Source of the DNA: Leucoraja erinacea
Lineage: Eukaryota
Reading direction: 5' to 3'
Length of the DNA: 64,000 bases
Assembly: GCF_028641065.1 (NCBI RefSeq)
Contig: NC_073399.1
Location: 19,654,001-19,718,000 of the forward strand
The position numbers were made by a program, and so were the translations under genes. Below are positions 1-64,000 of the stretch, in pieces; the first letter of the stretch is position 1, and every line of letters starts with the position of its first letter. Under the pieces are notes generated by a model that searched no databases, was not told the origin of the DNA, and saw only the letters and a program-made list of their open reading frames with translations.

Positions 1-71
1 GAGGGGATTGAGCAAGGCAGGGGTACATTGTCGGGCCTGCTGTCAGCAGGTATTGTACCCTGGGTTCCCAC

Positions 72-241
72 CTTGGGCACTGCTGCCTGAAGCACGATGT
101 TGGTGACGGGCAGGGGTGAGGTGTTGATCATGGAAATGACCACAACCAGCACATCTGGCCGTGTGGGAGGACAGTCCTTCGCAAAGTGCAGCAGGATCCT
201 GAAGCCACTCTTGTCGTATGCAGTCACTGGGAGAATACCGC
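72..241 (-). CDS. GGA3: GGA3 exon 15, GAE domain (GILPVTAYDKSGFRILLHFAKDCPPTRPDVLVVVISMINTSPLPVTNIVLQAAVPK)
   Basis: 170 nt, acceptor CAG, donor GTGGGA; cumulative CDS 1947 nt (649 codons); remaining exons are outside the window. Confidence 0.96.
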
Positions 242-620
242 CTGTGACAATGCAACACACCAGTCACTAGATGATACAGGAGAGAGATTATTCCGCCCAC
301 CCAGTCCGTTACCACTGCATGTGAGCACTATCCCACGACCCCTGTCCATTGCCATATGTGGAATTCATTGCCACTGAAGGCTGTGGAGGCCAATGGCTAT
401 TTTTAAGATGGATATTGATAGATTCTTGATTAGTACAGGTGTCAGGTGTCATGGGGAGAGGTGCAGACTTGATGGGCCAAATGGCCAAATTCTGCTCCTG
501 CAACATGAACATATCCCTATAGCACAACATCTTTTTATACTTTTGAAAACTCTTACTGAATCTGCATTATTGCCTGGTCATACAGTATATCCTAATCACT
601 GAACACACTCCATATAGAAA

Positions 621-843
621 TGTGTAGGACGGAACGGCAGATGCTGGTTTAAACCGAAGACAGTCACAAAATGTTGGAGTAACTCAGGCAGGCAGCATCT
701 CTGGAGAGAAGGAATGGGTGACGTTTCAGGTCAAGACCCTTCTCCAGTCTGAAGAATGGTCTCAACCCGAAAAAACGTCACCCATTCCTTCTCTCCAGAG
801 ATGCTGCCTGTCCCGCTGAGTTACTCCAACATTTTGTGTCCAT
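621..843. mobile_element. Fold-back Penelope-like short insertion with hammerhead-like motifs
   Basis: Inverted arms about 666-747 and 749-838; degenerate TSD ACTCCATATAGAAA (607-620) / ATTCCGTATAAAAA (844-857). Confidence 0.8.
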
Positions 844-1145
844 ATTCCGTATAAAAACTGTTCTTTGAACTGTCACCAATTACTAACATGTCTCCTCATC
901 ACTGACCCTCCTGCAGCTCCCAGTAATATTAAATAACCACTGCCGTCCATCAGCAGTGCAGGAGCCCCTCACTGCCCTCGCCTGGGCATCTGCGGAACAC
1001 ACATGGAGGACACCATATTTGTTGAGCAGTCAACTCCCTGTCCTGACAAGTTCCATTTCCGCGATCGCTGCTCTGCTGTTTGTTTACACCTGGTATCACC
1101 GCCCCATTACGCATGGCTCTGAAAGCAGAGCTTACAGATACTCAC

Positions 1146-1330
1146 TTGGTTTAATCGTCTCCAGTGGAACTAACACGTTGGCAAGTGATACTTCTGGCAA
1201 TCCAGTCCGGAGAGGACTGAGCGGCAGAGGGGAGAGGGAGCGGAACAGGGGGCTGCCCGGTGCTGCAGTAGGTGTGCATTGGCCACTGCCTCCCGATGCC
1301 CCAGCCATGATACCCATCACACGAGAAGCA
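1146..1330 (-). CDS. GGA3: GGA3 exon 14 (...PGSPLFRSLS...EVSLANVLVPLETIKP)
   Basis: 185 nt, acceptor TAG, donor GTGAGT; similar to human PGSPLF...SLASIHVPLESIKP. Confidence 0.93.
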
Positions 1331-2047
1331 CTAGGGTGAAGAACAAAAACAGACTGGTTTCCTTTGTGAAAATATCTCCTACCACATCTCTGCTCTTTGC
1401 TTAGGTTATTTTCCCAGACTGTGATCCCTCTCTAGACAGAGAGTGGTGAGGGATGTCTCTCTCTCTCTCTCCCTCTCCCTTCCCCCCTCCTTGTCGGATT
1501 CTTTACACTCAAGTCTTCCCCACTGCAGGCAAATACCAGACTGGAGGGTTTTTCAGTTATAAGGAGGTTGGATAGTCGGGGATTAGTTTCCATGTAGTGT
1601 AAAAGCTGAGGGAGACCTTATAATTTAACAAAATGATGAGGTGAGTGCTAAAGGTGGATGGTCACACTCCTTTTCATGGGGAATAGAAGTCTGAAACAAG
1701 AGGGCATGGGTTTAGTTGTGCCTGATTGTCTGATAGGAAAGATTTAAAAGGTACCTAGGGTGCAACTTTTCCACACAGAGGATGGTGCATAGAAGGAACA
1801 AGCTGCTAGAGGAAGTGGTAGAGGTGGGTACAATGACAGCATTTAAAATACATTTGGACGGGGATGAGAATAAGAAACGTTTGGAGAAACATAGGCCAGG
1901 CACAAAGCAAATGGAACAAGTGTGATTGAGGAACTTGGTGCACACGGGTAGGTTGGGCCGGGGGCCTGTTCCCTGCTTTATTTTTCTCCGACTCAATGAC
2001 CACCATAAGTAATAAAAGACAGGAAGAAGATCCACAAGTTAACTCAC

Positions 2048-2394
2048 CCTCTGAGCTCTTCTCGGTGCTTCTGATCAAACGTGTTGATGTTGAAGATGCT
2101 GCTGCTAAACATTACCGGGGAGGAGGAACCCGATTGCAGAGGTTCTCCCGCAAACATGGAGACCAAGTGAGGTGCTGGCAACATGGCAGCCGGGCTGGAT
2201 CGAGCGGCAGCTTTTACTGAGAGAGGCACAGCCGGGGCGTGTGGGAGATGTGAAGCTCCGGGCATCACCAGGAGTGACGGAGGAGGGGGCTGCTGAAGGA
2301 GACGAGCTTCCGACTGCACAAGAGGATTGGTGCAGGAGCTGGACCCAGCCGGAGCTGGGGGCACGGTGAAGGGGTTGAGAACAGTGTTGTCAAT
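2048..2394 (-). CDS. GGA3: GGA3 exon 13, Pro/Ser-rich hinge (IDNTVLNPF...KHREELR)
   Basis: 347 nt open frame, acceptor CAG, donor GTGAGT; phase 2 matches exon 14. Confidence 0.85.
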
Positions 2395-2542
2395 CTGGAA
2401 CAAGAAAGCCATGTTAGAGAGAATAAAGAACCAGACCCGGCAACATGACGCAGGATATATCAGCACCACCTGGGGAAGCGCCCGTGAAATTAAACAGGTT
2501 CAAACAGGCGGAGAGGAGGTGGTGGGTGGGTGGGTGCGCTCC

Positions 2543-2592
2543 GGGGGGGGGGTGGGGGGGGGGGGGGGGGGGGGGGATGTGGGGGGGGGGGG
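2543..2592. repeat. Interrupted poly-G tract
   Basis: Direct reading. Confidence 0.9.
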
Positions 2593-2660
2593 AGAGACAA
2601 CAAGGGTGATGGAAGGACCAGGCCGAGATTGTACAAATAAGTCAGAGGAAATGGATCTAC

Positions 2661-2731
2661 CAGAAAACTTTTCAGCTGAGGTTCCCCAGGGTCCTTGTCG
2701 ATACCATTAAACGATGGAGGATCATTCAAAC
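2661..2731 (-). CDS. GGA3: GGA3 exon 12 (GLNDPPSFNGIDKDPGEPQLKSFL)
   Basis: 71 nt, pyrimidine-rich acceptor CAG, donor GTAGAT; resembles human GLADP...; restores phase 0. Confidence 0.88.
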
Positions 2732-2770
2732 CTGAACAGGAAGAAGATTAAAGATGGTCCTGTACTAAAT

Positions 2771-3083
2771 CAGTTTAGTTTAGATTAGTTTAGTTTAGAG
2801 ATACAGTGTAGAAACAGGCCCTTTGGCCCACTGGGTCCGTGCCGGCCAGCGATCCCGCATATCAACACTATCCTACACACACTAGAGATAATTTTGACAT
2901 TTATACCAAGCCAATTTACCTACATTCCTGTACGTCTTTGGAGGAAACTGAAGATCTCGGAGAAAATCCACGCATGTCGCGGGGAGAACGTACAGACTCC
3001 GTACAGACAGCAACCCGTGGTCGGGATCGAGCCCCGGTCTCCGGCGCTACAAGCGCTGTAAGGCAGCAACTTTACCGTGTTCC
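2771..3083 (-). mobile_element. tRNA-derived V-SINE (HE1-like)
   Basis: tRNA-like head with box-B-like GGCTCGATCC, V-domain GTACGTTCTCCCCG, CR1-like tail and (CTAAA)n. Confidence 0.85.
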
Positions 3084-3574
3084 CTAATAAGCCCTGGACA
3101 TCCTATCCCACTACCTCCCAAAATGCTGATCTGTTCCCAACAACAACAGTGCACCTGCATTCCAGACTGTGCACATGCAATCCAGTCCAGAATGGGGTTA
3201 GTAGGCAAGAGATAGATCAGCCAAGATTGAATCGTAAAGTAGACTTGATGGGCCGAATGGCCTAATTCTGCTCCATCACTAATGAACAGACCAAGCATGG
3301 GTCACACTTTCGTAATGATGTGGCCCTTCCACTGGGGCGCATATGGCATCTTTTGCTTCTGGTGTAAACACCAATGAGAGCTAGGCTGTCCCAGTCTACC
3401 CAGAGTTGGTCACAAAAGAACAATAAATTATCAAAATAACAGGCAACGTTATCATGCATTCAGCTCAGATTGGGAAATCGGTTCACATGCAGTTCAGGTT
3501 GACTGGTAGGGTACTGGCTACATTACCAGACTGCTACCCAGATTCCTACACTATCGTTATAGAGATACCAGAGT

Positions 3575-3920
3575 GCTCATCTTCCCAACCTGCCTCCTGC
3601 AAAGACTCTATCGCCTACTCCCAATTCCTCCGTCTACGCCGCATCTGCTCCCAAGATGAGGTGTTCCATACCAGGACATTTGAGATATCCTCATTCTTTA
3701 GAGAACGGGGGTTCCCCTCTTCCATCTTAGATGAGACCCTCGCTCGGGTCTCCTCGGTATCCCGCAATTCCGCTCTTGCTCCCTCTCCTCCCAGTCGACC
3801 TCAACCTTTCACGCCAACAGCTGTCACATACAGCACATAATCCTGACATTTTCACCACGTCCAACATGATCCCACCACTAGCCACATCTTCCCATCTCCA
3901 CCTCTTTCCACTTCGCAGAG
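3575..3920 (+). mobile_element. Penelope-like element fragment (post-RT region)
   Basis: CKDSIAYSQFLRLRRICSQDEVF...FFRERGFP, a motif typical of Penelope-like elements. Confidence 0.8.
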
Positions 3921-4353
3921 TCTTTCTCACCCAGAATAGAGGTTTCTGAAGCTAGAGAGAGAAAAGATTACCTAACCCCCAAGCCTCAGAACTAGTCCCA
4001 GTATTGCTCATCGAACGGGAATCTCACAATACAGGACAGGGACGTATCTAGGTTCCAAGTTGTGTTGTCCCAGGCTTAGATTGTAGAGCTGCTAAACAGA
4101 ATGTTACATTTCCCATAAATAGAAAAGTGGCGCATTCCCTCCGGGGCTAAACCACAGGCTTGGTGTGGACTCATCACATCTCCCCAAACTGATTCCAAAT
4201 ATCTAAATTCAAATATTCTGACAGCATGGACATCAAGAACCCTTCCACCATATTCAGTCTAATCACCCAGACGTTCCAGTACTGTGCTGCATTGGGCCGT
4301 GCGTTATTTGCACTGCCATTCGGGTCTGCAGGCTTCAGATGCAGAGCACTTAC

Positions 4354-4581
4354 CCAGTGAAAGCAGCTCCACATCCAGCAGGTCAATGGCACTGGTCGCG
4401 CTGGGAGGTTGCTTGTTCACACTTGACAGGCCGAGCAAGCGAGAGCCAGAATCACCCGTGACGTTTGGCGGAGGAGGAATGATGGGGAATATCGGTACTG
4501 GAATGGGAACCGTCTTTGCAGAGGGCACATCTAACTCCACCAAGTCGATCAGTGTTCCTGTATCACTGGTTCCACTACGGA
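4354..4581 (-). CDS. GGA3: GGA3 exon 11, hinge (VRSGTSDTGTLIDLVELD...SAIDLLDVELLSL)
   Basis: 228 nt, acceptor CAG, donor GTAAGT; contains GTLIDL and an internal DXXLL motif as in human GGA3. Confidence 0.93.
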
Positions 4582-4836
4582 CTGCAAAGAAAAATGGGGA
4601 GCTCATGTAAAACAGCGCATCAACACCACAAACAACCTTACAGCTGCTCCGAGTAGCCAATTTTTTGAATGATTATTTAAAAGCCAACATTAATTCTCCT
4701 TTCTTCCACTGAAGTCTTTCTCCAGCCCATAGATTGTTGCACAGGACAGGAAAAACCTCTAAACCAAAGTCTACATCCCCATTGCCTACTGAGTTATAGA
4801 GAGGGGTTGGGCAGGTTCAAACTTTATTCCTTGGAG

Positions 4837-4976
4837 TTTAAGAAGGAACTGCAGATGCTGGAAAATCGAAGGTAGACAAAAGTGCTGGAGAAACTTTGGG
4901 CCAAAACGTTGTCTATTTCCTTCGCTCCATAGATGCTGCTGCACCCGCTGAGTTTCTCCAGCATTTTGGTCTACCT
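4837..4976. mobile_element. Fold-back Penelope-like short insertion nested in a CR1 fragment
   Basis: TSD TTTATTCCTTGGAG (4823-4836) / TTTATTCCTTGTAG (4977-4990); arms AAGGTAGACAAAAGTGCTGGAGAAACT and AGTTTCTCCAGCATTTTGGTCTACCTT. Confidence 0.8.
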
Positions 4977-5646
4977 TTTATTCCTTGTAGCACAGGAGGC
5001 TGAGGGGTGATCTTATATACAAGATCATGAGGGGAAAAAGTAGGGTGAATGCACAGAATCGTTTACCCAAGAACCAGAGGACAAGTTTTTCACGCAAGGT
5101 GGTGGGTATATGGAACAAGCTACCAGAGGAGGGAGTTGAGACAGGTGCTATAACAACATTTAAAAGACTTTTGGACAGATACATTTGGACAGACCGGAAA
5201 GGTTTAGAGGGATATACGCTAAATGGAGACAGGTGGGACGAGAGCATAGATGGAGCATCTTGGTTGGCATGGACAAGTTGTGCTGATGGGCCCCATTTTC
5301 ATGCTCTATGACTCCATGACTCAATGAGTTAAGTATCACCCAGGGTGTGACTGGAACATCATAGCTGTATGGTCTCTGCAACAGGTCTGGAATCCTTCCA
5401 ACTCGAGATGTGAACAGCGAAAGCACAATATTCAGAGTGTGGCTTAATCAAACTACACAGTGAAACAAACATTGGCTGCGCTTTCTACTTGTTCCATACG
5501 TACAGGCTAGTTTAAGATTAATTAGACACGAGTCATGGTCTGTAATTAGACAAGGTCAGTAAGCCTGGAAACTTAACAAATGAGAGCAAGGGTGCTGAGA
5601 ATTCCTAATTTCTGGTAGATATCATTTTGACTATTAAACAAATTAC

Positions 5647-5763
5647 CTGGTGGCTTCGGAGGTTCGGGCAAACTGAGTTCTCCATTTACAGTCTGTCCTT
5701 GAACAATCTTCTTGTAGGAGTTTATAGTACGTGAAAGGTCATCGCTTGCTTGTAGAATATCAC
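5647..5763 (-). CDS. GGA3: GGA3 exon 10 (GDILQASDDLSRTINSYKKIVQGQTVNGELSLPEPPKPP)
   Basis: 117 nt, acceptor CAG, donor GTAATT; end of GAT. Confidence 0.95.
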
Positions 5764-5884
5764 CTGAAATAAAATGGTAAAATCATTAAAGGTCTTCTGA
5801 ACCAATTAGCTACCTATCTTTCTTTTTAAATAAAGTTTTCCAGGCTGCCTGCCACTGGTTCATCTTCATTTGTTAAACAAAATT

Positions 5885-7040
5885 AAAGAGTCATTGAATT
5901 GTCCAGCACAGAAACAGGTTCTTTGACCCAACTCATCCACGCAGTCTGTTCCGATCCATGTACCTTTCTTTAAATCCCATAATGATATCCACCTCCAGAG
6001 CTTCCTCTGGCAGCTCGTTTCATATATGCACCGCCCTCTGTGTTGAAAGGTTGCCCCTTAGGTCCCCCGAGATCGTTCCCTCTCACTGTAAACCTCTGCC
6101 CTCTCGTATTAGACTCCCCTAAGCTGGGAAAAAGACTGCAACCATTCACCTTATCTGCACCCCTCATGTTAGCCTCCTATTTTCTAGAGAAAAAAAGTCA
6201 CAGCCTGTCCTTATACATCAAGCCCTCCAGACCTGGTAACATCCCCATTAATATTTTTACACCGTTTCCAGCTTGATGATATTCTTCCTATAGCTGGCTA
6301 ATGAAAATTGCAAACAATACTCGTGTGGTCTCACCAACGACTTGTTCAGTTGTAACATGACGTCCTAACTCCTGTACTCCATGTCCTGACTGATCAAGGC
6401 AAATGCTTTCCTTATCACTGTCTTCCTGCATCTCCACTTTCACGCAACTATATATTGAATCCCCCAGGTATCTCAGTTCAATTACACTCTCCAGGGCCCT
6501 GCCATTTACTGTGCAAGTCTTGCCCTAGTTTAACTTATCAATGTTTAGCATCTTACACTTGCCCGAGTTAAATAACATGTGTAATTTTTTCCCCAGATCA
6601 CACTGTAAGCTGACACACTTATCTTTAGTGCCCACTGCACAACATATTTTGGTGTCATACGCAAATTTACTATTGTTAACAACATTGTTATCCAAATTGT
6701 TAGTATAGATGACAAACAATAATGGATCCACTACCGATCCCTGTGGCACAGGCCGCCAATCTCAAAAACAACCCTCAATGTTGTTTCACCTCAGTGAAAA
6801 TAGAGCATCCCCTTAAAACGGCTACCACCGAGTCAATTTTATATCCAGTTGGCCAGGTTACTCTGGATCCCATGTGTTCTAACCTTCCTGCTCAGCCTAC
6901 CATGCTGGACCTTGTCAAAGGCCATGCTGAAGTCCACATAAACACCATTTTCCATCCCATCCTCATCGATCCCTTTCGTCACCTCCTCAAAAAAATCAAT
7001 CAAATTTGTGAGACGCCATTTCCGCTGCACAAACCAAGCT
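5885..7040 (-). mobile_element. Degraded CR1 RT and 3' fragment
   Basis: LTNLIDFFEEVT...YVDFSMAFDKV; PQGSVVDPLLF. Confidence 0.85.
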
Positions 7041-7909
7041 TCAACAAAGTCTCCATTAAACGGATGTTACATTTTTGAATGTCATCTCAGTCTCTTTTTA
7101 ACATCCAAAACCCTTCTACAGAAGATTGGTCAAAAGATCCCACAATAACACCAAAGATAAATTAAAATCTCCTTTAGTCACGGCGAAGGACAGAAAATCC
7201 ACAAAGTAAGCCAGCCAGTAAATTGTCAAAGGAACGTTTTGCATGTGGGCACTTAATCAAAACTGGTCCTTTTTTAAAAATCAGATTTGGATAGACTCAC
7301 TCTGCATTTGCTAATCTGGTATGATGCTGTGCACTATACACTGATATTTACCTCCACCCAATTCTCCCACCCCCAACATAGTTTGATGGTGTTGCTACCT
7401 CTCGGTTTGTACATGAAAGACAACCAAGGTGCGTGGTCAGTACAGAACCAGAGAAATTAAATTCCTGAGTAGTCATTGTGTAACAGAGCCAGAGTCTGCA
7501 GGTTTGATCTGGAGGAAGTTGACTGCAATCAAGGTGAGTTCTACAACTAACTTGATATCCCTAGGTTCTGTTTTCAAGTGCATATATTGTGGTTGGAGGG
7601 ATTGTGAGGGCTGCTGGTTGCTGCTTGTCGCACCTCAGTCAAAATAGTTACTTCTGCAACATTTATCGGAGCATAAAATTGGGCTCAGCAAAGTCCCTTT
7701 GGCGATCTAAGAGCTTGATGATATTTACTGTGGTGGTGTCAGCTGCATCAGGACAAGGTACCGGGGAATAGCAGGTGGTTGGTTCTCCAGTTAGAGTGGG
7801 TTAGAGTAGAGGAGAGGAGGGGTGGAAGTGAGTGGGTGTGAGATGGCCACTATGGCCATCCCCAGCTACCAACACTTTACAAGCGGAGGCAGAAACTTCC
7901 CCGACGTAC

Positions 7910-7991
7910 CTAAGCTGTTGTCATTGTCCTCCGTCTCACTCGCAATTTTGAACAACGCCCGCCTCATTTTCTCACATTGGTCGTATAGCTC
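7910..7991 (-). CDS. GGA3: GGA3 exon 9 (ELYDQCEKMRRALFKIASETEDNDNSL), GAT
   Basis: 82 nt, acceptor CAG, donor GTACGT; found by manual translation, absent from the ORF track. Confidence 0.95.
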
Positions 7992-9751
7992 CTGTAAAGC
8001 AGCAGAGCTAGAGTTATTTGGCTGCACAGTCTAACTTCAGCCTCATTACTGAACCCACTGCACCTTCTGTGTTATACTGTATACTAACCTATGGTCTTCA
8101 AAGTTGAATTACATGTCCCCTTCTCCCCACCCACCCCCTCAACCTACAATTCAAGTCACTTTGCAGAAATGCATTTAATAGCGGGCAAAGAAGTATTACC
8201 AGGAAGAGACAAAATCTTTTGTTAAAGAAGTGGTTTGAATGCAAGTCTCAGGTAGTAAAGAGACATAAAGAGGTTTCGAGAACCATTTCCAGAAAAGGAG
8301 CCCCCGCTGCCAATGTTTAGTGTGGCACAATGTGGACAAAATATCAGCGAAGAACAGAGAGTTTCAAGGGATGGACTTGCTGTGGCATTGAAAGGATAGG
8401 ATGGGTCACAAATACACTCATTTTAAAATGCTCTTCAAAAATATTGTCAGATAAAATTTGACACCCGTCTACATAATGATGCATTATGGCAAATAACTAA
8501 AGAATTGTTATTGGAAGCTTAGCTCAGGGTAAAGGCTAGGTTCTGAACAGGATGACAGCCTCAGACAGTGGCCATAGAACAGAGTGGGCTTGGTAGCTGG
8601 TGTGTGGAGTTTGTAATGGGGTACGTTTCTGCTCGACCAAGAGTGGACAAGCAGACGAAAGCCGAGGGGTTAAGAGGTAGAGCTGGTGTCGTCAACAGAC
8701 ATGTTGAGCCTGATCGGACATATTTGTCTCGTGTCACAAGTCCAAGAATGGTTCTATGCAAACTCCAAAGATGACTGCGGGAAGACAAGGAGAGAAATTC
8801 CTTGATGAGATGTTCGAGGTAGGCTTGGCCTAGATGAGTGCAGATCCACTGAGCTGGGCAACGAAGCAGGATAGCAGGCTTGACCATGTCAGAATTGGAA
8901 AGAGACCAAGGAAGATGATACATTCAAGGGACATCATTTGTAACTAATTGGAGATAATGCAGTAAGTATGAGACCTGACAGGAGTGGTTCAAGCATGGGA
9001 GATGTAGAGAAAATTAGCATAGGTTTGGGATGACAATACCATGAAGAGCTGTTGTCATGGAAATGGAAGTCTGTGATGGGGACAGAGGGCTTACAGGAAC
9101 AGAGGAGTTAAGGTTGGGGTTATGATAGCACACCCAGAGAACATACCCAAGGGGAGGGAATTGTTCATATCCACTCATGTGGGGATAGGAAAAAAAAATA
9201 AGTCAGGTTCATCAGCAGTTTAGTGGAAATAGTCAAGGAGCAGAAGATGGGTAATACCAGCTTGGGAAGGGCATGAGAGATGAAACAGCATCAGAGTTTG
9301 GGCTGATGGTGCCTTCAAAAAGATTTGACCAGCCAGAATAATGAGAGAGGCAGAAAGCTAATTGAATAAATGGTCTCAGTTCGAGATTTTTTTTTTTTAA
9401 TATGTGGAGGTAGGCAAAGGAGGATTGAAAAGGTGGTTTTAGCAAAGACTAGTCAGTGATCACCACTGTATTCAAAGGTGATTCTGGGGAATGTGCAGTC
9501 GTCTTGGCTTAATAACTCCTGATATGGTTCAGCAAAATCAGCTGACAGAACCATTGAAAGCCACACACCTTGGAACTGAGGAGTGGACATGGGGCCGGCC
9601 ACTCCTGGTTGTGCAAGTGTTGGGATTGTGGCGGTCAGAGGATTGGACAGGACATACACTGCTGACATAAAGGATACAAGGTAAAGGGAGAGCTAAACAG
9701 ATTCACAGCTGTAAACACATTGCGGCATGAAGAGGGATAAGCAAGAAGTAA

Positions 9752-9982
9752 TGTGTAGGGAGGAACTGCACATGTTGGTTTAAACCGAAGACAGACACAA
9801 AATGCTGGAGTAACTCAGCAGGTCAGGCAGCATCTCTGGAGAAAAGGAATAGGTGATTTTTCGGGTCGAGACCTTTCAGACTGAGAGACTCAAAGAGTCT
9901 CGTCCCTAAATATCACCTATTCCTTTTCTCCAGAGATGCTGCCTGGCCCGCTGAGTTACTCTGGCTTTCTGTATTTGTCTTT
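9752..9982. mobile_element. Fold-back Penelope-like short insertion
   Basis: Perfect TSD AGCAAGAAGTAA (9740-9751 / 9983-9994); inverted arms centred near 9885. Confidence 0.85.
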
Positions 9983-10217
9983 AGCAAGAAGTAACTTGGA
10001 TTGAGGCCTGAGAAAGAAGGTTGCACATCTCCAAGATGTGAAAAGAACAGGCAACTGAACTACACCAAATCAATGGCGATGGATGAATATGCGTTTAGAC
10101 GAGTGGCTGCTTATGAGTTTGTTGGGCGAGAAGAGTTTGAGGGTCGAGATTACTGAATTGTATCTGGACAACAGAGTGGTGACGAGGTTTGAAGTGTGGA
10201 GGTGAAGTTAGCGTTAC

Positions 10218-10355
10218 CATCATCAACTCTTTGTCCCCTTCTGTTGAATCATCCTTGCAGTAATGGGCCAACATTTCATTCAAAAGACGAACATTATTGT
10301 TCACCTCCTCCAGAGTGTTCATGCGTTTTGTTATTTTCTGCATTCGAGCTTCATC
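10218..10355 (-). CDS. GGA3: GGA3 exon 8 (DEARMQKITKRMNTLEEVNNNVRLLNEMLAHYCKDDSTEGDKELMM), GAT
   Basis: 138 nt, acceptor CAG, donor GTAACG. Confidence 0.96.
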
Positions 10356-11105
10356 CTGTGAAAAGTGCAGAAGCAAAAAAAAAAAACCCTCAAAATTAGG
10401 AACATGATCCATTCTCAACACACTCTGCAATGCTGCATGCAGCACACCCCCAGCATCACCAGGCCCATCGCGTGGTGAGCCTGTGGAATTCTTCACCACA
10501 CAAGCTGTGGAGGCCAACAAGCTCAAAGTATTAAGAAGAAATTGGTATATTTCTTGAGATAAAAGGATCATGCTCTGTGTGGAGAGAGCAGGAATAGAGG
10601 CCAACCACAATTATACTGAATAGTACAGCAAGCGTGAATGGCCAAGTGATCTGCCCTTGCTCCTATTTTTCTATATGTAACTCTAATCTAACACTATGTA
10701 TGCAGTAGGATGCTGATGATCCACAGACTTGGACCACTGATTCAGCAATGATGGTTTGAACCCAAGAAGAATGAGTACCCTGTACGAGTCTCCAAACCCA
10801 CAAACATAGCTCAAAGTCCATTAGCAATGGGCAACAAAGTTGGTCTTGTCAACGATGTCAGTGGGAAAGTGAAGATCCAACAAAATGCTCCCTACAGATA
10901 CACAGGTGGATGTACCTATCTGGCCATCTGCTCACATCCTCATCTAATCAGTTTCTTGCCTCAGCCTCTACCTTCCCAACCCTACTCTGGTTGGAAGTGG
11001 AACTATTTCTCTCTCCATCTTGCCAAATACAGTCCTCCCCACAGGCATACATTATGAATCTCATTCTTCATTTTACATCCAGCTACCTCCCCATCCTCCT
11101 CTTAC

Positions 11106-11186
11106 CTCCTTCACCATGTTCTTTATCAGTTTATTGGCCTCCTGGAGATCCTCGGGCTTTCTGCTTTTCAGTAACCTGGCTAATAG
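11106..11186 (-). CDS. GGA3: GGA3 exon 7 (LLARLLKSRKPEDLQEANKLIKNMVKE), N-GAT Arf-binding region
   Basis: 81 nt, acceptor CAG, donor GTAAGA. Confidence 0.96.
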
Positions 11187-11635
11187 CTGAAAAACAGCAT
11201 CAAATTTGAAAGTTCCTTTTGAATTACACGATGATGAACAAAACATTGCAGAGACTTGAAGCAACCAACCCCACCCTCACCTCATCCCATAATGGCATTA
11301 TAGCAGAGATTACAATATTGACAATAATCCTGGACGAACAGTCCATCCACCCTCGATGCACGTCATCGGTTCCACCTCCTACCCACATTTCGCTCCAGGA
11401 TGCTAGTCTCTTCCTCCCCACCATCCATGCTCTTCAACACAGGGCACCAAGCCTCCCTGCCGAGATCGATGGCCCCACCCTTGCACCAGATGCCGGTCCC
11501 TCCATTAATCTAATTCTCAGCCCAGGTCCTGGTCGCTCTCTCTCCTTTCATTCTGGGACACTGGTCCTTCTCCCCCACCCCTCTGGTTTTCCCCTTCCCC
11601 ACTCATCCCAGGACAACAGTCCCTCCCATTCCACC

Positions 11636-11636
<1 letters not shown>

Positions 11637-11683
<47 letters not shown>
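11637..11683. repeat. Poly-C homopolymer (about 47 nt)
   Basis: Direct reading. Confidence 0.9.
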
Positions 11684-11874
11684 ATGGCCATGGCCCAGGC
11701 CCTGGCGATTCCCTCTCCCCTCATCCGAGGCTGCTGTTTCTCTTCCTCCCCCATCGTGACAGGGTGCTGTTCCCTCCTTGCCCTCTCAGCCCAAGCATCT
11801 CGTACCCCTCCCTCCCCACTGAGCCAAGATTAGTGGGGAATGAAGGAGATTTTATTTTTGCTGATATCTTTAAG

Positions 11875-12186
11875 AGATGGTGTCATGGTCATACAGCACA
11901 TAGGTAGGCCCTTTGGCCCAACTAGCTTGTGCTGAACAACAATCACCTATTTATACCACAATACATTAGCGGAGGATTATTCGCCCCACATTCTCATCCA
12001 CTCCCACCACTGTCTATCTCCTACCTACACGGAAGACCAATTAATGTTGCAACCCACACTTATTTGGGATGTGGGAGGAAATTGGAGCACACGCAGGAAA
12101 ACCACATGTTCACAGGGAGAACCTGCAAACTCCACACAGACGGCACCCGAGGTCTGGATGGGACCCAGGCCGCTGGAGCAGCGAGA
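11875..12186 (-). mobile_element. V-SINE (HE1-like), degraded
   Basis: Homologous to 2771-3083. Confidence 0.75.
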
Positions 12187-12224
12187 TGATTCGGAAGGTG
12201 GTTTGCAGATGGACCGATATGTAC

Positions 12225-12328
12225 CTTAGACTTTTCATTATCTTCAAAGACTGTATTTTTGGAACGTGCGGTTGGTGAAGGAATCAGAGTTTTATCAATG
12301 GGGATCTGAGGATCTTGATGCAAAATAC
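12225..12328 (-). CDS. GGA3: GGA3 exon 6 (GILHQDPQIPIDKTLIPSPTARSKNTVFEDNEKSK)
   Basis: 104 nt, acceptor CAG, donor GTACAT; VHS-GAT linker. Confidence 0.95.
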
Positions 12329-13041
12329 CTGCAAGAGAAATAGTATTGGATTACGTAAATCTGTTTATCAGTCACCAAAGGGTTGAAACGCAGCTTCACA
12401 GATAAGCAACAGGGCTGGTACACAGCATCATAACGTGGCCTTGTGCCCAACTTCAGCCTCCCGTGGAGGTGATTTATTTGGGCTTTTTGGTCCAGTCCAC
12501 CTTAGCACAGATGCTGACGGACCCACTGTTAAAGGAGCGGGTGATACAATACAGACAACGGGCGGTTGAGGCAGTTCATGTCAAATCTACCATTGGTCTT
12601 CACGTCACGAGGATAGTGAGGGAAATCGTCAGACAAGGTTCCAGTATTGGATGGTTACACTTGTCAGCTGTGAATTGGACTGGAGACTTGGGCTGTTACG
12701 ATAAAGCATCTTTGGCTAAGGAACTTGATCCACGTAACATCTGAAAACCCATACTCCAATTGTATTGGAAAGAGGTGGTATCAAGGCCAGTGTGAGATCC
12801 ACCATGCGTGGGGAAGGAGGTACTCGAAGAGGCAGACTGATGGGTGGATTGTTTTCTCCTTTCACTGTTCACATTTGATCATAGAGACTCAAGATGCTCC
12901 TGCTCTTGAGGTGCTTGCAGATTTACCTGGTTTCCAAAGAATGCAGGGGGTTGGCCATTGTAATTGCACAGTAGGCCACCAGCGTAACGCACACATAAAA
13001 CGTGAACAATGTCAAAGAATTAATTTGAATACGCTCGATAC

Positions 13042-13165
13042 CTTGTTTCTTTAACATTTGATAAGCCTCTTTGACTTTGGTTTCCTCTGGGAGGGCGACT
13101 GTCCAGCTGAAGAGCAATTCAATGACTTTAGTCTTGACTTTTTCAGATACTCTGTCTCCCAAATA
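13042..13165 (-). CDS. GGA3: GGA3 exon 5 (YLGDRVSEKVKTKVIELLFSWTVALPEETKVKEAYQMLKKQ)
   Basis: 124 nt, acceptor TAG, donor GTATCG. Confidence 0.96.
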
Positions 13166-14281
13166 CTAGAAAGAGAAATTAAAATGAAAAGAGATGAAGA
13201 TTAAATACTTGCAAACTATTTAGGTTTAGGCCAAGACCTCACCATTCATTTGGATCATAACTGATTTGTTCCAGAACATAGAACAGCACAGGAATGGGCC
13301 TTTCGGCCCCCAATGATTGTGCCAAACATGACGCCTAGTTAAACTGATGTCATCTGGCTATACATGATCCATATCCCTCTATTCCCTGCACTCACATGTA
13401 TGTGCCTATCTCTAAGCCTCTGAAACGGCACTATTGCATCTGCCTCCACCACCTGCCTTCACCCCTGGCAATGCATTCAAGGCCCCCACCACTATCTTTT
13501 AAAAAAAAATCCGTGCCTCACACATCTACATTAAACTTTCCCTGCCTCATTTTACTGCAATACCCTCTAGATTTGGGACATTTCCCCCCTACATTAAGCA
13601 GGTGACTATTTGTTCTATAAGTGTTTCCAACAAAATCTTTCTTGGTTTTGAAAGGTCCAACAACCCACCTGAATGGGTATTCTGCCAATGCCTTTCCCAT
13701 CTAGAGGAACAAATGAGGTAAACACGTGGGAAGTTTCAGCAACTCCATGCTTCTTCCTTGCATCATACCACTTAATCCGGAAGTATAACGAACACTGCTC
13801 TAAAGTGCGATAGAACTTACCTTGATGAATGCAGTTTCAAAAACTCAAATAACTCAACACCATTTATGACAAAGCCAGTTTTGACGTACCTCCTCAGCCA
13901 CAAGAATCATTCATTCCCTCTAACACTGATACACTTTGTTTGCAGTCTGTACCAGCTAAAGGTACGTTACCACAATTCGCAAAGGCTTCCCTGACAGTAC
14001 CTCCCAAACCCCTGCCTTTTACCATCTGGAAGGATAAGGAAGGAAACTTCAGCAACCCCTTCCTTAATACCTCTTGACCTGGAAGTATATTACCAATTAT
14101 GTCAAAATACTGGATATCCACAGCTTATGGGAATGAACACCATCACAGCAGTTCATTGTCCCTTCATTTAGAGAGACACAAGAAAATGCTGGCCCTTGAG
14201 GTTAAAACACACTTTGCTGCTCTCTGACTGCTCAAACCTCACAGCTGAGGGTCCTGGGGAAACAAACGGATGGAAACCCAC

Positions 14282-14380
14282 CTTCGGAGATACCACTTTG
14301 ATTAGTTCATTCAGGAATCGGAATTTCCCAACTTCATTGTGAAATCTCTGTCCACAGTTCTTCATAGAAGCTTCCAAGAC
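14282..14380 (-). CDS. GGA3: GGA3 exon 4 (VLEASMKNCGQRFHNEVGKFRFLNELIKVVSPK), VHS
   Basis: 99 nt, phase 0/0, acceptor TAG, donor GTGGGT. Confidence 0.96.
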
Positions 14381-15643
14381 CTACGTTCAACAAAACATTG
14401 ATATTAGCATTGCATTACACATCACTGAAACATGCAGGATTCTGAGGGGAATTAACAGGGCAGGTACTGAGATCATACGTCCCCCAAGATCCAAAATTAA
14501 AAGTCAAAGTTTCAGAATGTGGAAATTGTCCATTTCAGATGGCGATGAGGAGGAATTTTCTGTCCCAGAGAAGCGTGGCCCTTCAAAAATCTCTATTCCA
14601 GAGGTATACAGGCAGAATCATTGAATATATTCGAGGTGAGATTGTATATATTCAAGGAGAGACATTTAAACAACATAGGGGTCAAGAGGGTTGGAGAGTA
14701 AACTCCTTGGAAAGTGGTGCTGATAGTAAGATTGGATCAAAGTGATTTTATTGAAGCAGGTTTGAGGAGCTACCCAGCCTTCTCCTGTTCCTGCTGTCCC
14801 TTATAGCACAAAACACAAATTACACAACATCAACTACTGCTCGGCTTTCAATACGTTTTCAGTATTGAAAATGGAAAACACGTTGCAACACTAAGGTGCC
14901 AGTGCCTGTACCTGTGGTGCTGCCATAAGGTCTTGCGCTTGTCCCTCTATTGAAACAGAGTGCTGGTTATGACAAGATTGTGCTGCAAGCACTTTGTCCA
15001 GAGTGCAACCCCAGTGGGATTAGTTTTCCCCACACCTTCCTAAGCCATCACGCCATACTACCTGATTGCATCACCTCCCACCCTGGCGAATCAATGGTCT
15101 ACGGCTGGGGTGTGAATAGGTTTGAAAAATAAGTCCTGCTCGACTCCTCCAAGGTCTCCAGGGTTGAGTGAGTGCATTGAGAACTAGCGTGCTGGTTGCA
15201 AAGGATCACAAAGCAGGATGAGTTGCTGAGACACAGGACTAGCTGTTCCTGGCTTGATTCTACGGAAGGTTCTGTACCCACTGCCTTATTTATTCATTCA
15301 ACTGACGCTCATCATATAGTGATGTTGATTTCAAAGTGCCCGAGTTCCTGAGGGATGGAAGCAGAGCAGGGTTCACCGTTTGGATTGTCCGCATGTGCCC
15401 AGACATTCCAGATCTTGCACTTCACAAAGTGAAATGGGTGCTGTCTATGAAGTTACAGTACACCAGCTACACCAGACTCCACAGAGCAAGGTCTTGATCC
15501 TGTGACGTGGGGGCCCAGAATGACCAGTCCAATCTCTACCCTATGCTCATGCACTTTTGGGCACAATCCTCCTCCTCCCGATCCTAACATGAAAACCCAA
15601 TGGATTAGTGACATACAGACAACACGCACGACTCTGTACTCAC

Positions 15644-15719
15644 GGTGAGGGCTTGTACTGCCTCCCACTCCTGTGGAGACTGGATTTTATGAGCCAGCAG
15701 CCTGACAGCAATCTGTGGC
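15644..15719 (-). CDS. GGA3: GGA3 exon 3 (PQIAVRLLAHKIQSPQEWEAVQALT), VHS
   Basis: 76 nt, acceptor CAG, donor GTGAGT, frame maintained. Confidence 0.96.
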
Positions 15720-16469
15720 CTGAGGAAAGGTTAAAGGGCCACAGTTAGGAAAAAAAAACCTTTTCACTGCTGGAACCACAGCAGGAATTTATCATGAGAC
15801 AAGGAGAATCTATCTGCATGGGGCAGTGTTAAAGATGCCCAGGTAAAAGATGAAAATCCAACCTGCTGCAGACAAGGCAATTGCCCCATCCCAGGGTAAA
15901 CAAGGGGATTCCCCCATAGGACTGACCCACTGATTTTGACCCCATGTACCAGAACAGATAGGGCAACTTGTATCTCCTCCCTTCCCCACTCAGGCACAGA
16001 TGGGGTGATATTCTCTCATTCCATAAATGGATGTAAATCAATTTAATGACCCCTGGTCAAAATTATGGAGGGGCATTGCTTATTCGTAGTTGTTCCTGTT
16101 CTAGACAGGCACGGTCACGTGCCACACATTCTAAAACCTGGGGCATAAGTTAAGGGAAGCACTGACATGTTCATTCTGTATCATTTAGTTCAAGCCACGG
16201 AAAGAGCAACTTCACCAATTTATCACCATTTACAAAATTTGAATAGTTTAGAATTTGCTCTAGGAATTGCCACTGCTCCTCAGTACGAGTGCCAGGATGC
16301 CCGGGACAATTGCACAAATGTAGTAGGAGCCTGGTATCTCACTGCTTTGCCCCTGGATGGTCTCAGAAAACTGGATTCCTTTTTAAGGTGCAGTCTGGAC
16401 AATTTAACAATACCATGTTTCAGTGGTAAATGTGTATGGCAGGTCCAGTTGCCAAGGACTGGGTCAAAT

Positions 16470-18150
16470 TATAGAAGATAGGATAATACAGCGCAGGAAC
16501 GGACCCTTCGGCCCACAATGGCTGGCCCCTTTCATGTTCATGCCAAACATAAATGCGAAGCTAAACTAATCCCCTCTGCCTGCATGTTATTCATATCCCT
16601 CTATTCCCTGCATATCCACATGCCTACAGTATCTAAGAGCCTCTTAAACATCACTATTGTGTCTACTCCCACCATGACCTATGACAGCTTCTTCCAGAAG
16701 AATACTGGTCCCGCACATCTCCTTTAAACTTTCCTCCTCTGATCTTAAAGCTGTCTTCTAGTCCTTGACATTTCCACCCTGGGGAAAAAAGGTTCTGATT
16801 GTCTACCCTATGTCTCTCCTAAATTTGTATACTTCCATCAGGTCTCCCTTCAACCTCCCTTTACAGCTAATGCCCTCTATTCCAGGCTGTATTCTGTTAA
16901 ACATCTTCTGCAACTTCTCCAAAGCCTCTACATCCTTCCTGTAATGGGGTGACCAAAATCACACACAATACTCATTCCCCCGTCCGGTGAAGACAAGCAT
17001 ACTTTTCGCCTTCTTTACCACACTTTCTACAAATGTTGTCACTTTCAAGGAGCCATGGACTTAGACCCCAAGTCTATACTTTCCACTTGCATTCAGCCTT
17101 CCAAAGAGCAACATCTCACACTTGCTCCGATCCATCTGCTATTTCTCTACCCGCATCTATAACGGATCTAAATCCATTATGTCCTTTCACAATCTTCCTC
17201 ACTGTCCACAACTCCAACTTTAGTGTCGCTGCAGACTTCCTAACCAACACATCTAAATTTAACTCTAAATCTTAATCATTTGTGTACATCACAAACACGA
17301 GCATAGAACTATGAAGAACACCACTGGTCAGTCCTGCCCCTTTCCCTCATTATTCTTTGTTTTCTGTGGGTAAGTTAATTCTGATTTCAAACTATCAAGT
17401 CACGGTGGATCCCATGCATCCTAATCTCCTGGATCAGCCTGCCATGAGAGACTTTTCTCAAATGCTGGTATACATCATCTGATGCCCTGCTCTTAAATGT
17501 CATCTCATCTCCTCAAAAAACTCAATCAACTTAAAGCCCTGTCCCACGGTACGAGTTCATTCCAAGGGTTCTCCCGAGTTTGCCCTGTTTCAAACTCGGA
17601 GATTTACGGTAATGGCAACTCGTCGGTACTCGGGGCTCTCGTGGACATTTTTCAACATGTTGAAAATTCTTCACAAGTCTTCCTGTGCTTATCTGCCGTT
17701 AGCGAGTCTTCCCGAGTACCTGCCGTTAGCGCTAAGAGACGTCCCCGAGCTCCGACGTACCCGCTACGTTCATTCTCTGTACTTACCGCGAGTTTGATTT
17801 TTTTTAAAAACTCGGGACAGCTCTTGAAATGAACTCATACGGTGGGACAGGGCTTTTAGTAAAACATGACCTGCCCTGGACGAAGCCGCAATTGTTCATA
17901 ATTATCTCATTCTCTTCCTAATGCAAGTAAAACCTATCCTGAAGAATCCTCTCCAATAGCTTCTCTCCCATTGATGCAAGGCTCATAGTCCTACAATTTC
18001 CTAGATTATTTCTACTTTCCTTTTGAACAAAGGAACAACTACTCTCCAATCCGCCAGGACCCCACCTGTGGCCTGAGAATATACAAAGATGTTTTCAAGC
18101 CCCCCCCCACAATCTCTTTTCTTGACACCCTCAATAGATCCCATTAGGCC
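16470..18150 (-). mobile_element. Degraded CR1 fragment interrupted by a MITE
   Basis: Antisense CR1 3' tail and RT-like sequence. Confidence 0.7.
17534..17855. mobile_element. PIF/Harbinger-type MITE (322 bp)
   Basis: About 48-bp TIRs AAGCCCTGTCCCAC...; TTA duplicated at 17531-17533 and 17856-17858; removal restores the host CR1 sequence. Confidence 0.88.
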
Positions 18151-19170
18151 CTGGAGATATGGGTGGATCAGTTAAAGAACAGAAAACAAAGCAGGATAAA
18201 CAGATTGTTTTCAGTTTGCAGGTAGCAAAACATCATAATGAGCAGAACCGAGCTTCAACTATTTACAATCTACAGTATATTAATGACCGAGATGGAAGGC
18301 AGGTATGGTGTAAACAAAGAGGCTGCAAGTAGCAGAGAAGCCAGAAAAATAGATGTTCAGAAAAAAAGCAAAATTAGCCAGCTTGGTAAAAAGAATGCAA
18401 AGTAAAATGGGAAAAACAGGCTGCAGTGAGTTTGCAGCAGAACACCAACCAGGCAGAGCTTTTGTGAAACCACACATGGGACACACTGTACCATTTTAGT
18501 GTCTGTACACAAAGATGTATAAACTTGCTCTAGAGGTGGTGAGGCACAGATTGCTTGCTTCCTGGGATGAGGGAAGTTAATTTACAAAGAGAGATTGAGT
18601 GAGATGGGCTCATACTAACTGGAGAACAACTTATTCAAGAGAAGAACAAGAGGTAACCTCACTGAAACATCAGAGGGATTGACAAGGTAGTTGCTTTCTC
18701 CAGAATCTGGGGGGCACAGTCATGGCATAGGATCCAAACTCTCTTCTACAAATAGCAGCCATTGTGACATCAATTTGAGAAAGACTGAGGAAAATATATT
18801 TAGTCAGATGGCTGTTTTGCACTCTCTAACTTGAGGGCCATACATTGTTTGTTTCAATGCTAGGATCAACAGCTTTTCTTTGAAATCAGGAAACACAAGG
18901 AACATACAAAAACAGGAACTTGAAGCAGAATTCTTCCATAACCTAATGTAAAGAGAGCAGGCTTGGTGGTGGTGAAGATGATGTGACCTACTCCTGTTGC
19001 ATTTTTTCTAATCCAATGCCAACTAGATAATAATCATTTTCCTTTGTTCTTCTGTTAATTTTTACCAGTCCTAAATATCAGGAGAAAGGCAACTTTTAGC
19101 CCAAATAACGAATAGAATCTTCGGATCAGTATACTGTATATAAGTGCAACATATACATTTATTTACATAC

Positions 19171-19255
19171 CCTTCCAGCTCCTTATTGACCTGGTCACAG
19201 AAGCCAATGATGTACTCCCAATCTTCCTGCCGATTTGCAGGATTAGTGGCTTTAT
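19171..19255 (-). CDS. GGA3: GGA3 exon 2 (NKATNPANRQEDWEYIIGFCDQVNKELEG), VHS
   Basis: 85 nt, acceptor TAG, donor GTATGT, in phase with exon 1. Confidence 0.96.
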
Positions 19256-21019
19256 CTACAGGTGGGTAAAATACACAGTCAGTTACAATACTCTGGACAA
19301 CCTAACCTCACAAGTACTGGACAACTAACAGAGACAAATATTGTTGTCACACATTGTTAAACCCACACTGAAGCTCTTTCCACAGATGCCTCTTCCCTGT
19401 ACCTGGAGAGGACAACAGCTTGGCGAAGCCAAAACCTGTGGGTGTTGGAAACATGAGATTGGAATAGCAGGTGGTCCCCAGTGGATTAGACTGCATGAAG
19501 TAATTGTTGTCATTTAGCCATTTTTTCAGGATGAGGACATGTCTGACATTTATTGCTCAGCCTCGAGAGGGGGCATTGAACCGTTTCTTAAATTGCTGCA
19601 ATTCCTTTGGCAAAACTACTCCCTTAGTGTTAATGGAGGAGATGCTCCAGCATTTAAACCCCGCCAGGAGGAAGGAATTTCCAAGTCACTAGTGGTGTGT
19701 GATTTGGAGAGGGACCCGTAGATGGTGGCGTTACCAACAACATGCTGTCCCTGCCCCTTTCGGGGTAGAGGTTATGGGGTTGAGAGGTATGGAGTACTCC
19801 ATGAGTATTTGCAGTACATTATGTAAATGGCCCACAATAGAGCTGGTGAAGTTAAATATAATTTAAAATTCTGTTTTCAGTAATGGAAGCAACTGTTTTG
19901 TCATAAACCAAGCTTCTCTGAATCCCACAGGGGAAGGATACGCTGCCTCTATCCATAAACCAACCTGCTTCTCTGACATCCCCACAGGGGAAGGAATACG
20001 CTCCCCTCCATTGAGTCTGTCCAAAGCAATCCACTCATCAGCATCGCCAAGGATGCTGACTCCAGACCTGAGTAATACCATCCGGGAGACAGGTTCTCCG
20101 TTGCCGCCCAGCATCGAGTAATCTATAAAGCCATTCTGTTGTAACTCGATGACCTCCATGTTATTAAATTTTTTTTTCAAATCGATGTCGCTAAAGATGA
20201 GCAACTGTACTGTACACTGACAATGACAATTAAAATTGAATCTGAATCTGAAATTGTAACAAATCCTCAATGTTAAAATATTTTTTTTACGAGAATAAAA
20301 CTGAGCAAACTCATTAAGGCATCAGATAAAACAGCAGAAAATTCACCCTGATCAAGTTAAGAGAACACCACCATCTCCAAGTCACACACCACCCTCATTC
20401 CTTCCTCATCGGTAAACGTTAATCCCCAAATTCCCTTACCGACCATATCGCTTTGCCAGTAATAACCTCATTTCGTATCGCAAGCTCTTCCTCACAAACA
20501 TCTCAGGAATGGTGTTAAATTGGAGGGACGAATCAGCCTAAAGCAGTTGGTTTGCAAAACCGTATCAGCAGCCGACATCCTGAACTCCTCCTCACTACTG
20601 CAGGTACTCATTCAATGCCCGTGTACTGCTTCAGATATCCACTTGTCTCCCTACATGTACTGACACCTTCTTCTCCCCATACATTCCCTAATATTCTATT
20701 CTAAATATTCACTTGCCTCCCTGTATACTGTAAAAGCACTCACCTCTCTGTGTTATTACTGCAGGTATCCTCTTATCTTCTCTATATTATCTGTGCAGAT
20801 ATTCCTGTCTTCTCTTTATCAATCGTTAACATTTTCTCAAGCCTCCTTCATTACTTTAAATGAACCTGCTCTATCATTGTAGTAATCTTTTTTTTAAACT
20901 TGTTTATAGGATGTGTATATTTATTAACCTTCCTTAAATTCCTCTTCATATGGTAGTTAAGTAATTGGCAGGTCCAGAGTTGTATATGGAAATCCAGATA
21001 GATTTCAACAGGAAGTCCA

Positions 21020-21575
21020 TTGTTTCAAGAGTCAAGAGTGTTTTATTATCATATGTCCCAAACAGAACAATGGAATTCTTACTTGCATTCGCACTCTGTA
21101 AACACAGTAATAATACTGTAAAAAATAATAATTGTGCAAAGACAAAAACAATGCCCCAAAGTCAATGTAGTTCAAAGCATACATTTCATAATCTGATGGT
21201 TGTTGGGAAGAAGTTACTCCTGAACCTGGACATTAGCATTTTCAGGCTCCTACATATCCTATCATGTCAGGAGTGAAATGAGAGTGTGGCCAGGGTGGTG
21301 TGGGTCTCTGATGATGCTGGCTGCCATTTTGAGGCAGCGACTCCTGTAGATCCCTTTGATGGTGGGGAGATCAGTACCCGAGACTGACTGGGAAGTGTTC
21401 ACGACTTTTTGCAATCTGTGTTCCTGGGCGTTCGAGTTGCCAAACCGGGCCATGATGCAACCAGTCAATATACTCTCTACTGTACACTTGTAGAAGTTCA
21501 AGAGAGTATTCATGGACATACTGAATCTCCTCAGTCTTTAGAGGAAGTAGAGGCGTTGATGGACTTTCTTTATGA
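21020..21575 (-). mobile_element. Rex1/Babar-type LINE 3' fragment
   Basis: LNFYKCTVESILTGCIMARFGN...IIRDPHHPGH. Confidence 0.8.
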
Positions 21576-21705
21576 TTGTAATCATAAAGAAACCTCCTGT
21601 TGTTCTCCCCCCCCCACACACCTTCCATACACAGCGATTCCCACATATCGGGTCCCCATTGTTCTCCCCCCACGCTGGGTCCTCCATTGTTCTTCGCCCC
21701 CTTCA

Positions 21706-22080
21706 TGGGAGGGTCGGGGTCGGGAGGGGGGGGGGGGTCTCCCTGTCCGTCTGTTCCTGGGACTGGCCAAGACGGCCATTTGCGGGTCCAGGTAGCGGGA
21801 GTCGACGGCTGCACCGGGGTTGGCTGCCCGCCCCTTTTCCGGGCCTACGTCCATGCCCGCATATCCCTCGAGAGGGAACACGCAGTGTCCACGGAGACTT
21901 TGGAGGCCTTCCGTGAACGCTGGTCGCCGCGGGAGGGCGAGTGTTTTGTTGATAAACTATATTTATTTGATGATCGTTTGTTTGTAAACTGTCAACATAG
22001 GCCGTCTTTAATTGTGTTAATACTTTGTATGCTTACTTTTATTTTTTGAATAAAAGTATTTGTATAATAATTTTTAAAAA
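21706..22080 (+). mobile_element. Tx1/L1-clade LINE 3' end
   Basis: GLAKTAICGSR...LFRAYVHARISLEREHAVSTETLEAFRERWSP; AATAAA at 22049 and an A-rich end. Confidence 0.7.
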
Positions 22081-22129
22081 TGGTTGTCCCCCCCCATGTC
22101 GGGTCCTCCATTGTTCTCCCCCCACCTCC

Positions 22130-22685
22130 CTCACGATGCAACACCTGCCCCTATACCTCCTTCCTCGACACTGTCCAGGGACCCAGACAGTCCTTTCAGA
22201 TTAGGCATGGGTTCACCTGCACCTCCTCTAACCTCATCTACTGTATCCGTTCAAGATGTGGACGTTGGCAAGACCAAAAGTAGACTTGCCGATCGTTTCG
22301 CGGAACACCTGCTGAACGCCCGCCTGAACCAACCCGATCTCCTGGTTGCCGGACACTTTATTTCTCCTTCCCATTCCTACACAGACCTTTCTGTCCTAGG
22401 TCTCCTCCATTGTCAGAGTGAGATAAAATGCAAATTGGAAAGTCGTATTAGCTTCTCGTTTTCACCCTACAAACAGCTAACAATGGCCTGTTTCCTTTAT
22501 CATTGTCACTTTTTTGCATATCTTTTATTCATTGTTCTTTATCTCTCCATATTATTGGCTGTATTTCTGGTTTCCACTATCCCTAACCAGTGTGAAGAAG
22601 GGTCTCGATCCAAAACGTCACCCATTCCTTCTCTCCAGAGATGCTGCCTGTCCCGCTGAGTTACTCCAGCTTTTTGTGTCTATCT
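22130..22685 (+). mobile_element. Penelope-like 3' end: GIY-YIG endonuclease remnant plus hammerhead-like module
   Basis: FTCTSSNLIYCI...GKTKSRLADRFAEHL...LSVLGLLHCQSE; then GTGAAGAAGGGTCTCGATCCAAAACGTC at 22592-22619. Confidence 0.85.
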
Positions 22686-23647
22686 GTGGTGCAATAGTTC
22701 AAGACTGTTCATTGTTCTGGTAATTCAATGACAACTGCAGTTATGCCTCAATTATTAATACAGGCAAATGTGTTTTTGTTTTCTTAAATGCTGCTACTTA
22801 ATCTCAACTCATTGAGTAAGAGCATCAATTGATGCGGCTGAGGGATGGGGCCAACAAATATATGCACTACAGATCTACTCTCCATAGCAAAAGATGGAAC
22901 CATCCGCACGGACATCAGGCTTTAACATTAATGATCCAGTTACCTGAAACAATGTTTACTCCCCAATATCTGATAGCAAATGAATGGGTGCATTTTCTAA
23001 CATGAACTGGAGAATAATTTTGACCGAATCCAGTCACCCTAATCAATCCACAACACCAACCTGTAGCCCTGAAAAATGCTACAAGTATTTATTTGTTCCA
23101 AGCAATAAGCTTAAAAATAACTGTTGTGTGCAAAATGTTTTTTTTCTCTCATGTCCCTAGTGTCTTTTGCCCTCAGGGTACATATACGTGAAGCTTTGTT
23201 ATCGTGTGCGTGGGCTTTAGTTTATGGAACAGCTTCCCTCTATTTATCCTTTCTAAATGGTCATTATCTTGTACATCTCAACAAATGATCCCAACCTCTC
23301 CAGGTGAACATTAAAGCACCCATAACAGCATTGCAGAAAATCTCCTCTGCACCCTCTCAAGGATCATCACCTGCTTCCTGGGGATCGGAACTGGACACAA
23401 TATCCCGGTTCTGAGCAAACCACAGGCTTTAGAAAGGCTCAATATAACCTCCCTGTTTATGACACATTGCTTATATATATACCAAAGCTTTATGCATATG
23501 TATCCTGAGGTCCATCTGTTTTTTTCAAAACAGTAATATATTCCGTCCTTCTTCTTCTGGACAAAGTGCATCACTTAATGCTTCCCCAAATTAAATCTTA
23601 CCTGCCACACCTGCCCAAACTCCCAGTTTATGTTGTCTTCTGATCTG

Positions 23648-23892
23648 AGGAATGGGTGACGTTTCGTGTTGTGACCCTTCTTCAGACCGGTAAGAGAACT
23701 GGGAAGATGGAGGGGAAGGAGAGAGAGGGAAAGCAAGGGCTACTTGAAGTTAGAGAAGCCAATGTTCATACTGCTGTGGTGTAAGCTACCCAAGCGAAAC
23801 ATGAGGTGCTGTTCTTTCTGAGGCTCTGACCTTTCTGTCCTGGGCTTCCTCCATTGACTATGTGGGAATGGGAGTGGAAGTTAAAGTGTTGG
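23648..23892 (-). mobile_element. Penelope-like 3' fragment with hammerhead-like motif
   Basis: Motif at 23658-23685 on the minus strand plus an endonuclease C-terminal remnant. Confidence 0.75.
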
Positions 23893-25665
23893 GCAATTTG
23901 GCTTCTGATCTATTATTACTTTTCCCTTAATAGGATATGACATTTACAGGTTTGTTGTTATTTGCAAATATTGACTTGTTACTGTTTACACATATCCAAA
24001 TCATTATGTAAATGCTTATATCATTAAGTTGAATCGTTGACCAGACTATTTCTAACAGGCAGTGTCTCATTCTATTCCAGACCTCTGGGAGTTCCCCTTT
24101 GGTCATTTATTCAATGACATAGACGTCATCCTAGGTAATGTGGTTACTTTCCCAGTACCTATTTAAAAAAAATCTATTTTCACCTCATACATTCTCTTTA
24201 TTACCCCTGGCCCAACAGGAAAAGCTCAGAACATTTACTGCTGTTAACATAGACAAATAACGTCTTCACAAGCCTCCTAGAAAATCAAACCATTATCTGG
24301 AGTCACTCAGTTGAGTTTGTGGTACAATATGAAGAATGCAAGGGTAAGGACACTATTGCCAAACTGTATGAAATACTCAGGTTTCAGGCACATTACTTGA
24401 TGCTTCAGATTAATACACTAATAACATTGCCCAAGCAATTCATGGGGTGTAGCGGAGAGTTATGTGGAGTAATTATGGATGAAGTTTTGTTATGTGCAAA
24501 AATTGGTTAGGCTGTTGTTATATACGTCAGAACAGAAGAGGAAGACAAGTTGATTAGAAGGCCAGGGGCGCAACCAGGGGCCGTAAAATTAAATTACAGG
24601 ATTAAAGAAAAGGCCAGGAAAATAAAATTCACCCAAAGACAAGGCATCAAAACAGAAATTCACATTGTTTAAAAAAAAACCCCATTGCTGTGCTCTAACT
24701 GCTGTAATTTCCAATAATGGACAGCAAAATACCAGTTACTGGCATAGACAATATGAGCTAAATGGTCTCTTCTGTTGCATAAAAAGTAGTAAGTTTACTT
24801 CCACAATTATAAATACCCAACCATCCCTCGACCCACTTGTACTACTAGTGTAGATAACCCCTCCTCCTTAGAAGTTTAGAGCTGACCAACTCATGGAAAA
24901 GTACAGCACTGGAACAGGCCCATTTAGTCAATGAAATCTGCACGAACTAGGGTGCCAAATTAAACTCATCCCATCTGCCTGCACATGATCCATATCGCTC
25001 CATTTCATGCACGTTCATGTATCTGCCCAAATGCCGCTTTAATGTCCGTATCGTATCTTCTTCAACCTCCAAACCTTGGCCACACATTCCAGCCACCTCC
25101 CACTCTGTGCAAAAGATTAGCCTTGTGCATGTCCCTTAAATTCTCCCCACCTTAAAGCTATACCCTCTCGTATTATTATTATTATTATTATTACCCTTAT
25201 CCCCAGTATTATTAGTGCACGTAAACCCACCCCTCACACGTCTTTAGCATTGTCATTCCTGTGTTATTATTGTGGCAGCTCTTCACTTCTCCTCCATTGT
25301 AATTTGAGGCCACCTGTGCAATGGTGGAGGATGCCCTTCATTTCTCCTATATTAAGTATAGACAACACATATACTCTGCTGTATTATTATGGTAGACTGC
25401 CCATTACCAACTTGATTTATTACTGTGCCGAATCCCTTGCTGCCCCTGTATTGTTTCTGTAAGGAACACCTCACCAAACTGTACTATCAATATAAGGAAC
25501 CCCCATCTGTGTATCACTACTGTAAATGATCTCTTGCTACACTGTAACTGTAAGTTATAGCCCACCACACATGTATTATAGTCAGTAACTTTTTGCAATC
25601 CTGCATTATTTTGGTAACCAACCACCACTTCCGTATTATTGTCAGTAACCCCACCACCATCCCTG

Positions 25666-26037
25666 TACGATACAACTTTATTTATCCCAGGAGGTAAATT
25701 GATCTGCCAATAGACATAAATACACAAAATACATGAAACATGAAATTAAAGTGACAAGTGGAAAGGATTGGGGATGTGTAAAGATTGAGGGGGAGGGGGG
25801 GGGGGGGTCAGTCTCGGTCTACCCCATCACAGAAGGGGGAGGAGTTGTACAGTTTGATAACCACAGGGAAGAAGGATCTCCTGTGGCGTTCTGGCCTGCA
25901 TCTTGGTGGAACCAGTCTGTTGTTGAAGGTACTCCTCACGTTGACCAGTGTGTCATGGAGGGAGTGAGCTGTATTGTCCAGGATGCTCCGCAGTTTGTGG
26001 AGCATCCTCCCCTCCAGGACCAACTCCCAGGAATCCA
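25666..26037 (-). mobile_element. Rex1-type LINE 3' end
   Basis: KLRSILDNTAHSLH...RHRRSFFPVVIKLYN; AATAAA and a short TATCG tail. Confidence 0.8.
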
Positions 26038-26329
26038 ATTGTTATTGTAAGCATCTCCTCACCACTGCAACATTACTATTGCAAGAACCACCACCTAAGT
26101 ACCCCCATCCACAGCTGCAGTATTACTGCAAGGAACCCCTCCCACTCGTTTAATTACTGTCAGCAAACCCCTCCCCACCCTGTATCACCCCAGTAAGTAA
26201 CCCACTCACCACCCCCGTGTTACTGCAACCCCTCACAACCTGGCATCGTTGCTTTAAGTAACTCTGTGTAAAAAGTCAGTTAATCCTCACCGTCACTGTT
26301 ATTACTGTAGCCACTCAATTGCCGCTATA

Positions 26330-27200
26330 ATTATTGCTGTACCGAACCTCTCGCCGCACCTGTTTTATAAATGTTGGCAGCTCGTCGCCTCCCCGCTGTA
26401 ATTGCTGTTAATCTCTCTCCTCCCCTTCACTCGTGTTGTCATTATGAAGAACAAATACTCACTCAGCCAGGACTCCAGCGTCTCCCCGTCCGCTTCCGCC
26501 ATGTTGCCCGCGACATGGCCCAGACGTCGCGATATCACGGCACCAGTGCCCGCGAGAAGAGGGGAGGGGAGGGGAGCAAAGGAGGGGGAAGGGGGAGATG
26601 AGGGGGGAGAGAGAGATGAGGGGGGGGGGGAAATGAGGGGGGGGGAGATGAGGGGGGGGGGAGGGAAAGATGAGGGGGGAGGTGGGGAGAGATGAGGAGG
26701 GGAGGATGCGACAAGGGAGGGGGGCAAGGGGGGATGGAGGACAAAAGGGGAGGGGGAGGGGAGGGCATGGGGAGAGGGAAGAGAAAAAGAAAGAGATGGG
26801 GCAAGGGAGGAGTGAAGAAGGAGGAGCTGAGAGGAAGAGAGATGGTATGGGGATTGAATAGAAGAGGAAAGGGGTAAAGGTGAGTAAGGAATGAGGCAGC
26901 AGGGCAATGTGATGGAAAGGTGGAGAGGGTGGAAGTATGGAGATAGTAAAGTGGGAGGGGTGTGGAGGAGGAGGGTGAGTTGGAGGGGGTGTGGAGGAAG
27001 AAGAACAGTGGGAGTGGGTGTGGGGGAGCAAGGAGAGTGGTGCGTTACGGGATGTGGAGGGTGAAATGGATTGGGAGTTCGAGTGGGTGGAGAGGTCTGA
27101 GGGACGGGATCTTGATGCGAACGAGGGAGAGTTGTAGGAAAATGAAGGTGAGGGTCTCGGGGAGGTGCAGGGACTGCTGTTGGATAGAGTGGATAGGGGA
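26330..27200. promoter_or_regulatory. GGA3 promoter region: small CpG cluster plus long polypurine (G/A) tract
   Basis: CpGs at 26340-26555 around the ATG; 26555-27200 is strongly purine-rich on + with many G-runs. Confidence 0.55.
26463..26502 (-). CDS. GGA3: GGA3 coding exon 1 (MAEADGETLESWL)
   Basis: ATG at 26502 in context AACATGG; matches recalled human GGA3 start MAEAEGESLESWL; 40 nt, donor GTGAGT. Confidence 0.95.
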
Positions 27201-28373
27201 AGCAATCCATGGCATGATGGCTGTTACAGCAAGCAATTAGTAGTTTCTGTGTGAGTTTCACTCCACATTAGTTCTGAAGTTCTGGTTAGTTAGTTCTGGT
27301 TGCAGCAAAGAGGGTTGCCTTTGTATTTCAATGTTGGATTGTGGCCAACAGGCCTGCGTGGTATTGAACATCAAGTTCTTACCTGAAATTGCGGTTGAGC
27401 ATGTGGAAAGCTGAAGCAGTGCTTGACAGCTTTTGGTCTAAATATCCAGTCCACAAAATGGCTTTCTCAAGAATATTCTGTGAGCCTTTTTTTCAACCTC
27501 CTGACGTTTAGGAAGTTGAGAATGAAAGTTCAACCAATATCTCCAGGATATAGAAGCCTCGTGCATGATTAAGGGGGGAAGATTAAAAATGTAAAAGAGA
27601 AGCGAGCATTCACATTGATCAGGAACATCATGGTAGAACTCAAAGAGGAGAGAGTTGTAGAACAGTTCCCTCTGCTCACCTTGACTCTGCTGACCATCAT
27701 GCCTATCTATACTAACCTCACCTTCCTATTTTAATTCCACCTCCTCTACACCTTGCTCAAGAAGCTTTCCATGTTACTGCGCTCCTGACTACCACCTATT
27801 CCTCGCTGAGGCCTCTTATGACACTATAACTCAGAGAGTGAGGCAGTGTCTGTGGAGGGGAAATAAGTTTTTTTAATTTAATAAAGTCTTGGCCATGCCT
27901 CAGCTCTCCTTTAGCCTGACTTGCCAGATCCAAGTTGTCCAAACAGGTAAAGTACCCGAACTCCAGGAGGGAGATTTGTTGAAGTGGTCCTGGGCCATGA
28001 CTGATCCTTACTGGAACTAAATGTAAAATTAGTTGTGGAGTTTTCATACAACATTTGGCGTCACCGAGTTTGGCAGGCACAGGAGAAGCTAATACACATT
28101 TCTATTGTTTCAGGCTGAACTGGAATCTCAGAGGCAGTGCCCTCAGTGGGAGAGGGCAGTGATGGGACCTGCTTGGAGTTCCTATCCCACAGTACACACA
28201 GCTGCATGAGTTAGGCATGGGATCAGTTCAGCAAAAGGTATTCCAGAGCCTCATATGTTATGGAAAGGGGAGTGACAAGATAGTAACTGCCTTGATCATT
28301 ATTTCCTTGACTTGACACTTGGATTATTCACAAGTGCATGACAAACGCATGGTGGGCTGTTCTGGAAGGTCGG

Positions 28374-30031
28374 GTCAAAGGGGTGGAGGAATTGAGTGAA
28401 ATCCAGTTAGTCGGGAAGTGGTGTTGGGTAAATTGAATGGATTAAAGGCCGATAAATCCCCAGGGCCAGATAGGCTGCATCCCAGAGTACTTAAGGAAGT
28501 AGCTCCAGAAATAGTGGATGCATTAGTAATAATCTTTCAAAACTCTTTAGATTCTGAGTAGTTCCAGAGGATTGGCGGGTAGCAAACGTAACCCCACTTT
28601 TTAAGAAGGGAGGGAGAGAGAAAACGGGGAATTACAGACCAGTTAGCCTAACATCGGTAGTGGGGAAACTGCTAGAGTCAGTTATTAAAGATGGGATAGC
28701 AGCACATTTGGAAAGTGGTGAAATCATTGGACAAAGTCAGCATGGATTTACGAAAGGTAAATCATGTCTGACGAATCTTATAGAATTTTTCGAGGAGGTA
28801 ACTAGTAGCGTGGATAGGGGAGAACCAGTGGATGTGGTGTATCTGGACTTCCAGAAGGCTTTCGACAAGGTCCCACATAAGAGATTAGTATACAAACTTA
28901 AAGCACATGGCATTGGGGGTTCAGTATTGATGTGGATAGAGAACTGGCTGGCAAACAGGAAGCAAAGAGTAGGAGTAAACGGGTCCTTTTCACAATGGCA
29001 GGCAGTGACTAGTGGGGTACCGCAGGGCTCAGTACTGGGACCCCAGCTATTTACAATATATATTAATGATCTGGATGAGGGAATTGAAGGCAATATCTCC
29101 AAGTTTGCGGATGACACTAAGCTGGGGGGCAGTGTTAGGTGTGAGGAGGATGCTAGGAGACTGCAAGGTGACTTGGATAGGCTGGGTGAGTGGGCAAATG
29201 TTTGGCAGATGCAGTTTAATGTGGATAAATGTGAGGTTATCCATTTTGGTGGCAAAAAGGAAAGCAGACTATTACCTAAATGGTGGCCGATTGGGAAAGG
29301 GGGAGATGCAGCGAGACCTGGGTGTCATGGTACACCAGTCATTGAAGGTAGGCATGCAGGTGCAGCAGGCAGTAAAGAAAGCGAATGGCATGTTGGCTTT
29401 CATAGCAAGAGGATTTGAGTATGAGCAGGGAGGTTCTACTGCAGTTGTGTAGGGTCTTGGTGAGACCACACCTGGAGTATTGCGTACAGTTTTGGTCTCC
29501 AAATCTGAGGAAGGACATTATTGCCATAGAGGGAGTGCAGAGACGGTTCACCAGACTGATTCCTGGGATGTCAGGACTGTCTATGAAGAAAGACTGGATA
29601 GACTTGGTTTATACTCTCTCTAGAATTTAGGAGATTGAGAGGGGATCTTATATAGAAACTTACAAAATTCTTAAGGGGTTGGACAGGCTAGATGCAGGAA
29701 GATTGTTCCCGATGTTGGGGAAGTCCAGGACAAGGGGTCACAGCTTAAGGTTAAGGGGGAAATCCTTTAAAACCGAGAGGAGGAGAACTTTTTTCACACA
29801 GAGAGTGGTGAATCTCTGGAACTCTCTGCCACAGAGGGTAGTTGAGGTCAGTTCATTGGCTATATTTAAGAGGGAGTTAGATGTGGCCCTTGTGGCCAAG
29901 GGGATCAGAGGGTATGGAGAGAAGGCAGGTACGGGATACTGAGTTGATGATCAGCCATGATCATATTAAATGGCGGTGCAGGCTCGAAGGGCCGAATGGC
30001 CTACTCCTGCACCTAATTTCTATGTTTCTAT
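28374..30031 (+). mobile_element. 5'-truncated young CR1 (RT to 3' tail) nested in an older CR1
   Basis: Near-identical to 43307-44960; GTCGG on both sides. Confidence 0.93.
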
Positions 30032-30865
30032 GTCGGATCGCATGGGATCCAAGGAGAGATAGCTGAATGGTTAGCGAATTGGCTTCTTGGAAGGAAGCAG
30101 AGGGTGATGGTGGAAGGTTGCTTCATGGACTGGAGGCCTGTGACTAGTAGTGTGCCTCAGGGTTCGATGTTCTGTCCGTTACTGTTTGCCATCTACATCA
30201 ATGATTTGGATGAGAACATACAGGGCAAGATTAGCAAGTTTGCTGAGGATACAAAAGTGGGTGGTTTTGCAGATAGTGAAGATGGTTGTGAAAGATTGCA
30301 GCAGGATCTTGATCGATTGACCAGGTGGGCTGAGGAATGGTTGATGGAATTTAATACAGAGAAATGTGAGGTGTTGCATTTTGGGATGTCAAACAAGGGC
30401 AGGACCTACACAGTGAATGGTAGGCCTCTAAGGAGTGTTGTAGAGCAGAAGGATCTAGGAGTGCAGGTGCATGGTTCCTTGAAGGTCGCATTGCAGGTAG
30501 ATAAGGTGGTCAAAAAGGCTTTTGGCACATTGGCCATCATCAGTCAGTGTATTGAGTATAGAAGTTGGAAGGCCATGTTGCAGTTGTATAAGACGTTGGT
30601 GAGACTGCATTTAGAGTATTGTGTTCAGTTCTGGGCACCATGTTATAGGAAAGATATTGTCAAGCTAGAGTTCAGAGAAGATTTACGAGGATGTTGCCAG
30701 GACTAGAAGGTCTGAGCTCTCGGAAGTCCTTGTGTAGGCTGGGTCTCTATTCCTTGGAGTGCAGGAGGATGAGGGATTATCTTATAGAGGTGTATAAGAT
30801 CATGAGAGGAATAAATCGGGTAGATGCACAGAATCTCTTACCCAGAGTAGGGGAATTGAGGACGA
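30032..30865 (+). mobile_element. Older CR1 subfamily RT fragment (host of the 28374 insertion; left remnant about 28320-28373)
   Basis: VPQGSMFCPLLFAIYINDLD...KFAED...YCVQFW. Confidence 0.9.
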
Positions 30866-30866
30866 A

Positions 30867-31051
30867 CAGTACCCTCCATAATGTTTGGGACAAAGACCTA
30901 TCATTTATTTATTTGCCTCTGTACTCCACAATTTGAGATTTGTAATAGAAAAAAATACATGTGGTTAAAGTGCACATTGTCAGATTTTAATAAAGGTCAT
31001 TTTTATGCATTTTGGTTTCACCATGTAGAAATTACAGCAGTGTTTATACAT
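30867..31051 (+). mobile_element. Tc1/mariner-like terminal fragment
   Basis: Begins CAGTACCCTCCATAATGTTTGGGAC, AT-rich and TIR-like; no partner end found. Confidence 0.5.
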
Positions 31052-31675
31052 ACGTCCTGGGGCTCCAGTCACGGAGCTGCGGAGCTACTCACCATCACGG
31101 AGCTGGCCGAGTCCGGAGCGGGAGGAGCGGTGGTGGCGCGCTGCTGCGACCCGACCCTCGGAGATTCGGAGGCTTACCGCAGGTCTGGTGGACAGTGACA
31201 CCGGGAGCCCGCGGGTCCCTGCTGGGAGACCGCTTTTCGGGGCTTCCGCAACGGCGACTTCTCCCGCCCGAGTAGCGGGGTCGAGGATGACCTGGAGCGG
31301 GGCCTTACATCATCGCCCGGCGTGGCTTCAACGGCTGCGGGACTTTGGCAGCGCCCGCCCGGGGGCTCCAACAAGACCCGGAGCGCGGCCTTGCATCACC
31401 CGGCGCGGAGTTAATGGCCGCGGGACAATTGTTATCGCCCGCCGGGGGCTCTGACTTTGACTGACATCGGGGGGAGAGGGAAGTGCAGGGGAGAGATACG
31501 TTTTTTTTGCATTCCATCACAGCGAGGTGGAGATGCGCTGTGATGGATGTCTGTGTAAATTGTGTTGTGTCTTGGGTCTTTTTTTTTTCTTGTATGTATG
31601 ACTGCAGAAAACAACATTTCACTTGAGCCTCTATGAGGTTCAAGTGACAATTAAATTGTATTGTATTGTATTGTA
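31052..31675 (+). mobile_element. GC/CpG-rich non-autonomous retroelement with Rex1-like hairpin tail and (ATTGT)n end
   Basis: Shares GGGGGCTCTGACTTTGAC...CCATCACAGC...GTGATGGATG with 47850-48097; internal repeat GGAGCG.GGCCTT.CATC. Confidence 0.7.
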
Positions 31676-32149
31676 GTCCCCCGCAGTTCCTTTTGGACAC
31701 TACAATTGTGCCTGCCTCAATTACTGCCCCAGTAATGCATTCAGACTTGAATCACAGGCTGTGTACAAAAGCTGTGTCTCATGTCATAGAATGATACAGC
31801 ATGAAATGGCCCAACTTGTCCACCTTTGTGGTACCATTGGCACTCTTCTGTATTAATCCCATCTCACAGCACTTGGTCCATGACCTTCATCGCCAAGCCG
31901 ATTCTGGTAGTCAAGTAGTTAACTAGCACAACTTAAATGCTGTCAGTGACCTAACTTTAATCACTCTCTCAGGCAATACATTCCAGGCACTTACAACTCT
32001 CTGGATGAAGAAGGTCTCCCTCATATCCCTCTAAATCTTTTACCACATCCTAACCTAATTATCATGCCTCCCATATCCATATTCATGTTATATGTGAATA
32101 TTACAAACATCAATGATCCCAACAGTGTAACCACAGGCATTCAATTACA

Positions 32150-32683
32150 GAATTCCTGAGGAGACTGAAGAAGGTCCATCTGTCTGCTCAGATCCTGGTG
32201 AACTTCTACCGCTGCACCATCGAGAGCATCCTTACCAACTGCATCACAGTATGGTATGGCAACTGCTCTGTCTCCGACCGGAAGGCATTGCAGAGGGTGG
32301 TGAAAATTGCCCAACGCATCACCGGTTCCTTGCTCCCCTCCATTGAGTCTGTCCAAAGCAAGCGCTGTCTGCGGAGGGCGCTCAGCATCGCCAAGGACTG
32401 CTCTCACCCCAACCATGGACTGTTTACCCTCCTACCATCCGGGAGGCGCTACAGGTCTCTCCGTTGCCGAACCAGCAGGTCGAGGAACTGCTTCTTTCCG
32501 GCGGCTGTCACTCTACTCAACAACGTACCTCGGTGACTGCCAATCACCCCCCCCGGACACTTATTATTATTTATTCAAATCGTTTGCTATGTCGCTCTTC
32601 AAGGGAGATGCTAAATGCATTTCGTTGTCTCTGTACTGTACACTGACAATGGCAATTTAAATTGAATCTGAATCTGAATCTGA
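32150..32683 (+). mobile_element. Rex1/Babar-type LINE 3' end
   Basis: NFYRCTIESILTNCITVWYGNCS...LLPSGRRYRS; (CTGAAT)n tail. Confidence 0.85.
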
Positions 32684-33603
32684 AACAACCATTTACCAAC
32701 ACTCTCTGTCTCCTATTGTCAAGCCAATCCTGGAAGCAGTTTGCCAGCTTACCTTGGATACCATGGGTCCATCGTGTCCCCTCATCCCACTGCTCACATC
32801 TGCTCACTCCCCCCTCCCCACTTATTTAGTTACAAAGTCCATCTTCCTTTCCCATTGGATTCCAACATGTTCAGCCCCAGGTAACCTCCACTTACCACAT
32901 ACCAACCTCTATTGTTATTTTTACTCCTTTCTCTCACCTGACACCATCTACCACACCTCACCTGGATCTATAAACCACGTGGCAGCTCTTTCCCCAGCCT
33001 CTTCACCTCTTTGTACTGGCTACCTTCACACCATTTGGAAAAAACCTTGTCAGATTACTAAAGTCCATAACAATTACATCTAATGCCCTGCCCTCATTGA
33101 TACATTTTGTTACCTCTTCAAAGAATTCAATCAAAATGGACAGACCTGGTTTGCTCTAGACAAAGCCTTTCTCGCTGTCTTTGATTAGTTTCAGTCTAAC
33201 CAATTTCCCGGCATCTTCTTCACCACCGATGTTAGGCTCACAGGTCTATAATTAACAACTGTTTCCCTGCTGCCTTACTTGAAAAGAAGGACTATGTATG
33301 CTGTCCTCCATTCACTTATGTCTAATGAAAAGATTTTAAAATACAGCCTGAGCTCTACTAATCTCTCCCCTTGCATTCCATAGCAACAGCATAATCCCAC
33401 CCAATCTGGCTTTAAGCCTGCCAAGACATTGAGTACCTCCTCTTTATTTATGATGAACTACACTTGACTTTCACCTTTCCCCTCACTATATGTTTGTTTC
33501 TTTTGTAAATGCCGATGTAAAATATTAATTGAGGACCACGCCTATACTTTCTGGCACCATGCACTGTGTGCCTGTTGCCCCTAATGGCCCCTTCCCTTTC
33601 TGG

Positions 33604-33846
33604 TGTAAGAAAGAACTGCAGATGCTGGTTTAAATCGAAGGTGGACACAAAATGCTGGAGTAACTCAGCGGGACAGGCAGCATCTCTGGAGAGAAGGAAT
33701 GGGGGACATTTCGGGTCGAGACCCTTCTTCAGACTGATGTCAGGGGAGTGGGCGGGGCAGAGATAGAATGTAGTCGGAGACAGTAAGAATGGTGGGAGAA
33801 CTGGGATGAGGGAGGGGGTAGAGAGAGAAAGCAAGGGCTAGCTGAG
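33604..33846 (-). mobile_element. Penelope-like 3' end with hammerhead-like motif
   Basis: Minus-strand CTGAAGAAGGGTCTCGACCCGAAATGTC at 33705-33732. Confidence 0.8.
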
Positions 33847-34937
33847 TTTTTTTTTATTTGGGATTTCTGCAACCTTGTGAGGAAATAAGGGCTTTGATGT
33901 GCTTTCTTGGCTGTAGCATTAATGTGGTTGACCAGGGCAAATTATTGGTGATATTTACGGCCCTCAACAGCCTCCACTTCAGCATCATTGATGCAGACTG
34001 GGGCAGGTACACCACCCCACTCCCTAAAGTTGACGACTAGCTTCTTCATTTTGCTGACATTGAAGGAGAGGTTGTGGTCTTGACACTGGCGTGGACCAGT
34101 TGTGGCGTGAGGCTAATGGAAATGGATCGAGGCTGTCTGGGAGAATATTGTTGATGTGCGCTATGACCGGCTCTTGACAACAGGTTTAAAATCAATTGGG
34201 AAAATGGGCCAAGGAATGGCAAATGTAATTTAACTTTGAAAAGTGTGAGGTGTTGCACTTAGCTATGTCAAACCAGAGTAGGGCTTACACAGTAAATGGC
34301 AGAGGCCTGGAGAGTATTATAGAACAGAAATCTGGGAGTATGGGTTCATGGTTCCTTTAAAGTGGCGAGTTTGGTGGACAAGGCGGTGAAGAAAGCATTT
34401 GGCACACTTGCCTTCTTTGTGAAGAGTATTGAGTAACAGGTTAGGAAGACAATGATACATCTGTACAAGTTGCTGCTGAAACCATATTTGGAATGCTATA
34501 TGCAGTACTGATGGCCAAGCTGAAGGAGGGGTGTCATAAAGTTGGTAAGGATGCAGAAAGGATTCACCAGAATGTTACCTGCACTTGCTGCCTTCAGTTA
34601 TAAGGCAAGGCTAGATATGCAGGGATAGACGCAAAATGATCTTATGATCAATGGTTCTGTGTTTGTAGGATCACAACGACTATCACAGGACCCCCATATC
34701 CCACGGCACACAGATTTCCATCTGTTCTTTCAACACAGAACACTGTAATTTGGAAGGATCACTAGTTAATTTTGATTTTTCCACAAACTGAGGAGTTAGA
34801 CCAGAATGTGGTCTGGGGTTATGGGAAGGCAGGTGAATGGGGTTAAGAGGGAAAGATAGAGCAGCCATGATTGAATGGTGGAGTAGACTTGATGGGCCGA
34901 ATGGCCTAATTGTGCTTTTACCACTTATTAACTTATG

Positions 34938-35398
34938 AAATGCTGGAGTAACTCAGCGGGACAGGCAGCATCTCTGGAGAGAATGAATGGATGAAATTTC
35001 GGGTCGAAACCCTTCTTCCGACTGAGAGTCTGGGGAGAGGGGGACTAGAGATATGGATGGATATGGTGTGAAAATGACAGATCAAAGCAGACGATGTTCA
35101 AGTAAATGTAGAATGGTTTATTGTTAACTGGGGGAGAAGGTGACAACGAGGCATACAATCAGAAAAATTAATCAGGACAGGGAAACTAGTCGGACAACTA
35201 GGGTGGGGGAAGGAGAAAGAGAGAAGGAAAGCAAGGGTTACTTGGAGTTAGAGAAATCAATATTCATACTGCTGGGTTGTAAGCTGCCAAAACGAAATAT
35301 AAGATGCTGTCCCACCGATTTGCATTGGGCCTCACTCTGACAGTGGAGGAGACCAGTAAGTCAGTATGGGAATGGGAGGGAGAGCTAATGTGTTTAGC
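34938..35398 (-). mobile_element. Penelope-like 3' end (endonuclease C-terminus plus module)
   Basis: LLHCQSEAQCK...HLIFRFGSLQPSSMNIDFSN on the minus strand; degenerate motif at 34993-35020. Confidence 0.8.
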
Positions 35399-37049
35399 GT
35401 CTTTACAAAGCTTCTCCGGGTGAAATGCCTTTAGAATATTTTTGGATTTGCTTGTATTTTTGCTGACCATTTCCTCACATTGTCTCCATTTCTTTTACTT
35501 CACGTGGAACCAGAAATCAGCCTCAATTTCAGTTTCATTAAACTGACTGCCTATTGTACTGTCTTTCACGTTGATTATACGTGGAGCCCTATCATTAATT
35601 TCCTTTCCCATGGTTATTCTAACCAGTTGCTAGTCGATGATTCCAATTTCCTAGGTTCCCATCCTCCGATATTTGCTCCACTTGACTTGGCTTGTTTCTA
35701 GAACCAGGCAACACAACCTCCCTTTAATGTACTTATCAAGAAAGTTTAACTGAACCCACTTCAGCAACTCATCTTCCTCTTTGGCCCTTACGTAATTGGT
35801 TCCCCAATCTACATTTGGACACTTGAAGACTCTCAATTTCAATTCTCTACACTTCTTGTACATCTTTGCAATTTTCCTGCAAATGTCTCCTCAATATCCT
35901 TTGCATCACCCTGCAACTCCACACCAGTCCCAGAAGTCTCGGGTGATCTCTGGTCGGCACGGACTCGGTGGGCCGAAGGGCCTGTTTCCTCGCTGTATCG
36001 CTTAACTAAACTAAACTAAACCAAAAGTAATCACAATGTTTATTTTTTCTCTAAATTCAAACAGAGATTCTAGCTTACTCATTCCAAGGCATCCCTCTCC
36101 TCAATTCTAAAATATTCATCTCCATTCTTCCCTATTGTCATTGAACGCCTTATGTCCAGGAATATTGAAAAACCATTCCGAATCCCTTTTCAAGACAGGT
36201 CTCGGCCGTTGCCATGACATCCTAATCCTAACTGGTGAACTGCGCCGCTGCTCACTAATCTCTTTTAATACGCTTCTTGCATTTATTTACAGTCTTAGAG
36301 CCTGTATTCTTAGTCTGGTTCTGTCTAAAATTGTTATTACTTGTTCTGATGTTATTTTTCTCCTAATCCATGCATTTTTACTCCTATCTAATGCAACTTA
36401 TTTTGCTCAATGTGCTCAAATTAGTTTAAATTCCGCCCCCTTCCCTCCCCCGGCTCCTTTCACAAGAATAGTTAATGCATTTTGAACAGTTCCCACTGCA
36501 CCAAGTAAGCGGCAGCACATGCAGGACGATAGTGAAGATAAACTACCCCACTTTTTTGTTTACTTTAATTGATTGAAAAAAAGATTTTAGCTCTGCTTTG
36601 AACTTTGCAAGTTTAAAAAAAATAATTATGCAGTCTAAATAAAACGGGATGCTTGCGTTCCAGTTATTGCATTTTCAGTAATTGTTCCTGAAACTTGTAC
36701 TTGGCACAGCCGCAGTTTGCTCCAAATCAATATTCCGGACAGGTAAATCACGGGTTGCTGGGCAACCGTGACTGGGCTTTGTAAATATTCGGCATTTTAC
36801 AGCTAAACTATTAACATATGGCATTTAAAATATATAAAACTTGACATTTATTAAGCGAAACACAGTTTTAAATGCATCGAACGAATTTATGACGAGAAGC
36901 AGCTTCTTTCGCTTATCAACAAAGTGCTATAAATATTAATCAGGGAAGGGGCCGCCCTCTTGCCATACTAGAGGCTGGTTGGATGATTGTGGGGATTAAC
37001 CTGTGGTCATGTTCCCTCAGCCTACACTGATAGGAGGGCAGAGCTTTCA

Positions 37050-38350
37050 GTCGGGTGTGTCGGAGCCGTGAGCGGGAGCGCGCCGCCACTTTGTATCCTT
37101 TGGATAGTTTGTTGCAGTTTGGTCCCAGATCGCTACAAAGTGTTCGGTCGAGAGAGCGCGGAAAGGCGGGGAGCATCATGACCAAAGACCAGCTCAGGCC
37201 GCGGCTTTGTGTCATCAGCAAGGGCCCCAATGGCTACGGGTTCCATCTGCACGGGGAGAAGGGCAAGACGGGTCAGTTCATCCGCCTGGTGGAAGAGAGC
37301 TCGCCGTCCGAGGGAGCGGGGCTGAAGGCCGGTGACAGGGTGGTGCATGTCAATGGCGACAACGTGGAGCAGGACAGCCACCAGCAAGTGGTGCAGAAGA
37401 TCAAGGCAGTGGCCAACGAGACGCGGCTGCTAGTGGTGGACAAGGAGACGGACGAGCTGCTGAAGAGCATGGGGCTGGAGTGTAAGGAAGAGTATATCCA
37501 CGGCATCCCGGACCAGGAGCAGGGCGCCGAGCAGCTGCCCGAGCCCAAAGACCCAACACCGACAGCCGAGCTCAATCAGGCTGACAGCGTGTCTCAGACT
37601 AGCAGCGATAAGGTACGTGGCGGCCCGGCTCGCGTTGGGAGCCTGATTCGGGCTGGGTAGCTGAGTGTCACAGCCCGCCTCTGCACTCGCTCCGCTTCCC
37701 TCGGACGCTTCGGGTGTGAACCAGGAGCCCAGCCACCCTGCCCGGGGCACCTGTTAAGAAGCGGAGTGGTGGTCACATTCGAGCCCGCGGTTCGAAACAA
37801 GGCGGAAGCGATTCCGAGAGAGCGATACGTTCCTCGGGGAATCGAGACATTTGGGAGTTGTGCGGGGAAGTGGCGCTGAGGTTAGAGACCAGCTCGGCTC
37901 TTATTGTGAAGCCGAGCACAGCAGGAGGGGCCGAGTGGCTCACTGCCAGTGCACTGGACACGGGCTGGGCAGAGTCCCCTGCCACCGGATCGGTTGTTGC
38001 GGCGGGCGGGCGGTCACACGGTGCGGGAGGAGGCTCGATGTGAGCGGGAGGGAGCTGAGCGGATGTCCTGGACGGCGGTGGGGGAGGGAGGCTTCCTCTC
38101 CCGCGGGGATGTTGGGCGGTTTCCTTTTGGGAACAGAAAAATAAAGTCCAGCTTGAGTTTATTTAGCTCTTATAAGATTGGAGGGTTGTTTCAGCAGCAA
38201 TGTCCGTGTCAGGTTTGTTTTGAAGCTCGGAGTGAGGTGGAGTGTCTGGTTTGATCGGAGTTGTCAGTCGTGTCCGGAACAATACGTGACCCGCCGTTCG
38301 GGGACTTCAGTGACCAGTCAGTCACCAGATCTGATTTAAGCGCCGTTCGC
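37050..38350. promoter_or_regulatory. CpG island over the NHERF1 promoter, exon 1 and intron start
   Basis: Visibly dense CpG and high GC against CpG-poor flanks. Confidence 0.75.
37178..37612 (+). CDS. NHERF1: NHERF1 (SLC9A3R1/EBP50) coding exon 1: PDZ1 domain plus linker
   Basis: [39 protein letters not shown]...[10 protein letters not shown] with the GYGF PDZ loop; ATG has A at -3; 435 nt, donor AAG|GTACGT. NHERF1 preferred over NHERF2 because of KGPNGYGF and linkage to GGA3. Confidence 0.88.
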
Positions 38351-38504
38351 GTTTACTGCTGGTCTTTAACATAGGCGTTGAGGTTGTTTTAGAAACAGGC
38401 AGAATAACACCTGGATCAAACCTGGTTCCCAGCAATCAGGATATCGGCTTCGCTGCTGGAAGTTGGATGTTTATTCCAAGTGGCCATTCTTTCTGAATGA
38501 ACCC

Positions 38505-38598
38505 GTCTGAAGAAGGGTTTCGGCCCGAAACGTTGCCTATTTCCTTCGCTCCATAGATGCTGCTGCACCCGCTGAGTTTCTCCAGCTTTTTTGTGTAC
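38505..38598 (+). mobile_element. Short Penelope-like terminal module with hammerhead-like core
   Basis: CTGAAGA-AGGGT-TTCG-GCCC-GAAACGTT at 38507-38534. Confidence 0.75.
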
Positions 38599-39399
38599 CG
38601 GCCATTCTTTCTTCCAGGCCGTTGCGTTGTGAAACGCAGGAGTTTAGGCACATCTCCAAGAAAGGTTTCTTGGTGGCGAAGTGGAAGATTCATTATTTCT
38701 GTGTACGTGTGTGGGGGAGGAATTGTTTCGCGTATGTGTGTGTGAGAGAGAGATAGAAAGAGAAATGTCAGTACTTTTTTTGAATTGGTGTAGATTCGGA
38801 TATTGCTGATGGCATAATTCAGCGGGGCACCCGGATTTTAATTTATTTTGAATTGTCACGTGTACCTAGGAACAGTGAAAAGCTTTTGTTACGTGCTAAC
38901 CAGTCAGCACAGACAATACATGATTACATTCGAGTCATCCAGTGTGCAGATGCACGATAAAGTGAATAAAGTGCAAGATAAAGTCGAGTAAAGTCCGATT
39001 AAAGGACTCCAATGAGGTACATGATAGCATCTTTGTAATGCGCGTTTTCAGCTCAGTTAGTGTTCTACACTTGAATGGACCGAGTGCCCTCTGTGTTCTG
39101 TTGAATTCTCATCCTAGTCATGGTTGCAGCTGCGTTTTAGTACCTCGTCCCTTTGTTACATGCAGGTTATCCAGCAGCTGTGTCATTATTGAATGGATGA
39201 GTATTGGATCATCACTGCCCTGATGTTTGTCTGGGTGCTGCTTGTACCTGCACAATGAGTCTGAAAGCCATCCCTTTGGTGTTTGTGTAAGGATGAGTGC
39301 ACTTTGAAGTGAAGGGTCCATTTACACAGCTCGAAGTTTGGCACCCCTTGCAATAATCCGCAGCGCATTGGTAGGCTGTGATTTGTAATACAATTTAAA

Positions 39400-39785
39400 G
39401 TGAGTGTTCCAAATCACAGGATTCGAGCTGCTCTCCAGGTGTATACGTATTATATTCATGCTGACGTCCCAGTGCTGCCCCGTTCCTTGGTGGTACCATC
39501 TCTTAGATGAAATAAGAGAAGACTTGGCTTCTTGGACAAACTTAAAAGATGCCAAGAGTAGAAGAATTTGCTTCATTGTTCTGTCCCAGGGTCAAATCTC
39601 CCAGAAATGTGATTAATTTGAAACTCGAGTAATTTGGTCATTACTGTGTAATTGCTTGTGCCAATTTCTGAATATATATTGGCTGCTGTGGTTTACACAT
39701 TGACAGCAACGCTTAAAGATCTCAATTGGTTTTCGAGCATTGATACTCCGAGCTTATGAAAGGCACTCGATAAATACAAGTCCGC
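39400..39785 (+). mobile_element. Ancient Deu-domain SINE (SacSINE1/AmnSINE1-like)
   Basis: TTGGTCATT...ATTGGCTGCTGTGGTTT...TGAAAGGCACTCGATAAATACAAGTC resembles the recalled DeuSINE 3' half. Confidence 0.5.
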
Positions 39786-40645
39786 CTTTCTTGTTGCACA
39801 TTGCCAACCTCTTGACATCATGGGCTCACAATACAAACTCTACTTGTATGGTGGTCACAGAGGATAGGGGCTCATTGCGAATGGGCTTCTGATAGGGCCT
39901 GTGATCACCTTATTGGGTGGAACAGGGTTTATCTGCTATTGTTACCTGTGGGCGAAAGTGGTCTGGAAAGGATCATTTCCTCATTGCTTGAACTTGCAGA
40001 GAAGGGTCACCTCGCCTACTCCTCCCACAGTTTGTGGGTGTCCTGGCTGTTGTCTCATTGGACAATTAGACCTCCTCCAATGTATGCCCTGCCACCATCA
40101 AGAGGAGATAATTTGGGGAGGAAAAACCTTACTTTTCTCCTTGCCCTGGGTACTGAGCATGCCTCGGGTGAGTCGAACCACTTTTAAAACGAGCTGTTTT
40201 AGGGCATTGAGTGAATCACAGCTGGTAGCTGCTGGGTTTAGTTTTGAATGTATATCTAAAATTCATGAGTTTGTGGTGTCGTATTTTAGTTCACTTCAGT
40301 CATCAGTCAGACTTGAATAAGGCGCCTCAGATTTCTTCTCCTGTACATGGGTTAAGTATCTGAAACTGAACTCTCAGTCTAAACCATTCTTTCCCTGGTA
40401 TTTGTAACCGTGCTGCTCAATTAGCCCTGTTGATGTATTAATGTTGTAGATGGAAACATCACAAACCACCACACAAAGTGTAACATGTCCTTCACCTCAT
40501 TGCTTCCATTCAAGCAACCGAATTACGCCCACAAGTGTTGCTCAAGTGCTCTCCTCGTCTTTGAGAAAAACAAGCACAGAGAAACTGTACCTTTTTCATA
40601 ATATGAACACATGAGTTGCTAGTTGTTCTATTCGAATGGATGAAG

Positions 40646-41107
40646 AGAGACACGAGGAACTACAGATATTGGAATCTTGAGCAAAAACACAAAGTGTTTT
40701 AGGAACTCGGAAGGTCAGGCAGCATCTGTGGAGGAAATGGACAAACCATGTTTCTGGTCGAGACTCATCTTCAGACTGCTTGTAGTAAGAGGGGAGAAAG
40801 CTGGAAAAAAGATGTAGGTGTGGGACAAAGCCTGGCAAGTGATAGGCGGATACAGGGGGGGGGGGGGGGTTATTGATTGGCAGGTGGGTTGAGTAAACAT
40901 TTGACCACCCATCTGTCGATTAAAACATTCCTAAATCTTTATCTACCAATAACCTGCCGTACTTTGTCCCACTTCCATCTTGCTTTTCCAACACCCTCCC
41001 CCAAGTTGCTATGAAGAAGGGTCCAGACCTGAAACATCCTTTGTCCATTTCCTCTCCAGATGTTGCCTGACCTGCTGAGTTCCTCCAGCACATTGTGTTT
41101 TGCTTAC
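40646..41107. mobile_element. Older, longer fold-back Penelope-like insertion
   Basis: Inverted copies of the same 3' module at both ends; possible degenerate TSD AATGGATGAAG / AATAGATCAAG. Confidence 0.65.
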
Positions 41108-41862
41108 AATAGATCAAGTTTCATCATAAAGCTCTTATTCCTACCAAAATAGCACCCTTGCTATATTGTGGACTATATCCAGCTGGTGTACAAACTTGCT
41201 AATTGTTCCATCACTAAAAATTACAAATAATGTTGGCTCCATGTAGCTATTCCGCTGAATATAGCTAAATAGTCACATTCTGATTGCTGTATAAAAATCC
41301 CACACAACATAATGAAATGTTGATCAGAGGCTATAATTCACGATTAAAATCCTGTTCATAGTTCTTCGCATGTACAGCTAACGACTGCTGGGATATTGAA
41401 CACACAAGACTAAATGATAAATATCCTGATTACGACATTGACTCTTCAATCTCAAAGTTGGGACTGGTGTTGGACCATCCTGACCATTTTAATCACCGCG
41501 TACATGCAATTCTAGAGAATAAAATGAGGGCTTAGAGTTTGTGGTCAGTGGCGGTGAGCCAACATTGCTTGAACCTGACCCACACAAGAAGGTTTAAATA
41601 ATTAGTGTGCTACTCCAAGCACCAGTTTGCTGAAAGATACTAGCTCCAGCCTCGGCAGTGATTCCATTGCAGCAGCTTTCAGCTGGCAAATCACTGCAAG
41701 AGACTGCGGGCATCCCTGCCCATGTATTGTGTGATGGTTGGCTGCCAAATGTTCACAAACATTCAAACATTTATAACTGTTTCACAATTAGTCAATCTAT
41801 GCTTAAAAAACAATAACATGAAACACTTTGATCAGGATCATAGAGAGATGCAGCACAGTGGG

Positions 41863-44800
41863 GTGTCGAATGGGATAGTGGAGGATGGAGTTAAAGGGAA
41901 AGGGTTTCTTAAATGTGTGAGCGTAGGGACAGAGGGGTGTAAAATGAGGATAGAAGCAATAGGTAGCAAGGTGAAAAGTAAAAGTGGCAGGCAGACAAAA
42001 CCAGGGCAAAAATCAAAAAGGGCCACTTTTCAACATAATTGTATAAGGGGTAAGAGTGTTGTAAAAACAAGCCTGAAGGCTTTGTGTCTCAATGCAAGGA
42101 GCATTCGTAATAAGATGGATGAGTTGAATGTGCAGATAGCTATTAATGACTATGATATAGTTGGGATCACGGAGACATGGCTCCAGGGTGGCCAAGGCTG
42201 GGAGCTGAACATCCAGGGATATTCAATATTCAGGAGGGATAGAGAGAAAGGAAAAGGAGGTGGGGTAGCGTTGCTGATTAGAGAGGAGATTAACGCAATG
42301 GAAAGGAAGGACATTAGTTTGGAGGATGTGGAATCGGTATGGGTAGAACTGCGAAACACTAAGGGGCAGAAAACGCTGGTGGGTGTTGTGTACAGGCCAC
42401 CTAACAGTAGTAGCGAAGTTGGAGATGGTATCAAACAGGAAATTAGAAATGCGTGCGACAAAGGCAAAACAGTTATAATGGGTGACTTCAATCTACATAT
42501 AGATTGGGTGAATCAAATTGGCAGGGGTGCTGAGGAAAAGGATTTCTTGGAATGTATGCGGGATAGTTGTCTAAATCAACATGTAGAGGAACCAACGAGA
42601 GAGCAGGCTATTTTAGACTGGGTAATGAGTAATGAGGAAGGGTTAGTTAGCAGTCTTGTTGTACATGCCCCCTTGGGCAAGAGTGACCATAATATGGTTG
42701 AATTCTTCATTAGGATGGAGAGTGACATTGTTAATTCAGAAACAATGGTTCTGAACTTAAAGAAAGGTAACTTTGAGGGTATGAGACGTGAATTGGCCAA
42801 GATTGACTGGCAATTAATTCTAAAAGGGTTGACGGTGGATATGCAATGGAAAACATTTAAAGACTGCATGGATGAACTACAAAAATTGTTCAACCCAGTT
42901 TGGCAAAAGAATATATCAGGGAAGGTAGTACATCCGTGGATAACAAGGGAAATCAGGGATAGTATCAAAGCGAAGGATGATGCGTACAAATTAGCCAGAA
43001 AAAGCAGCATACCGGAGGACTGGAAGAAATTCAGAGACCAGTAGAGGAGGACAAAGGGCTTAATTAGGAAAGGAAAAATACATTATGAAAGAAAACTGGC
43101 AGGGAACATAAAAACTGACTGCAAAAGTTTTTATAGATATGTGAAAAGAAAGAGATTAGTTAAAACAAATGTAGGTCCCTTGCAGTCAGAAACAGGGTGA
43201 GTTGATCATGGGGAACAAGGATATGGCGGACCAATTGAATAACTACTTTGGTTCCGTCTTCACTAAGAAAGACATAAATAATCTGCCGGAAATAGCAGGG
43301 GACCACGGGTCAAAGGAGTTGGAGGAATTGAGTGAAATCCAGGTTAGTCGGGAAGTGGTGTTGGGTAAATTGAATGGATTAAATGCCGATAAATCCCCAG
43401 GGCCAGATAGGCTGCATCCCAGAGTACTTAAGGAAGTAGCTCCAGAAATAGTGGATGCATAGTAATAATCTTTCAAAACTCTTTAGATTCTGGAGTAGTT
43501 CTTGAGGATTGGCGGGTAGCAAACGTAACCCCACTTTTTAAGAAGGGAGGGAGAGAGAAAATGGGGAATTACAGACCAGTTAGTCTAACATCGGCAGTGG
43601 GGAAACTGCTAGAGTCAGTTATTAAAGATGGGATAGCAGCACATTTGGAAAGTGGTGAAATCATTGGACAAAGTCAGCATGGATTTACGAAAGGTAAATC
43701 ATGTCTGACGAATCTTATAGAATTTTTCGAGGATGTAACTAGTAGCGTGGATAGGGGAGAACCAGTGGATGTGGTGTATCTAGACTTCCAGAAGGCTTTC
43801 GACAAGGTCCCACATAAGAGATTAGTATACAAACTTAAAGCACATGGCATTGGGGGTTCAGTATTGATGTGGATAGATAACTGGTTGGCAAACAGGAAGC
43901 AAAGAGTAGGTGTAAACGGGTCCTTTTCACAATGGCAGGCAGTGACTAGTGGGGTACCGCAAGGCTCAGTGCTGGGACCCCAGCTATTTACAATATATAT
44001 TAATGATTTGGATGAGGGAATTGAAGGCAATATCTCCAAGTTTGCGGATGACACTAAGCTGGGGGGCAGTGTTAGCTATGAGGAGGATGCTAGGAGACTG
44101 CAAGGTGACTTGGACAGGCTGGGTGAGTGGGCAAATGTTTGGCAGATGCAGTATAATGTGGATACATGTGAGGTTATCCATTTTGGTGGCAAAAACAGGA
44201 AAGCAGGCTATTATCTAAATGGTGGCCGACTAGGAAAAGGGGAGATGCAGCGAGGCCTGGGTGTCATGGTACACCAGTCATTGAAAGTAGGCATGCAGGT
44301 GCAGCAGGCAGTGAAGAAAGCAAATGGTATGTTAGCTTTCATAGCAAAAGGATTTGAGTATAGGAGCAGGGAGGTTCTACTGCAGTTGTACAGGGTCTTG
44401 GTGAGACCACACCTGGAGTATTGCGTACAGTTTTGGTCTCCAAATCTGAGGAAGGACATTATTGCCATAGAGGGAGTGCAGAGAAGGTTCACCAGACTGA
44501 TTCCTGGGATGTCAGGACTGTCTTATGAAGAAATACTGGATAGACTTGGTTTATACTCTCTAGAATTTAGGAGATTGAGGGGGGATCTTATAGAAACTTA
44601 CAAAATTCTTAAGGGGTTGGACAGGCTAGATGCAGGAAGATTGCTCCCGATGTTGGGAAGTCCTGGACAAGGGGTCACAGCTTGAGGATAAGGGGGAAAT
44701 CCTTTAAAACCGAGATGAGAAGAACATTTTTCACTGGTGAATCTCTGGAACTCTCTGCCACAGAGGGTAGTCGAGGCCAGTTCATTGGCTATATTTAAGA

Positions 44801-44960
44801 GGGAGTTAGATGTGGCCCTTGTGGCTAAGAGGATCAGAGGGTATGGAGAGAAGGCAGGTACGGGATACTGAGTTGGATGATCAGCCATTATCATATTGAA
44901 TGGCAGTGCAGGCTCGAAGGGCCGAATGGCCTACTCCTGCACCTAATTTCTATGTTTCTA
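41863..44960 (+). mobile_element. Young CR1 LINE, near-complete ORF2 (APE endonuclease plus RT), lightly disrupted
   Basis: NARS, GITETW, VYRPP, MGDFN, SDH endonuclease motifs; YRPVSLTS, QHGF, YLDFQKAFDKV, GVPQGSVLGP, KFADD RT motifs; (TTTCTATG)n tail; stops at 43042 and 43460, frameshift near 43195. Confidence 0.95.
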
Positions 44961-45292
44961 TTAGTGGGCCTCTGTGGGCCCATCGAGTCTGCACTGACCT
45001 TCAACAGACCCATTTACAATAATTCTACATTAATCCCATTTTATTCTCCTTGCGATCCTATATACTCTCCTAGATTTTACCACAGATGGGGCAATTTATC
45101 ATGGCCAACTAATGTACCATCCCACACGTCATAGGTATGTTGAGGAAACTGGAACACCCGGGGAAGACCAGATGGTCACAGATAGAAAGTACAAACCCCT
45201 CACAGAGTGCACCTGTAGTTGGAATTGAACCCAATTCCCCAGTGCTGAACCCAGTGCTGCGAGGCAGCTGCTCCATTAGCTATACCACACTG
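44961..45292 (-). mobile_element. V-SINE (HE1-like); its tail appears split by the 41863 CR1
   Basis: Homologous to the other copies; tail remnant CATAGAGAGATGCAGCAC at about 41839-41856. Confidence 0.7.
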
Positions 45293-45419
45293 CTGATTAA
45301 ACTGAGATAACAAAAACAATCCCAAACTCCCACCATTGCGCTGATCCCCAACTTGCTTTGAAGTTACTGGGGCAGAACTCGCTGTATCAGGGCTAACCAG
45401 GTTCAAGTTATTTTGCAAA

Positions 45420-47030
45420 CGCTTAGAACAGTACAGCATTGGAGCAGGCTCTTCTGCCCACGATGTCTGTGCTGAATGTGATGCCAAAATAAGCCCATCT
45501 CTGCCTGCATTTGATCCGTATCCCTCCATTCTCCGCATAGTCACATGTCTATCTAAAAGCCTCTGCAACACAGCTATCGTATTTGCTTCCATCACCACTC
45601 CTGTCCGAGTGTTCTAGGCACCCCCTCGTACTGTTTTTAAATTTGCCTTGCACATCCTTTTCCCGCTCTGATCTTAAAGTTATGCCTTCTACGCTTTGAC
45701 ATTTCAACACTATCTATACCTCTCATTTTTTTTTAAATATTCTGAACTTATTTCAACCTCCAACACTGCAGAAAATGCAATTGAAGTTTGTCCAATTTAA
45801 TCCCACAGATAATACTATCAATTCCTGGCTGCATTCTGGTAAACCACTTCTGCGTTCTCTACAAAGCCTCCACATACTTTCTGTTACAGGGTGACCAAAA
45901 TGACACAATACTGCAATTGTGGCCTAACTAAAGTTCTATAAAACTGCAATTTCCAGTGTAAGTGTGAAACCAGCATCGGGCACATTTGTGAAACTGGTGA
46001 TAAGCAGCTAACAACAAGTTTGGAGCGTTATGTTCCCATACACTTGCATGGAAATTCTGAACTTAGTCACAAAGTCAAACAATATGGAAACAGACTCTTT
46101 AGCCCAACTCGTCATGCTGATCAAGAAGCCAATCTAAGGTAGTCCCATTTACCTGTGTTAGTCCCGTAGCCTTTAAAGCTTTCCTTATCATGTACTGTCC
46201 TAATGTCTTTTTAACTGTTGTCATACCTGCATCATCTACATCTGACGGGTTGTTCTGTATACGTAACATCCTTTAAGTGGAAAAAGTTGCCCCTCGGGTC
46301 CTCTCTCACCTTAAATCTAAGCTCCCTAGTTCTTGATTCCCCAGTCCTGGAAAAAGGACTGTGTGCATTTGCGTTATCTATGCCCTTCATAATATTATAC
46401 ACTTGTATATGATCATCCCCCAGTCTCCTATGCTTCAAGAAATAATGTCCCAGACTTTCCAATCCCTCCCTGTAACTCAGTCCCTTGAGTCTTGACAACA
46501 TCCTCCTAAATCGTTCCTGCACTCTTTCCAGCTTAATAGCTAATGCCTTCTAATCCAGGCACCATTCTGGTAAACCTCGTCTGAACCTTTTGCAAAGCTT
46601 CAACCACCTTGCTGCAATAGAGCGACCAGAACTGCACACAAGATCCTAAATATGGTCTGACCAAAATGTTATGAAGCCGCAATATAACTTCCTGACTGTT
46701 ATACTCAATGTCTCGACCCATAAAGGCAAGCAAACCAAACGCCGCCTTGAGTCTATTTACTTGTGTAGCCACTTTCAGGGTGCTTAAGGACCTGGTCGCT
46801 GAGATCCCTCTGAACATCAGTGCTGTAAAGGGCCTTGCCATTAACTGTATACGCTCCCATTGCATTCAGCCTCTCAAAGTGCAGCACCTCACACTTGTTT
46901 GTATTAAATGCCATCTGCAATTGCTCCACATATATCTAACCGATCGACATCCTGTTGTATTCTCTGGCAGCCTCACCGTAGGCATGTCTGTCATATTGGT
47001 GTCTTATGCCAACTTACTAACCAACCTATT
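45420..47030 (-). mobile_element. Cluster of degraded antisense CR1 3' fragments
   Basis: LVRPYLGSCVQFWS...FTRMVPGLEGISY; QERFRRMLSRLKGLSY. Confidence 0.8.
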
Positions 47031-47619
47031 TGTATTTATGTCTGTATAATCTATGGCTGGACATGTGTTTTAGCCTTAAACTATTCTTTATCAGAAAATT
47101 AAAGATGAACTTCTGATTGAAACATTTGGGCATCCAGCAATGAGATTTACTGTTTATTTCGTGGGCTACATCACTGTTGCAAGCTCACTGAGAGCTTCTG
47201 TACAGATTGGTAACCAAGACCGTTAAAAGTTAACAGCTTTAAGCAGCTAGTTCACTGAAAACAGGAACTGTGGTGCAATAGTGCTGCTCTTTTATTGGTG
47301 CAGCTCATGTGGTTTTTAATTAAGAATCCACAGTATTGGCTTAAAATGGCTGCAGTGTCAGTGCTGGCTGTTCTATAGAAAGAAATGCGACTTCTAAGGG
47401 AATGACCAAGTAATGTTAATGATGTTAAATGCGGGATAAGCATTGACCAAGACTCTTGAGAAGCCCGTGTTCCAGCGTTGATGTCTTTGTGCAGCCCATT
47501 CTGTATGTCCTGCTGTGCACAGGATTGTATTGTGTCTCTGTATTCTTATAATATTTCCCTTCAGAAGATGCAATGTACCTGCAACTGGAGTTCTGGCAGG
47601 TTATTCCATCATTGAACAG

Positions 47620-47825
47620 AGTACAGAATTTGCACTCTATGCAGTGGGCAAGGCTGGAAGACTTGCAGGTGAACTTCTGTCTCACTTGGAAAGTTGGGGG
47701 TCCCTGGATGGAAGTGAGCGAGGTGGTATAGGAACAGGTGTTGCATCTCTTTCGTATGTGACTGGTAGTAGAGTTATGTTGAAGGTGGCAGAAATATTGA
47801 TGTGTTGGCTAGAGGCTGAATGGTA
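47620..47825 (-). mobile_element. Degraded Penelope-like fragment
   Basis: RQKFTCKSSSLAHCIEC resembles the GIY-YIG start of the copy at 22130. Confidence 0.65.
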
Positions 47826-47839
47826 AAGAGGGTATCTGT

Positions 47840-48102
47840 GACGGCCTTTTTCTCCAATCGCCAGCCGGGGGCTTTGACTTTGACTCTGACATCGGGGGGG
47901 GGGGGGAGAGTGCAGTGGAGAGATAAGTTTTTTTTGGCCTTCCATCACAGCTATGTGATGGATGTTTATGTAAAATGTAATTATGTTGTGTCTGGGGTCT
48001 ATTTGTGTGTAATGTATGGCTGCAGAAACGGCATTTCGTTTGGACCTCCAGGGGTCCAAATGACAATTAAATTAAATTGACTCTTGACTCTTGACTCTCT
48101 CT
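47840..48102 (+). mobile_element. Related non-autonomous element 3' end with (TTGACTC)n tail
   Basis: Homologous to 31430-31675. Confidence 0.7.
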
Positions 48103-48149
48103 TGACTCCACTTGCTCCACCGATTTCTCCTGTTTCCTGTAATTCTCTT

Positions 48150-49020
48150 GCTCTCCTCCATCTAGAGAGAGAAGGATAGCGTTCTCTTGCTTCACTCGCC
48201 TTTCACTCCACCAATCTTCACATCCGAAACATCCCCTGACATTTCTGCCATATTTGGCGTCATCCCACCACCAGTCGCACCTTCTCGTCCCCATTCCTTT
48301 CCACTTTTAACAGGGACCATTCCCTCTCTAACTCCTTGGTTCGCTTATTCCTCGGCTCCAAACCCCTCTCCCTGGCACTTTTGTAACCCCTGTCCCTATT
48401 CCTCTCCTGCCATTCCCGGTGAGAGGTTCACTATTCAAACCTTGTTTATTACATTCGGTGCTCCCATGTGGCTGCCTCTGCATCAACAAGACTAGGCCAC
48501 AGTTTCGCTGAACATTCATTAAGGCTTGCTGAAGCTCCCAGTAGCCTGCCATTTTAACTGCCCTCCTCATTCCCTATACTGACCTTTCTGCCTTTGGAGT
48601 CCTCCTCTGTCAGAGTGAGGCCACATGCAAACCAGAGGGACGGCAATTTGTATTCCATTAGGTTGCATCCTTTCTCCATTTACCTTTTATTGCCCTCTTT
48701 CCCTCACCTTAGTCCCCTTCCACCCAGACACTTCCCTCCGGCTATAGATCTCATTATCCTCTTCTTTCTTTTATCTGGCACCCTTTTGTCTCCGTTTCAC
48801 CTCTGGCCTTCGTCATGATCTCCACCCAGTAATCCCCCTCATCTGTATCCACCTGTCATTTGCTGGGCTATGCTCCACCCCTGCTTCTCTTTTCTAGCTT
48901 TCTCCCCACTAGTCCATAAGTCTGAAGAAAGGTCACTAAATGGATGATATGTCATCTGTCCATTCCCTCCGCAGATGCTGCCTGATCTTCTTGAGTTCTT
49001 CCATCACATTGATTTTTGCA
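48150..49020 (+). mobile_element. Degraded Penelope-like 3' region
   Basis: Similar to the 22130-22685 copy; degenerate CTGAAGAAAGGTC at 48922. Confidence 0.65.
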
Positions 49021-49225
49021 CCTATTAAAGCAGGTATGGTGATTGGAATGCAGGTACCGCAATAACATCGATTGGGTGACATCTTTCTCTACATTTATTT
49101 TGAAGAGGCAATGGAAAAAGAGACCTGGCAATTGGTTTACCACCCCTTGATGATGGGAGGACAGGTTGATGATGCGGTTGCAAAACATAGGAGCTTGGGT
49201 TTTGAGGCAAATAATAGCAGAGAAG

Positions 49226-49850
49226 GTCAAGTTCAAGTTCAAACTTATTTGTCACATGCACCATAAGATGCAGTGAAATATAATTTACCATGCAGCGTTA
49301 CAATTAAGAAAGGACACAATACACAACATAATTCAACACAGACATCCACCACCACATTCTTCACTGTGGTGGAAGACATTGCAGTTCAGACAGTCCTCCT
49401 TCTCCGCCTCCCTTGTTCACCTGTGATCGGGGCCCTGACCCGCCGTAGTTGCCGCTACGGACGGTCTGATGTTCAAGCCCTCTGGTTGGGATGGTCAGAC
49501 CGCCGACGTCGGTACAGGTCGAGCACACCCCGCGTGCCCGGAGCTCCCAATCAGCCACCTCCTTACCGGAGACCGAGGCTTCCAGATGCTGTAGGCCGCA
49601 GTCTGGGGGTCAGAGATCTTCTTCGGCGACCCCCAGCGAGGGATCGCCCGCTCCACAATGGTAAGTAAAGTCCACTCCACGCCTGCTATCAGAAGCCCCA
49701 CAGAACGAGACTCCAAGACGCTGTAGGCCTCAGGCCAGCGGTCGGACCGCTTCTCCTGTGACCCCCGGCAAGGGGGCCTGTGATGTTACAGTCCCCGCTG
49801 CGCCGCTGCTGAAGCTCTTGGGCCTGCGATGTTACAGTCCCTGCTGCGCA
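49226..49850 (-). mobile_element. GC-rich non-autonomous element with (TTGAAC)n tail
   Basis: Similar 3' architecture on the minus strand; CpG-rich body. Confidence 0.6.
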
Positions 49851-50392
49851 ACAACTCATTGCTAAATCGCAGGTTAGGAATTAGTGCAGTTTTAGTATCA
49901 CGTTGTGGTATGCATATCATCCTTTGACAGCATGCGGTAGCGAGTTACTAGGGTAGTTATTATGTGGTTGGGGATATGTAATTATATTGGGGGTGGGGTC
50001 CAGAGAGGATGTGTTTGTATCGCTTGAAATGGAGAAGAAAGAGTTTAATGAATATTCAGGGCTTTGATTGTAAGAAACTGTTTCTAATAGAAGAGTATTG
50101 AGGACTGGAGTGCAGCTGTTAAATGAGAGGTCAAATGAGTAAATTTTATGAAAGTTGTGACCCAAAAAGGGTGTGAAAGGTATTATGTGATCTGCATCTG
50201 AAGAGGAATTGAGTAAATATTCGAAAGGAAAACAAAGTTTGAGTAAAATGGGGCAAACTTATTTTGAAGAGCTATGGTTCCTACCATAGGAACTAAACGC
50301 CCTATGTGATTCTGTGCTAATATTGTCAGTGTTTTAGATGTCTCTGGCAGTGTGTTGGTTAAGTGGAACTATCTTTGCCCGTGAGATTGCTT

Positions 50393-50878
50393 TTAGTTAT
50401 AGCGAGGAAATAAATCTTTCGGCGCACTGAGTCTGCGCCGACCAGCAATCACCCTGCACACTAAATCTATCCTACACACCAGGGACGATTTACAGAAGTC
50501 AATTAATCAATTAACAATTGAGGCTAGTTCATTGGCTATATTTAAGAGGGAGTTAGATGTGGCCCTTGTGGCTAAAGGGATCAGGGGGTATGGAGAGAAG
50601 GCAGGGATGGGATACTGAGTTGGATGATCAGCCATGGTCATATCAAATGGTGGTGCAGGCTCGAAGGGCCGAATGGCCTACTCCTGCACCTATTTTCTAT
50701 GTTTCTAACCTGCAAACCTGCATGTCTTTGGAATGTGGGAGAAAACTGGAGCACCCGGAGAAAACGCATGCAGTCACAGGGAGAACGTACAAACTCCTTG
50801 CAAACAGCAAGTCGGGATCGAACCTGGGTCCCTGGTGCTGTAAGGCAGCAACTCAATTGCTGCACCACTGTGCCGCCC
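50393..50878 (-). mobile_element. V-SINE (HE1-like) interrupted by a CR1 tip
   Basis: Head GGGCGGCACAGTGGTGCAGC...GGTTCGATCCCG on the minus strand; V-domain. Confidence 0.85.
50520..50706 (+). mobile_element. Young CR1 3' tip inserted into a V-SINE
   Basis: Matches 44773-44960; SINE sequence on both sides. Confidence 0.85.
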
Positions 50879-51392
50879 TAACCTAGATTGCTCTCCCCTG
50901 TTTTGTCCCTTTGATCTTTGCAGATGGTATGATGTGGATGAGATTATGTTTGATCAGGATGATGTGTTTTGAAAAGTCTAAGGCTGCTTGCATTCAATAG
51001 GTTAGCCTGACAAAATGTTGCACCTTTTAAATTTTAGTACTAATGCTGCTGATTTTTAAATCAACAAAGGTTTTAAATCTGCAACTTGGATTGATTACCC
51101 TGTCATGCTGATATTTTGTAGCATGGACTCTGAAAGAGACTATATGTTAGATGAGAACTTTGGTTCACACACTTGTGTTGAGCTAGTGGATAGGTGACTG
51201 ATCATCTATTGCTCTGCTCAAGCCTGTGAGTCTGGCTCCTTACCCATCAGGGACAAGGCTACAGGTGCTATTCTTAGTTGTTAATCTCCAGTTTATGTAT
51301 TCAAGCACTGGTGGCAGGGTTTAACCTGGGACCTCCCAGATCTGTGGCCTTGGACCTTGCATTTACTGAGTGAGCCAAGAGGGTGAGAATGT

Positions 51393-51750
51393 CGACACAA
51401 AATACTGGAGTAACTTAGCGGGTGAGGCAGCATCTCTGGAGAGAAGGAATGGGCGACGTTTCGGGTCGAGACCCTTCTTCAGACTGATGTCGGGAGGGGG
51501 CGGGACAAATATAGAATGTAGTCGGAGACAGTAAGACTAGTGTGAGAACTGGGAAGGGGATGGAGAGAGAAAGCAAGGGCTATCTGAAGTTGGAGAAGTC
51601 AATGTTCATGCCGCAGGGGTGTAATCTACCCAAGTGAAATTTGAGATGCTGTTCCTCCAATTTGCGCAGGGCCTCACTCTGAAAATGGAGGAGGCCCAGG
51701 ACAGAAAGGTTAGATTGGGACTGGGAGCAGAAGTGCTGAGCCACCGGGAG
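51393..51750 (-). mobile_element. Penelope-like 3' end with the best-preserved hammerhead-like motif
   Basis: Minus-strand CTGAAGAAGGGTCTCGACCCGAAACGTC at 51455-51482, downstream of an endonuclease C-terminal remnant. Confidence 0.85.
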
Positions 51751-52413
51751 AGGAGGAGAATGCTCTCTTCATTAAACAATGCCTTGTAAACCTGATGGGT
51801 TTTTTCCATATGAACTAGGTGTCTTATGTTCTAAGTGATTATTATATGAAACATTCCAATGTCTTTGGACATGACTCGTGCAACTTGATTTTTCTTGTAC
51901 TCACTAAACTGCAGCTCCTCTTGAACTGCTGCATTTGTCCTAGTCTGCAGAAAGTTTAGGACACAGGTTTAGGATATGGGCATTCATGGACATTTTCAAT
52001 TCCTCTCCCTATGTGAAGATCTCCTCTGGACCTGCTTCCCTCTGAAATCCTGTTACTCTTCTTGTTATGGCCAGATATTCACCTTTTTCATTCTATCTCG
52101 TGGATTGGAAGCTCTTGTATTCCCTTTCTAAACTCAGTCTCACTCCACCTTTGAGCGTTTCTTGCAAATGGGACCTTTGAATCAAGCTTTGTCTGCCAGT
52201 GTTCTTGGCCCATATAATGACTGGAAGAGGGGACAGAGTTCAAGGTGTCTATGTTTGCTGATGACAGGAAAACTGGTGGAAGAGCAGGTTGTGATGAAGA
52301 CATTGTGATTCTTCTGCGACAGGGTATTGATTGAGTGCGTGGGCAAACACGAGGCAAATGTAGTTTAACCTGGGAAAATGTGAGGTCGTTCACTTCAGTA
52401 AGTGGAGATCGAA

Positions 52414-53056
52414 TAGCAAAAGGATTTGTAGCAAAAGGATTTGAGTATAGGAGCAGGGAGGTTCTACTGCAGTTGTACAGGGTCTTGGTGAGACCACACC
52501 TGGAGTATTGCGTACAGTTTTGGTCTCCAAATCTGAGGAAGGACATTATTGCCATAGAGGGAGTGCAGAGAAGGTTCACCAGACTGATTCCTGGGATGTC
52601 AGGACTGTCTTATGAAGAAAGACTGGATGGACTTGGTTTATACTCTCTAGAATTTAAGAGATTGAGAGGGGATCTTATAGAAACTTACAAAATTCTTAAG
52701 GGGTTGGACAGGCTAGATGCAGGAAGATTGCTCCCGATGTTGGGGAAGTCCAGGACAAGGGGTCACAGCTTAAGTATAAGGGGGAAATCCTTTAAAACCG
52801 AGATGAGAAGAACTTTTTTCACACAGAGTGGTGAATCTCTGGAACTCTCTGCCACAGAGGGTAGTCGAGGCCAGTTCATTGGCTATATTTAAGAGGGAGT
52901 TAGATGTGGCCCTTGTGGCTAAGGGGATCAGAGGGCATGGAGAGAAGGCAGGTACGGGATACTGAGTTGGATGATCAGCCATGATCATATTGAATGGCGG
53001 TGCAGGCTCGAAGGGCCGAATGGCCTACTCCTGCACCTAATTTCTATGTTTCTATG
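52414..53056 (+). mobile_element. 5'-truncated young CR1 nested in an older CR1 (about 52200-53760)
   Basis: Near-identical to 44342-44960; TTTCTATG tail. Confidence 0.92.
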
Positions 53057-54639
53057 AATGGCGGATTATTATCTAAACGGAAAGAAACTATGATTAAGTA
53101 ATGTTCGGGGAGATTTAACTGTTCTATGCACGATTCACTGTTAGCAGGCAGGTGCACCAAGCAGTTGGGGCCTTTATTGTGAATGGGTTGCGGGGTTTGA
53201 AATGGGGAAGGTTTCCAACAGCTGTACTGGCTGTTGATGAGGCCACACCTGGAATTCTACTCGCAGCTTGGTGTTTTTGCCTAAAAAAGGATGTAGAATC
53301 ACGGGAGCAGTCCAAAGGAGATTCACCCGGTTAATTCCTGAGAATTATTGTCCTTTCAAAAGAGGCTAAACGGGCTGTGGCTGTATTCCCTGGAGGTTTG
53401 GAAGAATGAGGGGTGATCTTATTGAAACATACAAGCTCCTAAGGGGGGTGTGACAGACAGGGTGGATGTTGAGATGATTTAGCTGGAGGGAGAATGGTGA
53501 ATGACGGATCACAATATTAGGGTAAGGGGCTGGTTACTTAAAGCCAAGGTATGTAGAAATCTCTGGAATTCTCTACCCCAGAGGACTGTGCAGATCAGCT
53601 CTGTAGAAGAAATTAAAGTGGGAGGTAGGAAGGTTTTTGAAAGATTGCGGGATTCAGGGCTTTGGGGAGAGGTTGAGGCCAGGGATAAATCATCCATGAT
53701 CATATTGAACGGTGGGATAGGCTAGAGGGGCCGAGTGGCCTGCTCGTGTACCTATGTTACGGTGATTGTTATTGAATGTTGTCATAAGTGTGAAAATAAT
53801 TCTCTTGCCATTCCTTTTCCCTAAAGACATCTCTTCACAAGCTGCTATTTGAGTGTGACTCGCTGCCCTTCACAACTAACCAATGGCCCTTGTTGTGTAC
53901 CGTCAGCACATTCACTGGTGAGAGTAAGCACAGTGGCGCTAACTGCTGTTCTTACTGTGGCTTTAGATCACCAGCAATAAACATGCAGCAGATCTGGGAA
54001 TCCTCCCTGTTCAATCTTTGACCTGCTTGGGGACAAAGTGCAGAGTTGTTTACAGTTCAGGAGTGTGTATTGGGATTCTTGCCGCTGTGGTATCAAGCTT
54101 GTTTTTATGTTAGCATACGACATTGAACCTACATTTTTTTGCCATAATCCAAGAGTTAAATATTAACACCTCTGAAAAATAGTTTGTGTAATGTCATGCT
54201 TTGGAGATAATTTCAGTTAAATTACCCTGGTATTTGGACTTCTCCCCCAACAAACCCTGGGCTGCTGACTATTAACAGATTCCGTTGAACTTTGATGCTG
54301 CGTGAGGACTAGCATTTGCCCAGATAGTGGTGTGGACGATGGGTGCTTTTTTTAATCTTTTTTTAATGTCTTCAGCTATTAACAATAACAACTACTTGAA
54401 CATGTTTGGCATCTTCTGTCAAAGTTGAATTAGGAAAATGTAGTAAGGACACAATAGAGGGAGCTTTCAGGGGTTTAAGTAGAGCTTTAGTGTATTCTCC
54501 AATGCTTGACAATCCTGGCAGTGAAGGCATTAACTTCAGCTATGATCCAAGACGATGGTGGCCTTCTATTGTAACTACCTGTAACCATTTTAGGCATCTA
54601 TCAGCCCAGGGCAGATATCGTCACATGTATGATAATGGG

Positions 54640-56630
54640 TAAAAGCATTTTTCTTCCTTGGGTTGCCAGGGCAAGGGCACATTGGATAAAGGTTGCAGGG
54701 AGCATGGGTTATGGCGTAGACAGTTGAGAACTGGAATTAGTTTGGATACATCTCAGAAACGCTAAGGGAGCAAAAACACTAATGGGAATTATATACAGAC
54801 CCCAAACAGTTATGTGATGTTCGGCTTGATGGCTAATCAGGAAATTTGCCGTGCTTTTTTCAAGGATAATATAATAACCATGCGGTCTTCGGTGTTGGTG
54901 AAAATGTTAAACAAATTGAATTCATAAGAAATGTTTTCCTAGACCAGTTTATTAAAGAACTAAAGAGAGAGCAGGTTATTTTATAGCTCATATCGTGCAA
55001 TAAGAAATGGTTAATTACTTTATGGGAATGATCATAAAATGATGGAATTTCATATTCAGATCGAAAGTGATTTATTTCCAAACATGCCAGTCAGTGCCTT
55101 AAATCTTATCAAAGTGAACTCCAAAGGTCTGAGATGAGTTGGTTAGAACAGTTGGGAAAGCTACATTTAAGATATGGCAACAGAACATAATGGCTAATGT
55201 TTAAATAAATAATATTGAGTTTATAACATATATGTCCCCTTCACTAATCAAAATCCCAACAGAAATGGTTTGGTAATGGTTAACACAACGTTGGGGCGTA
55301 TGGAGAAGAGTTATCATTTTGCCAAAAAAGACCAGTCGGTCTGGGAAAAGCACAGTGGCAGAAGAGTAAAATAGGAGAGGAATCTGGCAGGACACGAAAC
55401 TGACTTGTGAAACCTACTGTGGATAAGGAAAGATTATCAAAAATTAATATAACCCAAAACAACAACAATTGTTTTGGGAAATGAGGGAATTGCAGTGAAG
55501 TTAAATATTCTGTGCCAATCCTTGTGGAAGTAGACCCCAAAATCCTCTTAGGAACAATGAAGAACATCTCAACAGAAAGTGACATCAAATAAATGGATAT
55601 TAGTTGCAAAAATAACTAGTGGAGAATTTAATCGCACTAAAACCAGAAAATCGTCAGGTCATGATAACCTGCATCCTAAAATATTGGAAGAGGTGGCAAT
55701 AAAAACGATGGTGGTTGTAATCTTCCAAAATTCCCCAGATTCAGCAATGGTTCTTTTTGATTAGAAGGGAGCAAATGTGACCTAATGAAGAAAAGGAGAG
55801 GCAAAATGAAGCATTTTATATGTGAAATTTAGCAGGGAGTAAGTAGTAGGGTTATCACACTGTTATGGTGTGATAACACTTGGAGATTAATAATGGGATT
55901 GGCCAAGGTCTACAACAATTTATGACTGGGATAAATCCTCTTGCTGTGGTGCAGTTGTGAGCACAGATGGGCAAGGCTGAGCCAGTGGATGCTGTGGGTT
56001 TGGACTTTAAGGGGCCTTAGATAAGATGCCACTCAATTATTATACAGCATTAAGACTAACCAGGTCTTTGTGCTACACCAGTGTGGTTTGGAGGATTGAC
56101 TAATGGATAGGAAACACACTCGGGTCATTTTTGGTTTGGAAGCCTGTAACCAGTGAGGTGTCACAGGGATCACTGCTGGGTTCTTTTTGTATTAAATGTA
56201 TCTTCTTCAAATGTATCTCAGTAATGTTCGTTGATCAGAAAAGTGTAGTATATTAAAGTTTGCTGATGATACAGAGTGGGTTGTGAGGAGGGAAAGTGAA
56301 TGAGGGAAGGGATATTGCAGATGGAATATCATGTGACAAGTTCGGAGATCGTCCACTTTGGAAGAAATGGCAAGGGATAGAAAGCATTGCTTGGAAATCC
56401 AACAAAAACATTTAGGATGGCAAATAGTTTATTGTCATTTTTGGTGCGGAAGGACTTAAGTGCAAGAGTAAGATATTGTACTCCAGTTATAAAGGGCCCA
56501 CTTGAGGACATAGGTCTGGTGTCTCTACCTAGGTATGAATATGTTTTCAAAGAACAGCCAAGGGTTGATTCCCGAGTGAAGGGTTGTCGAGTGGAGAAGC
56601 TGAGCATTTGTTCTCTAATATTCAGTAAGA
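54640..56630 (+). mobile_element. Highly decayed CR1 ORF2
   Basis: Remnants such as KSSGHDNLHPKILEEVA, a GVSQGSLLG-like segment and KFADD. Confidence 0.65.
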
Positions 56631-56635
56631 TGAGA

Positions 56636-56870
56636 GGGCAGCACAGTGGTGCAGCTGGTAGAGCTGCTGCCTCACAGCACCAGACCCGTGTTCAACCTGT
56701 GACCACGTGGGCTTGCTCCAGGTGCTGGGGGTTTCCTCCCACACCCCAAAGATGTGCCAAATGTTGTGAATTGCTGCTTGGGTGTGTAGGTGAATGGTAG
56801 AATATAGAGGTAGTTTAAAAAACATGTGTAGAATACAAATTGGGGTTAATGTGGGATTAGTATTAAGGGG
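56636..56870 (+). mobile_element. V-SINE (HE1-like), degraded
   Basis: GGGCAGCACAGTGGTGCAGCTGGTAGAGCTGCTGCCTCACAGC head; GGTTTCCTCCCACA. Confidence 0.75.
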
Positions 56871-57545
56871 TGTCCTGCACCTAACTACATTTATCCATTC
56901 TTACATCCACGTAGTTAACATAATGACCCTATATTCCACAATATTCCTCCAGCAGCATCATTGAAATGAACTTTATTTTGCAAAGTCTTTAGTAGGTCAC
57001 AGGGAAAGTTTAATGGAAATGTGTGTGGCAGGTTTGTTTCCCCCACACAGAGTGGCGGGTGCCTTGAATAAGCTACCTGGGGTTGGATTGGAAGCAGATA
57101 TGATAATTGTCTTTACGGTTTGAGGTAGGCACATGGGTATGCTGCAAATGGGGCGATTATAGATCTCATGCACGCAGCAGAGATTAGTTTGACATGGCGT
57201 CGTGTTTGGCACAGACATTGTGGGCTGAAGGGCCTGCTCCTGTGCTGTACTGTTCTATGTCCTGTGATTGTTCTATGAGTCCAGGCACATTGTAACTGGA
57301 TGTAGCCAGGGATTACTGTCAGCTGAGATCGGGAGACATTGTTGGAAATAATGGGGAGGGGTTGGGGGGGGGGGGGGGGGAGCAGATGGGAAACTAGCTC
57401 TTGTGTACACATCTCCATGTTTTCCCACTGTTGAGCTGATCACGAGTTGATGTTGGTTCCCATCCAGCCGTGTTATCGTACTGTGTTTAATGGAAGGGTT
57501 AGACTGTCTTCTCATTACAGTTGCCACAGTCGGCCGACCACTTCA

Positions 57546-57574
57546 GATTCAGATTCAGATTCAATTTTAATTGT
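57546..57574 (-). mobile_element. 29-bp Rex1-type 3' tail insertion with 19-bp TSD
   Basis: TSD CAGTCGGCCGACCACTTCA at 57527-57545 and 57575-57593; insert is the reverse complement of ACAATTAAAATTGAATCTGAATCTGAATC. Confidence 0.88.
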
Positions 57575-59363
57575 CAGTCGGCCGACCACTTCATCACAAA
57601 AGCACTGACTCAGTAATGAGTAGCAAGAACTGGGCTACAAACTTGATGGCTGGGTTTTACCTTTGCCTTCTCTGGGGAGGGAGGGGAGGCAATGTGGTTG
57701 GCTGGCAGATAGGTCCAGTCCTCTCTCCATGTGCCTTGGAGTCACTTTTGTAGCTGGATATTTGGATAGCCCTCAGTCAGTGGTGCTGTTTAGGTTTCAA
57801 TAGGTTAAATACTGGTGTTTTATTATTCCTTTTTGTTACACATACATCAGCCATGCCTCAGTTGGCAGCAAGAGCTTGATCAACAGTTTTCTTTGAAAGT
57901 TTTGCAATGCTTCCTTTGTGGTATTCTGATCAAACGACTGAGGCATTTAGTTCGACAAGGCTCGTCTGGTGACCCAGAATCGCTTTGGCGCTGCCCGAGT
58001 AGAATGAACAATGGATTGCTAGTTACAGTGAAGCCACAGTAGGCTTCCTGTGGCTGAGAGCATTGATGTATCACGCTGGAAAACCCCACTCCAGCACCTC
58101 ATCATACTGACATCTCCGTGTGCAAGTCCTCCCTCTCTCTACCTTCATTTGTCTTCCATTATTTCACAAGCTGCCACATGATATACATTGGTTGGTTTTG
58201 TATGAAAGATAAACTGTCAGCCTTCCTCAGAAGTGTTTGATGACAGAGGCGTCAAACCTTTTTCACAATTTGGGCACATTTGTCCATTCTTTACAGTCCA
58301 ATAGATGGTATGGAACTGCAGTGACCACTATAATTTTGGTCATCTGAGACCATGAATCTCTTTTTAGCTTTGTTCTTGAGACCACGAGTTTGATTTTTGC
58401 TTTGGCCACTTTGCGATGGTGTCCAGTAATCCTAGGTTCACAACCTGGCAGAGGAACATTGCTACTGAAGTGAAACACTGCAGAAATTGCAAATCAAAAC
58501 CAAAGGCACAAAATGTCAAAATCACTTGTCAACATGCGTTGGGAGTGGAACAGAGTTGATGATTTGTGCCCTTTAGTAGAACCCTGTGATGAGTGATCAA
58601 TAGGACCCCTGTCTACAAGAGGGAGCCAAGAAGTTCCGCTCAGCCGGTCCTATCGTAACCTCCCACCCCCTTCCCAAATCCCAACTCATGCAGCCAGCTC
58701 CAAAATCCGTCTCATCAAACGCCTCCAATCGCCGGCCTAAACCAGGGTGGAAGCAAGGCGGCTTCTAGCTCTCATGGCACTGCCTGATGTGGCGAAGAGG
58801 CCACTCTAAAGCTCATGTGGTTGAGCTGGGGGAGAATGTACACTGAGTACTTGTTAAGTTGAACAGTGAACACTTGGGCTGCTGTGGCTCACGGCTGTTG
58901 CAACATAGAAAGGTGCCTCTTGGCAAATCCAGTGCGTTTATATTTATCCGGTTTGTTCAGATAGTTCGATTCGCATGTCATGTTCCTACACGCTTTAATC
59001 GCCGGATCCAATTTACATTGGTGATCGAGAGCATCTATACCGGCTGTCTTCGCAAAGATACATCTCTGTCTCAAATCATTGACCCTTGCACTTGGCCCTA
59101 AATCCTTTGCCCCAGAGAAAGTACTGTCCAATTTAGTATTTGATTTGTTAGGTCTGAAAATCAATTGACTGGCACGTGTCATGGCCAAGGGAGAAGGTGT
59201 GGTGCTCCCTGCAATGTGACTGATCTGGTCTCCAGTTGTCATTGGGTTTGTTTTACACAATTCCAATTTCTGCTTTATAATAAACGTTGTACCCTTTCTT
59301 GACAAAGGCAGGGCTACTGACCTCTCCAGCTAAAGCAACCTGCATTGATGCGGACCCTTTAAC

Positions 59364-59384
59364 GTGTGTGTGTGTGTGTGTGTG
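59364..59384. repeat. (GT)n microsatellite
   Basis: Direct reading. Confidence 0.9.
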
Positions 59385-59830
59385 ACAGCACAATGCTTGG
59401 CTATTGATAATAGATACAGGTGAAGGAGGTTTTTGGTAGGCAGATGTTGGACAAAGGCCAGAGATGAAAAGACAAAAGATGGGAGATATGGATATAAGTG
59501 TTGTGAATTGTGAAGCCAGAGAAAGGAATGGTGGGGGAGAGGAGAGAGATGGTGCATATGAGAATATGAGGTGCTGTTCCTCTAGTTTGCATGTGGCCTC
59601 TCTCTGGTTATGGAGGAGGCCCAAGACAGAAAGGTCAGTATGGGGAACAAGGAACGACAGGTGCTGGTTTACAAAAACAAATACACGGTGCTGGAGTCGG
59701 TGTGGGGATGGGAAGTTGAGTTGAAAGAGTTAGCAACCAGGAGATCCAGTAGGCCTTGGTAAACCGAGCGCAAGTTTTTAGCAAAACAGTCGCCAAGTCC
59801 ACGCTCAGTCTCACCGATGTAAAGATCCCA
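59385..59830 (-). mobile_element. Penelope-like GIY-YIG remnant
   Basis: LYIGETERGLGDCFAKNL and GLLHNQREATCKLEEQHLIF. Confidence 0.8.
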
Positions 59831-60899
59831 ACTGGACATGTACTTGCTCACTCCCTCTGGCCTGGTACTGGACTTTGGTCTGTGGAGTGATTTTATTATT
59901 TTAGTCACTGGTGCCGTGGGTGTTATCCACCCAGGCTGGGGTTTAACAAGCAGCCCTTCACCACACCAGGTGTTTGTGAGAAGGAGGCATTGCCACAATG
60001 GATTATTTTGAGTTGAAGGATGAGTGCAATTGTAGCCAAATTGCCTGCCCCTGACTACTTTTCAGATGCCCATCAATGAATCTTGTGCTTAAAGTACAAG
60101 CACCAGATCTATGGTGGTGCAACTGTATGCTTGTGCAACTTGTTAAGAAGGATTGGTTGTGCTGGGCATCCATAAACTGCTTGCCTGCTGTATTTGTAGT
60201 GAAGACTGTAGCCTGAGGTTGGTTGTGTGAGCAACTGCACAATGGAAGAATATGGGCTAAATGCAGGCAAATGAGACTTACCCAGAATGTCAGATTGGTC
60301 ATCATGGACAAGATGGGCCTGTATCTGTCCTGTACAGCTCTGACTCTATGATTCTATATGTGCACTTGCATGCTACAACGTTCACTCGCTTGTGTTTGAG
60401 TCGTGTGCACAGGAATCTCATGCACAGATTTATGCCAATGATTTCCAGCTGGAGCTCGAGTGTGTGTCTTCCTTTTATTGTACATCTGAAGGATTTGACC
60501 GGCTTTGTTTCCTGATGTTCCAGTGTTCTCTTTGTATGAAGACAAGCCAGAACAGTCTTGCAGAAAGTGATGTGGAAATCCTTCCTTCCGGATAATCAGT
60601 TTAAACTTGTGAACCATTGAATCCTATGTGCCTGTGTTTGTGGGAGATGAGCTGAAGGTGATTCTCTTGCGGCGCATGGTAATCATCCTTGCCCAAAGAG
60701 GATGTGGTAACCACAATTCCTTCTTCCTCTTTATTCCTCCGCAACCTCCTCTCTTAATCTCTGTCACCTCCTCTATCCCAACCCCCCCCCCCCTTTGAGA
60801 TCCGAGTGCTCCTCTAATTCTGGTCTATTCCTGTTTTTAATTTTGGGTCGACAGTGGAAGGAATAAGCAGCTTCAGCCAAGGACTGAGTCCGGGCCAGT

Positions 60900-61280
60900 T
60901 GTTTTCCGTGGGTTCACCCTCAGGAAGGCCGATCTAACTTCTGCAACAGTGCCATGGGGAAAGGCACACTCGAGTCTGACAGGACTGATGTCGTCACCCT
61001 GTTGGCCTTCTATTCAAAGCGAGCATAGAATGCATTAATTTCATCAGGGAGGGCCGCCCTATCGTCAGTGATGCGGCCTGCCTTTACTTTGTAGCCCATT
61101 ATGGTATTCGGGCCTTCCCATAGTCGACGGGTGTTTGAGTGGTGATACTGGGACTCGGGTTTGTCCATGTATTGTCTCTTGGCATTTCGGTTGGCTTTCT
61201 TGTACCGTTTGGGATTATTAGATTTGTATGCCACAGTCTTGGCCTTCACCTGGGAATGGATCTTGCTGTTCATCCATTGC
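60900..61280 (-). mobile_element. Rex1-type LINE internal fragment
   Basis: AKRQY...RRLWEG...LPDEINAFYARFE. Confidence 0.75.
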
Positions 61281-61730
61281 TTCCGGTTGGGGGAACACTT
61301 GGATTGTCGTCTTCGGCATGCATCCCTCTATGCACTGGTGAAGTGGTGTACCATGGACTTGTTAACTAATTCTGTTTTTTCACTAATGTCTCCTTGGTGT
61401 GCAGTCTTTTTCCTTTTCACTGTTTTGTAAAGTGTATGCATAAATTATGTTTTCTTGTGTTGTCTGAGTCTGTGGGCCTGTGCAGCTGCTGCAAGCAGGA
61501 TTTACATGGCACCTATACCTCAGCGTACTTGTGCATATGACAGTAAACTAGATTAAAACTGTAAATTTAGGAATGCCCTTCAGAAGCCCTGCTAACTCTA
61601 CCGGTCGGTCATTGCTGCTCTACAATACTTCTCTGAGCTGTTGGTCATCTATCCCCAATATCCGTGCATGGTCTTTTGTTATTTGTGGCCCTGTAAAGCA
61701 TTTTGGAACATGAAAAGCACAACATAGTGC

Positions 61731-62168
61731 AAGACTGGATAGACTCGGCTTGTACTCGCTAGAATTTAGAAGATTGAGGGGAGATCTTATAGAAACTTAC
61801 AAAATTCTTAGGGGGTTGGACAGGCTAGATGCAGGAAGATTGTTCCCGATGTTGGGGAAGTCCAGAACAAGGGGTCACAGTTTAAGGATAAGGGGGAAAT
61901 CTTTTAGGACCGAGATGAGGAAATCATTTTTCACACAGAGAGTGGTGAATCTGTGGAATTCTCTGCCACAGAAGGTAGTTGAGGCCAGTTCATTGGCTAT
62001 ATTTAAGAGGGAGTTAGATGTGGCCCTTGTGGCTAAAGGGATCAAGGGGTATGGAGAGAAGGCAGGGGTGGGATACCGAGTTGGATGATCAGCCATGATC
62101 ATATTGAATGGCCGTGCAGGCTCGAAGGGCTGAATGGCCTACTCCTGCACCTATTTTCTATGTTTCTA
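61731..62168 (+). mobile_element. Young CR1 3' fragment
   Basis: LYSLEFRRLRGDLIETYK...FFTQRVVNLWNSLP; TTTCTATG tail. Confidence 0.9.
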
Positions 62169-63009
62169 GTTGCTGGCATACTTCAGCCAGCTCGCTGTTC
62201 TCCATTGTCTCCGGGAAGCCCTCGTGTTGGGAGCGCCAGTTCACTTTGCATTCCTTTGACTTTCTTGGCATCACGTTGTTTGTTTTGGCCTTTGGCACTG
62301 CGTTGTTCGAATCAAAGCTCAATAGATAAAGAAAAGAGTAATTGCACTTTTCTGTAACTCATTTCCAACCTTTAGGCTTTGAGGGCTTCACGACAAAATA
62401 TTTTTAGAAGACAATGATTCATGATGTTGGTAGAGGGACGGCCAACACAGCAACTTTCCACCGACATTTGATGATTTCTGGTCATTTGTTTCTCAGAGTT
62501 GGTTGAAGCTTTTTGGATTTGGCTGTAACACTGGGCAGCACCGACCCTTGTATCTCAATGGCAGGATCCACCTGTCAGTGTTTTGGTTAATTGCCCATTT
62601 CACGAATGCTTCTTGCAGAATCCCAACAGCAGAGCAGTGTTGGGCTGGACTCACTATTGATTCTCAAGAGTACTTGGAATTCACTATCTTATTGGGTGAA
62701 ATTGCTTAATTAAGATTAGAATCAATAGTGTCTGACTAAGTGTGTTTGATGTAAATCACACAAGGCCCGATTTTCCCAAGCACCCCATTGTTTTGGGATC
62801 AGATTTTGGTCATCTGCCCAGGCATTGCCATGTGCCTCATTGTTTTAATTCCCCTCTTCTGGAATGTGGCTGACGATGTCAATGCCAACATGTTTTGGCC
62901 ATCCCTAACTCTCCTTGAGAAGGGTTTGATGAGCAGCCACCTCGGCTAGTGCTGTTCTTCTGGTGAAGGTGTTCCACAAGTCTATTGGGAGGACAGTTCC
63001 TGGAAAAAA

Positions 63010-63450
63010 TGAAGAGAAGATTTACGAGGATGTTGCCAGAACTTGAGGGCCTGAGCTATAGGGAGAGACTGGGCAAGCTAAGTCTTTATTCCTTAGCACA
63101 GGAGACTATGGGGTGATCTTATAGAAGTGTATACAATCATGAGGGGAATTGATAGGGTGAATGCACAGAGGTTTTTATCCAGGGTAAGGAAATCAAAAGC
63201 CAGGAAACTGAGGGGCAATTTTCTTTCACTCAGAGGGTGGTGGATTTACAGAATGAGCTGCCAGAGGAAATAATTGAGGCAGGTACAATAACAACATTTG
63301 AAAGACTCTTGAACAGGTACATGGATGGGAAAGGTTTTGAAGGATATGGGCCGATTGCAGGCAAGTGGGTCCAGCTAGATGATCATCTTGGTTGGCTCGG
63401 ATGAGTTGGGCTGGAGGACCTGTTCCACTTGCTCATGATACTATGATTCT
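63010..63450 (+). mobile_element. Older CR1 3' fragment
   Basis: RFTRMLPELEGLSYRERL...GDLIEVY; same family as 1540-1997 and 4785-5320. Confidence 0.75.
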
Positions 63451-64000
63451 ATTTGGACCCAATGGTGATGAAGAACCAGCAATATATTTATAATCTAGAG
63501 CTTGGAATGGAACCTGCAGGTAATGGTATTTGTATCATTTCCTGAGCTGGTACTTCATGGTCAAAGGTTTAGGAGATATTGTTGGACTGCAAGTTATGGG
63601 GTAGCAGTAGATTTTGTACATTATACACACTGCACGTACTGTGTGTCTGTGGTTGGGGGGATGAATGTTTGGGCTGGTGGATGGGTTGCTAATCAAGTGG
63701 GCTTCCTCATTCTGTATGGTATTGAAGTTCCTGAGAGTCAGAGCTACACTTAATCTTGCCAAGTGAAGAGTTTTCCATCACAATCCTTATATAGAACCTG
63801 ACATAGGCTCAGGACATAAGGAAACAGGCTTTGGGACACAAGGCCTCATGACTTGATCTGGAGCTACTGTGTTCAAGACCGGCACAGTTGAGTTATCTGG
63901 TCAATTGTGAGTAGCTCACAGCATCTTGATGGTGGGGCACTCTGACATTGAATGTCATGGGTAGGTGGTTAAACTGCTATGTTGGAGATGGTTTTTGCCT

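What the first reader, a model, noticed from the sequence alone, without database searches (positions are those of the whole stretch)
621..9982. TSD-flanked fold-back Penelope-derived mini-elements (621-843, 4837-4976, 9752-9982; also 40646-41107)
Seen: four independent insertions of about 140-460 bp. Each starts at the same terminus (…AGGAACTGCAGATGCTGG-like), contains an inverted duplicate of the Penelope-like terminal module, and is bounded by an 11-14 bp direct repeat (perfect AGCAAGAAGTAA at 9740/9983). The two arms of each copy share variants that differ between copies. Copy 1 has ATGTTGGAG/CTCCAACAT where others have ATGCTGGAG. The 9752 copy has GAAAAGGAATAGG/CCTATTCCTTTTC. The 4837 copy has GAGAAACT/AGTTTCTC. 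In the 621 and 9752 copies the inversion axis is just 5' of the CTGAAGA core. Known: Penelope-like elements often leave inverted partial terminal repeats. Inference: each hairpin arose from one template in a single integration event, repeatedly across subfamilies, giving a non-coding MITE-like retro-product. These would put roughly 30-100 bp dsRNA stems into GGA3 and NHERF1 pre-mRNA and, in the symmetric copies, a ribozyme-like motif on either strand.
Basis: partly seen in the sequence, partly recalled or inferred. Interest (0 to 1): 0.8.

Follow-up and report, generated by a model that had tools for sequence, protein, structure and literature searches.

The report
Head-to-head Penelope retroelement end stubs
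These short hairpin-shaped inserts are truncated ends of a very common Penelope-like jumping gene, laid down in a pattern already described for that class, and their sheer number gives a useful clue to how the pattern is made.

Summary
The four hairpins are real. Each is two head-to-head copies of the 3' terminal module (134 nt in the profile) of an abundant Penelope-like element (RT, zinc-finger linker, GIY-YIG; Neptune/Nematis type), inside an 11-14 bp target duplication. One arm carries the ~35-nt 'tail', the other stops near base 99. This architecture (inverted pLTR, one-sided tail, TSD) is published. It is the short end of a truncation series, not a separate MITE: junctions differ per copy. 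It is very common: 50 pairs in 600 kb sampled, roughly 180,000 genome-wide by extrapolation. TSDs: 38 of 53 against 5 of 400 shuffled. Arms agree at subfamily sites (0.81 against 0.60 expected), so one event, mostly one template lineage. Two-tailed hairpins are about fourfold depleted (188 against 713 expected), and the tail-less arm often reaches further 5' (20 against 10). That favours priming of both target strands at the two known RT start sites over the published self-priming idea; this is inferred. The axis is at CTGAAGA in only 16 of 84 pairs, and none of the eight window arms keeps an intact hammerhead core. The scan noted the same pattern before in other genomes.

The parts
621..845 (.). 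Fold-back copy 1: tailed arm (module 1-134, minus strand, 622-751) head-to-head with tail-less arm (plus strand, from 745)
609..620 (+). Left target duplication of copy 1 (right copy 846-857, 2 mismatches)
4837..4976 (.). Fold-back copy 2: short tailed arm (module 69-134) and longer tail-less arm, inserted in a CR1-like repeat fragment
4823..4836 (+). Left target duplication of copy 2 (right copy 4977-4990, 1 mismatch); present once in 6 paralogous matches of the host repeat
9752..9982 (.). Fold-back copy 3: tailed arm (module 2-134, minus) and tail-less arm (module 10-about 99, plus)
9740..9751 (+). Left target duplication of copy 3 (right copy 9983-9994, perfect)
40646..41107 (.). Fold-back copy 4: older subfamily; both arms run about 110-120 nt upstream of the module, arms alignable over about 200 nt
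40635..40645 (+). Left target duplication of copy 4 (right copy 41108-41118, 2 mismatches, weak)
22140..22685 (+). Broken 3' part of the parent element: GIY-YIG-like coding remnant, 3' untranslated part and tail-less module (22588 on)
38499..38599 (+). Solo tail-less module with its own 13-bp target duplication and an intact minimal hammerhead core pattern
33601..33737 (-). Solo tailed module with upstream element sequence; used as the first reference

Best explanation
These are dead-on-arrival, heavily 5'-truncated insertions of a high-copy Neptune/Nematis-type Penelope-like element (shown). Mechanism (inferred): the GIY-YIG endonuclease nicks both target strands about 13 bp apart; both 3' ends prime reverse transcription on the element's RNA, one at the end of the tail (module base about 135), the other at the inner start site (about base 99). 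Both cDNAs stop early, often near the start of the hammerhead motif, and are joined 3' end to 3' end through a few matching or added bases. Repair gives a head-to-head pair, one arm tailed and one not, inside one TSD. The template is usually one RNA or RNAs of the same subfamily.
For: Parent: 838-aa open frame with RVT_1 and GIY-YIG hits (E 5e-6 and 9e-4, both below Pfam's cut-off; L082 frame reaches the GIY-YIG cut-off); module follows the frame's stop in all of L133-L150 (18 loci, of which L148 repeats L141). Orientation: adjacent hits within 20 bp are head-to-head in 42 of 49. TSD score >=8 in 38 of 53 against 5 of 400, median 13 bp. One-tail rule: 41 of 52 classifiable pairs, p 1.3e-5; genome-wide 188 two-tailed against 713 expected. 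Tail-less arm reaches further 5' in 20 of 41, tailed arm in 10, equal in 11; nearly non-overlapping tail-only arms occur (L042, L048, L051, L133). Arm agreement 1331 of 1651 diagnostic cells against 989 expected. In vitro a Penelope-like protein cuts and extends both strands and starts at two sites that bound the tail (PMC11167929).
Against: No experiment; the in vitro data are for a Poseidon element, whose paper reports no difference in start site between strands, so why the two strands pick different sites is unexplained. Later loss of hairpin centres could make the 5' asymmetry on its own; 20 against 10 is only a mild bias. Most arms overlap widely, which needs strand displacement or two RNA copies. 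Microhomology at the tail-less end is weak (mean 1.47 against 0.46 in a one-sided control that understates chance). Some pairs have arms of different subfamilies.
Confidence: 0.65

Rival explanations
1. Self-priming or fold-back: one strand (an antisense RNA, as proposed by Arkhipova et al. 2013, or the first cDNA) folds back at a short palindrome and is copied into the second arm; later centre deletions blur the axis.
For: Arms share subfamily and some rare variants (17 against 4.1 expected). Short palindromes and microhomologies at many junctions. Proposed in PMC3846280 (Discussion read).
Against: The copied arm cannot extend past its template, so the tailed arm should reach furthest 5'; the tail-less arm does so by 15 nt or more with a tight junction in 16 of 41 pairs, the tailed arm in 6. 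Tail-only arms and subfamily-discordant pairs (L012, L060) do not fit.
Confidence: 0.2
2. A separate non-autonomous hairpin element (MITE-like master copies transcribed and retroposed as a unit).
For: Short forms dominate; solo copies with TSDs often begin within module bases -2 to +10 (14 of 20), next to an initiator-like TCAGTCT (motif recalled), so short RNAs may be templates.
Against: Junctions differ from copy to copy (one search lists 65); arm lengths form a continuum; the same inverted arm caps ORF-bearing insertions (L133, L134, L138).
Confidence: 0.07
3. Two separate insertions, the second targeted to the first, with arms later homogenised by gene conversion.
For: PLE endonuclease cuts its own pLTR region in vitro (PMC11167929). 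About 9-11 of the 50 listed two-tailed pairs have arms of different subfamilies, by eye. Shared CpG-site changes are mildly raised, 48 against 33.
Against: One TSD bounds the whole unit, and empty paralogous sites carry it once. Orientation and the one-tail rule are not expected from independent events. Arms are still about 13% diverged at non-diagnostic sites, so conversion is not strong.
Confidence: 0.08

Closest known systems
Complex insertions of endonuclease-positive Penelope-like elements (PMC3846280; PMC8557442)
   Same: Head-to-head inverted 5'-truncated pLTR copy, 30-40 bp tail at one end only, TSD around the whole unit, hammerhead motif in the pLTR.
   Different: Here most units are reduced to the two terminal arms with no ORF, TSDs are longer (median 13 bp against 8-10 bp in the rotifer examples), and the copy number is of the order of 100,000.
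Neptune/Nematis clades of PLEs (definition in PMC8557442)
   Same: C-terminal GIY-YIG with CxxC inside, DKG motif, CX4CxxC linker between RT and endonuclease in L143.
   Different: No tree was built, so Neptune against Nematis was not resolved.
Poseidon element of Anolis in vitro (PMC11167929)
   Same: Two 3' end classes about 35 nt apart; extension of both strands would give this structure.
   Different: Other clade; the passages read do not link dual extension to inverted genomic copies.
LINE-1 twin priming (PMC2837659, abstract start seen; details recalled)
   Same: Inverted, truncated insertion inside one TSD from priming on both target strands.
   Different: L1 segments cover mostly different parts of the RNA and inversion is the minority; here both start at fixed sites 35 nt apart, overlap widely, and make up about 40% of module hits.
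Non-LTR retrozymes (bioRxiv 10.64898/2026.07.22.740005)
   Same: Short non-coding PLE derivatives with type I hammerhead motifs.
   Different: Retrozymes are head-to-tail tandem arrays; these are head-to-head pairs or solos.

Membership tests
EN+ Penelope-like element insertion | Terminal repeat belongs to an element encoding PLE-type RT with C-terminal GIY-YIG | tested here: met
   Module follows the ORF stop in L133-L150; RVT_1 and GIY-YIG hits
EN+ Penelope-like element insertion | Inverted 5'-truncated copy adjacent at the 5' end (head-to-head) | tested here: met
   42 of 49 adjacent pairs within 20 bp
EN+ Penelope-like element insertion | 30-40 bp tail at one end only | tested here: met
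   41 of 52 pairs; 4 of 4 window copies; 188 against 713 genome-wide
EN+ Penelope-like element insertion | Target-site duplication around the unit | tested here: met
   38 of 53 against 5 of 400; 7 of 53 with paralogous empty sites
EN+ Penelope-like element insertion | Hammerhead motif in the pLTR | tested here: inconclusive
   Minimal core pattern intact in 18 of 130 sampled hits, 0 of 8 window arms; no Rfam match at gathering score; cleavage not testable
Neptune clade | CX2-5CxxC linker between RT and endonuclease, plus CCHH motif | tested here: met
   Read in the L143 frame; definition from PMC8557442; shared with Nematis
Neptune clade | Placement in an RT phylogeny | not tested
   No reference set of named PLEs was at hand
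MITE (non-autonomous DNA transposon) | Uniform length and fixed internal structure, with terminal inverted repeats reaching both ends | tested here: not met
   One end has a 35-nt extra tail, junctions and lengths vary
Non-LTR retrozyme | Head-to-tail tandem units each with a complete type I hammerhead | tested here: not met
   Tandem neighbours within 20 bp are 6 of 49; window arms lack intact cores

The most novel reading that the evidence does not exclude
Penelope-like elements integrate by built-in twin priming: the protein dimer primes both target strands, one at each of the two RT start sites, so the one-sided tail, the inverted pLTR and the long TSD are one signature. A short RNA starting at an initiator just before the hammerhead motif supplies most templates, and about 100,000 or more such hairpins seed this genome's introns with double-stranded RNA, much as inverted Alu pairs do in primates.
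Probability: 0.35. Interest if true: 0.6.

Novelty: new member of a known kind. Interest (0 to 1): 0.33.

Why it matters
The structure itself is ordinary for the class. What matters is scale: how PLEs form their tandem and inverted structures is called undefined in PMC8557442, and this genome offers thousands of countable events. The counts made here discriminate between published self-priming and dual priming, and give a direct prediction for the existing in vitro system. The hairpins may also be a large source of intronic double-stranded RNA, which is untested.

Tried and rejected
Rfam scan of the window: no match at gathering scores. Orthologous empty sites: contigs of four related organisms' runs laid on 300-10300 were swamped by repeat copies; contigs of X9, X13 and X14 end inside the 9752 copy from both sides, and X12 and X14 contigs start inside the 621 copy, so these insertions look shared; no contig bridged an empty site; at 4837 three runs stop at the element edge with unlaid letters, which cannot be read either way. 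RNA: no RNA holder listed, so editing and small RNAs were not examined. The 5' extension figures for paired arms are confounded by the partner arm and were dropped; only the junction classes are used. The 30 loci were chosen by likeness to a whole hairpin and are left out of frequency, tail and 5'-extent counts; 28 of them (L001 and the duplicate L025 dropped) are in the TSD and concordance sets. Hammerhead cleavage as the cause of 5' ends: no peak at the predicted cut near base 31. Literature searches for Penelope plus twin priming and for mechanism plus both strands since 2022 gave no paper on this; the library lacks most subscription journals, so absence from print is not shown. More random sampling was not possible, so sample sizes stay at 600 kb plus 30 pattern loci.

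Full report
Observation. All four inverted pairs and their flanking direct repeats are present. The window lies in a 2.19-Gb genome. The three copies at 621, 4837 and 9752 lie between exons of a GGA-type gene on the minus strand (VHS, N-GAT, GAT and adaptin-ear hits in 6 of 64 window stretches scanned). The 40646 copy follows a PDZ exon (1 of 139 stretches with a hit). Folded as RNA, the 621 and 9752 copies give long stems at -153.2 and -140.8 kcal/mol, z about -19, as any such inverted pair would.

What the arms are. A profile built from 61 near-full hits gives a 134-nt module that starts CAG-TCTGAAGA. It begins about 120 nt after the stop codon of a frame with RT and GIY-YIG in all 18 loci examined (L133-L150, one a repeat). 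One locus has an 838-aa open frame with the DKG motif, a CX4CxxC linker and a CxxC-bearing GIY-YIG, the features given for Neptune and Nematis in PMC8557442 (passages read). A 251-aa piece of it has 124,755 first-look candidates in the genome, and one exact 28-mer of the module occurs 27,411 times. So the arms are 3' pseudo-LTR ends of a Penelope-like element, with their RNA 3' ends pointing outwards.

How common. Sixty 10-kb stretches placed at fixed coordinates on large contigs hold 253 module hits. Adjacent hits within 20 bp are head-to-head in 42 cases, tail-to-tail in 1, tandem in 6. Fifty head-to-head pairs within 100 bp take up 100 of the 253 hits, which extrapolates to about 180,000 pairs (sampling error roughly 25%). 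Four in 64 kb is average for this genome.

One event. Of 53 isolated pairs with one tailed and one tail-less arm, 38 have a flanking direct repeat scoring 8 or more, against 5 of 400 shuffled flank pairs; median length 13 bp among the 34 best. Seven of the 53 sit in host repeats whose other copies show the two flanks joined with the duplicated stretch once, among them the 4837 copy. Laying four relatives' runs gave no readable empty site.

Template. In 65 unselected pairs the arms share 170 non-consensus bases against 61 expected, 17 rare ones against 4.1, and 50 of 65 exceed their control identity. At 21 diagnostic sites they agree in 1331 of 1651 cells (0.81; expected 0.60; non-partner neighbours 0.57; ceiling from decay about 0.87).

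Mechanism. Module 3' ends fall in two classes, near base 99 and at base 134. In pairs they are not independent: 41 mixed, 3 two-tailed and 8 tail-less among 52 classifiable of 74 pairs (p 1.3e-5). Genome-wide exact anchors agree: 5,568 body-body hairpins, 2,043 and 1,943 tail-body, 188 tail-tail where 713 are expected; the tail anchor also catches subfamilies that the body anchor misses, so the depletion is understated. PMC11167929 (main text read) shows a Penelope-like protein cutting and extending both target strands and starting at two sites that bound the tail. If each strand uses one site, the product is this structure. The self-priming model of PMC3846280 (passages and Discussion read) needs the tailed arm to reach furthest 5'. 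In 41 mixed pairs the tail-less arm does in 20, the tailed arm in 10, neither in 11; with a margin of 15 nt and a tight junction, 16 against 6. Later deletion of hairpin centres could mimic part of this, and the in vitro paper saw no strand difference in start site, so dual priming is inferred, at about 0.65.

Axis and ribozyme. Both arms start within 8 nt of the module start with a gap up to 20 nt in 16 of 84 pairs; one arm does in 27, neither in 22, and 19 have longer gaps. Solo copies with a TSD (20 of 120 against 3 of 300 controls; only 45 nt upstream searched) start between bases -2 and +10 in 14 of 20 (counted from its list). So there is a hot spot for 5' ends, which may be an RNA start at an initiator-like TCAGTCT (motif recalled) or an RT stall. 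The motif fits a minimal PLE hammerhead (PMC6155905, passages read), intact by pattern in 18 of 130 sampled hits and in none of the eight window arms.

Known or new. PMC3846280 describes an inverted pLTR, a 31-bp tail on one repeat and 8-10 bp TSDs; PMC8557442 calls this typical. The retrozyme preprint concerns tandem forms (first part and passages read). Supplements of these papers were not read and may show further structures. Three earlier notes of this scan report the same pattern in other genomes; they were seen after my reading was fixed and are not used as support. Verdict: a new, very abundant member of a known kind; the added value is a countable test of an open mechanistic question.

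Noticed in passing
window 17529-17860: Inverted repeat with 53-nt arms (87%) and a 40-bp central palindrome at 17638-17677, unrelated to the module; looks like a true DNA-transposon MITE.
   Followed up: no
window 41662-44682 and 28558-29415: Long open frames of a CR1-like LINE (endonuclease and RT; family name recalled), one close to full length.
   Followed up: no
window 3560-3920: Broken fragment of the same Penelope-like element's RT thumb region inside a GGA intron.
   Followed up: partly
window 23643-23896: Minus-strand remnant of the element's 3' part, cut at about module base 47, facing the 22140-22685 copy tail-to-tail about 1 kb away.
   Followed up: no
window 38499-38599 and 51388-51486: Two solo tail-less modules keep the minimal hammerhead core pattern; stem II differs between subfamilies in a way that keeps pairing.
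   Followed up: partly
L115:1-2270: Open frames resembling a retroviral integrase end and envelope gene in a randomly placed stretch (resemblance recalled).
   Followed up: no
L045:4309-8747: Gag-like, RT/RNase H-like and tyrosine-recombinase-like frames, resembling a DIRS-type element (resemblance recalled).
   Followed up: no
L053, L055, L068: Clusters of five or six module copies in mixed orientation within about 1 kb, suggesting repeated insertion into older copies.
   Followed up: no

Follow-up and report, generated by a model that had tools for sequence, protein, structure and literature searches.

An abundant Penelope-like element of Leucoraja erinacea with a minimal hammerhead in its end repeat and a likely RNA start beside it

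A hammerhead-like motif recurs about twelve times in a 64,000-nt stretch of the Leucoraja erinacea genome (RefSeq GCF_028641065.1, contig NC_073399.1, positions 19,654,001 to 19,718,000), which we call the window. One copy, at 51455-51482 on the minus strand, raises two questions: to what kind of sequence does the motif belong, and does its abundance reflect a working ribozyme or some other property of the RNA that carries it? The motif is a minimal hammerhead carried by a Penelope-like element (PLE) in its end repeat (pLTR). On balance we favor the reading that this element is likely of the Neptune clade, and that reverse transcription of uncut RNA, primed about 63 or 98 nt past the GUC triplet, likely produced the short copies as cDNAs that extend to a likely RNA start three letters before the hammerhead core.

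The 28-mer described in the sequence-only reading is present letter for letter. On the minus strand it runs CUGAAGA, an extra A, a 4-bp stem II with a CUCG loop, GAAA, the palindromic ACGU and GUC, and it matches our structure descriptor; cleavage is predicted after position 51455, i.e., after GUC. The genome (2.19 Gb) holds 15,042 exact copies of the 28-mer and 0 of the reversed pattern. Six window matches within 3 mismatches compare with 0.00 in 100 shuffles, and a scan of the 64-kb window with Rfam covariance models gave 0 hammerhead matches at E<=1. At the 5’ edge of the motif, TCAGTCT (51481-51487, minus strand) matches the initiator consensus YYANWYY at 7/7 positions, with its A at 51485. 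This heptamer lies in the zone where the 5’ ends of the family pile up, its GU supplies the 2-nt 5’ strand of stem I, and we infer that it acts as a start site.

The surroundings of this copy, all on the minus strand, are those of a 5’-truncated PLE. The C-terminal 55 aa and stop codon of a GIY-YIG endonuclease occupy 51580-51747; the frame ending at 51580 has 61% identity over 57 aa (E 1e-19) to P0002, a named ray protein, and these 55 aa alone gave no match in a Pfam scan. A pyrimidine-rich 3’ UTR (51488-51579), 88% identical to that of the copy at 33.7 kb, leads from the stop to TCAGT. As had been noticed, the motif stands just downstream of the endonuclease stop, which occupies 51582-51580, with the core 97 nt further. 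The remainder of the end repeat (51392-51454) reaches to the first of the family’s two 3’ ends, at about +63, and includes a run of pyrimidines predicted to pair with the core in an off-fold. A 7-nt direct repeat (51756-51762, with its second copy at 51385-51391) is likely a target-site duplication.

Identification of the motif as a PLE minimal hammerhead rests on class marks that agree with those of PMC4209133 and on its position after a GIY-YIG endonuclease, which it directly follows in 28 of 30 long copies. The protein P0008 scores above the Pfam cut-off for RVT_1 and just below it for GIY-YIG, and genome copies match it in pieces over aa 25-887. Nine homologues were found, and all five that are named come from sharks and rays. 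A CX4CxxC linker precedes the endonuclease in 4 of 5 aligned proteins (the last C is changed in L008); a CX2-5CxxC linker is described as Neptune type in the available text of PMC8557442, and judged by these sequences the element is likely a Neptune. Locus L196 is a partial tandem in which stop, UTR, motif, tail and the next ORF follow one another, with the ATG of the next unit ~135 nt after GUC. The 3’ ends of the copies fall in two peaks ~35 nt apart. An intron at the ORF start was also considered and dropped: no such joint was seen among the 15 shown of 151, and L047 is in frame from its ATG.

Several further features of the element were recorded along the way. L196 also has an upstream ATG, 22 nt past GUC. 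Its 41-aa frame (7174-7291, minus strand) runs over the main ATG but is cut short in another subfamily. Between the N-terminal domain and the RT lie short internal repeats whose number varies (L042:5950-6070, L190:1140-1590). From +20 to +100 after GUC (e.g., 33620-33686, minus strand) the end repeat holds a small hairpin, whose stem is kept and whose 3-nt loop varies by subfamily, and an 8-nt stretch that can pair with the tail; this region may form the structure to which the RT binds.

The other copies in the window display the forms in which the element occurs. Eleven of the twelve places that had been listed were recovered by fuzzy search at their coordinates; the twelfth, 48922 on the plus strand, was recovered by eye and by profile. 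The profile added partial copies at 4862-4896 (minus), 4901-4982 (plus) and 9893-9985 (plus), and a weak match at 27827-27861 (minus). Only 3 of the 12 pass the minimal-hammerhead descriptor, and ACGU and the 2-bp stem I are also kept in only two, those at 51455 and 38507. The latter is a solo stub of the youngest subfamily (38505-38599, plus; UUCG loop, GUU triplet), a descriptor match bracketed by 13-nt direct repeats at 38482-38494 and 38600-38612. A GUU cleavage triplet with a UUCG loop is frequent in this subfamily genome-wide, as at 38507-38534. Copies 720-747 (minus) and 749-779 (plus) form a head-to-head fold-back pair (647-854) joined at the quasi-palindrome TCAG-T-CTGA; the copy at 9855-9879 (minus) and a partial plus arm from 9893 form another (9778-9985); and a third, at 4862-4982, has lost its core and was absent from the earlier list. 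The copy at 33705-33732 (minus) has the core and stem II, AUGU and no stem I, and extends to the long (tail) 3’ end.

The remaining copies are decayed. Those at 22592-22619 (plus) and 23658-23685 (minus; stem II broken, 3’ part lost) each have a GIY-YIG remnant upstream, at about 22300-22440 for the first; 34993-35020 (minus) belongs to a family with a longer UTR and has its remnant at about 35207-35400; 40747-40774 (minus) and 41011-41038 (plus) belong to an older subfamily; and 48922-48951 (plus) is strongly decayed, with a remnant at about 48480-48660. The window also contains exons of a GGA-type adaptor gene (3-19301, minus), with VHS at 19074-19301, adaptin ear at 3-263 and GAT-like pieces between, and its introns contain the three fold-back pairs. 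A PDZ exon at 37091-37657 (plus), presumably of an NHERF-type gene, lies ~850 nt upstream of the intact 38507 stub on the same strand. A young repeat, whose copies are 90-97% identical and have one end in common, occupies 28371-30031, 43306-44961, 52429-53056, 61731-62168 and 50518-50707.

To what extent does the window represent the genome? A profile search of 133 evenly spaced 10-kb stretches (1.33 Mb) yielded 544 end pieces, and 0 on reversed sequence. The motif is spanned by 274 of these pieces. The core is intact in 94 of the 274, core and stem II in 60, these and ACGU in 43, and all of these with the 2-bp stem I in 34; ACGU has been worn away in many copies by CpG decay. The structure descriptor gave 70 matches, compared with 1-4 in four controls. 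Scaled up, the sample corresponds to ~900,000 end pieces, of which ~450,000 bear the motif and ~56,000 are formally intact; a direct genome-wide pattern count of formally intact motifs gave 54,339. The estimate of roughly one motif per 5 kb thus holds for motif-bearing pieces (274 in 1.33 Mb) and fails for intact motifs, which occur once per 40 kb.

We then used the ends of these copies as a record of where the copied RNA began and where reverse transcription started. Flanks were complete for 458 of the 544 matches; 438 of these had sufficient partners, and the 435 that could be aligned comprise 276 non-inverted and 159 head-to-head copies. Non-inverted copies had no excess of 5’ ends at the predicted cut site (7/228 within 2 nt, 11.8 expected). 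By contrast, 84 of 165 ended between +1 and -6 of the first C of the core, where 13.5 were expected, a clustering that the sequence-only reading had not noticed. The UTR references numbered 96, and copies of families without a reference among them would look truncated; exact counts avoid this problem because all five subfamily majorities share TCAGT. Extending the exact 28-mer upstream stepwise by T, G, A, C and T reduced the genome count from 15,042 to 12,908, 11,083, 8,550, 6,433 and 5,141. The first T is already missing from 14% of exact motifs, and the 5’ ends spread over ~8 nt. Modelled at 5% mutation, the loss is 10-23% per letter and peaks for copies starting at G or A. In a related organism, unrelated flanks set in at the same two edges, the counts being 632 and 628 for RNA reads and 458 and 474 for contigs. 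Fold-back arms, a class defined by a partner within 130 nt, pass -7 in only 5 of 159 cases.

About half of the copies are short. Among 112 core-anchored copies, 57 were solos, 28 inverted and 27 extended, and about half of all copies are stubs of 95-135 bp. Flanking repeats of at least 9 nt were found in 12 of the 57 solos (one of them a tandem) and in 0 controls, and the 3’ ends of these 12 fall at +61 to +68 or +96 to +100, the PLE tail. A direct copy lies within 300 nt in only 4/112; within 700 nt, 90/438 have one, at scattered spacings. Read starts in one polyA RNA run of a relative did not pile up, although a fragmented library would not necessarily reveal a pile. In run X24, ORF reads at L196:6930-7215 were strand-biased up to 7:1 or more (the library direction is not fixed), and reads of the end repeat were ~1:1. 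Splicing at TCAGT, which follows a pyrimidine tract, with a donor-like site ~35 nt past the tail, was rejected as a source of the edge: the spliced joined form has only 94 genome-wide matches, the element’s 5’ region lay upstream in 0 of 12 fetched loci, and the upstream letters of solos fade gradually.

These ends suggest a route by which the element may be copied. TCAGT would be the initiator of an internal Pol II promoter, and RNA would start at its A. The RT would prime at the tail of the 5’ pLTR and run off the RNA start after 95-135 nt, and the run-off cDNA would be inserted as a 95-135-bp stub or fold back on itself, which yields a head-to-head pair. For copies that include UTR and ORF, the source would be the downstream pLTR in read-through RNA, or a jump of the cDNA to that pLTR. 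Two internal RT start sites, an uncut template and a protein-dependent hammerhead are described for an anole element in the available text of PMC11167929, and an internal promoter with Inr and DPE for Drosophila Penelope (PMC2377424, excerpts). Copies run through GUC, and this continuity, together with the lack of an excess of ends at the cut site, argues from copy structure against a cut linear RNA as template. Counted against the uncut-template step is that RNA cut and re-ligated would also yield copies through GUC.

The downstream letters of the window copy are partly compatible with such a promoter. Taking the A as +1 and the core promoter consensuses of PMC4581360 (Table 1), the copy matches Inr at 7/7, Bridge part I at 5/5 (+18 to +22), DPE at 5/6 (+28 to +33) and MTE at 9/12 positions; these downstream matches are partial and were found post hoc. 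The CGANC match is broken in the youngest subfamily, and the old family described below is one letter out of register.

The pile of 5’ ends could also have a mechanical origin with no start at that place, the identity of the PLE and its hammerhead being kept: the RT may stall before the C-rich tract, or the cDNA may snap back or anneal at TCAG-T-CTGA. The pile sits on a quasi-palindrome beside a C-rich tract, so that RT stalling or microhomology could produce it. Head-to-head pairs are very common (159/435) and often joined at the palindrome, and the spread of the ends over several letters fits this explanation as well. However, the same edge occurs in families with different UTRs, non-inverted stubs with target duplications end there too, and the loss of exact matches peaks at G and A, as a start with A at +1 predicts. 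We regard a purely mechanical pile as a real but doubtful alternative to a start at TCAGT.

We compared subfamilies to assess whether the hammerhead itself has been maintained. Across five subfamily majorities, 16 core positions are unchanged but for one CpG-type change, and 14/60 downstream positions differ (p 0.025; p = 0.09 when CpG-type changes are counted). This suggests, from weak conservation, that the core of source elements was under selection. The hammerhead loop varies at 2/4 positions. The sole change in stem II, U-A to U-G, keeps the pairing, and the first stem I pair changes likewise. In the covariation check that had been proposed, the core was kept across subfamily majorities and stem II had no two-sided substitution. 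Pattern scans of metagenome and viral contigs gave 0 matches and so yielded no covariation across distant species. The extra A after CUGANGA, originally flagged as a caveat, is present in 95% of aligned copies and in all subfamily majorities and is a published mark of the PLE minimal hammerhead class; the G10.1-C11.1 pair is likewise present in all majorities. The palindromic stem III reported earlier stands as well: ACGU is found in subfamily majorities, and a partner RNA would be needed.

Stem I has a different history. A search with CUGA fixed returned 43 matches, which we took to be mostly chance flanks; an anchor on the 3’ side only found an old family (36 matches, 30 fetched, L246-L275). 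Its majority has CAGUC before the core and GACUG after GUC, a 5-bp stem I whose pairs 1-5 are formed in 15, 15, 11, 14 and 10 of 30 copies, with backgrounds of 0.19-0.30; the fifth is not significant. The abundant families lack the C and the G of the core-adjacent pair, on both strands, and are left with 2 bp; pairs 3-4 are formed in 0/27. TC precedes the core in 12/30 old copies but in only 1/112 abundant ones (p 1e-8). In abundant copies with a UTR, two further pairs are possible after a 2x2 loop (21 and 25 of 27). Against a conserved core speaks that U4 of the old family is mostly A (18 A, 7 T of 30), i.e., CAGAUGA for CUGAUGA. L255, L261 and L272 fuse a newer 5’ side to an old 3’ side and may be intermediates. 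If RNA starts at the A of TCAGT, just three letters precede the core, which would limit stem I to at most three pairs.

These data bear on whether the hammerhead is a working step of the replication cycle, in which pLTR motifs paired through ACGU and aided by protein cut the RNA, the unit is ligated to a circle, and the RT crosses the re-formed GUC to produce partial tandems. A circle model is proposed in the accessible text of PMC4209133, and cutting assisted by protein was shown for the anole element (PMC11167929, in part). Subfamilies differ in the loop but retain the core, ACGU and stem II; partial tandems exist; and copies with a UTR can form the two further pairs after a 2x2 loop. Yet a circle has no 5’ end at TCAGT, where about half of the copies that reach it end; a linear cut RNA should leave an excess of ends at the cut, where we found none; stem I shrank in those families that amplified most; and core mutants of the anole element insert normally (PMC11167929, same portion). 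We consider it unlikely that cleavage is a working step of the cycle. In the scheme we prefer, with uncut RNA started at TCAGT, the hammerhead would cut only as an ACGU dimer aided by protein, and in the 2-bp families this activity would be weak or absent.

A separate non-autonomous family, SINE- or retrozyme-like and copied from the 95-135-bp stubs themselves, would account for the 57/112 core-anchored copies that are solos, some with target duplications. This is improbable: subfamily letters are common to stubs and ORF-bearing copies, stub 5’ ends vary and mostly lack the TC of the initiator, and the two 3’ ends match the PLE tail of the available portions of PMC11167929 and PMC8557442. The scarcity of direct copies within 300 nt also counts against such a family, and the stubs are therefore not tandem retrozymes.

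We also predicted how the motif folds. In the predicted monomer fold the 5’ strand of the core is paired to the pyrimidines that follow the cut, at -18.5 kcal/mol, an ordinary value (z -0.3). The hammerhead conformation scores -4.2 kcal/mol, with a stem II probability near 0. Lone genomic copies would remain in the off-fold. The predicted fold fits the published absence of activity in monomers and low activity in dimers of minimal PLE hammerheads (PMC4209133, in the portion available) and the cleavage of the anole hammerhead only with protein (PMC11167929, likewise). Most genomic copies are probably not working ribozymes, because they derive from RNA that was uncut at the predicted site and that likely began three letters upstream of the hammerhead. 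The large load of working ribozymes envisaged in the sequence-only reading is not supported: only 34/274 sampled motifs are intact, the core is hidden in the predicted fold, stem I has 2 bp, and ends at the cut site are lacking. Widespread cutting of host pre-mRNAs by the intact motifs is highly improbable: their number (54,339) and the copies inside or beside host genes in the window speak for it, but a lone copy has no partner, most neighbors lie on the other strand, the core is buried in the predicted fold, and in published work monomers were inactive and dimers had low activity (PMC4209133, as far as available).

The term strong-stop, used below for cDNAs, comes from retroviral biology. 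Tentatively, and with a good deal less confidence than we place in the reading above, the hammerhead may sit on a core promoter. The stubs, in hundreds of thousands, would be strong-stop cDNAs that map the start, and a jump to the downstream pLTR would build the pseudo-LTR. Loss of the stem I pair would have weakened the ribozyme and put the promoter elements in register, and the families in which this occurred would have overrun the genome. If true, a ribozyme-versus-promoter trade-off is recorded in genomic fossils. The function of PLE hammerheads and the origin of the pseudo-LTR are open questions that copy numbers of this order can serve: the ~900,000 end pieces are a natural map of RT starts and stops, and this map names one nucleotide as the likely start site. 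The natural pair of a 5-bp and a 2-bp stem I suits a direct comparison of cleavage and promoter activity.

How does this element compare with known systems? As a ribozyme find the motif is ordinary, since knowledge of hammerheads in the end repeats of PLEs dates back to 2014. Like those of PMC4209133, in the parts available, it has a type I core, a nucleotide between 9 and 10.1, G10.1-C11.1 and a palindromic 15.2-16.2, and it lies in pLTRs that occur mostly as single copies and close opposite-strand pairs; minimal hammerheads are reported there in fish Xena, Poseidon and Neptune elements. Stem II has 4 bp here compared with 7-8 in Schistosoma and 6 in D. virilis, and stem I 2 bp in the abundant families compared with the usual 4-5 and 2 in D. 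virilis (PMC4209133). The 54,339 intact motifs compare with ~4,000 in coelacanth and ~9,000 in Xenopus, by different searches (same source). We saw no cartilaginous fish among the PLE minimal hammerheads in the available text of PMC4209133, and the matches listed in our literature search included no report of hammerheads in cartilaginous-fish PLEs or of strong-stop PLE copies.

PAc, a Poseidon element of the green anole (Frangieh et al. 2024, PMC11167929, available text), likewise has two internal RT starts that give the tail, with the hammerhead upstream; uncut RNA is its main template, and RNA-seq has no ends at the cut site. It differs in clade and in that its ORF starts inside stem II, not ~135 nt after the cut site, and that text describes no 5’ pile-up or start site. 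Neptune-type EN+ PLEs (Craig et al. 2021, PMC8557442, excerpts) share the RT with C-terminal GIY-YIG, the CX2-5CxxC linker, partial tandems, inverted 5’ copies and a 30-40-bp tail; their richest cases have tens of thousands of copies, compared with the ~900,000 end pieces here. Penelope of Drosophila virilis (Schostak et al. 2008, PMC2377424, in part) has an internal TATA-less pLTR promoter with Inr and DPE. A 75-bp intron starts 46 bp after its start, with the hammerhead at the intron’s 3’ end (PMC4209133, in part); here, in contrast, the first core position would be +4, and we found no splicing.

Two ribozyme-bearing elements of other kinds are also close. Pr77 of trypanosome L1Tc (PMC4748587, in part) is likewise one short 5’ stretch that serves as DPE promoter and self-cleaving ribozyme (PMC6765202, in part); it is an HDV-type ribozyme in a LINE, with both roles tested, whereas ours are predicted from sequence. 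Non-LTR retrozymes (bioRxiv 10.64898/2026.07.22.740005, available portion) carry type I hammerheads related to those of PLE pLTRs and include one chondrichthyan genome; they form tandem arrays with a hammerhead per unit, whereas the copies described here are dispersed stubs and fold-back pairs.
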